Shown here: one piece after another, positions 1 to 64,000 of the stretch
How positions within the stretch are numbered: position 1 is the first letter of the stretch
Layout: every line of letters begins with the position of its first letter
Origin: Mobula hypostoma
Lineage: Eukaryota
NCBI RefSeq assembly: GCF_963921235.1
Contig: NC_086097.1
Location: forward strand, 157,420,001-157,484,000
DNA length: 64,000 nt
Direction of reading: 5' to 3'
Notes under the pieces: generated by a model
Database searches by the model: none
The model's input: the letters and a program-made list of their open reading frames with translations, nothing else
Told to the model about the DNA's origin: nothing
Position numbers and translations under genes: made by a program

Positions 1-3000
1 ACAATATTTTATCAGTGTTATGTAATTGAAAGTTGATTCTTCCTACCTTCAACTTCTGAGTGATTTCACATCACACCAGATAAGGCCTTTTGGCATGAGT
101 CACTTTTGCACATCTAGCACAATTTTCCCTTTAGTCGTACACTGGATGACATGCTTTCCCTGCAGAACTATTTGGGAGCACTGTATAGGGTAACTAAGAT
201 AAAGCTGTCTGTAATGTAAGCTGTTGTCAGTCATGCTTAAGTATAATATGCTAGATTGGGACACCTATAAACTCGTCTATTACGTATTAAAGTCAATAGG
301 TTATGTTTCGTAAGTCTACAATTATTCTTTAAGGAGGTAACTTAATTAAAGCATGAGAGCTGTTTTGTTGACATAATTCATTTGCACTTTTAGATGTTGT
401 ATGATAAAGTCCAATATCAGAAGGGTCTTTAGAAATCAACCAACTACGCACAACAATGATATGGGAATAGAAAACAGAATGCACTGAAAGCCATAAGCCC
501 TGACTGAGGATAGTAACTTGTACCATTTCATGGCATATGTTCTTTGTCTCTTAATGTTCTGAATATCCATAAGTAAGTAGCAAGGGAAACAACTGGAATA
601 TAAAGTTTGCTAATGACACCAAACTCTACATGTAGATCATCAGAATGATTTGTAGCCTTCGAGACATTCGAATGAATTAAGTGGATGAGGTAATGAATAT
701 GAAATTATACATAAATATGAAATAAGACATACACAGTGGGGAGACTATGCTCACAGGACTTGTAAAACTCATGATTAAACACCACATTTAAGGGTAATTT
801 TCTTAATTCTGCTCCCAGTATGACGATTTGCCTACTGGGAATGTGCATCAGCGATCTACATACACACCCTCCAAAGTATTCTGTCCTTCATATCAATTTT
901 AGTGATAGAAAAACACAAATTTCCAATGTGAACTTTCAGCAAAATCAAACCAGGAGCACAAGGTCATAAAATCAGCCCTTTAGACTTCCATGTACAATTT
1001 TCATTATCCTACCTTCAACGGTACACTGACACATTGGAGAGAATTCAGGGATGAGCGACTAGGATTATTCTGGGATTTAGGGCTCTATAGATTGAAAAGA
1101 AAACACCAAGATCTGATCTTACTTCCATTGAAGAATTGTCAATTAAGGGACATACAGACAGACACAGATTATTCAACTTTGATTTCAATCATGGAACCAG
1201 CAAACACAAAAACAAATTTATCTAGCACCCCAAAGGAGTGGAGATTTTAAGATTTCTACCCACTGAGACATTAATTGGGTTAGGCAGAACCTACAGGATC
1301 TGGAAAGGAAATATGCCAAATTGACTTTCTATATTCTATGCTGTGCAAATTAAGATCCGGAAATATTAACAATTTATCAGAAATGCAAACTAACTTTTGT
1401 TTATTCAATTGGTGCAGAAGAAGAGTGGGATTTAATACGATAGGATTCTAACACACTGCAGTTTCTGAAACAATATAAATTCTACTCAAGTGAAAATGGT
1501 CTATTCTAAATCTGCAGGCAACAGTTCCCCATAGTTGCTTTTAATATTGGTACAATGTATATAACTTCCTAGAAAACATATTGCCCCAATTACGCTAAAT
1601 AAATCACCCACCTGTATTGAAGACCATGCCTCTGGCAAGACCGCAGAAAAATCTATACAAAACTGTTTTACTATTTGCTTATTTTTAGGATAAGAAGACA
1701 ATATATTTAATCTGTTAGAAATTTTATACCTTGGGCAGCTCACTATAAGTTTGCAAGGTTTGCATTTGTGTCCTTTTCCACAACTGCAAAAAAAAAGTTA
1801 TTCTTCGGTTAACTCCTAACTCACGCAAATCTTCACGTGCCAATCCAGAAAACAAATTGCCAGGAAATTAAGTTGCATTGGAAACATAACCAATTGCATT
1901 GCACTGTTGGCCCAATGAGCAATTTTTTTTTTACTCCATGGAGACACAGTTAAAACTGTGCAGCCTTGGTTCATACTTCCTCCCCCATGTTAGGGAGAAC
2001 TATGGCCAATTGGAATGTTCCAAACTCCACATGATAAAAATCAACAAATTCAGGTTTCACAATGCAGAAAAAAAAACATGTTCACATTAACTTTTAACAA
2101 CAAAATACATGGTATAGAAATAAAATTTAATAACCCACAATTGTTCAAAGCAGTAAGTGTGCTCAAATCTATGGATTTTTCTGGTTTTTCAACTAATCTT
2201 CAGCCAATGTTAAGGTCAAAGTCTCAAAGAAATTCTATTCAGGGCTGTTTTGCCCATTTCCTTCAAGTAAATGTATTCCATATTTCATAGGAGAATATTC
2301 TGCTGGTTCCTGTTAACACTGAGCTCCCGTTGAGGCAAACATCTCTAACTATAACAGGAATCAGCTGGTTTCCTCAGACACCATTAACAAGTACAATTTT
2401 CTAGTATGTTGCTTTCAAAGTAATAAAACCATTCCTACATGAAAAAAATATAGAATCATTTATCTCTCAAGTGATTTGGCTACATTCCAAGAAAAAGTCT
2501 CCCAATACTGTACCTATACATTAATTTGAATATTTGGTGAAAGGAAACAATATTGAATGCTAATTTTTTTAAATTTTAGAGAATTTAGTTACCTGTATAC
2601 TTATCTGTAAGCCCCAGTCATTCCTTCTTAATTTGATTAATATTCTAAAATTGGAAGCCAGAGACAAGGGGAACAAAATGTTTGCATGCATCTTTCCGTA
2701 GTAACTATACTCATTATCTCAGTAATTATGACTCATTATCAGTGCCATAACTTCGTATTTGTGATACTATTGGACTTGAAATGGGAGTCCATACTAAATT
2801 TCATAACCAGACTTCCTCCAACTTGCGACTCCAAGTCACAAGGAGCATTTGAGATAAGCACCAGTCGACACATGGAATAACACGGAAAGATGCCCACAGG
2901 TCAGCATGTACACATTGGGCTGAATGGTCTATTTCAGTACCAAATGTTTCCATTACTCTATAAATTTTCCATTACTACATTTGAAATTCTGAAGCACCTC

Positions 3001-5705
3001 TCTTCCCCTTTTACGTGCAAAGTTCCCTTTTTGAAGTGAAGTAGAGAATGCTAGAATTAAGCAGCAGGACATGGCTCTGTGGAGAAACAGTCAGGTCAAT
3101 GACCTATCATCAGAACCTGAATAACAGTTAATCAGTAGAACATTTCTTTTCCCAATGAACCTGGTGAGGATTTCTAGCATGGATGATTTTATATCAAATG
3201 TTCAGAATTTCAGTACTGTTGGATTTTCTGATATTGTTCAGAATGTGAACATCAATTTAACGGTGCATGAGATAAAAGCCAGTCAGTGATATCCAGCCTA
3301 TGCATGAATGCTTCAAACTGGTGATTCCAACTTATCCAACTTCCTACCCTCTCAGTACATAATGCTACCCAAATATATCACTTAGTCAGCGGATCCTTTG
3401 CTATATGCTTTGGAATGAGAAGAGCCCACCAAGCGTTGGTCTGGGCTAGACGGACACTACTTCTAACAACCAATGGAATGGTTGACTCCATTTCAGGTAC
3501 TACTACAGTATCCCAAACCAAACAGCATTGATAATGGTATGCTGAAAGTCACAGTGTATATGAAAGCTAGACAAAGTTAAGATTTATTTTGTGTTTTCTC
3601 ACTGTATCTTTTGGAAAAACTTTAATCGTGACCATAAATTGCGATCTTTACCACGTGTTTTAACTGACTCAGTGGTTCAGTATTGCTTAGGAAGATTCTG
3701 CTTGGATAAAACCTTGGAAAACTTAGATCTTCATGCTGATCAGAGCTCGCAAAGCAGTGAAGACAGCAACAAGCCTGGAGACTGCAAACTATGCCCGTAA
3801 GTGATAAAAGGCCTTAGAGAACAAAGGATCATAATACTGTCAATGAGGAAGTTTATGAGAATGAAAAAAATACACTGCAATATAGAGGAAAGTACCTTGG
3901 ATGGTAGCATTATGTAACCAGATAAAGTAATTCTCAGTGATTAAGTTTGAAAACTCCCTCTTGAGGGCTCAGAGCTCTCTCTAGCTCAACACACTGGACA
4001 CCAAGATGTCAATAATGTGTTGTCAATGAAGAACATCAACCAGGGCAACTTTAGCCTGATAGCTTTAACAAAGTCTGGCCCAGAGAAGCATGACCAACAA
4101 TGTAGGTAATGTCTAAACAATTAGCCAGATGAAGGCCAATAGCAGAGACCAGCAGCAGCTCATGTTTGCTGTACCTTATGCTTTGAAGCACCCTTTCACT
4201 AGTTTCAGATATGCAGCCTCCTTTCCCATTCATGGGGGGCTTTCAGCGCCCAAAAAGAATCCAAAACAACCCACACACTATCACTTTCAACTCCTTGCTG
4301 CTGATTATAGTGGTAAGAATTAGACAGCTGGCCGTTTAAAACCCCTCCCAAATTTTACATTACATCCTCCTAAAAAGTACGACCTTGACAATATGCTATA
4401 GATTCTAACGTACACATGGTTAATAATTTTTATTCTTCTCTCAGTGATTTTTAAATTAAGAGTACCAATACCTAAAATATTTTGGAAAACCCCTTCACCT
4501 GAATATGAGGAATCATTAATCTCCATAAAATCAACTGGTTAATCCCTATTTCAGCGAACTGTTAAAGGCTTCGAGGGTGGAAAAAGATCCAGAGTTGATG
4601 TAAAGCTCTCCATAGCCAGTCATAGCAAGTTGGAGGAAATCTATATCATCACATGTGCTTTTGAAAATCAAGATAAATGTCCAACGGGCAACAATTGGCC
4701 TACAAGTAACAACAGGGCATGGTTGAAATGCATAATTCAACAGTCTTGAGATGATTTCATGTACATTTCATTCTAGTTTTATTTTCACAACAAAATCTGT
4801 ACTCACAGGGAAAGAAAATGGAGTAAACGATTCTGCTGTTGTGGATATTCATTTGCTGAAGTGGCTCTTGTTAAAATAACATTCTTCCTGAAGTGATTGG
4901 CAAAATCATTAGATTTTAAAAAATAGGTCTGCTATGACCCTAATTTAGGGTGTATCTGAATTAAACAAACATAGCTCTGTTCTGTGCTTGGAAGCTATTT
5001 CCTTTCAATCTGATTTTTGCTTTCACTTTCTAGCAGTCAACATCCAACACCTTCCCCATTTCACTCGCCCTCACCCACTTCCACCATAACCATCTGCCAC
5101 ATTCCCCTAAACATACTAGGTGGGTAAGCCAAGTGAACAGATTGTCATCCACAATACTTTCATTTGGCACTACTTGAGACGACTTGAGGAGCTTGTGATC
5201 TCAGCCTGGGGTGACTTGCATTCTTCCTTCCTTCCTGAAAAGAATCAGAGCCCTTCTCTCACAAAGGTAAAAGTTAGAACTGAGTGTTGAGAAATTACAT
5301 AAACAAAGATGTGCTTCTTTTATTCAGGGTGATGGGTGCCATCTGCTTGAGTTGTATATATTGTTTGCCATATTTTCAGCTAGTGAACAGCAAATTTTGA
5401 TAATATGCAAATTGGAAGGTAATCTTCATGGGCGTTGACTGTATATACCTTCTACTGTTCCCATGCTTGAAAGGCTAGTTGAAGAAGCTTCTTCATGATT
5501 GGGTTGTAGTATTAACAGATAGTATGCATTTCAGCCATGGTAAATACTGTAGATGATGGGGGAGAAAATGGTCAAGATGATTGACAGGATATGCAGCATT
5601 GGCTGCCAAGGACAGTGTTGATCCTGTTCAATAATCTTTGGAGTTAGACTCATCTAAGCTAGTACACTGCTTCATTGTACCCCTGGCTTAGATGATAAGA
5701 TATAG

Positions 5706-5818
5706 ACAATAGACAATAGGTGCAGGAGTAGGTCATTCAGCCCTTCAAGCCAGCACCACCATTCACTGTGATCATGGGTGATCATCCACAATCAGTACCC
5801 TGTTCCTGCCTTCTCCCC
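5706..5818 (-). mobile_element. Short CR1 3'-end copy nested in another CR1 3' end, TSD ATATAG
   Basis: (ACAATAG) tail repeats; similar to 31315-31410; ATATAG at 5700-5705 and 5819-5824; the host ataagatatag|gagcagaattaggcc rejoins when it is removed. Confidence 0.75.
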
Positions 5819-7117
5819 ATATAGGAGCAGAATTAGGCCACTTGGTCCATCGAGTCTGCTCCACATATGAACAGTGAAGGGGCTTTGGGAAGTCATCAGC
5901 TGATCAGAATACCAAATACCTGACATGCTCCTGTAGCCACAATATTTATCTGGCTGATTCAGTGAAACATGCTCTAAGATAATAGTGACAGGGAAGTTGA
6001 TGATAGCACTGAATAAAAAGAGGGTGGTAGTTATATACTCGCTTTTTGGAAGTGGGCAATGGTTGGTAGCGGGCATGGCGAATAGTGCTGCTGGTTCATG
6101 CCTCCAATCTGGACTTCAGTCTTCCAGTGCTCTTCTGTGAAGCTTGGATGTTCGCTAAGTGGTTGTGGGCACTTTCCCTGGGTGCTCCCGTTTCCTTGCA
6201 CATCTTAAGGATGTGCAAGGTAGATTCAGTGGCTGACTTAAATTACCTTTGGTGCAGGTGGCTGGTAGAAATGGTGTAGGGTTAATGGACATTGAGGCAG
6301 AGTAGCTCACATGAAAACCAGTGGAAATGGCACTGATCAGATCCTTCTTTTGAGGCAAAATACACACAATGGGCCAATTTACCTCCTTCAATGTTGTAAA
6401 TAAAAATGAATAATGCTGTAGCATATATACTAGTTATAAATATTAATTGTGTTTCTAAGGCTCCAACTTATTAAACAGTTGTCTGATCAACTACTCCATG
6501 TACATGGAACGTTCTAGTCAGTTTATGAAGAACCTTGAATGAACTACATACATATACAACTAATCTCCTTAATGGGACAACATCTAAAAAGTATCTCATG
6601 AAAACTTCTTTTTAACCTGAAAAAAAAACATAGCATTGATTTTGTGTTAAAATTTTCACTCAGATATTCTCTACAGATTAACTTTTTACACATTTTTATA
6701 AACATGTGTATAGTCACTTGGTATCAAATATTCTCATGCATATATATATTTGCACACTCTACAATAGACTTCCGGAGGGAGCAAGAACCTACTGAGCAAA
6801 CACAGTTTATAGTCATAGTCTAGTCCAAGCCTGGATGCTGTTCATGTCTTGCTACACAAGGTCACAGACATTTTGACATCTTATCAGCTACAACAGAGCT
6901 GAACATTAACACAAGGCTCTGAAACTGCAAGTCATGTTTCACTGAAGCTGTGACAATATTTAACATAGGAAACTAAAATATTTCAAAAAGAGGTTTCAGA
7001 TAATTATTTGCAGCTTGTCATTATACTTTTGACTGCTTCTGCCAAATTAGAAACAGAAAAGATAAAAATAAAATCTGAAACTTGCTCAGTGAAAGACACC
7101 CCACTTGATTTCCTTAC

Positions 7118-7761
7118 CTCTAAAGAGCTTGTGGATAATGTAGAAACTGTCTCACTTTTGGACACCATCCCCGAGTTCCCTGAATCACCTGCATCACACA
7201 GGTTATTGGGAGGTTGGGCTTCGTTTGTAGCACTCTGTGTCTGGTGGCCAGGAGAAGCCCTTTCATTGCAAGAAATGTTGATGCGATCCATTGGGGTGTT
7301 TTTAGCACAAAACCCACTGTCTGCATTGAGGTGAATAAGTCTAGTCTGGGGCAATTGACTAATGTTAATGTTATATTTACTTTCGTCTTTTGGTTTGGCC
7401 CTCAGGGTTGAGGTATTGGTGGGCAGAATGACATAGTTAGTATCCATCACTGGTTCCTGTGCTCGTGCTAGCTCTGAGTCTAACTGCTTGAAAATGTCAC
7501 CATCACATATATACATTGATTTTGGTTGTTCACTCTTATTTAATTTCAAGGTGTGGTCACTAAACTCGTTCACATTTAATGATCCTGGATAATTCAGCGA
7601 TCCCTGGAGATGCATTTTTGACACATTTGCTGGAAGACTTGAAAAGCCAGATAACTTCTGATGGGTGAATTTTATTTTCATCTCGTCTTCATGGGCCATC
7701 GATCGCTTCAGTGTTCCTGTGAGCGTCCCTGTTCTGACTGCGTTGATATCCTTATTTAAAA
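7118..7761 (-). CDS. ADGRB1: ADGRB1 large cytoplasmic-tail exon ([20 protein letters not shown]...STLSTSSLE), 644 nt
   Basis: Acceptor cacattgcag|TT TTA, donor GAG|gtaagg, inside ORF 7004..7870. BAI1-type motifs [34 protein letters not shown] and PQTRLIHL. Confidence 0.95.
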
Positions 7762-9690
7762 CTGCAATGTGGAGAATAACAACTGATTTATATTTCATCA
7801 ATGCATTTGGAAAATGCTGCATATCAATCAACACATGTTTCTGGATAGTTCTGTTTCTGTTTAATGGCAAGCAACATGTGGCAAAGTGCTACATGAACAG
7901 GAAACCACCAACAGAATCACCAGATGTTCACAGCTGTTTTATTGAACCTCTTAAAGGGCTCTAATTACATAAATATGATTGCATTCTATGGTTTCCCTGA
8001 AAGACTGGGTTTTTAAAATTTGTATATAAAGCAATAATATCATAGCAATAAAGATATTCATACTAAGAAATAATTTTATTGCTATAGACTTAAACAAAAA
8101 AAATCAGTAAAGTATATATTTAAACAAAATTGTTTTATATAAAACATAAAAGAAATTTGGTCTCAATCTATTTAACTCTTTGTCATGTATCTCCCATTCT
8201 CATTAGTTTAAAGTGAATCTCTAACTCCTTAAATTGAAAGGACTTAAATATGCAATTAATCTATAAGCACATGAAAGGTTTATCTTGCTACAAAAATATT
8301 ATCTAAGCAAACCATGTAAATTTAAGTCTGCAATAATTGAATGGTGTGGATTTTGCATCAAACCCAGAATGTCCTCTACATTAATTATAAAAACACTATT
8401 CCCCTCCCAATTAGCTTTCAGTGTTTAAGATAATTTTCTTGTTTTCCTTTTTTCTTCCACTATTCCAAAGCAAATAGTCTCTGATTCTGTTGTTATTTTG
8501 TTTAATTAATATGTAACCATTCTCAACTCGTGTTTTTGTGATGATCCTACCATACACATCAGCATTTAAATTGCATTTTCTCACAGAGGCTGGTGTCATT
8601 AATGAAAGTTCACATTAGTATAGTTAGGGGGGGATGCTCTACTGTGATTGGGATTAAAGACAATTTGGTGGTGTAGAGGGAGCTTTATTCCGTTTCTAGC
8701 CCATGCTATTCCTAACCTGGGAGTGCTTGATCCTGACACTGCTTTCTCAAAGTAGAAAAGTGATCCACTCCCCAGCGCTGACATCCTTCAGCTTGATAAA
8801 CTAAAAAGAATATGAATTTAAAGAAAGAATAACTAAAACTGAGTCTCAAATAGTGTTGCAATACAATCCACTCTTGTCGAGAAAAAACAACTCAAATATG
8901 CAGTTTATAAATACATATTTTCCATAAGATCAGCATGTAAAATGCCAGCTGTATGTTTTAATTATAGCTGTTTCAGAGACAACTAATCAAATAATTTATA
9001 AACACTCCTCAGAGGATCTTGAAAATTAATTATTTACCATGGCAAACAAATATACATCATATAATATTTCTTTTATTAGCTATATTTGAATGCTTGATCA
9101 GAACTCCAATTAGGGTGTCAATTTGGAGCATAAGCTTTAACAAGTCCTCCACACTAACAATCAAAAAAAAACACCGTGATATAGTATAGACAATGAAGTG
9201 GATGAGTTTCCTTTGAGCTTTTTCTGTCAATCTTTAAATTGGTTAAACCGTTTCTTATACAGGAATATTGCTGAATGAAAGAAAACTCCAAGAAAACTCA
9301 AACACTAAATCACCTCATTGACCTTTTAAGTTTTTAAAATAAATAGAAAAAAATGGCCACAAATATTAATCCCATTCAGGATATGCAGCAATGCTTGAAG
9401 TACACTTGAGCTATTGGTTATGAAGGGAGGTAAAGAAAGGAAAATCAGTTCAGTCTCCTGATGGCCTCCAGAAGCCATCTATGGATGATGCACAAGGGCA
9501 TCAATGACAATGTGAATGGGTTCAGTGGCTGAAGCCACCTTTGGCCAAACAGCCTGGCAACAAGCAGTGCTGTGAATCCCTTCACAAAAACATGGGTTAT
9601 TTGGTCAAAGTAGAAGATGATACCTGCAGAATAATTCCACAGCAAGAATTATGAGGTAAAAAATAAAACAAACATTATTTTATCACTTAC

Positions 9691-9730
9691 CTGATCTACA
9701 TGCCATATCTACATCCTTTTCAAAGTCAGT
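9691..9730 (-). CDS. ADGRB1: ADGRB1 coding exon (TDFEKDVDMACRS), 40 nt
   Basis: Acceptor cttttatag|ACT, donor TCA G|gtaagt. Conserved ADGRB TDFEKDVDxACRS motif. Phase 1 out fits the next exon. Confidence 0.95.
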
Positions 9731-10288
9731 CTATAAAAGTTAGGGAAAAATAGTTTAGAAAAAATGACACATATTGTTACTGCGTGTCTTTTTCCTGACA
9801 TTTCACGCTCCTTTCTTGCTTTAGCAATAACTGTCTGGGTGATAGTATGCTGAATCACTCTTGGATCTCAATACTGCTTGAAATTGATGCTTCTCATGAC
9901 TAAAAGGCTCAACTGCTAATTCCACTGAAGAGGACACCTCACTGCACTTTGTAAGACAAGTCCCCCTTTGAAAGCCTCATCAAAAAGAAACATTGATTGG
10001 AGAACCGGAAGTGATTTTAATCCCTGGATAACTGGGAGCAATGTCATTTGAGTATACTGAGTGCTGTTCCGAATTCTCGATTCCACTGTCTACTATCCTT
10101 AACTTTTGTGGGCTCAACAGAGATGCCCCCCCGGCAAACCCCTTCCTTTCTAGAGCCCACAACAGTATGACTCATACCTCTGCTGGCTCCATTCAGTTCC
10201 ACCATTCACAGAACTTTGGCTAGAGGGTGTACCCCGCAGTTTTCCAATTCTGACTAAAAACAGCAATCAAGGTCACATATACATCTAA

Positions 10289-10367
10289 CAGGTGTTCCTA
10301 ACCTGAGATTCACAGACCTCTTGCTTAATGATTTTGGTCCACGGCATAAAAAAGTTGGCAACTCCTT
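10289..10367. mobile_element. 80-bp hAT MITE, same family, more diverged
   Basis: CAGGTGTTCCTAACCT..ggtccacggcataaaaaagttggcaactcct; ATCTAA on both flanks. Confidence 0.7.
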
Positions 10368-10715
10368 ATCTAATTGAATCAGATTTCTACATTCAAAGAT
10401 GCTTTAAACAGATGGATAATTTGCACAGCAAGTACTGCAAGAGCCATATTTTCATTATTTAGAGGTTGCTAACTTCATATTGGGACTATTGGCATCTTTA
10501 ATGCTTGGTCAAAGTAGTATATTTCAGTTGCACTGATTCCAAAAACAAGTTTATCATTAACAATGTTTAGTGTTTACCAGACCAGTTCATGGGATAGGAG
10601 GTTTATTATACAAGAAGAGAGAATGAGTAGGATTGGTCTCTATTCTTCAGAAGAGTGCACAGTGACCTCACTGAAACAAAATTTGCCACAGGATGTTTCA
10701 CCTGGCTAAGGATTC

Positions 10716-12563
10716 TCAAGTTCAGATTGGATCAGAATTAACAAAACAATACATAGTGGGAAATGGCACACCTCAAGGTAGTGTGATTAGCCCGTTACTT
10801 TTCATCATTATGATCAATGATGTCTTCACGAAGGTACCAGTGGATATAGGTAGGTCACTGTTTGCAGATGATGGGGCCTTGTGGAAAAGAGGCAGGAACA
10901 TGGAGCATATAATCAGGAAACCACAAGGAGCAATTGATGAAGTGGTGGAACGGGGAGCAAGTTGTTCAGCGTTGAAGAGAATGTATGTGGCTTTAGTAAG
11001 ATCTGTGTTGGACTATGGAAATATAGCATATGGATCAGCAGCTAGGTCTCTTATAAGGAAACTGGATGTGATTCAGGCTCAGGCTTTGAGAGTGTGCAAT
11101 AGGGCTTTTAAAACATCACCAGTATCAGCCCTACAGGTAGAAGTGGGAGTAATGCCTTTGGAACTAAGAAGGATGCAATTGATGGCAAACTACTGAGCTA
11201 ATTTGCAGGGGCATAATGATTCTTACCCTGCAAAAGGAGTGTTGCAGGAGTGCTGGGAAAGTGGGAGGTTTCAGTGGGATAACTTTAGTCAGGTAGGGAA
11301 CGATATTGTTAAAGAAACTGGAGTGTTTGATCTAAGGTCAAGTCCTTCAGTAGTTTATCTGGTTGTGGCTCCATGGAAGCTTGAATGGCCTGACATAGAC
11401 TGGCATTTGTTAGAGGTAAAAAGAAAAGGAAAATATAAAACTGATTTGGTAAGTGCATTTAACTGTCATCTGATGGAAAAGTATAGTTATTATACTCAGA
11501 TTTATACAGATGGTGCTAAGGATCCTGAAACAGGAGTGACAGGGTTTGGGGTAGCTATACCAGCAAAAGAAATTGGAATCAGCAGAAGAACATCTAATAA
11601 GTTAGGGGTGTTTACAGTGGAGATGCTGGCAGTGTTGGTTGCGTTGCAATGGGTAGAGAAAGCCAGACAAGTCAAAGTGTTGATATGCTCAGAGTCATCC
11701 TGTCCTAACAAGTTTAAGGTCTTTTCACTCAAACAGTTGGCAAGATGTATTTTATGAAGTCCTTCAGTCAGTCACAAGAATTGCAGATCAGGGAGGTCAG
11801 GTAAAATTTCTATGGGTTCCAGCACATGTAGAGGTGAAGGGGAATGAGAGGGTGGATGAGTTGGCAAAGAGGGTGTTAAAGAAAGAAAATATAGAAACGC
11901 ACATCAGTATCAGTAAAGCAGAGGTTAAGTGTGTAATCTGGGAAAAAAAAATCAACCAAATGTGGCAAGAAAGATGGGAAAGGGAGGCATTTATATCAAA
12001 TACAGAAGAGTGTTGCAGGTACTAGGGTAGGTAGTGGATACAGAAGAGAGGAAACTGTGTGGACTAGGTTAAGGCTGGGACACTGTGCATTAAATAAAAC
12101 ATTGAAAATGATAGGGAAACACCAGACAGGATTGTGTGAAGAGTGTCAGGAAGAGGAGTCAGTAAAGCATGTAGTTCTGAGTTGCAGGAAGTATAGGCTA
12201 CAGAGAGAGATGATGAGAATTAATCTAAGGGAATCGGGGGTGCAGGAATTCACATTAAAAGGGTTGCTGGGCATGAATGAGACAGCACAGGTCAGGGTAT
12301 TTTTAGCTTTCTTAAGGGGTACAGGGTTTTTTTTATAGGGTATGATGGATAAGCAGGAATAGGGTACTAGAATGGCCAAAGATGGAAGGATAAAATGTAG
12401 GTTAGGGTGTGTGAGTGTGAGAGAGTGAGAGAGTGAGAGAGAGAGAGAGAAAGAGAAAGAAGGGATTTAGAATACAAGTCTATTACACACACTCCGGAGC
12501 AGGAGGTGGCGGTAATGCACCATTAAGCTAGGTGCCAACCGCCATAAAATAAAAAGAAGAAGA
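10716..12563 (+). mobile_element. 5'-truncated Nimb/I-group non-LTR retrotransposon (RT end, RNase H, CCHC finger, 3' UTR), disrupted
   Basis: RT motifs PQGSVISPLLF and LFADD; RNase H motifs IYTDG and WVPAH..GNERVDELAK; C-terminal TRLRLGH..CEECQEEESVKHVVLSC; 3' hairpin and (AAG)n tail. Contains stops and frameshifts. Confidence 0.85.
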
Positions 12564-13052
12564 TTTCTAGAATGAGGGGTCAGAGTCTTAAAATAAGTCA
12601 CCACTGAAATGGGCAAGAATTTCTCCACTCTTGAGTCTTGGGAATTCCCTACTCTGAAAGGCTGTGGCAACTTAGTCTTTTAAAATTAAGATAAATGGAT
12701 TTTAGGTTCTTAGGGAAATGAGGGATACAAAAGAAAAATGGTATCAAGGGACTAAAATCAATTATGATCTAGTAAGGGGATAAATGGTTGACACACATTA
12801 CTATGTTTTATATTTTATATCCTGTATTATAGCAGTGACAGCACTGACAGCACTTCTGAAGTAACTCATTGAAGAGAACATGTTTTGAAGTACACTTTGT
12901 AGTACCCAAAGTTTGTGAAAGGCCCTTTAAAGTGATGAGCTTTCAGTCCATGGCAGGCACAGATACTACATTCTCATCAGATGTACACCTCGCTTCTTGT
13001 GATAAAATGGAATATTTTTCACTTTGAGATTGAAAGACACTGGTGGGGAGAT

Positions 13053-13228
13053 TAGATTTCGATTTAGAGATACAGCAGGGTAACAGGCCGTTCAAGCCCT
13101 GCAAGCCTGCGCTACTCAATTACACCCATACGATCAGTTAGCCTACTAACTCATTCAACTTAGAAATGTGCGTGGAAACCGCAGTACCCAGAGGAAAACC
13201 ACAGGGTCACAAGGAGAATGTACAAAGT
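13053..13228 (-). mobile_element. V-SINE-like fragment
   Basis: Reverse complement of the V core (ggaaaccgcagtacccagaggaaaaccacagggtcacaaggagaatgtacaaa) plus a 3' tail. Confidence 0.7.
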
Positions 13229-14611
13229 GTTCGTGTTTCACTCATCGCATGGATGGAGTATGAGAGAGTGACGATCAAATCACTGGATTAGCATCCCAGC
13301 TATCTGGAACAGTCATCCAGAGATACAAGATCAAATCACAATGGAATCTGAATTTCAATTTAATAAGTAGAATTTAGAACAAAAAGCAGCATCAACAATA
13401 GTATATTATAAATTGTGTTTATGTGGCTCTAGAACCATAGTTATGTGGTTGATTCTTTGTCCTTTGAAATGGTAGGCAACGGAATTGGTGGGCCTTACCA
13501 ATGACATCCATATCTCATGAGAGAATTAACAAATTACGAAGGGAAGGCAAATTCACTGCGTCAGTGTAATCTTCTCTTCAAAAAGAACATTGGAATTAAG
13601 GATACTATTTGGCATGAATGTGAGAAAGGTACTGAGCTATCTAACACCCATCTTATGTCATAGATATGCAAAATTAGGGAATCTTTTTGGGAAGAAATCA
13701 TCTGATACATATAGTTATTCATCAATCTATAGACATTCAATTTGCAAATTTTCACTTGTAGCACTGGCTCCTTAGAGTCTATTCCTTCAGCTTACAATGC
13801 CATGTTTTGTTTTAATGAATTGTGTCTAACTCGACAGCACAGGAATACTCACAAAGCATTTCACCCACTCTTCTTGACTTACACAATGTCACTTAATGAA
13901 ATATTTTTCATTAACTTTCTCTCACATAAACAATGAATGATTGATTTTGTATACAACCTTAAATCTTCTATGTTGTAATCATTTCCTGGACAGCATCCAA
14001 GGCCAACCATTAATATTTTACAGGGCATTAAAAGAGTAATTGCAATGCAAGTCAAATTCTCACTGAAAATCAGTAAATTCCAATGTCACAATATTTACTT
14101 ACACAATTAACCCAGTTAGATAAACGCTTCATATAATGTATTACAGCATTGTGAACTAGTGCAAAGTGGATGCCAATGATATTCCATTTATATGACATGA
14201 TTATTGAAGATATATTGCAGCTGACAGAAACCAATAATCAAATACGTGAATTTGCCTCTTATTCTTATCATCATTATCTTTAAACTTCCAATACAGTTGA
14301 CACCGCACTAAGTTTAAAGCAGAGTAATAGATTGTTTGGTGCAAGAAGATAAGAAGATATTGTCAGGTTGACATTTCCTCTGCTCTTCTGTTTCCCCAAG
14401 TTGAGTTTCATCATACCCAGCATTTTGGGAGAAATATCCAAACTTCAAGCAACAACTGAAGTAAGATCAATTGCAAGATTGACAAAACTGGCCCAATTTT
14501 CTGTTCCATTTTGTTGTTCTATTGTGCCTTTTGATGTTTTAGCTTGTTTGCACTGTATTTCAGAAAAAAAATTATTTTTGGTCTCCATCCCAATCTATTC
14601 ATGGCATAAAT

Positions 14612-14704
14612 CCAAATGAAGGGTCTCAACCTGAAACAATAATTGTCTATTTCCCTCCAGAGATACTACCTGACTACCAAGTTCTTCCAGCATTTTGTGT
14701 GTTA
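14612..14704 (+). mobile_element. Degenerate copy of the same Penelope-like repeat
   Basis: atgaagggtctcaacctgaaac..ttccagcattttgtgtgtt is colinear with 44923-45022. Confidence 0.6.
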
Positions 14705-15064
14705 CAATGATTACTAGGCCTAGGTTTGCTACAATCAGCAGGAGATGCAAACCACAGTAATTGTTACTTTGCACATAACATACAGTTTCAGCAACAGATA
14801 CCTTTTGCAAATTACTAATATAATGTTAAATTCTGCATGTAAATATACACAAATAGGAAGAAACAAGACTCCAAGATGCATCAGTCTATTGCATTTACCA
14901 AATCACCTACACTTTACACCCAACATTAGTCAGATCATCTTCTAAGACAACAATCAAAATTCCTCACCAAACCTGCCAGAGTATGTTATACGTCTAACCA
15001 TCAATTATTCAAAGGATGCAGGTAATCATTCAAAGTATCTTATTTTAAGCAAAGCAATCTATAC

Positions 15065-15160
15065 CATTAATTGTGCATGTCCATTCTGAAACGAACCCCC
15101 AGAGTCTCCATTTCCCTCTTCTTGACGATCTACAACTCTACATTTCACTGCATCTTGCAC
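15065..15160 (-). CDS. ADGRB1: ADGRB1 coding exon, helix 8/proximal tail ([32 protein letters not shown]), 96 nt
   Basis: Acceptor cccttcacag|GTG, donor ATG|gtatag; phase 0-0. Matches the human BAI1 sequence as recalled. Confidence 0.96.
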
Positions 15161-18100
15161 CTGTGAAGGGAAATGAAAACTTCTGGTTACATTAAGTATT
15201 AATGAAAGAAGAAAGAAAAGCAAAATCAAATAGGAAAACTTTAAAGTTTATTCATTACTTTCTTAGCAAAGATTCCTGGTGAAGAAAGAAGAAAGGTTGT
15301 TCCTCAACATAGCTAGACTGAAATAGTTCACAATTTCAAGACTTCAAGCCTCACCAACAATACCCACTTCTTCAATGCTGCTGAACATTTTCATTTGAAG
15401 GATTCCATGAGTCCCAAGCCACGCTGGCTATCTAACAAAATGGCCTCCTTTCTGCTAATTTCCATTTAAATAACAAGCACTACCTGGAGTTATTGCGACC
15501 AGCAATGTGAATTATTTTCCATATTCAGATTTTAGTTCAGTGTGATTCAATCACTTTGCCATCTGAACTAGGAGTAGGAAGAAAATGTGACATCTTGCTG
15601 TGAGTGTTAGAAATAGATTATGTAACCAAAATTAAGTTTTAATATAACATCCCAAGACCCACTGTAAAGGAACTGCAATGTGATAAGGAAGCCTACAAGT
15701 AAGACAAGTTTTTTGTGACCTTGCATATGAAGAATAAAGTCTGGAATTCACTCTCCAAAATGTTATGGATTTTGGTTGAACTGAAATTTTCAAAGCTGAG
15801 ATGGAAAGACTGCTGTAAGTTCAGGGAATGAAGGGCTTTACATGAAAGAAAGGTAGACACAATTGAGCAACAACTAACCCATTTTCTAACTGAGTAGTGA
15901 AATAGTTTTTCTGAGCTAAATGGCCTACTCAAATTGCTATAGTCCTTACTTGAACTTCTCACTGCAATGCTTTCAGCTTAGCAATACAAAACCTTTCCTA
16001 CATTTCCACTCAATTGCAGTTGAATTCAGGATAGAAGTGAAAGTGGCAGAATACCAACATATCTTCTCTAAATGCCAAATTCGACACTTCTAAATCCACT
16101 GAGATGTAGCTGAGAACTTCAAAATGTAAGGCAGCACACCATTAGAAATCATTCCACTGTCGATGGTATTAATGACATTACAAGTGACGTGTTTCTCAAG
16201 TTCCATTCAATTGACTTGCGTAAAATTGAATTTCAGAAACGCATACAATATATACGTAAGCGCTGCTCGGCAGCAGCCCTTCTCTCCTTTCATCTTCTGA
16301 TATGTTCCTGAAATCTTATTTGAAATAACGCGTAGAGATAACTTGACATTCATTTTAAATGGGAAACAATGAAAACCATCAAATGAATGCACTTAAGTAA
16401 TGCCTGTTTATGGCAATGAATACAGGTTTCGCTAATTCTTCCTATCAAGGGATGGTGAGTTTAAAGGGAGTGCACGTCTCTGCGAGGATCTCTAAAAGGA
16501 AGAGTATTTACACAATTCCATCTCTCAATATGTCTCACTGTGTCATGCACATAGTTATTTGGTGAATGTCACGAGCAGGTAAACACAGCAGACTGTGCAT
16601 GGTAACCGTATGGCAAAACAGGAACAGGAGTAGGCTATACAGGCTGTCAAAACTCCACTTCCACCAATCTCCATTTTCCTTGATTACCTTAGTCTCCAAG
16701 AATCTAAGTGTTTGTCTTGAATGTATTTAGTGGCTCAGCACCCATAGTCCCCCTCTAAATAAAGTCATTTATTTTATTCTCAACCCACATCCTTCAGATT
16801 CAGAGGTGAACATGTTGCAAACTGAGACAATTTCTTCTCATTTCATTCCAATATGGCAGAATCCTGAGACTATCATCAGTGTTTCCGGAATTGCTAACCA
16901 GAGTAAAGTCCCAGTTAGTGAAAGAGATGTTGGTAATGTTAGCTGAGGAAAGAAGATTGCCCAGAAAATGCAAACTACATTTTCAAATATTATATCATGA
17001 ATGCCTCTCAAAGAACTGCATCCTTACTACATAGATCTATTTCCACCTTAAATATTTCCACATTATGTCTTAATTATCTCCTTAGACAGTCTATTGCCCA
17101 CAGCCTCCTTTATCTACTGAGAAAGAAAATAGGTCAGTATTTTACTGAAGCAAAATGGGTCACAGCTCCTCTGAAGGAGCAACATTCCCATCAAGTATGA
17201 CCGAAGATGCAGCAAGAGTGTATTTTGAAGGAAATGGATGCTTTCTTCAAACCAAATTGTTCTGATTCAGAGGCAAACATGCTGAATCTGAGCCAAACTG
17301 TGAAGATATTGGTTCGTGCACAGACAGCTTTTGAGAATAGTTGTCTGTTAAATAGTATATGCAAGTTCATTGAACATTTTTGCAAAGATGGAAACAAAAA
17401 TGTTGACAAACATTGTATGGAATTTCACCAATTCTCTCCCACACCAGCGCACTCATCTCCCACCAGCTCAGGAAGAGGTTGATATACTATCTTTCAATAA
17501 CTATGTAACTGTCACATATTTTGTAAAAGTAATAAAATAAAAATTGGGAAGTGTTAGAAATTTTAAAAAAATCAAAATGCTCAACACATCAAACAAGGAA
17601 CTGAAAAGTTAACATTTAACATGTCAAGGGCTGTGAAAATAAGTGGTCCTTAAATGCTACATGGTGTGATTTCCTGCAGTGCTTTTTGCTTCACTTGGAC
17701 AACTTGGCTGATGTATAGAAGAGCCATTCTTTGTCAATGGACTAAACTTTAAGCATTGGTTGTCAATAGACAGATTATTCATCCATAGGGAAGATAGCAA
17801 GGACAACATTCACATGCATAAAGGTCAGCAGGAACTAATGGATCAAATCAGGAAAAGGAAGCAAAGCTGACATTGTTTTTTTTTATTTCTCCATGGTTCT
17901 GAGGCCAATAGTTCCACATAATTTAAGCTAACTCAATGTAATTATCAAGAGAATTTATTAATTTCAGTAAGTTTAAAAATGATTTTTTTGCGACATTCAA
18001 GTTATAGACTGATTATTTGATAAACTTGGATTTAAATGATCGTGAAATCAGACTTCAAAAATTGATTTCACTGTATAGTGCTGCTATGAGTCACTTTCAA

Positions 18101-20197
18101 ATGCACACATTATTTCCATTATGCCAACATTTTGATAGACAAGAGTTCAAAATTGGGGAGAATAGCATATAACTCATCACTTAGAACTGAAACAGAATGG
18201 TTTCAAAATGTCTGGTTTGCTTATTTCAATTCAAATTCATGTGAGTTGTCAGAAACATTTCAATCAATGTGAAAAAATGGCATCAATTTATCCCAAAGTA
18301 ATGCTTGAGAGCATTCCATCTCAACCTTCACGTATATGCTACTCCACTAAGATACTGTTCTGTGTAATCGACTTTACAGACTACACAATGCTAACAAAGG
18401 AAGATAGATATATGTTACTTCCCAACAGATACCAAATCAAAGAGGAAGACACTTGAAAAGGCCAGTTGAAGCTTGATGTAGATTTAAGGTAGATTTTAAG
18501 AAAGAAATGGAGGTTGAACCATGGAAGATTTGAGAAGAGTGCATTCCAAAATATGATGCTTGAACTAAAGAAAAAACTTCAGATTGGTCAATGAATAAGA
18601 GTCCACACTTTCTCTTCCATTGCTCATCACTCTGTTCTTCTCCTCTAAGTTCAAATGTCCACCATAAAGTTATATTCCATCATTGTAAGATACATCCATC
18701 ACCTCAAATCATGTGAGTCTGTAAGTTTGCATCAGTCTGTAAGTTTTTCCTCTTTATCCAGTTTGTATGCAAGGCCACAGGGACAAGGATTCAGAGTACA
18801 ATTTCGGACAAAATTATAGATTTGGAGAATGCTGGCTGTGGCTGAATGGGATAAGTAGGTTGAAAACACACTGTAAGAAGAATTTGTAAGGAGAACTGAA
18901 ACTACTGGGTATAGTCTTCCCAGTCTTAAGTCCAAAACAACTTGAGCACATCATATGCCTTTCCTTCAAGAGAATACACAATGTACTAACTTTCTACATA
19001 TCAAAGATATCAACTGTGTTCAAAATAAAACAATAGTTACTATTAGTTTTCAAGTAATCTGTTTATTCATAGAAATAAGCAAATTCGTATTGTTCTTACT
19101 ATTATGTAATATTCAGAATAGGAAAGGTACAGAGCATCAATCTATAAATGCTATGTGACGGAAAGAAACATGCATCAAAATCCACATAGGACTCTTAGTA
19201 TCCAAAAGGTTCCAGAAAATATTTTTACTTCAAATCTTTATAAATTTCCTTCCTTACATGAATACCATTTTTCCTTACTTCAATTTTGCTACCAGCAATT
19301 GGATTCACTGGCATTCAAATTGTTATTCAAATGACACTGGATCAACATGTAATCAAACCCTTTAAAATAATTTGTTTTAATATCCTGCTTTTAATTTCAA
19401 ACAAGTAAGGAGCATAATTTATGCAACATATTTTCCCCCTGTAAAGGATTTATGTATTGGAAATACTACAGCTTAATTTTCGCAATATACCTATAAATAC
19501 AAAACTAAAATCATCATTAATCAATAATATCAATAGTTTGTCCACTATTAGACCCAAACATTATTCATACCATCATACTACCAGCTATTATGTTCAGTCT
19601 GAGATCTAGTTTGTACTAAGAAACACTAATAAGGAAGTGCAATCATTTAACAAGTCTCACAATAAAACAGTTGGTTTTCTAACTTTCACAAATGTACATT
19701 GACACCAGCTCACCTTCCCAGTTACAAGAGCACTTACACTAAATTTATAGCTGTCACATCACATTTATTGATGCATGATACCAATATGTTGTACATAGAA
19801 AACGTACATGCCATTTAGCCCACAGATAAAATTTATAAAATTGATGTTCCACACAATTCTCCTACTTCATTCCAGATTATTAGTATAGCCCTCCTTACTT
19901 TACACTCTCAGGTACTTATTTAGTTCTCCTTAAATGTGTCTATGCTCGTCTTTCCAACTAATGCATGTGGTTGGCAGGTCTAAATTCTTACTACTAAAAA
20001 AGTAAACCAAGTTGTTCCTCAAATACTGATTGCATATATTAGTGATTGTCTTATAATGTTGGCCCAAATTTATATATATATCATTCTGATGTACTCAGAG
20101 GAGGTATTAATTAACAGACTGCCAACACCCTGAATTAATATGATTTTTTGAAACATACTCAATTTAGACACACACATAAATAAATGTAACCAGGTAA

Positions 20198-20228
<31 letters not shown>

Positions 20229-21239
20229 TCCATATAGAAATATTATAAAAATGCTGCCCTTCCACAGGCATTAACTAAGCTATTGTAATATCACATTATT
20301 ACAGTAATATTAAATTAATGCAAGTGAAATAAAAAAGATTTTAAAAATACAAGTATTTCACACAATTCACTTCACCAGTATTTTCCCATTCACTGCTACT
20401 TTCTCATCTCCATTTGCTGTCATCTATAGTTTATTTTTAATACTTTAAATTTAACATAACACAAAAGCATCTTGAATAATTTCCTCCTTTCTAGCTTCAA
20501 ATATTGTTTCACATCTTCAGTTATCAGTACTTATCAAGAAGTGGAACTGATAAATTTAAAAAGTCCCCAGAAATTCATTCTTAGATGGTAGCACCAAACA
20601 AGCTTCATAATCATGGTATCGCTACATCTATATTCTACACGTTCAATGGAAAGAATTTTGGAGGAAGAGTATGAATTACTAATGCTACTATATAGTATGT
20701 TTAAGCTCTCATCAATGGGAGGGAATTTCTAGAAAGTGCTTTAGAATAATACAGACTGTCAAAGCCACGTGGCAGATTTGAACAAGCATGACTTAAAGTT
20801 ATTCAACCGAGTATTCCCACAAGAACAATATTATCAGTACCCCACACACTGGAACAAAATAACCTTTCTGTGCTGAATAGCTTTTTATTTGGAATCAAGT
20901 AACCAACTTCCCTCAAATTATTCAGTTTAAATGTTATAAACCTCCTGATTATTAGAAGCATAACATCAAAATCCAAGATTGCCATCAGAAACAGTGGCAG
21001 GATTTTTTTATCTGTTTCTATATTTCTGAAACACATAAAAGATATCACAACCAGAATTGAAAAGGAAATACATGCAAACTGAACACAGTTTTGACATTAA
21101 TCGTTTTTCCCCATTTCTATTTGCTTCCCAAATACATATATGTAAACAGATCTCTGCAACATTTCCCTCATGTAAGCTTCAATCCTCTAATCTATTATCC
21201 CCGACCCCTTAATTTCACATGTATTTCCATGTGACATAC

Positions 21240-21411
21240 CTCTCTTCTCAAAATGCAGTGGACCATTACAATGACAAAGCCTTCCAAAGAGTCAAAGACT
21301 GCAAAGAGGATTTGAAATAGAGCTGATCTTCGATCTGTGATGGCTAAGACAGCAGACATCCAGGTCAGAGCTAAGAGTGGGAGAACAACACAAGAGCTCC
21401 ACAAAGATGCC
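21240..21411 (-). CDS. ADGRB1: ADGRB1 coding exon, TM6-TM7 ([57 protein letters not shown]), 172 nt
   Basis: Acceptor tctttgcag|G GCA, donor GAG|gtatgt. DRRSALF and DSLEGF are BAI1-type residues. Overlaps ORF 21195..21404. Confidence 0.97.
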
Positions 21412-22978
21412 CTGCAAAGAGAGAAAGCAAAATGTCAGGTAGAAAATGTGAACTGAGCTCTAAATATTAGATCAACTTTATTCACAAAGGGTGTGGTTTC
21501 ATAATAAAATTCAAATAAAGGGGAAATGCTAAAAAATTACTACAATTTAAATAAAAATCCCCAATGTTGTGAATTATTACCAACGATCATGCAAATTCCA
21601 ATGTGTAAAAAGAATGAAAAAGCAATCCTTGGTTGTTTGCTGAAAGGTTTACATTTATTCCATTGACATTAACAATAAACAGTTCAGCTTGGTCAAGATA
21701 CTTAATTTACACATTAACTTGCTCTATGAGAAAGGCTGTTCCTCACTTGCAATATTACACATTTAAAATGCCTTTTAATTGCTTTGTTAAACTAATTGGT
21801 CCAATGCCACCTAGAGTTTCATAAAACTGTGTAATTATTTTGCACACAATACACTTGAAAACATTTTGAGAAGAAAATAACAATCTGTCATTACCAGCAG
21901 TGAGATGCATATAATGAAAGGACGTGGGAGAAGATGTGATCTATCAAATCTACATCCTGCAACTTTAACAAACTCAGCTGCAATCTTATTATACCTCCTG
22001 AAAAAATAGTAACTGATTATTTTCTTTACACCTTCCTCAATCTTAAAAAGTATGATTCTCATTCTGTTTCACTGCAGAAAAGTTGAATTTTGCTATCTTA
22101 ACTGCAAGTTCAAAATAAATGAACAAAAGACAGGCTTTAAGTAGTTTAAACATGTACAATTCAAATGCAAATAAATAAAACTGCAACTTTTGATTTAAGA
22201 AATCACATGTTTTGACTGGCACATCCAAACATACAATTAATAAGAATTTAGATGATTGGCAACAAAGTAGCTGATTTGTAGTGCTCAACCTCGATGAATC
22301 TGGTGGAGAGATTTTATGAACCCAGCTAGCCTCAGGTTGGTTGGGCTGCCATCAAGGCAAGTCTGTTTTAGTTTGAATACTTAAAATGTCTGCCTAAAAT
22401 GTAAACTTAACATTTAAAAACACATAGTTCCCACTGACACGATGCATGGGGAGAGGCAGAGTTGTGGGAAACAGGTTTGTGATCAACCATTCTGGGATAT
22501 GGAACACAATATTAAAAATGCTTTGGAAACTTTTGCTTACACGTCCTGCCATATCACAAGAAATCTCTGATAAAGCAATTCATCAAAATGATTTTCATTT
22601 ATATGATGTACAGTCTTTTATAACTTGTAGATGGCCACTAACGGCCATGGAAATATTGTTCAAGTGTGGCATTGAAAACACGCAGCCAAAATACATAAAG
22701 CAAACCTTCATAAAGAGAAATGTGATAATAAAGTTAATCTGATTTACGTAAGGTCACTGAAACATGCACGCCCCTATAATTATTTCTTCTGTTCTGTATT
22801 TTATTTCCAAATAAATGGAGATTTTTTTTTCAGTTCAATATCACATATGAAAGACAGCACCAGGAAATGCTGCACTCTGTAAATACTGTACTGAGCAGAA
22901 CAGCCTGAATAAATTTCCAGAGTGAGACTTCAATCTGCAATCTTTTATCTTTGAGGTGAGGGTTCCATGGCTTTACCT

Positions 22979-23190
22979 GCAACACACTCAAAATGCTTGA
23001 GTAACTTAGCAATTCAGGCAGCATCCACAATGGAGAATAAATTGTGAATGTTTCAGGCAAAGACCCTTCATCAGGTCCAGAAACGTCGACTGTTTATTCC
23101 CCTCCACAGATACTTCCTGTCTTGCTGAGTTCCTTCAGCATTTTGTCTTGTTGCTCAAAATTTCCAGCACCTGCAGAATTCTCTTATGTT
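22979..23190. mobile_element. Penelope-like terminal-repeat derivative in inverted (fold-back) arrangement
   Basis: Left arm gcaacacactcaaaatgcttgagtaacttagc.. is an imperfect reverse complement of right arm ..gctgagttccttcagcattttgtcttgttgc. Carries CTGATGA/GAAAC hammerhead motifs. Confidence 0.65.
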
Positions 23191-26100
23191 CATCACTTCA
23201 CCTGAACATTTTTAAAGTTTCTTGCTATCTCAGGGAATCTATCAAAATCTTGGGACAGATGGTTGCAAGTTCAAACCTTTAGCAAATAAAGCCGGCCAAT
23301 GTGTTGGTTTACCATTGCAATGCAACGTTGGAGGTGTCTGTTCTTGGATGATGTGTTAATTCAGGGTCTTGTTACCTTCTTTACATGGATATGAAAAAAA
23401 GGCATCAAGTGAAGGTGGTTATGTTTAACTCTCTGTCAAAATTACTATACAAATCATCACAGTTTGTGACATCCTGTTCATGATAGTTAGTGCACATTTC
23501 CTTTTTTACTTCTCCCTGTAAGAGTGAATGCACTTCAAATGGTTCTCCACAGTCTACAAAACACTTTGAAAAATGTGGGGAAAAGGTATTTATTTAATTT
23601 TGATTAGTAAGGGTGTTTCTTGAATACTAATGGTGTCAAAGGGTGTGGGGAAAGGCAGGAGAATGGGGTTGAGTGAGAAAATAAATCAAGAGTGGCAGAA
23701 CAAACTTGATGGGCCAAATGACCTAATTCTGCTCCTATGTTTTATGGAAACCCTGCAAATACGGATTTTCTTTCTTCTCGAAGAATACAAATAATAACTA
23801 ATTAAGGATTGTACCATAAATATTTTTCCTGCAAGAAAAATCACCTTATAACAAGCAATCACACAAGAAAGTCATCAATCTCTTCAGCATATTCACAATG
23901 TTACTAAAATGCATTTTTGTCCTTCAATGCCATCAACAAACATTGTGGTTAAAAATAGGAGAAAGAAAGTGCATGCATTCAACAAATTAAGATGGTTAAT
24001 AATCTCAAACAACAAAATGGTTCTGATTTGGGTCATGGGAAGCATCTCAGCATGTGTGCTTCTATTCAGGCTAGTCCTTACACCTTCTGGTTTTGTAATT
24101 ATTAACTTCTTGAAAATGCAAACTTAAAATAGCTCAGGGCATCAAGTATCAGAGGTCTGAATGAACAAGAAATCAGGAGGGTGAGAAGCAGGCTAAGAAA
24201 TAAATCGAAATACACTGAGTCTTTCAAATGCGAGGTATAGAAAGAGGAAGCCAGAAAAGACTTCAAAAAGAAAAACAGCATCAAGGAAAATATGTATCTA
24301 TTTAAAATTTCCAATAAAAGACATGAAAACAAATTGCTCATATATTTAAATGTTAACTACCTATATAAGAAAAGTTAATTGGTAATCATTAATAACAATT
24401 ACATGGATAAAAGGGTACTTGTGCAGTTAATTACTAAACTGATCTGTTGTTGGCAAGTGTAACAGACAATTAACTCAGCAACATTATGAATATTACAGGA
24501 AAGTGGAGGGTGATGTGCTATTTTCAGAATTTGCAAGCTACAGAAAAATTCACAATCCCTGAGATAGATTCTCCTCCTCACAATTTAATAACCAACTTGT
24601 ACATCTGTGACTGTGTGCAATTTTTTCCCCAGCCCCAATTGCACATTTCTGAAGATTGCTAAGGGATGTAAAAATCAAATGCCCAGGATTGGCAAGATGC
24701 CTGTCAAACTTCATGTATCTAGGATTTTTATTCTTAAAGCTTGTCAAAGTCGGCGAGGATGCAGGATCAAAAGCACTCGATTCCATTTTCGCAGCAGGTT
24801 GAGACCTCCATGCTACAAGAACACCTGTCCTTTTCTCTTGGCAGCTAATTGAGTCTCATTGCCAGGCCTGGGAGAGGTAGTTTCTGGCTATTCTTCAGAG
24901 GATTTCATCTTGCAATTTTTGCTCTCACATTCATTTACCTCTGGGCCAAAAGCCTTATCTAGAGGGAGAAGTTTAAACACCAAATAAAGAAAAACCTCAG
25001 GAAAATCCTGAGATTAGACCCTAGTAGAATGAAGTCACAGGTAGAACATTATCAGTACATTTGTACTTTCAGTATTATTGCTCTTTGTTTAAAAAAAATC
25101 TCAGTATGATACTAGTAATGAAATGTTATATAGCACTTCTGAATGAATAAACTGGAAATGCTTAAACTTGGCAATGTACAAGCTTGGATAAGACCACTAG
25201 AGTCTATCTAACAGGGCCCTAATGATTGTTAAATTATGCTGGTTGTTGTACTTACTTTCAAAGGAATTTTACCCAAGTCCATCTGATGTCTTTTTTGTAC
25301 TCTTGCTGAATCCAACATTTGCTGTACACTGAAATCAAATGTTTATTCATGATGCTCTCACTGTCATATTTGAATTTAGCCAACTGTGATTTGCAAGAGC
25401 TGTCTGTAATGAGTAATGGACATTCTTTGGTTGTACATTCAAGATGATGGTGTGATGAAATGAGACACCTTTGTGGTCAAACAATAAATTGTTCTGCTTC
25501 CTACTCTTAAAGACATTATTGAGCAGCCAGAGATCACCATTCTGTTCAATTTTTTCACCACAACAATGGCTCATTTCCAAGGATGACTAGCACCATATCA
25601 CATCTTAAAGGGCTGGGTAGAGAGATGCACTGTAGCTGAAATAGGTTTAGGCAGGTGACGTGGAGCTCGTAACTGAGCTGGGCATACCCTGACGAATGGC
25701 ATTATAACTTCACAGATTTACAGCATTAGCCAGAAGGTGGAAAACATTAAAGATTAATTTGCTGGGGCCAGGACATGAAAACACTTCAACAGAAAGCAGT
25801 GGGAGGAAACAGGTGTGAAGGGCCCAAGCCTGAGGACTCATTGGATGCATCACTATGGGCTCAACCACTTGAAGATTGAACCCGTCTTCCCAACCAACAC
25901 CACCTCAATGCATTACACCCTGACAAAATGCTCACTAATAATCACCATGAATTAATATATATCACTCGCCTCTGTGTGCTCCGTAACATCTGCTGTCTCA
26001 ACACTGCTGTTAAATCTCAGAACTATATTTTACAGTTTGCATATATCAAATATGCAGCTATGCCTGTTATGTTGCCTTTGCCCCACAGTGCCTGACAGCT

Positions 26101-26382
26101 TTCGCTCTTTTGCTGCCTAAGATGGTGCATAACTGGAGGCATCAGTGCTACGTGAGAGGAACATACAGTAATGACCATCACTGGAGCAGGCAGTGTATAG
26201 CTTGTTACTGGAAGATGATGGTAACCAGATGACAAGTTGGTATCCTCATTTTCATCTTTTTCACACCCTCTACACCTCTCATCCCACAGTAATCTCTTTT
26301 ATAAGCAGAAAACAACACAGGCATGGAACTCTCTCCTTCCATCACCCACTCAAAATAATCTCACACTGTCCTCCACACCTTT

Positions 26383-26528
26383 ATAGGCATCCGTTAGTCT
26401 CATGAGACCGTGGATTTGTGCCTTCGGAGGTTTCCAGGGCGCAGGCCTGGACAAAGTTGTATGGAAGACCAGCAGTTGCCCATGCTGCAAGTCTCCCCTC
26501 TCCACGCCACCAATGTTGTCCAAGGGAA
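26383..26528 (-). mobile_element. 5'-truncated copy of the same RTE-derived family
   Basis: taggcatccgttagtctcatgagac..ttgcccatgc..gtccaagggaa is colinear with 45763-45911. Confidence 0.65.
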
Positions 26529-26680
26529 CATCACACTGTAGAGAGTCATAATTTATAACCTGGATAGATGGTAGTAGAAGAGTGAATCTGAAGACACGTA
26601 GAACATGTCAACAACTCTACTTCAATAGTTCATACAGGTGGCACATCTTTAGCTACAGAAACTTACAATTTAGCTTAAAG

Positions 26681-26761
26681 CAGGGGTTCCCAACCTGGGG
26701 TCCACAGAATCCCTTGCCTAATGGTATTGGTCCACAGTATAAAGAAGTTTGGGTACCCCTG
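26681..26761. mobile_element. 80-bp hAT MITE, same family
   Basis: CAGGGGTTCCCAACCT...AGTTTGGGTACCCCTG; flanks GCTTAAAG / ACTTAGAG (6/8). Confidence 0.8.
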
Positions 26762-26869
26762 ACTTAGAGGATAGTTCTGATACAATGTGAGTCATTGGGT
26801 ACACCTGGCTTGCAGGAGAAAGAGGACAACGTTGGTAGGAACTTACCACTGGGTGAGGCTATGTACCGC

Positions 26870-27071
26870 AGAGCACATTGACCTTGCACCTTATTGTTTA
26901 CTGCACTGCACTTCCTCTGTAGCTGTTGCACTTGATTCTGCATTCTGCTCCTATTATACCTTGTTCTCCTTCAATGGACTGTGTAATGATTTAATCTGTA
27001 TGAACAGTGTGCAAGGCAAACTTTTTACTGTATTTCAGTACATACGACAATAACAAACCAATTCCAATTCC
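26870..27071 (+). mobile_element. LINE 3'-UTR remnant, possibly Rex1/Babar type
   Basis: T-rich UTR ending gacaataacaaaccaattccaattcc. A similar style of end (gataagcctgatcctggctctgattct) occurs near 39390-39415. Family call from recall only. Confidence 0.4.
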
Positions 27072-29369
27072 AAAATTCAATGCAGCTGCTGGGTTTGGTA
27101 CAATGGAAGCCTGACTGAAAGGAACCCAAGATATACAAGTGCTGGCTGGCCTCAGCTAAGCTGCCACGGAAGGATTCAACCAACACCATGCTAATGTGAT
27201 GCAAGCCCAGAATTTCTCACACAAGTTTACATCAAAGCTGCGGAAGGCAATAATCTAAGGGTTTGCATTTTGTAATACCACTCCAATATGTTCTCAGGTT
27301 GCTCAAGGTGAAAAAAAAACACAATGAACTACACAGACTGGTAACATTATGACTATTGCTATAGGGATACTGATAGCGGACTGTGCCATGTCACACCTAG
27401 ATGATGTTGGAAGGGCACAGTTCTTTCTTATGTACATCTTTGAGATGGCTAGCAATGCACAAAAGCTAGCAAGAATATAGTCAGTGGCTTGCTGTGCCAG
27501 GCTAAATCTCATAATCCATGTGCAGCCATATGTTTCAACTCAACATAAAATGCACATTGTAAAATTATAGTGAAAATACACTGACACGCTCCCAGCCACA
27601 GTGACTTTGGCATCCAAAACTAAAGCAGTATCAAAGCTAAAGCTAAAGAGGATCGAATAAAGCTTGTAACATGTATCCCATTTCAACAAGTGAGTCTTTT
27701 CTGTAGAGCAGCTGTTTATAAGGCAGTATTAAAGGTCCCTGAAGAATCATGGTGGATTTCATCTTAATAGCCCCTCTCCTCCCTCTCTCTTTCAGGGTAA
27801 TCTGTGCCATTTTTTCATTCTTCCAGTCACAGTGCACTCCAAGGGGAATATTCCTAATTCAGGCATGTCTCATGAAGAAACTTGAATTGAAGATACAATA
27901 TTTCAGCCATGGACATAACACCCTCAACAGACTTTAATAATGTTATTGGCAATAGCTGAGCATTACAGTTGTCTAAGTGAGAGAATCCTAATGATCAACA
28001 TCCATATGACAAAAAAAATTCTCTTCCTTCGAATTCTGCTGCATGTAGCTCAAAAGAATATCAAGCCCATAATTACTTTTCTGTGTGATGGATTAACTTT
28101 ATCTGTACTGAAAATATAAGATGGGATCACTTGCAAATTCAGAAACGTTAATGGCAGAAAACAAATGAAGCTGCTCCCATTTTATTTCTCCGCTAAAGAA
28201 GTCTATAATATTGAAAGAAAAATAAATTATGCATCTTATTACTGAGAGTCTTGCTCTATCTCTTTTGCCTTCCAACCACTCAGCTTCAAAAATGTGCTCC
28301 GGGGTCACATAGCTTCAATGTTAATGAGCCGCTCTAAACAAAATCTTCTATCCACAGGGAAGGACAACTCTGACAGGACCCATTCAAGAAAATACTTCAG
28401 CTGTCAGATAACTCCAAAAATGACACTGCCTAGTTAAGCTGAACAATATATGAGATGTGTCAGGAAACCTAACATGAAATGTTTAAATGAGCCAAGTGAA
28501 GAAAATGATTGAATTTCCTATAATGCAAATAATTACATTTCTACTTGCATCTGTTTAAAAGAAAAAATTTCAATAGAAAACAGTGAAAAGTGGTCTTGAA
28601 TTTCCACAAGGGCATGCCAGAACTTTCACCAGATACAAAAATCTTGGCAAACTAGATGATCCAGTATTTTAGGCTATTTCTATCTTTTTTGGAATTTGTT
28701 ACTTTTATATAATATCAGACATAAAAAGGCTGAAGGCACAACTTATCCAAGTGTCACATTTTAAGTCATTCAGTGGTTAAATCTAATTTTGTTTATTTCC
28801 CAACTTCAATATCACATGAGGGATGCCATTCATAATACAGCTGTCCATGAGGTTGCATGCAAAGACTGCTGGAGCCAGATTCTTACCTGAGGAATCGCTC
28901 AGGTTAAGTGACAACTTTTTTCTCAGGTCAGTGACAACTATGGGCATAATGGAGTTGACTGGAATTTCTCAGCCACTGTACTTCCCTTGCGTAGTAATTG
29001 TGCATATATGGATTTTTCAATTATAACAATGGATTATTTTGCTTCCAAATTCTCATCATTTGTCAAAACTCTTCCCCAAATAAAAATCTGGAGTTAAATT
29101 CATTACTGCTCCACCTGGTATACAACATAAACTGTGGGCAGGGTGAGGAGATACCATCCACATTGGAACATCATACATGCAGTAGGACAGTATATCTATC
29201 TTGGAGGAATAAATGACTGACTGACTAACAGGAAACAAAGAATAGGCATAAATAGGCCTTTTTCCACTTGACGATGACTGATGTGTCACAGTTAACAACG
29301 CTGAAGGGCTCATCTTTATATGATTGATTTAAATTGCATTGATAAATACAACAGAAATGATGTTAAGTA

Positions 29370-30085
29370 GGTCAACTGAATGGGTAAATGTGGCTAGATG
29401 GAGTACACTGAAAGAAAATGTGACCTTCTGCATTTTGGAAGTAAAAATTAAGTATATTATCTAAGTGATGCAGAACTTTGAGATGCAGACAAATCTTCAC
29501 AAAGCAAAGCAGGTAAAGCAAGTAGAACCAACAAAATGATTTTTTTTTATTGTAAGCGGAATTGAATACAAATCAGGAAATATATTTTCAGTGATGATGA
29601 GCATTGTTGCAGCTTTGGGCTCCTTTTTAAAGGAAGGATGGTAATGAGCTGAAAGCAATTAAGAAAATACTTACCAGACCTTGCCCAGGTTATTATAGTT
29701 GTCTAGGCTATGCTTGTAGAAGGCTATGGTGGTTAGAGAGAAGTATCTTGATTGAAATATGCAGATGCAAAGGGATCCAGATAGGACAGGGGTAAAAAAG
29801 ATGCTTCCTCTCGTGGGAGAACATAAAACTTAGAGCTAAAGGTCATTATTTAAAAATAAAGCCTATTTAAGAATTAACTGAGTGCTTTGAATTGTCCTTC
29901 TCAAAGGTAGGTGAAAGGAGAGTCTGAAAATAATGTAAAAACAGATGTAGATAGGTTCACGATTAAGAAGGGATATAATTTATCAGCAGCAATTAAGAGT
30001 GAGTGTGTAGTTGACTTCACAATCGATCAGCCATGATCTTACAGATAGCAGAGCACAACTGAGGACCAATTGATTTATTCCCGAC
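29370..30085 (+). mobile_element. Old degenerate CR1 3' fragment
   Basis: Remnants of the L.EW...WQM...KC...HFG and terminal CR1 motifs, heavily mutated. Confidence 0.6.
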
Positions 30086-30139
30086 CTTAAAAATGCTTTG
30101 GGTAAGTTTCTCTTTCTTCTTTTACTATCATGTAGTGTG

Positions 30140-33100
30140 CTCCTCTTGCATGATGTGCAAAGTTGGGGTGTCCTCCAGTGTCCCCGATGACTAAACGTGA
30201 GAGAAGTGCACCTGGCTGCAGCTCCTTGCAGACCACGTAGGGAAATGCAGCTGGATGACCGACACATCATTCAAGAGAATGAGGACTTGATTAATAGGAA
30301 GGCAGTCACACCTAAGTTGCTGCGGCAGGTAGCTGGGTGACGGTCAGGAGGAGGAGAGTAAATACACAGATTATGAGGAGTACCACTGTGGCCTTTCCCT
30401 TCATTAATAAGTATACCACTTCTGATACTTTGTGGGAGGGGGGAGAAGCCGAACTGAATCTAGTACTTAGGCAATGAACCTGGTCAGATGACAGATCTCT
30501 TAATGAGCAATGAATTTAAGACAGTGACCACAACTCCCTGACCTTTAACATTGTACCGGACAATGATAGGAACAGATGGTGTGAGACAGTACTGTACTGT
30601 ACTTAATTCTGGGAGGTCTAAATATGATGCTAGGAGGCAGGAACTTGGGAGCGTAAATTGGGAACAGACGTTCTTGGGGAAATGTATAATGATGATCTGA
30701 AGGGTGTTTAGGGAGCTCTTGCAAGGGGTTCTGGACATGTTTGCCCCACGAGGCATGAAAGGTAAGGAACCATGGCTAACATGAAAAATGGACATTTAGT
30801 CAAAGGGAAAAAGGAAGCACACTTAAGGATTGGGAAGCAACGATCGGACAGGGATTTTAAGAGTTACAAGATAGCCAGGAAGCTTAAGAAAGGTCTTAGC
30901 AGAGAAAGGCAGGATGCCAAATTGGACTAAGAAGTGACAGATGGAGTTCAATCCAGAAAAGTGTGAAGTGAAACACTTTCGAAGGTCAAATTTGATGGCT
31001 GAGTACAAATTTAATTGCAGTATTCTTAGCAGACTGGAGGAAAAGAGGGATCTTGGGGTCCACATTCATAGTTGCTGCACAAGTTGGTAAGTTGGTTAAG
31101 AAGGTGTGTGGTATGCTGGACTTTGTTTCTCAGGGGGATATGGTTTAAGAACCACAAGGAAATGTTGCAGCTCTGTAAAACTCCGGTTACAATACAGTTG
31201 AAGTACTGTATTAATTCCTGATTACCTCCTTATAGGAAGATGTGGAAGCTTTAGGGAGGGTGCAAAGGAGATTTACCAGGATGCTACCCGGATTAGAAAC
31301 ATAGAAACATAGAAAATAGGTGAAAGAGTAGGCCATTCAGCCCTTCGAGCCTGCACCGCCATTTATTATGATCATGGCTGATCATCCAACTCAGAACCCC
31401 GCCCCAGCCTTCCCTCCATACCCCCTGATCCTCGTAGCCACAAGGGCCATATCTAACTCCCTCTTAAATATAGCAAATGAACTGGCCTCAACTGTTTGCT
31501 GTGGCAGAGAATTCCACAGATTCACCACTCTCTGTGTGAAGAAGTTTTTCCTCATCTCGGTCCTAAAAGGCTTCCCCTTTATCCTCAAACTGTGACCCCT
31601 CGTTCTGGACTTCCCCAACATCGGGAACAATCTTCCTGCATCTAGCCTGTCCAATCCCTTTAGGATCTTATACGTTTCAATCAGATCCCCCCTCAATCTT
31701 CTAAATTCCAACAAGTACAAGCCCAGTTCATCCAGTCTTTCTTCATATGAAAGTCCTGCCATCCCAGGAATCAATCTGGTGAACCTTCTTTGTACTCCCT
31801 CTATGGCAAGGATGTCTTTCCTCAGATTAGGGGACCAAAACTGCACACAATACTCCAGGTGTGGTCTCACCAAGGCCTTGTACAACTGCAGTAGTACCTC
31901 CCTGCTCCTGTACTCGAATCCTCTCGCTATAAATGCCAGCATACCATTCGCCTTTTTCACCGCCTGCTGTACCTGCATGCCCACTTTCAATGACTGGTGT
32001 ATAATGACACCCAGGTCTCGTTGCACCTCCCCTTTTCCTAATCGGCCACCATTCAGATAACAATCTGTTTTCCTATTTTTGCCACCAAAGTGGATAGCTT
32101 CACATTTATCCACATTAAATTGCATCTGCCATGAATTTGCCCACTCACCTAACCTATCCAAGTCACTCTGCATCCTCTTAGCATCCTCACTGCCACCCAG
32201 CTTCGTGTCATCCGCAAACTTGGAGATGCTGCATTTAATTCCCTCATCCAAGTCATTAATATATATTGTAAACAACTGGGGTCCCAGCACTGAGTCTTGC
32301 GGTACCCCATTAGTCACTGCCTGCCATTCTGAAAAGGTCCCGTTTATTCCCACTCTTTGCTTCCTGTCTGCTAACCAATTCTCCATCCACATTAATACCT
32401 TACCCCCAATACCGTGTGCTTTAAGTTTGCACACTAATCTCCTGTGTGGGACCTTGTCAAAAGCCTTTGGAAAATCCAAATATACCACATCCACTGGTTC
32501 TCCCCTATCCACTCTACTGGTTACATCCTCAAAAAATTCTATGCAATTCGTCAGACATGATTTTCCTTTCACAAATCCATGCTGACTTTGTCCAATCACT
32601 TCACCGCTTTCCAAATGTGCTGTTATCACATCCTTGATAACTGATTCCAGCAGTTTCCCCACCACCGACGTTAGGCTAACCGGTCTATAATTCCCCGGTT
32701 TCTCTCTCCCTCCTTTTTTAAAAAGTGGGGTTACATTAGCCACCCTCCAATCCTCAGGAACTAGTCCAGAATCTAACGAGTTTTGAAAAATTATCACTAA
32801 TGCATCCACTATTTCTTGGGCTACTTCCTTAAGCACTCTAGGATGCAGACCATCTGGCCCTGGGGATTTATCTGCCTTCAATCCCTTCAATTTACCTAAC
32901 ACCACTTCCCTACTAACATGTATTTTGCTCAGTTCCTCCATCTCACTGGACCCTCTGTCCCCTACTATTTCTGGAAGATTATTTATGTCCTCCTTAGTGA
33001 AGACAGAACCAAAGTAATTATTCAGTTGGTCTGCCATGTCCTTGCTCCCCATAATCAATTCACCTGTTTATGTCTGTAGGGGACCTACATTTGTCTTTAC

Positions 33101-34310
33101 CAGTTTTTTCCTTTTTACATATCTATAAAAGCTTTTACAGTCCGTTTTTATGTTCCCTGCCAGTTTTCTCTCATAATCTTTTTTCCCCTTCCTAATTAAG
33201 CCCTTTGTCCTCCTCTGCTGAACTCTGAATTTCTCCCAGTCCTCAGGTGAGCCACTTTCTCTGGCTAATTTGTATGCTTCTTCTTTGGAATTGATACTAT
33301 CCCTAATTTCTCTTGTCAGCCACGGGTGCACTACCTTCCTTGATTTATTCTTTTGCTAAACTGGGATGAACAATAGTTGTAGTTCATCCAGGCAACCTTT
33401 AAATGCTTGCCATTGCATATCCACCGTCAATCCTTTAAGTGTCATTTGCCAGTCTATCTTAGCTAATTCACGTCTCATACCTTCAAAGTTACCCCTCTTT
33501 AAGTTCAGAACCTTTGTTTCTGAATTAACTATGTCACTCTCCATCTTAATGAAGAATTCCACCATATTATGGTCACTCTTACCCAAGGGGCCTCTCACGA
33601 CAAGATTGCTAATTAACCCTTCCTCATTGCTCAAAACCCAGTCCAGAATAGCCTGCTCGCTAGTTGGTTCCTTGACATGTTGGTTCAAAAAACCATCCCG
33701 CATACATTCCAAGAAATCCTCTTCCTCAGCACCTTTACCAATTTGGTTCACCCAATCTACATGTAGATTGAAGTCACCCACTATAACTGCTGTTCCTTTA
33801 TTGCACACATTTCTAATTTCCTGTTTAATACCATCTCCGACCTCATTACTACTGTTAGGTGGCCTGTACACAACACCCACCAGCGTCTTCTGCCCCTTAG
33901 TGTTACGCAGCTCTACCCATATCGATTAGAGAATGTTTCTTATTAGGAAAGGTTGAGAAAGCAGGGGCTTTTCTCTTTGGATCAAGGGAGGATGAAGAGA
34001 GACTTGAGAGAATTATATAAGATGGTAAGAGGCATAGATAGAATTGATAGCCATTGCTTTTTTCCCCAGTGTTGTGCTGGCTAATACAAGAGGACAAACT
34101 TTTAAGGTGAGTGAAGGAAAACATGGGCAGGGGTGTCAGAGGTAGGCCTTTTTCTTAGCATAGTGAGTGGCAAGTGCATGGAAAACGCTGCCAAGGGTGG
34201 GGGTAGAAGCAGATACATTAGTGACACTTAAGAGACTGTTTGCTAGGCACATGGATGAAAGGAAAACGGACGGCTATGTAGGAGGGAAAGGTTAGATTGA
34301 CGTTGGAAGA
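30140..34310 (+). mobile_element. Older, internally deleted CR1 LINE split by the 31298-33923 insertion
   Basis: Degenerate ORF1-like part near 30240-30440 and RT C-terminal residues. The reading RVQRRFTRMLPGL|ENVSY.ERL continues across the insertion. 3' UTR-like sequence runs to about 34310. Outer boundaries approximate. Confidence 0.75.
31298..33923 (-). mobile_element. Young 5'-truncated CR1 LINE (part of endonuclease plus RT ORF2) with 7-bp TSD GATTAGA
   Basis: ORFs 33356..33880, 33068..33331 and 31391..33058 share one frame, split by two stops. Motifs GVVYRPP, GDFN, SDHN, YLDF.KAFD and SKFADD. (TTTCTATG)n tail; GATTAGA at 31291-31297 and 33924-33930. Confidence 0.95.
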
Positions 34311-34319
34311 AGTCAAAAT

Positions 34320-34868
34320 TTTATAAAGCACTGGTGAGGCGTCACTTGGAGTATTGTGAGCCAGTTTGGGCCCCTTATCTGAGAAAGGATGTGCTGAAAC
34401 TGCTCAAAGGAGGTATACAAAAATGATTGAATGGCTTGTCATATGAAGAGTGTTTGATGGCTCTGAGCCTGTATTCACTAGAATTCAGAAGAATGAGAGG
34501 TGATCTCATTGAAACCTACTGAATGGTGAAAGGCCTTGATAGAGATGATGTGGAGAGGATGGTTCCTATGGTGGGAGAGTCTAAGACCAGAGGACATAGC
34601 CTCAGAATAGAGGGGTGTCCTTTTAGAATGGAGATGAGGAAGAATATCTTTAGCCAGAGAGTGGCAAATCTGTGGAAACCTGTGCCACAGGCAGCTATGG
34701 AGGCATAGATTTTATGTATATTTAAGGCAAAGGTTGATTAATTCTTGATTGGTCAGGGCATGCTAGAACACGGGGAGAAAGCAGGAGATTACAGCTGAGA
34801 GGAAAATAGTGGAGCATTCTCGATGGACTAAATGGCTTAATTCTGCTCCTATATCTTATGGTCTCATG
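34320..34868 (+). mobile_element. CR1 LINE 3' fragment
   Basis: ORF 34523..34708 (GESKTRGHSLRIEGCPFRMEMRKNIFSQRVANLW) and terminal gctcctatatcttatggtctcatg. Confidence 0.85.
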
Positions 34869-34885
34869 CTGTAAACAGTCAGCAA

Positions 34886-37800
34886 TATTGTGTATTTAAT
34901 ACTTCAGTAATATTTGAGTAATATTGTAAAGTCATTGGTGCCTTAAGTATTCGTAGCTGTTGATATTATTAATTACAGTTGTATGCACGAAGTACGTGAA
35001 TGACTACACACCTGTTGAAGCCAACCAAGACATCAAGAATGTGCAGCAATACATTCAAGTTTCAAAAAATCACAGCATGCTTCCTTTGCAAGAGGAGAAG
35101 ACATTTGAGTTTCAAAAAAGGCAAGAAATAGATAGAATTCACAGGTTCATAAAAAGTGAGCATAGGTGATAATAATAATAATAATAATAAATAAAACCAA
35201 GAGAAATGGCTGGCTACTTCAGAAGGATAGACTTGTTCAATTGCACAAAAGATAAATGGATTATGTATTCTGAATGACTTGAGCAGTATTTTGAAGCAAA
35301 TGGAATAGCCAATGAGAAGCGAGTACCAGTTTTGCTGAGTGTAATAGGTTGGAAAGCACAAAGATTGCTTAGAAGTTTGACTCTTCCAACCAAACCAGAT
35401 GAAATGAGTTTTGATAATATATTGAAAGTAATGCAGGAACATTTAGAACCAAAACTAATGTTGATTGCAGAATGCTTTAGGTTTTATAAGCAGAATCAAA
35501 AGGAAGGGGAATCTAATTCAGCTGAATAGAAGAGATTATCAGAACATTGGCAGTTCACTAATGGCCTTAATGGTGCACTGAGGGATCATTTACTTGCAAA
35601 ATGTTACAAGAAAGCATTCAAAAAGAGCTCCTAACTGAAGCACAACTTACATTTAAGAGAGCAGATAAAATAGCTGTATTAATGGAAACAGCAGAGAGAG
35701 ATGCAATCGAGTTGCAGTCAGTGTGAACAAATTTGCAATGTCCAAACAGAAAACTGCCTGGCCAACAAATAGTGTTATCATGGTGGCAGGGGCTAACATA
35801 CACCATACATATGCAGATTTAAAGGTGAAGACAAAGAGCATGTCGGGCAACAAAAATAAATGGACTGCGTAGGGAAAAGAAAAAGATAAATATCAAGCAG
35901 GAGTTCAAAAAGAGCATTAATTTGCTTGTTGTTGCTGAAAAATTTGATAGTGATGACAGTGACACAGAATTGAGTAACCTTGAGATCTACAGTATGAAAA
36001 CTAATAACAGGCAAGCAATATGGTCACAGCAGAAGTGAATGGCAAGTTAATTAAAATAGATTGGACACTGGCTCGGCTGTTTCAGTTATTCCACAAAGTG
36101 AGTTTGAACAGCATTTCAAAGATACTGAACTGAAGCCTGCAGATATTCAACGAGGAAATTACTCTGGAAAAAGGATGACTCCTGTGAGAATGACATTTGT
36201 AGCAGTGAAATACAGCAACTTTGATGTGTGTGACTTGAATTTCCAGCATCTGCAGAATTCCTCGTGTTTACGTTTTTTAAAAAAACCAACAAGCCACATT
36301 GCACTTGTATGTGGTAAAATCAGGAGAGGCAGCAATGTGTGGGCATGTGCGCCACATCCCCTGCAATAGAGTCAACTAAAAGGTACTGGGTGATGTCACA
36401 GCGTTGTTCAAAGATGACATTGGAAAACTCATACGTATCAAGGGTAAAATAGTGTAAGTGAAAATGCCACACCCAAGTTTTGCGAAGCCCGTCTGGTTCG
36501 TTGTATCATCTATGGTAAAGTAGCCAGTGAGCCAAATCACACGGAGGCAGAAGGAATTCTTTCGAAGATTAACTGGAGACCATGGGCAATGCCACTGGTC
36601 CCCGAAGACAAGAAGGATGGATCCGACAGTATCTGTGATGATTTTAAGGTCACCATCAACCCAGTAGTGAAAGTAGATTAATACCCTCTGCCCAGGATAG
36701 TGGATATCTTTGCCATCCTGTCTGGAAGATAACAATTCAGCAAAGTGGACTTGCTGAGGCCTACCTACACACAGACTTGAAAGAGTCCAAAGTGTTTCTC
36801 ACCATAAACACTCCCAAAGGGCTTTATTGTTTTAAAAAGCCTATTTTGGAGTAGTATCTGCACTTGTACTCTGGCAGAAAGGTGTAGACCAGGCGCTGCA
36901 AAGCTGCCCAGGCACTCCGAAGTATCTGCATGATATCATTGTTACCGGTAAGAGTGACAAGGAGCTTTACCAATCTCAAGACAGTGTAAAGAAGATTTGA
37001 TGATTTTGGGCTCAGAGCATGGAGCAACCAATGTGAATTCTTTAAACCAAGTATCACTTACTGTCATCACACCATCAATGCACAAGTATTACACAAGTGC
37101 ACTGAGGAAATTCAAGCAGTGGTGGATGCCCCAAGGCCAAAGGAAATATCACAGTTGCAGTCATTTTTTAGGATTTGTCAATTACTATAATAGGTTCCTG
37201 CCAAACCTCGCTACTATTTCCACCCCTTGAACTCATTACTAAAGATGGGGAAGAAATGGCAACGGACAGTGAGAGGTGGCTTTCAAAAAGGTAAAGGAAA
37301 AGTTGACTTCACACACTGTACTTATATATGATGATCCACATCATCCAGTGAAGCTTGCCTGTGATGCCTCGCCTTATGGTAAAGGTGCAGTCATGTCACA
37401 TGTTAGGAGTGATGGAGGTGAAGGCTTTGCACCACTTTCCCTTACCACTGCAGAGAAAAATTACGCACAGATTGACAGACAGGCTTCAAGTCTGGTTTGA
37501 GGTATAAAATGTTTCAAGCAGTATTTGTATGGGAGAGAGTTCACCCTCATTACTGATCACCTGCCACTACTGTCCATTTTCAATTCACAGAAGAGTGTAA
37601 CACTAACAACCACATAAGGAATGCAGAGATGGACCCTGTTACCAGGAGGCCACAAATATACGATAGCATTCAAAAGGACAACTAATCACGGAAATGCAGG
37701 TGGATTCTCCAATTTACTCTTGGAAAGGAAATACCTGAAAAATTTACAAAGAGAATACCCTCTTGACATAATCTTCCTTATGCAAATCAAAAGTCTATTA

Positions 37801-39170
37801 TGGCAGAGATGAACCAAACAGAAATCAGAAAAGACCCCATACTGTCTCAGGTCTTCATGGCCACCCAAAATGGTTTTAATGTGTGGCAGATATCACAGTT
37901 CCCACATTTTTACCAGCACCGTGATGAACTTTCCTTTGACGATGGTTGCCTTACATGGCGATTCAGAGTTGTTGTACCTCCTGGAGAGCTAAAATATTTG
38001 AGGAGCTACATGAGGCTCAAAATAAAAGTGTTAGCTCTAAGCATTATATGGAGGCCTGGGATAGATCAGCAGATCAAGCAGCTTGCCATGTACTGATCAG
38101 GATGCCAACACGTCCAGAAGATGTCAAGAACAGTGCCACTTCATCCCTGGGAATAAACTGCAATGCCCTCGCAGAGGTTTCATGTTGGTTTTGCCAGACT
38201 ATTCATGGACACAAATTTTTTGGTGGAAGTATCTACAAAATGCCCAGAAGTGTTCCCAGTAGCCTTCACTGCAGCCTTGCACACTGTTGATGTGTTGAGA
38301 TAACTCTTCTCAAAGACTGGTGTTTGAGAGCACTTAGTCAGTGGCAATGGGTTACAGTTTGTTGTGGTACAGTTTCAGTCATTTCTGAAGATGAGCGGAG
38401 TAAGAAATATTATGTCTGCACCATACCACCCAGCTACAAATGGCTTGGTGGAAAGGTTTACCCAGAGTCTAAAGAACGTACTGCGAGCAATGTCAAAAAC
38501 ATACATACACACACTGAATCAGAAGCTCGCCAATTTTCTCCTTGTCTATTCCAATGCAGCACACTCCATAACCAAAAACTCACCAGCCACGCTGCTCCTG
38601 GGTTGTCCCTTCATTCGCATTTGGATCTCATCAAACCCATTCGCAGAAGGAGTGTGCAGGACAAACAGCTGAGGCAAATCGGAGACTCCTCAAACAAAAA
38701 GATTCAACGTTTCACTCCTGGACAAGCAATCCTGGTGAGGAACTACAGAGCTGGTCAAAAGTGAGTACTTGGAAAGATTAAAGTCAGAACCCGACCACTC
38801 TCCTGCATTGTGGAGATTGTGTCTGATATCATCTGGAGATGACATATTGATCAGTTAAAGAAAACAGAGTTAATCGTCAGAGAAGAAAGGTTGCCAGAGC
38901 TGTCAGAACCATTTCCTGCAGTCTCAGAGTCAACTCCCACAACTATTACGGAGAAGGCCGCAGAACGTGAGATTGTTTCACAGTCAAATGTCTCACCTGC
39001 CAAGCAGAGGGATCCCTCTTTTCAGGAAAGACGTTATCCCACAAGAGTAAGAACACCAACACAGCGATTATATTTCTCAGCCTGATTGGTACAATTTAAA
39101 ATTCTCTATACTGTGGATGTCTATTAGTTGTATTTATATTTTACAGTATACCATATTCACAGTGTATACA
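34886..39170 (+). mobile_element. Decayed Ty3/gypsy LTR retrotransposon (gag, PR, RT, RNase H, IN); no 3' LTR seen
   Basis: gag-like start ATG 35206 (..LEQYFEANGIANEKRVPVLLSVIG..); protease LDTGSAVSVI at 36061; RT active-site remnant YLHDII near 36923; RNase H LACDASPYG; integrase SAPYHPATNGLVERF. PR-RT-RH-IN order. Many stops and frameshifts. Boundaries approximate. Confidence 0.88.
36213..36278 (+). mobile_element. Penelope-like repeat fragment inserted in the gypsy pol region
   Basis: ttccagcatctgcagaattcctcgtgttt matches 23162-23190 and the reverse complement of 63972-64000. Confidence 0.6.
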
Positions 39171-40169
39171 CACACACACACACACACGTATTACATGTCT
39201 CAGAGGATCTGTCCTGGGCACAACATAATGATGCAAGCACAAAGAATTAGCCAGTGACTAATGAACTCAAGATCACTACCTCACTATTTTGGTCTCTTTA
39301 TGCACTATTTTTTATATATTTCCTATTGTAACTTATAGTAATTTTTAAAATATTGCACTATACTGCAAAATAACATATTTCAGAGATGATAAGCCTGATC
39401 CTGGCTCTGATTCTAGTCCCTTACATATCCCACTTCCATTGATGTACCATTGTCCAGGCACCAATTGTTGAAATTCCCTTCAAGTTTTTTTTTCCTCTTT
39501 GCCTCTATTTCCACTTTAAGGTTTTCCTTAATATTCGTCAGGTTGCTGTCGAATGTTTGTCTGATTACACTCATTTAGCATCTTGACATCTTCCTAAGAT
39601 ACAGGAACAACATAAATGAAAACTGCGATTACCCAATTTAAGCCTTCAATGGTGGAAATGCGTTTTGTTTTCCAATTAGTAGCCTGAGGTAAATGAACAC
39701 TCTGACCAAATCCCGTGGTCTTAGCTGTAGGGGTATAAATAACCTGGGTGGAAGATGATGATTAACTGGCACAATAATAGTGTAATGCATTGTAATATGA
39801 AAATATACAAGGCAATGAAGCCATTTGGATTAATACAAGTTGATAGAACTGCATTGCTTGGTTTAGAATAAAGAATTATTGCCTCTTAAAAAAACTGTAA
39901 TGACTGCATTTACTGCATTTCAAGTGTGAGGAAAGTTTCATCACTGCACGGTAGTTAGGTTTAAACTCAGTTTGGAAATTATTGACCACCTCCACAATGG
40001 AAGGGGATAAATAGCCAACTGGATTGATGATATGTATGGCAGCTCAAAGCTTTCATTAAGTGATAATGAGTGATGTCAGCAAATCTGAGATCATACTACT
40101 GTTAAAGTATCATACAATTTCATTTTCTGCACAAGATGATTTTTTTTAAACTTTAAAAAATTAACAACC

Positions 40170-40179
40170 CATGCATGCA
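40170..40179 (-). promoter_or_regulatory. Two overlapping UGCAUG (RBFOX) motifs downstream of the ICL3 cassette exon
   Basis: Transcript strand reads UGCAUGCAUG about 90 nt 3' of the donor at 40265. Confidence 0.55.
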
Positions 40180-40265
40180 ATGTGCTCAGTAAACCAATAA
40201 TTAACTATTGGTATGTCCTTCAGAAGACAGAATTAAAATCAAGTATTGAAATTACAAGAACTAAC

Positions 40266-40364
40266 ATGGCATTACTGGTGACTGTAGCCGATACTTCAGC
40301 TGAAGATATAACTCCACACTTGGAACATTTGAGCGCCATACCGTAAAGGGGAACTGTCATCTGA
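40266..40364 (-). CDS. ADGRB1: ADGRB1 ICL3 insert exon (G)QMTVPLYGMALKCSKCGVISSAEVSATVTSNA(M), 99 nt, probable cassette exon
   Basis: Acceptor ttaattccag|T CAG ATG, donor GCC AT|gttagt; phase 2 to phase 2 and open. Homologous to the BAI3 ICL3 insert [33 protein letters not shown], and lies between the RAG and ASLW exons. Confidence 0.88.
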
Positions 40365-41399
40365 CTGGAATTAAAATTAAAAGACTGAAACAAAAATTGA
40401 ACTTTAACACAAAAATCAGAGACAAATAATACGCATCCAGAAAATAAAACTTCATAAGATTCTTCATTTTGTCAGTAACTTAAAACATATTTACACATAC
40501 AGACAAGTCCAAAAATCTACTTAAAATGACAAGCAACATTCCATATTTCCTTGATGGGAAGCAAAGCTTCATTGGAAGGCAATGAAGTTCCAAAGTTAAA
40601 CCATTCAAAAACTTAAATTTTAGATATTTCAGATATAATTGAAATATTTTCCCTCAAAATTTTTACTTGGCATTTTTGTCATAAATATATTCCCATGTAA
40701 TTATACGAATGTTCCTTTGAAATTTGACTTTAAAAAATTTTGTAAGACAACATCCTTTTTATCCGTCATGCCTTAATTCCAATTATACTTATAAATCATG
40801 TTATTTTCCCTCAGTAAGATGTGATGTACACTAATGTGCATATATTTAGGTTTTAAATTATGAGTGACATTTAATACTACATTGTTACAATGGAAGGTTT
40901 CAAACTTCTTACAAATTATAAAAAAAACTATTATGATCTTCCTATTTTTGCTATATTTTGTTGGTCTAAATGATGCTCAATATGTCACTGCATTTTATGT
41001 TCTTATGTTACGAATCATGCAGTTTTCCATGATTTAGGTAAAATTTGATAGGCATCTGGATAAGCATAGACCAACAAAGAAAAAGCAAGATGAACTTGTG
41101 AAAGAGACCTCATAAAGGTACGTCATAACCAATGTAGTATGTGTCAAATCTGCTTATAGTTGCCACTTTATATAGGGCAACAAGGATGCAGAGAGCAAGC
41201 TTCTACAAATATTAAGGTTTTAATAATTAGGGCATTTTTTTAAAAAGTTGATTGAGGAATAAGTATCGGCCAAGACAATGGGATAACTTCCAAATTATGA
41301 TGAAGTGCTATTGAATCTTTTACATTCACTCAAGACAGTTGACAGGATCAAAGTCTGATGTCTCAGTTAAAGGACACACTGTGGATGCATGACACTTAC

Positions 41400-42140
41400 T
41401 TAAAAAGTTTCAAGTGACACAATATTTGGAAGTGGAGTAAACATTGAGGAAGGTAGTAATAGACCAACAGAGCATAAGCAACATGACAATTGAACTTCAA
41501 CAGAAAGAGAGATGTGTCATACTTTAACAGAAAGAATTAGGCAATAGAAAACCTGATAAAAAGCTACTATTTTGAAGATAATTAGCAGAACAGAGAGAGC
41601 TGTGGAGTTGTACACAAATCTCATAAAAATTGCAGATTACCAAAGTAAACTACAAAGAAAATATGGGATCTAAAACGTTATTAATAGAGAAGAAGAGCTC
41701 AAAGATTGATAAGGATTTGTTGAACTTGTACAGAGCACTTATTCAACTCCAGCATGCACTGTGTACAATTCTGGGCACCACTCTTTAGAAAGGTTGTCAA
41801 GGTTTTTGAAAATGTACGAAATAAGATTCCTGAGGGTGAGAAGCTAGTTTATACAAAAATCAGGTTTATTCAATTTACAGCAGAGAAAATTAGGATGGAA
41901 TTTGATAAGAGTTTAAAGTAAGTGTAAGGAAACCATTTCCATGTTGAAAACTGGGTAATCAGGTGACACACCCTTAAATGGATTGGCAAAATAATCAGAA
42001 GCGAAATATGGATGACTGTTTGGAATTGGAATACCATGTCTGAAAACAGAATATTAATATCCAAAAATAAATTAGTTAAATCTTTGAAAGATACAGGAGA
42101 ACGGAGGGAAAGTGGGAGCTGGCGGGGACTCAATGCGTGA
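41400..42140 (+). mobile_element. Very old CR1 3' remnant
   Basis: Degenerate LYRALIQLQ..HCVQFWAP motif at about 41725-41790 and other RT C-terminal traces. Confidence 0.55.
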
Positions 42141-43428
42141 AATTAGTGCACTATACTGTTATATAATTCAGTTTTTAATATATGCATACACAGTTCCCTA
42201 CTGGGCTAATTTCACCATTGTGATCTGGAGATTTGTGGAGCAGGAATTAAAGGAATACATTTGTAATTGAATGGATGACAGGGTCCATAAAGATGTCTCT
42301 TATTTACTCAATTTCCTAAATTAATGAAACTTCCATTTAAAAAAAAAGTTAAAGCGAGTGGGAGATTTAATAAACCAATTGAAGCATGTGTTATAAAAAT
42401 CTACAATCATAGATCTAGAACAGAAAGTCAGTTTAATTTTTAAAAAAAGGAATTCATAACATTTAGTAAAATAAAAACCTTTCCAATTAGAGTTTTCTAA
42501 TTTTCTCCACTCCAGCTGAGAAATACCATGGTTTAGATCTAATGCACAAATTTGTTGCAGAAGCTGAATGGAACTCTTTCACCTATATTGCTGTCTCCAG
42601 TGAGGTTGCCAAATTAGCTCCAGTGAGTGACAGACTCAGAGCTACACAATACCATCCACTGGGGCTGCCCAAACTGATTGTATGCTAACTTTCAGCAGAT
42701 TTCTCAGGCTTTGGGAGAAAAGGAAACTGCATTCACTTGTGCAGTCTATTCTAAAGTTCAGTCTCAATGTTACAGCAATTTCATGAGTTGAGACTGTGAA
42801 AGCTGAAATGATTTGTGAACATGATAAAAGATTTCATTCAGAAGTATGACTTTACCTGAAATGATATTTAGTTATCTTTTTCTCATCAATTAATCTATTA
42901 GAATAATAGCCTGCTGGATAACATACTTCAGCTTAAGATATGATCCTTTATAATTTAGCTTTGAATTCACTTCAGCATTTGGTCAAGCGACAGCAAAAAG
43001 CTGCACATTTCGTCATAAAAAATGGAATAACAGGCTGATACAGAAATCCACCAGGGTGCACAACCTCAGAAGCACAGATTTAAATCACAATTCAGTAAGA
43101 TTTTATTTAAAAAGGGGAATGAAACAAAAAAATACAATGCTGAGTGATGAACAACCTCCGGAGCAAAATTGGAAGCATCACTGACCATGTGAGGAACTTT
43201 CAACATTGTCTGCCCAAGAGTAGGCAGGAAGCTGATGTTAGGGCTGGGGGTCCATCAGAATGCCAGTGTATTCCTGCCATTTTAGATTGGAAATGGAATA
43301 CTATCAAATAAAAATTCAAACAGATGGTTCCATATATCACTGACACTAACACTAAAGAAGTAGCAAAGTGAAGAGCAAAATCAGAAAGAAAATGCTGGTG
43401 TTATTCAGAGGGTCTGGCAGCATCTATT

Positions 43429-43683
43429 GAGAGAGAGAGAGAGAGGAGAGAGGAGAGAGGAGAGAGGAGAGAGGAGAGAGGAGAGAGGAGAGAGGAGAGA
43501 GGAGAGAGGAGAGAGGAGAGAGGAGAGAGGGGAGAGGGGAGAGGGGAGAGGGGAGAGGGGAGAGGGGAGAGGGGAGAGGGGAGAGGGGAGAGGGGAGAGG
43601 GGAGAGGGGAGAGGGGAGAGGGGAGAGGGGAGAGGGGAGAGGGGAGAGGGGAGAGGGGAGAGGGGAGAGGGGAGAGGGGAGAG

Positions 43684-43745
<62 letters not shown>

Positions 43746-43756
43746 AAGAAAGAAAA
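43429..43756 (+). repeat. Compound polypurine microsatellite (GA)n-(GGAGAGA)n-(GGGGAGA)23-(GA)n-(GAAA)n
   Basis: Read directly: 328 bp with only A/G on the + strand; GGGG runs every 7 nt from 43529 to 43686. Confidence 0.97.
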
Positions 43757-43848
43757 TATGTGATTATTTTCTTCCCAGAGATACCAACTGATTTTCTAGG
43801 TATTTCCAATATTTTTTTCCTCTTATTTCAGATTTCCAGCATCTCGAG

Positions 43849-43928
43849 CAGGGTTTCCCAAGCTGGGGTCCACGGACCCCTCGGTTAATGGTGGGAGTGC
43901 ATGGCATAAATAAGGTTGGTAGCCCCTG
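43849..43928. mobile_element. 80-bp hAT (Charlie-like) MITE
   Basis: TIRs CAGGGTTTCCCAAGCT / AGGTTGGTAGCCCCTG; 8-bp flanks ATCTCGAG / ATCTAGAG (7/8). Confidence 0.85.
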
Positions 43929-44922
43929 ATCTAGAGGTGATTTTTCTTCTGTTTCAACAACAAAAGAAAATGGGAGTAACTTGTTTTCCTATCCCCTTGG
44001 ATTAGAGCTTGGTCACCCTATTCACTTTGTCTCAAGTGTTTGGAGACATTCGTGGTTCCAGCCAAGCCCCAGGTTCAGCCAATGCACATCAGTCTGAAGA
44101 TGAATTTCCAGAGCAGTCAGTGTGTTTTATGAACCATATTCACCAAAAAAAATCCTCTGTGCAAATTTCTGTGAATATGCATTCAGAATACCAATTTACA
44201 ACTTTACAGCACTGGCTGCTGGAACAGTGTCAAGAAAGCCTATAATTTTAAGGAAGCAAAAAGTCACAACCGGCTATGAAGACAAAATGTGAAAATACTC
44301 AGTTTTATCAGAAAATCATTTAGATAGTGTTGTACATTTTCAATAATCATTTACTATCTCTGCTTTGGAATCACCTAGTACAAATTTCTCCTCTAAAACA
44401 TTGGTCTATCTTGCTTTACTAAAAGAAAACAAAAAACATATTTTACTAATAAATTGTTACTGTCTCAAAGTTGGGTTTCCATTTCACTCCTGTGAGAAAA
44501 CAGGTTACTAAGCAACAGTGTGCTTATTGTTGTTATGAAGGAAGCCCAAGCCTTTACTGTGAAGACCTTGAATTCAGATAGAAGGTTTGGGGGTTTCAAG
44601 GTCACAACTCTCCTCACAAATAGTCGTCACATTATATAACTAACTTCAGCTTCAACAGTTTAAAGGAATGAACACCAATAGTTTACAATTACTTAACACT
44701 GTTTTGCTATCACTATGGAAATCAAGTACAGAAGGCCAGGAACATGTTGCAGTCTTTCAACAATGGTAAAGTAACTATGCAAACTGAGAATAAGAATCTG
44801 TCTGGAATCTCATCTCTAATTGCCAAATGGAACTGAAATTTGGAGAAGAAATCAGTGCAACGGGACAAGATTCTAGGCAATCACGGCAGATTGCCGTGCT
44901 TCTAATCACAAATAAGAGTACA

Positions 44923-45022
44923 AGTCCTGCCGAAGGGTCTCTGCCTGAAACAGCGACTGTATTCCTCTTCATAGATGCTGCCTGGCCTGCTGAGTTTCTC
45001 CAGCATTTTGTGTGCATTGATT
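44923..45022 (+). mobile_element. Penelope-like terminal-repeat fragment with degenerate hammerhead core
   Basis: agtc-ctgccga-agggtctctgcct-gaaac-agc-gact, followed by agatgctgcctggcctgctgagtttctccagcattttgtgtg. Confidence 0.7.
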
Positions 45023-45759
45023 GCTGTGCTTCTAAATGATTCACCATATTATATGGTAAAAATACTAAATTATTTTTAGTTCCAAAATATATAAAATGCA
45101 AGTCTGAAAAGATATATATTTTTGTATTCCAGTTGTTCAGTCAGCGCACTCAGCTCTGGTTGTCTGCTGTTTGCTGTCCACAACCCAGGACCCATCTTAA
45201 TGTCTTTTCTAACAATATATCTATCCAGGTGTACACATTGAGGAACTAATTACTCCCTAAGGTGATCAGTTTCCCAACCCCTTGTGTAAGGCACTCTCTG
45301 CTATGTGCCTTTTTAATAGAAAACAGTCTATCTTGAGGCAATATCATCACGCAACTTCCAAACCAATCACTGCTTGTAAGTATCAACAAATTCAATGGAA
45401 TTAGTTAGCTGCAATCATTTTTATTTAGGTATTTAAGTATTTTGATGCATTTAATGAAGTGCTTATACTCTCAGAATTATTGCAGGCATATTGATGTTTG
45501 CTGGGGAATCTTAATAACGTGCATAATTTTTGTTATCCATGGAAGTCCAGGATCCCATACCTCCAGCATCAAGATGACTAAGTGTCATACAAACTAGGGT
45601 CCTAGTTCATGCTGAACTAGCTAATATCTACCAGACTAATGGCTCCTCAAACCTCCTCCACCAGTCAACGAGATTATAGTTAATCTTAAACCCTTTTGGC
45701 TATTTTAAAACTCCTGAAATTTTGAATTCAGCAAATAGTTACAAGCTTTTGAACATAGT

Positions 45760-46352
45760 TAGTAGGCAGCCGTTGATCCCAAGAGATCATGGGTTTGCTC
45801 CTCTGGTGGACTGTGTCCTCTCCAGGGTGCAAGCCTGGGCAGGAAGATTTGAAGGACTGTTGCCCATGCAGTGGGTTCTCCCTCTCCAGGTCACTGATGT
45901 AGTCCAAGGGAAGGGCAAGCGCCGATACAGCTCGGCATCAGTGTCGCCACAGAGGTTGCTAGAGTGAAGCTGTAAACAACATCAAACTGCCTTAGGGACC
46001 CTAGCCTGGATTTCTTTCTCGGGGTTTACTCCCGAAGCCTTTCCCATGGGTGGGTATGGCCGCAAGGCAGCGGAGGTTTAAAATCAGAATTTTCATTCTC
46101 CTAGGCAGGCTGCCATCCAAGGCTGACGAACCCCACCTGCGCCAAGCAACTGGTTTTGAGGTGTCAGTGGTCCGCCTTTGCCACTTCTCTTGTCAGTAGA
46201 AACAGTTCTGTCGGGCCTAGCAGCAAAGCCACACATGAAGGCCGAGAGTTGGACTTTGGTTATCAGAGGCTGTTAGAGACGCATGCCATTTGGAACACTT
46301 TATAGGTAGTGGGAGCTTATCCACACTACCACCCCGGCTATGACAACCTTAG
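45760..46352 (-). mobile_element. Non-autonomous RTE-type LINE derivative, 593 bp, TSD GAACATAGT
   Basis: 9-bp direct repeats at 45751-45759 and 46353-46361; (CTA)n tail; no RT ORF; related to 26383-26528. Family assigned from my recall of RTE 3' ends (..GGATGCCTA). Confidence 0.65.
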
Positions 46353-46719
46353 GAACATAGTAATGTTGAGATTATTTCTGAAGGTGCAAGTCCAATGGGT
46401 CCACATCAGTCCCAAAAAGCTAACAACTAAATGCAGATCATATCCTAATCACAGATAGTGTACTTCACAGACGTCAAATAAGGACAGTGAAATGTATGCC
46501 TATTATGCTCAACAAGGTCAAGTAACTTTGTAATATACACTGCTGGGCCCAAAACATGATCTAAACATCAGAAGAACATGTCAGTTTGGTCCACGGAGTC
46601 ATTATCAAGGATTAAGCACTCACCTCTACTAATCCTACAACAACCCAGTATTATTCGCTCCATATTCCCAGTAACTCTTCCTGGATTCTACCACTTGCAA
46701 AGAAAATTGGAGCAATTCA

Positions 46720-46880
46720 CAGTGGCCAATTGACCAACAAATTAGTGTGCCTTTGGTGTATGATTGAAAAGTGGAACATCATGAGAAAGCCCACACAGTC
46801 AGAGAGAAAAGTTGCAAACTCAAGACAGAGGTCAGGACTGAACCAGGGTCATCGGAGCTGTTAGGGAGCCACTCTATTTC
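46720..46880 (-). mobile_element. Degenerate V-SINE-like fragment
   Basis: gagaaagcccacacagtcagagagaaaagttgcaaactc..gaggtcaggactgaaccagggtc resembles the reverse complement of the SINE at 50197. Confidence 0.55.
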
Positions 46881-46889
46881 CCATAACGG

Positions 46890-49210
46890 AGAGGTACTGA
46901 ATGATAACCACAGGTTATGTGACCAAATACCAACAGACATTACAAAACAAATAAACTTTTGGCTCTCATGTGGTGCAGTGGGGAGGATCTTTGGTACGTG
47001 GATCACTGGGATCACCTCTTGGGTGGGCGGGAAGAAGAAGGAGAACAATTTCATTGCAGGAAGGCTTGCTCAGACTACTCAGGAAGGTTTAAACTAATTT
47101 GGCAAGCACATTAGCAGTGCAGCCCATGGGGTAAAAAATGTAGAGGGTAATCAAATAAGTTCAATGGGCAGAGAAAACAGAGACAGGTTAGGGAGTCTGG
47201 GAAGATTGGCAGGCTTAGCCACATTTACTTTAATGAAAGGAAAGGCACCAGTGAGCCCAATTCATTTTGAGCATCAATCAGCACTTGGAACTATGATGCT
47301 ATCACAAAGACAAAAACATAGGTCAGGGAAGAGCAGGACTGGCAGCTTAATTTTCCAAGTATAGAAGTTTCAATTGCGACAGATCAGAATGCAAGGGAGG
47401 TAGGGGCATGGCACTGCTAATTTGGGAGAACATGATGGCAGTACTTAGCAAAAATAAGCAATTGCCCAATGAGTTCATTTGGGTAGAGCTTAAAAAGAGA
47501 GAGACAATCACTTTGCTGGGGCTATACTATCGGCCATCCAGTAGTTAGTGGGAATTAAAGGAACTGTAGAAAGCTGCAAGAGCAATCGGGTTGTAGCAGT
47601 AGAGGTTATTAACTTTTTGAGACAGTATGTTTAAAGTTCTATTAGACAGAGGGCAGTACTTGACCTTATCTTAGGAAATAAAACTGGACTGTGGTGAATA
47701 TGTCAATGAGGGCACATTTTGAATTAGTGGCCATAGATCTGTAAGTTAGTTAAGGAAAGGAATTACGAATGAATGGCCCTCAAATTGAGGTCTGAATTGA
47801 GAGAAGGCTGATTTCAATGGCATATGATGAAACTAGATTAGCAGCAGATGCTTGCAGGTAAAATGATACCTGATAAATTGGAGTCCTTTTATAAAAGAAT
47901 TAGTAAGAATTGAGGGCCAGTATGTTTTGTTAGGGTGCATATGGCAAGATTAGGGAATCATGGATAACAAAGGACATTGACAGTTTGAAGGACATTGAAG
48001 GAAAAATAAAGGACACATATAGCAAGTAAAAGCAGATGGGATGACAGTAATGGAATATAGGCAGAACTTAAGAAAGTAACTAAGAGGGCACTGAAGGATC
48101 AGCAAGTAACATAAAGGAGATCCTCAAGACATTATATTAACATATCCGGAGAAAAGCGTAGTCGGGGAAAGAGTGCATCCTCTAAGGAATGAGCAGGGTG
48201 TGGAGCCACGTGATGTGGGCAAGGTCCAAGGGCATGGGATGTTCAGGGAGGAGTACACAGATATTCAGGAGCAGGTCAGTATTAAGAAGGAAAAGCTATC
48301 AGATATACAGGTATTAAAAAATCCCCAGGGTCAGATGAACTGCATTACATGTTTCTATGGAAAGCAAGTGAGGAGGTAGCTGGGGTCCTGATGCAGATTC
48401 TTGCAGGTAGGTGGCAAGAAGACTAAAGGATAGCTTAGATGGCTCTTTTATGTAAGAAAGCCAGCTAACTACAGCCAGGAGGTCTTACATACGTTTGGAA
48501 ATACAGGGCTGATTAATATAACTTTGTGCTGCGGAAAACCTGCTTTACTGACTTATCAGAGCTTTTTTGAGGAGGTAAGTAAGACTGATGAACGCAGGGT
48601 GATAGATATTGTCTATAAGGTCTTTAGTGAACCAGCTGTGAAAGTCCTAATTGATAGGCTGATCCAGAAGATTAAGACACATGGCAAGCTGGCTAATTGT
48701 ATTCAAAATTGGCTTGGTGATAGGAGATAGAGGGTGGCACTGCTTTTCTGATTGGAAGTCCTTATACCACAGGGTTTGGCACTACAGGCCTACTTGTTTG
48801 TGATGTTCATTAATGGCTTGGATAAGAAAGAAGGAGCTGTGATTATTAAGTATGTAGCTAACGTGAAAGTTAGCGGTTTTGCAGATAGCAAGGGAACTTA
48901 TCCAAGATTACAGCAGTATAATTAGCAGATTTCAGAGCAGATGGAAGGTTATGCAGGGCAGAATTTGTTCCCGGTGATGCATTTTCAAACCGTAAATAGA
49001 GCTGTGACATATACAGTAAATATTGGGGTGCAAAGGAATGTTGATGGTCAGAGGGGCCTTATGGTTCAAGTCTAATGTTCCCTGAATGTGACAACACAGA
49101 CAGATAGGACAGTAAAGGCAGCAAATGGCACACTTGCCTTCATTAGTAAGAACATGAAATATGAAAGTTCTGATGTTATGTTGCAATGTTACAGAATAAT
49201 GGTTAGACTA
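46890..49210 (+). mobile_element. Degenerate CR1 LINE (ORF1 end, EN and RT remnants)
   Basis: Remnants LGLYYRPSS, LDLILGN, GKPALLTYQSFFEEVSK..VIDIVYKVFS..RLIQKIKTHG..NWLGDRR; many indels. Confidence 0.75.
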
Positions 49211-49783
49211 TGACGTTATGAGTGAAGCCTTTGGAAAAGAAAGAAAGAAAACAAAGATTTTTTTTCTATTCATTTAATTGCTACTGAGCTATATTTAAAA
49301 TAAACTGTTCAGACTGTCCAATTATGAAGATTGCTATTCACCCTCTTGCTAGAAAAGTCTCAATTGCGAATTTCATCTTTAAATGCATGTATTTATGGAA
49401 TTTTATTTCCAGCCCCTAGCCAAATGTTTCAGGTGCTGACATCTATGCAACCTATGAGCTAAATAACACAACTGTTTGCTGACCAGCAAAAAGGATGTTG
49501 TTTCATTAAAGTATTCTCTGGAACATAGTAGCGGTAAAGAAATCAGAAGCAAATTTCAACACAAGCCAAAAAAAATGGCTTTAGAGTATGCCAATGGTTG
49601 GTGGCTCACTACATTTGGTAATTAATCATAATTTACATTTTAAGGTTACTATTTGCAAGCAACTATATTTGGTTAGTAAACAATGGAGGAATAATAGATC
49701 ACATTGATTATGTCTAATCAAGAAAATATGGTGAGCATCTTTCAAAGGTAACATAATGCTAGATGATGTATTTATAATCATAC

Positions 49784-49869
49784 CCTGCCCGTTCCTTCAG
49801 TTTCTTATCTGTTATTCCATCTTTCGAAACAAGTTTGTTAAATACCAGAATGCCAATAACCATGTTCAC
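49784..49869 (-). CDS. ADGRB1: ADGRB1 coding exon, TM5 end/ICL3 ([29 protein letters not shown]), 86 nt
   Basis: Acceptor tttcaacag|GTG, donor GCA GG|gtatga. [15 protein letters not shown] is the BAI1-type sequence (BAI3 has SRDGILDKKLKHRAG). Not in the ORF track. Confidence 0.96.
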
Positions 49870-50010
49870 CTGTTGAAATAAAAATGGTATAAATATAAAA
49901 TATCTTTTTAAAGGCAATAATCAAAGCTCCAAAATGTAACTTTCTCTTTCGTTATTTTACTACCAAGATAGCAATCAATGGTAAATGAAATGAGACTCAA
50001 AATATGATAC

Positions 50011-50077
50011 CAAAACAACAACAGCCGCAGGTCCAACAAAGGCGTAGAGGAGACCACCTTCCAAGGAAAGCCAGCAG
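50011..50077 (-). CDS. ADGRB1: ADGRB1 (BAI1) coding exon, ECL2/start of TM5 ([22 protein letters not shown]), 67 nt
   Basis: Acceptor ttgtattgcag|C TGC TGG, donor TTG|gtatca; phase 2 in, phase 0 out. Peptide matches the ADGRB family TM5 segment. Confidence 0.96.
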
Positions 50078-50196
50078 CTGCAATACAAGAAAACAATGCA
50101 AGGTACAGAGTTAGGCATAGCACATGGTGTCGAATGAAGAATATAGGCTGCGTTGTGGTGAAACTGCTTAAGCATAAGTGGGGTAACCCAACATTA

Positions 50197-50453
50197 GGGC
50201 AGCACAGTCGCGTAGCAGTTAGCAAATTGCTACGGCAGCACCAGTGACCCAGGTTCAATTCTACTGCTGTCTGTAAGGAGTTTGTATGTTCTCCCTGTGA
50301 TCACTCGGGTTTACTCCGGGTGCTCCAGTGTCCTCCCACATTCCAAAGATGCACAGGTTAGTAAATTAATTGGGCACATGCAGGTAAGGTAGGCGGCGCA
50401 GGCTTGTTGGTCCAGAACAGCCTGAAACTGTGCTGTAGCACTAAACAAATAAA
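50197..50453 (+). mobile_element. tRNA-derived SINE, HE1/V-SINE-like, near full length
   Basis: tRNA-like head with B box GGTTCAATTC near 50252; V-domain-like core gtttgtatgttctccctgtg..tccgggtgctcc..cctcccacattccaaaga; A-rich end. Confidence 0.8.
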
Positions 50454-53400
50454 TATTAAAGCAGTTTATTTAGAGAGCATCTTTTATCATATAATCTCTA
50501 TTGAATAGAACAATTTGTAAGATTTACAGTATGCATTCATTTTCATCTTCTCCAATTTACTGCTAAAGAAAGAATTACATCTCCAGCCAATTTCCCAGCC
50601 CTGCCTATCTTAAGCAGTCAAATTGTAAGTTCAGCATACAGCAGCAACTTGTTAGAGAGCAAAGTTTTGGCACCTTCTGCAGGTGCAAGTCCAAAAGGAG
50701 AAAAAATGCAACAACTTACAGTCTCAAAAAAAAGGGTAACTTAGTTCCTGCTTCATGATAAAGCAAGGGAGAAAACAAATTTCCAGTCCATTAACAGCCA
50801 GCTAAATGCATTTTACTTCATTAAAAGCAGTTCTCTGTGTTACAATTTGTTAAACTCTTAACCATGACATAACATAGGACTTTCAGAAATTACTGAAATA
50901 GCCCATCTGCTACCTCAATTATCACTCTATTTCATTCAATCTTTCTTATCAAACCTTGACATTCTTCGTGTCTTTTAATTCTCCTCCAATTTAGATTGAC
51001 ATTTCTTCCCTTTTCCTTTAATATTAACCTAGCTCCACACATTTTGACCTGGAATTGTCCTTGCCCATGGTCTTGTTCCAGAAAAACGATCTTCCCAACC
51101 TCACACTATGTTATTTTTTTCTTCTTCCTTTCCTCTTTCTTTACTGTTCTTGTCAGCAAAGTCCTTCTCCTGATCAAATCCTCTAATGCTGGAACTGCCC
51201 TACTCCACCTTCACAATAATCATGTACAAACTCTTCATTCCAGTAAATCAGCATGCTTTCTTGTGCTCATCCTCTGTGAATCCAATATTCCTTCTTATGC
51301 ACACACTGTTTCTAGATTGTTCCCATCTTAAACTGCCTCCTTTCCTTATTTCGTTTTCATTCCTGCCCCCTTCCCTGTTGTCCTCTCTACATACTCCAGC
51401 CTCCATTTCCTCTCCAGTGTTTCCTTCCCTTCTCGATTAAATTCACCTCTCTGCTTTCTCTTTGCTTCTTCCCCTTTTGGCTTAGTCGTTCCCTCAGTCT
51501 CTCTGTCACTTCTTTCCTAAATCCAAGACCAATCCTACTCAAGCTTTGTCTGTTGGGAATGTTTTATTGCAAGGATGCAAAGTAATAACATCTGCTGTTG
51601 GAAGGAAATGTGTAGGAGAGAAAATATCATCATATTCAATGAATCGCAAGATACGGATCCATCCACAATCTCTACATAAACAGAACTTTCTCTCCAGCCC
51701 AAAGTCTGCAAATGATGGCAGCACAAAGGCCCATGGAGTGGCACCACCCCACTGTTTTCCCAACTTAATCACTGGCTCCCTGTTTAATGCTGATCAACAG
51801 CTAAAGCTCCCAACTTCAGTTTTTAAACTCACATGAAGAGTGTCCCTGACAAGGCAAAGAATTGTACGTTTGCCAATGTTGAAGGACTTTAATCCAAATG
51901 TTAAAAAGGAACAGTGAAAATTATAAGCAAAACAATTAAAAAGATAAAATTGTTTCACAATCTGAGGTAGCCACAGTATCTAATTATTAATTCTAATCAA
52001 TTAGCATGATGTTCTTTAAATGCAGTACATTCCATGGTTCTGTCAGAATATGGTCTCCTTCTCTCTGGTAACTGAATACACTCACTGCAGCAGTTTGATA
52101 TTTTTAATGAAGATTAATGGAAAGCACGTTTCATGAATAATGTTTGTTTATTAATTACGCAAAGGTTGGTGAAGTTACTGATGCCAAGTATGATCAGGAA
52201 ACTCATTACTCAACGTCAGGAGTCGCCTGTGAGAAGAATGATGCATTAAACCCTCTTTGTCAATGAAGCTCAGCGATTTCAACCAGCCTTTAAAAACCCC
52301 TTGAATAAATAAATTACACCACATTGAGAGTACAGACCAGTTTCTGGCAAAATATAAAGGACTGCTAAGTCAATTGTGATGCAAAAGTTTAATTCATTAA
52401 ATTATCCTTTTTATTTTAATTTTCAATGGCGTTTCTTCACTAAATAAGGATCTGTGAGATTAAAGCACTAAATGATATTTAACCTGTATGCAAGGAAGTC
52501 AATATATTCAAGCAATTCAAAATTAAGCATATGGAGCATTTCTCATTAATATTACAGAGGAAAACCTAAATTTAAGATTATTTATGCATACCAGATGTGG
52601 AGCTGCACAATAAGACTGCGTAAATACTTCTAGATCACATTTAGAACTAATGATATAGATGAAACTAAATGAAATTATGCTGTATTAATGCAGTTAACAA
52701 GTGATCCAGCTCTGCTTTGAAAGGTTATCCACAGCCAATTCAATTTATATGAAAAATTTAAAAATTTGTTATCGGGACAATGGTATACCTAAAGGCATAC
52801 TAGAAGATAATAGGAAAGCTATTCTGATCATTCTGATGATATACATTATTTTCGATCAGTGCTTTAGCTTCTATCAAAGGTAACAGTTCAACATGGTAGT
52901 AATGTATATAAATGATGTAGTATAAAGCTGCACAGTCAATGGTTATTCACCTCCAAGCCAGCAGAGGTCATGATCCTTTTGTGGAGTTTATCTTGTGTCA
53001 CTGTTTTGGCCTTTGGCAAACATCATTTTGTCTGATTTCGGGAAGGGTTATGTTTGAATACATGTGCACTCAGCAGGCTTAAATAAAATAAATAAACTTC
53101 CCAAAGGATGAAACTCAGTTTCCACCATTTTATATGCTAAGAAAATATATTCATAACCAATTTCAAATCAGACTTAGTTCCCTCTTGTGCTGAATATGTA
53201 AGCCGAGAAAATCGCTTTCTGTCAGTAATATTATTGAAATCAAATGTACATTTTATGCTGTTTTAGACTGACAAGCATATTTAACATATTTTGTCAGACT
53301 AAAACAACTTAAAAACTCAAGTTCCAATAATTGCAATTAAATAAATTGACATTTAAACCTCCTTCGGCAAAAAGCAATTGGAAGAGATTTTAATTTAAGT

Positions 53401-53710
53401 GTTATTCATGAGGACTCCAAAAATAATCAAAATGGAATTGAAAACAGTTTAAGATTCTTGATAAAAACAAAAATACCTCAAAGGCAAAAAGAACCTACTC
53501 CTGAGAGTCAAAGGAGAGTTGTGAGATAATGATGTTATAACGTTACAAATAACATTTTGTCCAGTTTCAAAAAGACTCATTCGAACTGCTGAGCAATCAG
53601 CATCATGAACTACGTAGGAACAACCTTGACAGCCAATAGAAATCAACTACAAATGAGCAGCGAAATAGAATTTGATGGAGTTAGATCAAGCCTGACTTAC
53701 CTCATTAAGA

Positions 53711-56700
53711 CCATAAGATATAGGAGCAGAACTAGGCCATTTGGCCCTTCAAGTCCGCTCTATCATTTCATCCTGGCTGATCCAATTTTCCTCTCAGCCG
53801 CAATCACTTGCCTTCTTCCCATATCCCTTCATGCCCTGACCAATCAAGAATCTATTGACCACATAAAGACTTGGCCTCTACAGACACCTGTGGCAAAGAA
53901 TTCCACAGATTCACTATTCGCTAGCTAAAGAAATTACTCCTCATCTCTGTTCTAAAAGGAAGCCCCCCTATTCTGAGGCTGTGTCCTCTGGTTCTAGACT
54001 CTCCCACCATTGGAGACATACCCTCAACATCCACTCTGTCAAGGCCTTTCACCATTCAATATGTTTCATTGAGGTCGCCCCTCACTCTTCTGAATTGCAG
54101 TGAATACAGAATCAGAGCCATCAAAAGCTCTTCATATGACAAGCCATTCAATCCTGGGATCATATTTATGAACCTCCTTTGAAATCTTTCTAGTTTCAGC
54201 ACATCGTTTCAAGATAAGGCACCCAAACCTGCTCACAATACTCCAGGTGAGGCATCACTAGTGCTTTATAAAGTCTCAACATTATATCCTTGCTTTTATA
54301 TTTTAAGTCCTCTTGAAGTGAATGCTAATGTTGCATTTGCCTTCTTCACCACAGAATCAACCAGCAAATTAACCTTCAGTAAATCTTGCACAAGGACTCC
54401 CAAGTCCCTTTGCACCTCAGTTTTTTCTGTATTTCCTCTCCATTAAGAAAATAGTCAGCCCTTTCATTTCTTCTATCAAAGTGCATGATCATACACTTCC
54501 CAACACTGTATTCTATCTGCCATTTCTATGCCCAATCTCCTAATCTAAATCCACTTGTAGCCTCTCTACTTCCTCAAAACTAACTTCTCCTCCACCTATC
54601 TTCATATCATCTGCAAACTTTGCAACAAAGCCATCAATTCCACCATCCACATCACTGAGATATAGCATAAAAAGAATCTGTCCCAACACAGACCCCTGTG
54701 GAACACCAACAGTTACCAGCAGCCAGCCTGTAAAGGCTCTCTTTATTCCCATTCCTTGCCTTCTGCCAATCAGCCACTGCTTTATCCATGCTAGAATCTT
54801 TCCTGTAATACCATGGGCTCATAACTTGTTAAGCAGCCTCATGAGTGCCACCATCTCAAAAGCCTTCTGAAAATACAAGTACACAACATCAACTGATTCT
54901 CCTTTGTCTATCCTGCATATTATTTAGAACACAGAACATAGAAAACCTACAGCACAATACAGCCTCTTCGGCCCACAAAGCTGTGCCGAACATGTCCTTA
55001 CCTGAGAAATTACCTAGGGTTACCCTTATTTCTTTAAAGAATTCCAACAGATTTAGCAGGCAAAATTTTCCTTTGAGGAAACCATGCTGACTATGGCCTA
55101 TTTTATCATGTGCCTCCAGGTACCCTGAGACCTCATCCTTAATAATTGACTCCAACATCTTCCCAACCATTGAAGTCAGGCTAACTGGCCTATAGTTTCC
55201 TTTCTTCTGCCTCTCTCTCTTCTTGAAGTGTGGAGTGATATTTGCAACCTTCCAGTCTTCCAGGACCATTTCAGAATCTAGTGATTCTTGAAAGATTATT
55301 ACTAATGCCTCCACGATCTCTTCAGGCACCTCTTTCAGAACTCTGGGGTGTACGCCATCTGGTCTAAGTGATTTACATCTGACTTTAGGTTCACCTTCTC
55401 AAATTTCAGGTTGAATTCAATCATATTATGATAACTTGCCCCCAAGGGTTCTTTTACTTTCCGGTCTCTAATCAATTCTGATTCATTGCATAATACTTAA
55501 TCCAAAATAGCTGATCCTTCAACCACGAGCTGCTCTAAAAAACCATCTTGTTTGCACTCTAGAAATTCCCCCTCCTGGTATCTAGCAACAACCTGATTTA
55601 CCCAACCAACCTACATATTGAAGTCTCCCAAGAGCACTGTAACATAGCCCTTTTGGCATGTACTTTGGCCACATCCTTACTACTGTTTGGGGATCTGAAT
55701 ACAATTCCCATCAGGGTCTTCTTACCCTGGCAGTTCCTTAGCTCTATCCACAATGATTCAACACCTTACGACCATATGTCACCTCTTTCCAATGGCTTGA
55801 TTTCATTTTTCACCAGCCGAGCAATGCTGCCCCTCTGCCTTTCTGCCTGTCCTTTTGATACAACGTGTATCCTGGGACATTAAGCTCCCAGCCATGATTC
55901 TGTGATGCCTACAACATTATATCCCCCAATCTGCAATTGTTCTGCAAGTTTCTCTACATCATTCGGTATAATGCGCACATTCAAACAAAACATCTTCAGT
56001 CCTGTATTCACCCTTTACTATTTTGTCTTCCTTTTACATTGCAACTCATCCCGTTGACTGCAATTTTGCCCTGTCAGCAGCCTCTCTTCACCATACACTG
56101 CTCTGTTTGTAACCCAGCTACCTCATCTTCAGCACTATCACCTGCTTTTCCTTTGATACTTCTTGCATTGAAATATATGCAGCTCAGGACACTATTCGCA
56201 CCATGCTCAACCTTCTGATCCCTAAGTTTGCCTAAGGTCTTACCAACATTTGCTTCCACGACCTCTCCACTAACTGTTCTGGCACTCTGATTCCCATCCC
56301 ACTGCAACTCAAGTTTAAACCCCACCGTGCAGCTTTAACAAAACTTCCCTATGTAGAACCTCGTCACTAGTCCTACCCATGTTATCGGTACCTACATGGA
56401 CCACGACTTCTCACCCTCCCACTTAAAAACATTGTGGATTCAATCCGAGATATCCCAGACCCTGGCACCTGGGAAGCAACATACCATCCGGGAATCTCAT
56501 TTTCACCCACAAAACCTCCTGTCTGTTCCCCTAATGAACGAATCCCCTATCACAACAGCGTGCCTCTTCTTCCCTCCATTCCTTCTGAATCACAGAGGCT
56601 TACCCACTGCAACTTTCCTCTGTAAGGTCCTTCCCCAACCCTGCTCTCCCTGCCTCCAACAGTATCCAAATTGAAATACCTATTGGTGAGGGGGATGGCC

Positions 56701-57314
56701 ACAGCGGCAGTCTGCACTGACTCCTTAACCCTTTTCCCCTTCCTGACTGTCACCCAGTTTCCTGTGTCCTCCACCTTGGGTGTAACTACCTCTCTGTATG
56801 TCCTATCTATCACCCCCTCAGCCTCCTGAATGATTCAGAGTTCATTCAGTTCCAGCTCCAAATCCTTAATGTGGTTTGTTAGAAGCTGCAGCTGGATGCA
56901 CTTCTCGCAGTCGTCATCAGGGACACTGGAGGTCTCCCTGCTTTCCCACATTCCCCAAGAGGAGCATATCACTAACCTACCTGTCATCCCTATTGCCCTA
57001 GCTGAGAAGTTATAAAGAAGAGAAGGAAAAACTTCGAGCTTTTCTTTGCTTTGCTTTTTCTGAGTGAAGCCTCGAAGAGCCAAGGCCTCAAGATCACCAC
57101 TCTTTGTCCACTCAGACGATGGCCATTGCACCTGCCCCTGCCTTCTTATAATTTGCTCTTGCTAATCAATCCCAAACGCCGATTGGCCACTGGTCTAAGC
57201 TCTTTTTGCTGTACTGACTCGCTGCTGCCTTTTATCCTTGGGCAGTGGACTTGATTGAAGTCCCCTCCTCTCAAAACTTCAGATGTCCGGATTGGCCGCT
57301 GGTCAAAGCTCTTG
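53711..57314 (-). mobile_element. CR1 LINE spanning 5' UTR, ORF1 and ORF2 to the tail, internally deleted, with candidate TSD TTAAGA
   Basis: ORF1 zinc-finger-like CSSWGMWE..CEKCIQLQLL (56835..57131); ORF2 start LSCIYFNARSI; RT ORFs 54889..55329 and 54540..54752 (VPQGSVLG, AKFADD). TCTTATGG-type tail at 53706. TTAAGA at 53705-53710 and 57315-57320. Confidence 0.88.
54926..55025 (-). mobile_element. 100-bp CR1-type 3'-end insertion inside the CR1 RT region, TSD TTATTT
   Basis: Tail agaacacagaacatagaaa; TTATTT at 54920-54925 and 55026-55031; host RT resumes on both sides. Confidence 0.75.
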
Positions 57315-60300
57315 TTAAGATGGAGGTGACAAAGCAAGTGGAAAGAGAAAAAACTCTACACCCTTGTGCACTTCAGCTTCTGAAAAATGATTAACAAATA
57401 TTCTTATAAATGGCTGAAAATTGAGATAAAACCTGATAAGAAACTGGGAGAACAGTAACTTCCCACTTCTACAAGGATTTCTGGCAAGGATACTGCAGTG
57501 ATACAGAAACAAAACTCGGGAAATGAACTGTCAAACAAAAATTGAGATTGGAATGGGCTCAAAGCAAAAATGATTCTTATCATATAACAGCTGTCAACAC
57601 CTGTTACTATCAGGTGGAAAGGAGAAGATAAAAACACTGTAGAAATAGTTAGCCACTGATGGCCAATGTTAATTTTTTCTAAGGGCATATTAATAACAAC
57701 AGAACTAATAACCCTATTTTGTAAAGAAATCCTGAAATCAAAAGCACCACAACACATCAGTTTAACAACAGGAATAGTAAAAACCTTGAAGTCAGACCTA
57801 CAAAATGTGATTTCTGAACAAACATACTGAAATATCTCATTCCTGGTAAATGCTCATCTTTTGAACTTGCAAAAGAATAATGTGTTATAGTTTACAATAT
57901 GGACAAACTGAAATCTGTGAATTTTCAAAACTGGCCTTTGCTAGAAATACAAGCAATCAGATCTTTCAAAAACTTGTCGATGCTCATTCGTGTCAAATAC
58001 TTCTTCTCACGTCAGGTGAATGTACAAGTATAAGACTCAGGTTTAAGGTAAGACGAGAGAAGTTTACAAGGAGATATGATGGATAAGTTTTTCTTCACGG
58101 GGATGGTGAATATTTGGAATGAGATGCAAGAGGAGGTCACAGTACTTAAAAAGGCATTTGCACAGGTACTTAGATAGGAAAGAAGTGGAGGGATAATGGC
58201 CTAATGTGGGCCAACCAGATTAATGCTGACAGACATCATAGTCGGCTTGGATGAGGTAGGTCATAAAGGACCATTTCTATTCTGTACGACACAATAATTC
58301 AATATGGTACAAGGTAAGATTTGGATTTCATTCCTCCCATTTATCAGCCCCAAAAAGCCAGTTTGTTGGAAAGTGAAATTCATTATGGTGTCCCATGTAC
58401 AGTACATGCTTTACTTTTGTAACGTCTGATTCTCTGAAGCAACTCTTGTCATGATATGTCTCATTCTATTTGTCACTGAAACATAGCCACTTTATTTCTC
58501 AAGCCAAAAATATTTTATTAAGAATATGGTTGTATTTTTACTGTCATGACTTCATGCCTCAAAATGTCTTGTAATTAATAATATGTCTTTAGGTGCCATG
58601 GAAAAGGAAGGAAATAACCATATGATTAGCAAAGGGACACATGACCAGAGCATTTATTCCAGTTCTATTTGTTGAGGGAACCATGTGGCTTGAATAATGG
58701 GAAAACTCTATTACTCTACTTTGAATAGTTTTGTGCAATGTTTACACGTATTGGTGAGGTCAGTGTAATGTCTTGGTTAGAAATTCTTTTATGTGGTGCA
58801 GGTTTTTTCAGCATTATAAGACGGAAATCATTTATTTCTGGAGTGGACCATTCAATTACTTGTCATGCCATACATTCCTCTTGTGTTAAAAGCATGTTTG
58901 CTGATAGTTGAACAAAAGATGACATCATTCCCTGGGCTATTAGAGTTGCCTTGAAAATTAGTGTTGGCTGATCACTCCAACAACAAGCAACCTGTCTTAA
59001 TACTGCTGTAGAGTAAGGTCCTATTCAGACTTTACCTACTTTTCTCATGTCATACTCCCCCGCTCATCCAACCCACTATAATACCAACTCACACCACCAA
59101 TCTCAACTCCCACAACCAAAAATAATTCTTTATCATTGCAGCTCACACCCAAAGCACAAACACATAGACTCCATGACTGTACAAGTATGAAACCCTGCAT
59201 TCACTGACTGCCACCTCCAGCTGGCCAAGGGACTCTGCTCCTCACTTGACACTCGACTAAGACCCCAAACTCCCTTCATGCTATAAAGTTCAAATCCAAG
59301 CCACCAATGCACCCTTCCCCCTCCATCCATTCCACCAACCAGGCTCCAGCAGCACTCCCTGACCACAACACTCTCCCACCCTCACTCTCCTCCCCCTATT
59401 CGAATCCTGGCCAAGACATGAAGGGAAGTGTTCAAAGACAATGGAGCAACCTTTCGCGGCCCAGAGGTCTCATGAAATTTCCAGCAATGGGCCTGAGACT
59501 AATAGAAAACTGATGAAAATGGGGGCATGATGATATTCCCTCAATTTCAATAAAATCAGTTTGCTGCTCTTTTCTCAATGATCTACTTGTGTTCTAAAAT
59601 GCTGTTGTCAAATAACTGGCGGGAGACATTTCCATTCACAGTTGCATCCACTTATGATTTACTGGAAAGGAAATTCCAGCACTGAAATTGTTGCGATGAA
59701 GTCTGCATGCTGTTAGCTCCCCAGAACTTCCTGTGCTTCCTCCTGTAGCTGTTCATTGTCTATTTGTTCTAGCGGGTTCTGAAGCGGTGACACTGGCCGC
59801 TGAGAGACTACCCTTGAGCACCTGTTTCAATTTTGCAGCTCAACAATTTCTGCTGCGCTAAAGTAGTTTCCATGACTACCTTGTAAACCTAAACATGATG
59901 CAGTGATGCCACATTTATGTGCTAATAGATGCACTTTTCCAGCAGTGGAAACCATCCACTCTGATGCTTATAATCTGAAAACCAAAGTACACTGAAAGAA
60001 ATTAAAATAACGTGGGTAAGTCTCTTTCTAAAAGAAACCTCTTAAAATTATCCTTATTGCTATCATTTAAGTCAATGTTGCAACTTTCTTTAGGCAAGAA
60101 ACAAACTCCGTGGATATCTGTCATCCTCAATGTCTATGTAGGAAACAGATTAAATGCTTCATCATTCTATTTTGACCCACTACCTGGAAGACATCTAGTT
60201 ATTTGGAGGATAACTCTCAACCCAATTTTCTTTTCACTATACAATATAACTTGGATTAGAAAAGAAGCAACAAGGCTCAGTCAATACGTAAGGAGTCACA

Positions 60301-60506
60301 CCATACTGTGTTTATAGCTATTCTAATTCAAATTATAAGATTACACATAATCTCTGATGTAAAATACATACATTCTTTGTACTACTACATAAGAACTAGA
60401 AACAAGAATGATGATAAGTGGATTGATTTCTTCCAGTATTGCCATAAATTGGGCCAAAGAACACACTGCACTCCATCACTGCCATGGGAGGATCCATGGT
60501 ACAATT

Positions 60507-60591
60507 CAAGGGTTCCTGTTCCCAACCTTGTTTATGCCATGGACCAATACCCTTAAGCAAGGGATCCATGGATCCCAGGTTGGTAACCATG
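60507..60591. mobile_element. hAT MITE, same family, opposite orientation
   Basis: gttcccaaccttgtttatgccatggacc..cccaggttggtaacc; flanks GTACAATT / GTACCCTT (6/8). Confidence 0.7.
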
Positions 60592-63500
60592 GTACCCTTG
60601 GACTCAGGTGCTATGAAGGTCACAAGCATCGGTTAGGCCTTCTGTGGCAGAAACCAAGGCTGTATTCTGAACCACCCTAAACAGTGCTTTCAGAGATGTT
60701 TGAAACAATTCATTCAGATGTAATTAACTGATCAAACAAAATAATTTCATAGTCCTTTAAGAGAAACAAGATAAACCGAAAATCAGTAATTTATTTATCA
60801 GAATTTATCTTTTCATTCGGGTCAGTGGAAGATGGAAGCTATATAATCGAAACTAATGAGCAATATGAAGTTGAAGGGACAGCTGCACAGTGCATTAGCC
60901 TTCTCAGCTCTCTCCACAGCCTGCAGCAGAGTGAAATCTCAGGTACACCTAGATACTTCCAATAGCCAATTGTACCTCAGGACTTGTAATGCCTCAACCA
61001 CTGACATTTGCAGTGAATTTAGCACATCAGTCACCTGTATTTTTTTCAGGTGCCATGTAATTATTTGTAATTATTGGCAGTGTAGCAGTGCACAAGGCTT
61101 CATTCTTTTTAATTATGCCTTTGGGTACCAAAGAAAAATAAGTACAGCAATTCTACAAATTATTAAATAAATGAACTAAAGCAAACAATATTCTTGTAGG
61201 CAAGGTTTTACAGGAATAAACAAGCAGGGAAGGCTCAAAGCAAATCAGATTGTCTGCTACTGTTTACTTAGTCTACTATAGTCGACCACTGAAACATTTC
61301 AGGAGACAGAAGCCAATTAAAAGCTTGGCTCAATTAAAACAGAAAAATGCTTGAAGTCACACAGTATAATGAGCAACAAAGCATATTTATTTAACATTTA
61401 ATTTTTAATTGTTTCCAACAGGTCCAGATAGACCTTACCACTTGTTAGCCAGCTCTGAAATATGGCTGGCAGTTGCGTTTGCAACACAACTATCACAGGG
61501 AGAATAAATGAAAAAAAAGTGAAAAGACAAACACATCTCAGAACTTTCCAATCGTGAACATCTAAAAAGTCCAAGCAAAGACACTATAAGAATAATCACA
61601 AAAAATTAAAACCTCATTAATGCCAACCCTGCAATTCCAGAATGCCAGGAAGGTCACTTTCTTAGGGCAGATTTCCTTTGACTGAAGACTTTCCTCCACC
61701 CTTCCATGCTTCTACTAGCAAATCCAAGTCTAACACTGTCATTGCTGTGAGGAATATGGAGAGAGCAGATGAGGGGGATGGCTGGCTGCCAGGATCCAAC
61801 TCAGTGGTAAATAGCTGGCTGACACCTTGCCCCAGGCCGTCAATAGCCACAATTATCTGAGGCAAGAGTCAAACACCACCTGGGGTAGGACAGCTGCTTG
61901 GTAATTGTGCAAAGTAATTTAGAATTGCCAAAAAACTCCAATGTCTTGGCTTTTCTGTATAATTATGTTGTGGGATGCCAATTGTTCTGTATGTCCATTA
62001 GAAAGGCTGAAGACAGGCAGGGACCTTCCTGCACATTTCAGAGCAATGTCCTACTAACTCAGAAGCCCTAGGCCAAATATTGAAGGAGCAAGATTGTGGC
62101 TACAGAACATCAATGAAAGAACTCTTATATTACTGTTATTATTTGCATTAAATTCTATCAGCTTGGGTGTGTCTCCATGACTGCAAACCTTTGACCTTAT
62201 TCTCCCTGCTATTGTATTAATGCTCATATTGCAGCTTGGCTTACTCAGCTCTTAGCTGTCAGACTCAAAGCTATCTAGGGTGGTTAGACCACTTCAATCA
62301 GGAGGGCAGGGGTAGGACAGGAGACTGGGAGAGATTGGGAGAAAAATGGAAATGGAGGTGCGAGGCAACAGACTAGAGATTAGGTGCAACTGGGAGCAGA
62401 CTAGAGGTTGGGAGGACAATAGAAGTTAAGTAGTACAGTAGTACAGCAGGAAGACTGAGCGAGCGCAAAATGTAAAAAAGCCAAGAGAACACCAGAGGAC
62501 TAGGGAGGGATAGGTGGAGAGAAGAGGTGGAAAGAAGAACCGTAGGGCTAGAAACTCCATGACTACATACATAGATGTCAACTGTCCACTGGCCTCCATG
62601 AACAAGCGGTCCATCATGTTTGTGCAGCACTGACGAGTAAACAGGATAGAAGCAACAGTCCTTTATAAATTTGCCAGACACAGGTAAACACACTTGATTA
62701 CTTTACTCACTTTGCAGATGCTGTCTGACCTGCTGGGTGTTTCCAGCGTTTTATGTTTTAATAAGTATATATGATTGACTTAGCCCATTTTGTAAACTCC
62801 TTGTTACTGTCTGACTGCAGTCCAACTGTTTTCAAGGCTAAGTTGAGAAATTTAATATAATGGCCAGTAAATAAATATCAGACAGCTTGATGGAAAATGC
62901 AGCTAAAACAGACTGCTACAGCAACAGTCTAGCACAGTACAAAAAAAACATGAATGTGGAAGCCAGAAAACAAGCCTCCATTACCAGGGGCACTTGTTAA
63001 TTTTAAACACCACAGTCAATTGTGATAAGAGGGAACCTGATATAATTTACCACCTCCAAGTGGTCTTAAAGAGCAGACAGCAGAAAGCTCATTAACTCTG
63101 CAAATCCTTTCTGCTCTATGAAGGCAGTTCTCGTCCAAAGTACTGATGGATCCAAAATGCCAGTGAGGTAATCCAAGCAGAACCTGAAGACATCTTAAAT
63201 CTTCATGGTCACAAGCGGATCTCCTTTCAATCGATAGATATTAAATTAGTGGCTAATTTAAAGACCATTACCGAAACAAGGACTCTCTGAGTGACACCAA
63301 TATTTTATCAGGATGCTTTAGAAGGTAGCCCAATCAACTCATTCCAAATTTGCAGTACTGTTTTTTTTAAGCTGCAGAACACTGAGATACCTTTCAAACT
63401 GCCTTTCTTCAGGCTGGCTACATTTCTCTGCCAAGAATAGAGTTCCTATTCCAAATAAAATAAACAAATCCGATTTCCCATTTTCACCAAAAAGGTATCT

Positions 63501-63971
63501 TTTGTTTTCCAGAAAGTAACAAAACAAATTCTGCAAATCTCACCGTGTGAACAAAGGCATCAATAGAACTTCATTAATATGAGTACATAACATCCCAACT
63601 CTACCTGACACTTAGGGTTAGCTTGTCTGCTTCTGATTGGTTCCTATATAAGCTTTAGCACCAAGGGCTTGGAACTTCATCTTCTCATCCTTAATTCTTA
63701 GCTTACAGGAGAAACTTGAGGGGTAAGTATACATTCATTTGAGGACATAAATAGTGATGGATAAAGTAATAAAACAAAATAGCCAAGAGCAATTTGTGGA
63801 GTCATGAACAAGTGCATAAAGCTGAAAGGTAAAATGTAATTAACTTATCAAACATTTACTAGGCAACTGTGAGCAGGTTTAGGTAATTTATTACAGAAGC
63901 ATTAAGAGTAAAGGACACAAGGAGTAACTATGTTGGCAGAAATTACACCTAGCACAACAGAAGATGACTGT

Positions 63972-64000
63972 AAACAACAGGAATTCTGCAGATGCTGGAA
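63972..64000 (-). mobile_element. End of another Penelope-like repeat running out of the window
   Basis: aaacaacaggaattctgcagatgctggaa is a near reverse complement of 36241-36269. Confidence 0.55.

Follow-up and report, generated by a model that had tools for sequence, protein, structure and literature searches.

Third-loop variants of the BAI receptors

Variants whose third intracellular loop (ICL3) differs in length are stated for all members of the ADGRB (BAI) family in the text and the Suppl. Fig. S6 legend of Knierim and colleagues (2019; PMC6667449), where they concern human and mouse only, and we infer that they correspond to the exon considered here. In BAI3, the SS+ and SS− variants differ by 33 aa (residues 1064–1096) in ICL3 (PMC13322242, citing Kee et al., 2004), and the available parts of the same article report that, in BAI3 without residues 1064–1096, NFAT signalling is suppressed and synapse, axon and dendrite phenotypes are not rescued. 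In BAI3, inclusion is the usual state and skipping is described as rare, whereas in mammalian BAI1 the reverse holds. Variants of BAI2 without part of the third cytoplasmic loop are mentioned in one review (PMC6316137), and the third loop of BAI1 is called slightly truncated in another (PMC4736325), which shows that the field takes the skipped form as its default.

The closest described counterpart lies in mouse Adgrb1, for which Parag and colleagues (2024; PMC11711277, Suppl. Table S1) describe a new intron-24 exon that adds 33 aa and is found in four of 21 transcripts and 20 of 395 long reads. The exon-23/24 primer of that study puts intron 24 at the junction between the exon ending in RAG and the exon beginning with ASLW (RAG|ASLW); gene, intron and the addition of 33 aa are thus the same as for the exon described below. 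The mouse exon differs from it in being minor (~5% of reads) and in its peptide, which is diverged in mammals (13–15 of 32 residues identical to the window), and the available text and tables of that paper give neither its sequence nor a function for it. In human, none of the ten transcripts lists the new exon, and none of the 29 reads in the long-read table that start before the junction carries it, a count with which a 5% form is still compatible (PMC11711277).

Among the paralogues, a fish BAI3 carries a homologous insert at residues 1066–1098 that is identical to the peptide studied here at 18 of 32 positions. In BAI2 the same loop is involved, sturgeon models existing both with the homologous 33 aa and in a form that lacks them, and the mammalian insert of this different paralogue is identical at 10 of 32. 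The exon, which the original prediction had presented as hidden, is thus already known, both from public ADGRB1 gene models and from print, where ICL3 variants are stated for all ADGRB members. The literature covered, which held few subscription papers, yielded no functional comparison of BAI1 isoforms, no role for the cysteines and nothing on palmitoylation, phosphorylation or arrestin effects of the exon, and the available portions of PMC13197933, PMC12922695, PMC11039983, PMC8584163, PMC6429586 and PMC7593632 held nothing that bears on it.

The ADGRB1 locus of Mobula hypostoma

The window analysed here is the whole stretch of 64,000 nucleotides from Mobula hypostoma, in which seven ADGRB exons, all on the minus strand, were mapped with tblastn. 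In the order of transcription these are an exon for the end of ECL2 and the start of TM5 (CWLS..., 50011–50077), the upstream exon from the end of TM5 to RAG (49784–49869, by inference exon 24 in mouse and human numbering), the cassette exon (40266–40364), the downstream TM6–TM7 exon (ASLW..., 21240–21411), the helix-8 exon (VQDA..., 15065–15160), and a short (TDFEK..., 9691–9730) and a large (7118–7761) exon of the C-terminal tail. A tblastn search of the window did not find exons for the TSR, HBD and GAIN ectodomain or for the PDZ-binding C-terminus.

Judged by its sequence, the gene is ADGRB1 (BAI1) of a cartilaginous fish and closest to that of the elephant shark. The top named matches of the ASLW exon are ADGRB1, and its peptide is identical at 57 of 57 residues to most non-mammalian BAI1, as compared with 52 of 57 to a BAI3 and 48–49 of 57 to BAI2. 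Orthology to BAI1 is fixed by the large C-tail exon, whose identity is 79% with elephant-shark B1 as against 28–29% with B2 and B3. In a tree of 18 hand-picked rows, from which the cassette was left out, the window is sister to Callorhinchus B1 (89/97) inside an eight-row B1 clade (89/99), both supports lying under the tool's starred level.

Structure of the cassette exon

The cassette exon runs from 40364 to 40266 on the minus strand and comprises 99 nt, encoding 33 aa of ICL3 and the start of TM6 with the motif L-x-C-x-x-C-G. It is preceded by a polypyrimidine tract and acceptor AG (40365–40404, minus strand), the pyrimidine-rich tract ending in CAG and reading ...TTTTAATTTTAATTCCAG, and is followed by the donor GTTAGT (CAT|GTTAGT; 40260–40265, minus strand). 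Both elements can be compared with L001, a teleost-type copy on a metagenome contig that has the same exon boundaries: the last ~30 nt of the tract are still alignable to it, and the donor is identical. The exon ends are AG/GT, both junctions are in phase 2, and the frame is free of stops from the RAG exon, which ends at 49784, to the ASLW exon, which starts at 21411, whether the cassette is included or skipped; the flanking introns measure 9,419 nt and 18,854 nt. An open, phase-symmetric exon of 33 codons had been predicted between these two exons, and coordinates and peptide are as claimed, as is the in-frame RAG|ASLW joining upon skipping.

The exon was recovered by tblastn with an elephant-shark ADGRB1 protein (E 3e-13), and its length of 99 nt, symmetric phase and position between the RAG and ASLW exons are those of an ADGRB ICL3 cassette. 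Its donor has a crude U1 match of 7, against 6 and 7 for the neighbouring donors. When a simple filter for acceptor, donor and open frame was run across the 28.4-kb span, the cassette and only one further stretch passed; the latter (44144–44215, minus strand, 72 nt) is unmatched by ADGRB proteins in tblastn and probably due to chance.

A separate observation concerns the intronic sequence immediately 5′ of the exon (40365–40390, minus strand), whose in-frame translation resembles a 7-aa extension of two frog models. The frog extension reflects an alternative acceptor 21 nt upstream (models P0138, P0139 and P0052 are involved), and a similar 5′ flank is seen in a mammal-like model; in the window the closest upstream AG lies 20 nt off, such that its use would shift the frame.

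Distribution and age of the exon

Gene models, for which the RefSeq and Ensembl isoforms are predictions, were surveyed among the best 120 of 2,825 matches to the ASLW exon. Of these, the 33-aa insert is present in 27 and skipped in 29, and another 58 are fragments that give no information, while three have the exon without the upstream anchor and three have a different or extra 20-aa teleost insert. Both states are annotated within one species in at least 11 species among the matches listed, namely two turtles (Chelonoidis, Dermochelys), two lizards (Anolis, Sceloporus), two frogs (Dendropsophus, Spea), the coelacanth (Latimeria), the electric eel (Electrophorus) and three equids; together with the mouse long reads, these bear out the proposal of a cassette exon in ICL3 of BAI1. 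The exon was also found in fish and bird BAI1 models, as had been anticipated. Skipped-form models come from coelacanth, teleosts, tetrapods, sturgeon BAI2 and hagfish, and the single elephant-shark ADGRB1 model retrieved includes the exon.

Mammalian ADGRB1 inserts occur in models of horse, macaque, woodrat, rat and vole, with the cysteines kept, the rodent models showing a 33-aa insert with CxxCG at the matching position. Identity to the window peptide is 13–15 of 32 residues in the three mammals compared and 26–28 of 32 in other jawed vertebrates. The earlier view that the exon is a matter of retention in this BAI1 is not supported, since mammalian BAI1 has it too, in these five models and in the mouse long reads; the cartilaginous-fish copy is the expected orthologue. 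A human inclusion protein was not found among 8 and 11 candidates, which were cluster representatives.

Two further variants were seen among the models. Some teleost ADGRB1 models (P0077, P0079, P0116) contain a second optional exon of 20 aa in the same intron, occurring either alone or ahead of the 33-aa exon. In three others (P0063, P0101, P0118) the insert begins with Tyr rather than Gln, which suggests splice sites displaced by a few bases, as an artefact or a minor variant.

Homologous inserts are present in BAI2, BAI3, hagfish and lampreys. The exon shares with the BAI2 and BAI3 inserts the LxCxxCG motif and an S-N-A-M-type end, and L-x-C-x-x-C-G occurs in 53 of 53 inserts (20 distinct sequences) that were defined by position and not by the motif, the diverged mammalian, hagfish and lamprey inserts included. 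The predicted homology to the BAI3 insert thus stands and extends to BAI2, and the presence of the exon in hagfish and lamprey agrees with the proposed origin before the BAI paralogues split. Most likely, on these comparisons, a single gain close to the origin of vertebrates gave rise to the exon that BAI1, BAI2 and BAI3 share; on the amphioxus side this reading draws on one isoform, the insert being absent from the one model seen. By our anchors, the spacing between TM5 and TM6 in the skipped BAI forms is 38, the value also found for 58 of 67 non-BAI relatives, and because of this match the skipped form would represent the ancestral architecture. We accordingly rejected the idea that the skipped loop is abnormally short, as 58 of the 67 relatives share its spacing.

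Between the window and L001 the exon shows 18 differences, 12 of them at third codon positions, giving a dN/dS of ~0.14 (Fisher p 2e-4; a single pair). This comparison, for which the original prediction had called, indicates that the exon is under purifying selection, and we regard it as virtually certain that the exon is real and functional. Two other matched loci, L002 and L003, were dropped as homologues: they are bacterial proteins that match by chance, through a Cys/Met/His motif with a CxxCG turn after it.

The mammalian BAI1 and BAI2 inserts are strongly diverged with LxCxxCG intact (P0142–P0144, P0305–P0308, P0180, P0331). It is possible, from these sequences, that selection shifted on the mammalian branch, and the mammalian drift together with the rarity of the exon in mouse cortex fits weaker constraint in mammals.

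Predicted structure and a putative shift in G-protein coupling

The consequences of inclusion were modelled with AlphaFold2 on two bird BAI1 orthologues that have the same 7TM sequence with and without the exon, the receptor being modelled alone. With the exon, the TM6 helix spans residues 214–251 and starts inside the exon, and a short hairpin (204–206, 210–212) bears the CxxCG turn; without it, TM6 spans 186–218 and starts at the basic end of the upstream exon. Confidence is low over the hairpin (pLDDT ~50–54) and moderate over the TM6 extension (66–80). In the 13 residues before ASLW there are four Lys/Arg in the skipped form and none in the included form, the 58 relatives averaging 3.5 over approximately the same columns. 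A sequence search of the PDB did not find a BAI 7TM chain, and a fold search, which brought up further receptors of the adhesion and secretin classes, gave nothing on the loop.

In adhesion GPCRs the C-terminus of Gα is received by the face formed by TM5, ICL3 and TM6. In the skipped form, as in invertebrate relatives, TM6 would begin on its cytoplasmic side with the Lys/Arg-rich end of the upstream exon. Upon inclusion, the last ~13 residues of the exon, which are rich in Ser, Thr and Ala and have no basic residue, would take over the TM6 start as a neutral helix, and the basic segment would be displaced into ICL3 together with a small CxxCG hairpin. Splicing would thereby most likely shift the choice of G protein driven by BAI1 and the strength of that drive, and not act as an off-switch. 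Since TM5, ICL3 and TM6 receive the Gα C-terminus, a splice-controlled change of coupling would be the simplest mechanism, and a shift is favoured over plain on/off control because binding of G12/13 through ICL3 is described for canonical mammalian BAI1, which is without the exon. The direct support for a coupling effect of this insert lies in the paralogue BAI3 and would extend to BAI1 by analogy, the loss of function of BAI3 upon skipping having no simple carry-over to BAI1. On the models and this analogy, we consider it reasonably probable that the exon changes coupling in BAI1. Our main reading, a functional, alternatively spliced ADGRB1 cassette exon that shifts G-protein preference or strength, we put at a probability of about 0.62.

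The contrast that gives this its interest is that 33 residues needed for BAI3 signalling and synapse formation are absent from canonical mammalian BAI1, and the difference in isoforms could explain the non-redundancy of the two receptors. The invariant CxxCG, for which we found no assigned role, has been kept from jawless fish to mammals, and two other readings give it the main part. Zinc clasps and hooks have precedents in CD4–Lck and Rad50, and the main job of the exon might be that of half a zinc knuckle (C-x-x-C-G), completing a zinc site together with either a second receptor or some partner in the cytoplasm. The motif in 53 of 53 position-defined inserts and the modelled two-stranded hairpin around it fit such a role, and the knuckles of Pfam zn-ribbon_14 have the same C-x-x-C-G turn on a hairpin that is predicted for the exon form; the exon alone also gives a weak match to the zinc ribbon (E 0.0027). 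However, at 17.6 bits this match is below the cut-off of 34.9 and covers one of the two knuckles, and with a single CxxC the exon differs from a zinc ribbon or zinc finger, which has two CxxC/H knuckles and four ligands. Two ligands with no known partner, the low confidence of the hairpin, and the commonness of CxxCG as a short motif (two of the three matched loci were bacterial and matched through it) make this reading unlikely; a complex prediction with two 7TM copies and zinc scored 0.00, which answers neither way.

Alternatively, in line with the modifications named in the original prediction, the two cysteines might be S-palmitoylated, pinning ICL3 to the membrane for trafficking or synaptic localization, and the Ser/Thr run might supply kinase or arrestin sites. 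In GPCRs, phosphorylation of Ser/Thr in the intracellular loops is frequent, as is acylation of Cys, and the two invariant cytoplasmic cysteines do lie beside Lys and hydrophobic residues. Against this, the spacing of CxxCG is strict, with Gly and Leu invariant as well, which exceeds the usual needs of acylation; the neighbouring Lys is replaced by Glu or Thr in mammalian BAI1; and the models place much of the Ser/Thr run in the TM6 helix, where kinases would reach it poorly. We therefore think it improbable that such modification is the main role. Neither this nor the zinc half-site is exclusive of a coupling shift, with which both are compatible.

Probable isoform use in Mobula and the mammalian default

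Whether the preferred reading, of an alternatively spliced exon that shifts coupling, applies to the ray itself depends on both isoforms being made. Four of 17 runs (X1, X2, X3 and X7), all contigs of related organisms, were examined over 20950–40800. X1 and X2 were set aside as expression evidence, as they cover introns and behave as DNA; X3 and X7 are probable RNA runs, in which expression is poorly reflected by the depth of contigs, and their contigs on the ASLW exon stop at its ends. No run was listed with the stretch as recorded RNA, and a junction from 40266 to 21411 does not appear among the 15 junctions listed, a table dominated by repeats. The range 21238–21410 is occupied in X7 by a contig of 586 nt with a depth of 4.1, and the first and last bin depths (1.07 and 0.63) equal the values computed for one contig covering the ASLW exon and the cassette, so that this run seems to hold only the inclusion form. 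The ASLW-exon contig of X3, which has a depth of 41, finishes precisely at 21411; for the cassette, its bin points to a depth near 9, approximately a quarter of that contig's. The end at 21411 is what would be expected of a fork where two upstream exons converge, and the evidence from both X7 and X3 is indirect.

It is doubtful that the exon is constitutive in this cartilaginous fish, with skipping of consequence only in bony vertebrates. The sole elephant-shark model, which includes the exon, the apparently inclusion-only X7 and a donor no weaker in U1 match than its neighbours (7, against 6 and 7) are as this would predict. The X3 contig, by contrast, stops exactly at the ASLW acceptor with a much shallower cassette bin, and skipped models are found from hagfish and sturgeon BAI2 to coelacanth, teleosts and tetrapods. 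Because the sole elephant-shark model includes the exon, it is the X3 fork that argues for skipping in cartilaginous fish, and we think it very probable that both isoforms are made in Mobula hypostoma.

A bolder possibility, which we hold to be a long shot, is a dual module invented by vertebrates that both swaps the basic TM6 start and adds a zinc-clasping half knuckle, with mammals having flipped the BAI1 default to skipping while BAI3 kept inclusion. If this were true, what work on canonical BAI1 has characterized would be the counterpart of BAI3's signalling-poor variant, and there would be a rare BAI1 isoform, gated by zinc or redox state, that couples differently. That the exon is a dead relic or a chance open frame can practically be dismissed, given identity at 26–28 of 32 residues among non-mammalian jawed vertebrates, a dN/dS of ~0.14 with identical splice sites in L001, and inclusion in mouse long reads (PMC11711277).

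Splicing-regulator motifs and repeats

Downstream of the exon, at a distance of 87–96 nt, lies a tandem TGCATG (40170–40179, minus strand), which we take to be an Rbfox-type site; Rbfox control is not claimed, as the tandem is present in the window but absent from L001. Further downstream, a YCAY-rich stretch with five motifs (40025–40085, minus strand), presumably of Nova type, was picked by eye and is weak, at least five YCAY motifs being found in 19 of 2,832 intron windows.

The window also contains several repeats. A LINE-type element at 31394–33925 (minus strand), in several pieces, has an endonuclease and a 558-aa reverse-transcriptase frame and many copies in related runs, and a more decayed copy of similar type lies near 54543–57161 (minus strand). 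Fragmented frames at 35278–39082 (plus strand) resemble, by eye, a decayed LTR retrotransposon, the two of these frames tested having no convincing match in Pfam. A decayed non-LTR element at 10675–12335 (plus strand) retains a reverse transcriptase along with a weak match to RNase H, and a GA-rich tandem repeat with a 7-bp unit extends over 43429–43753, with ~36 copies at 99% identity.
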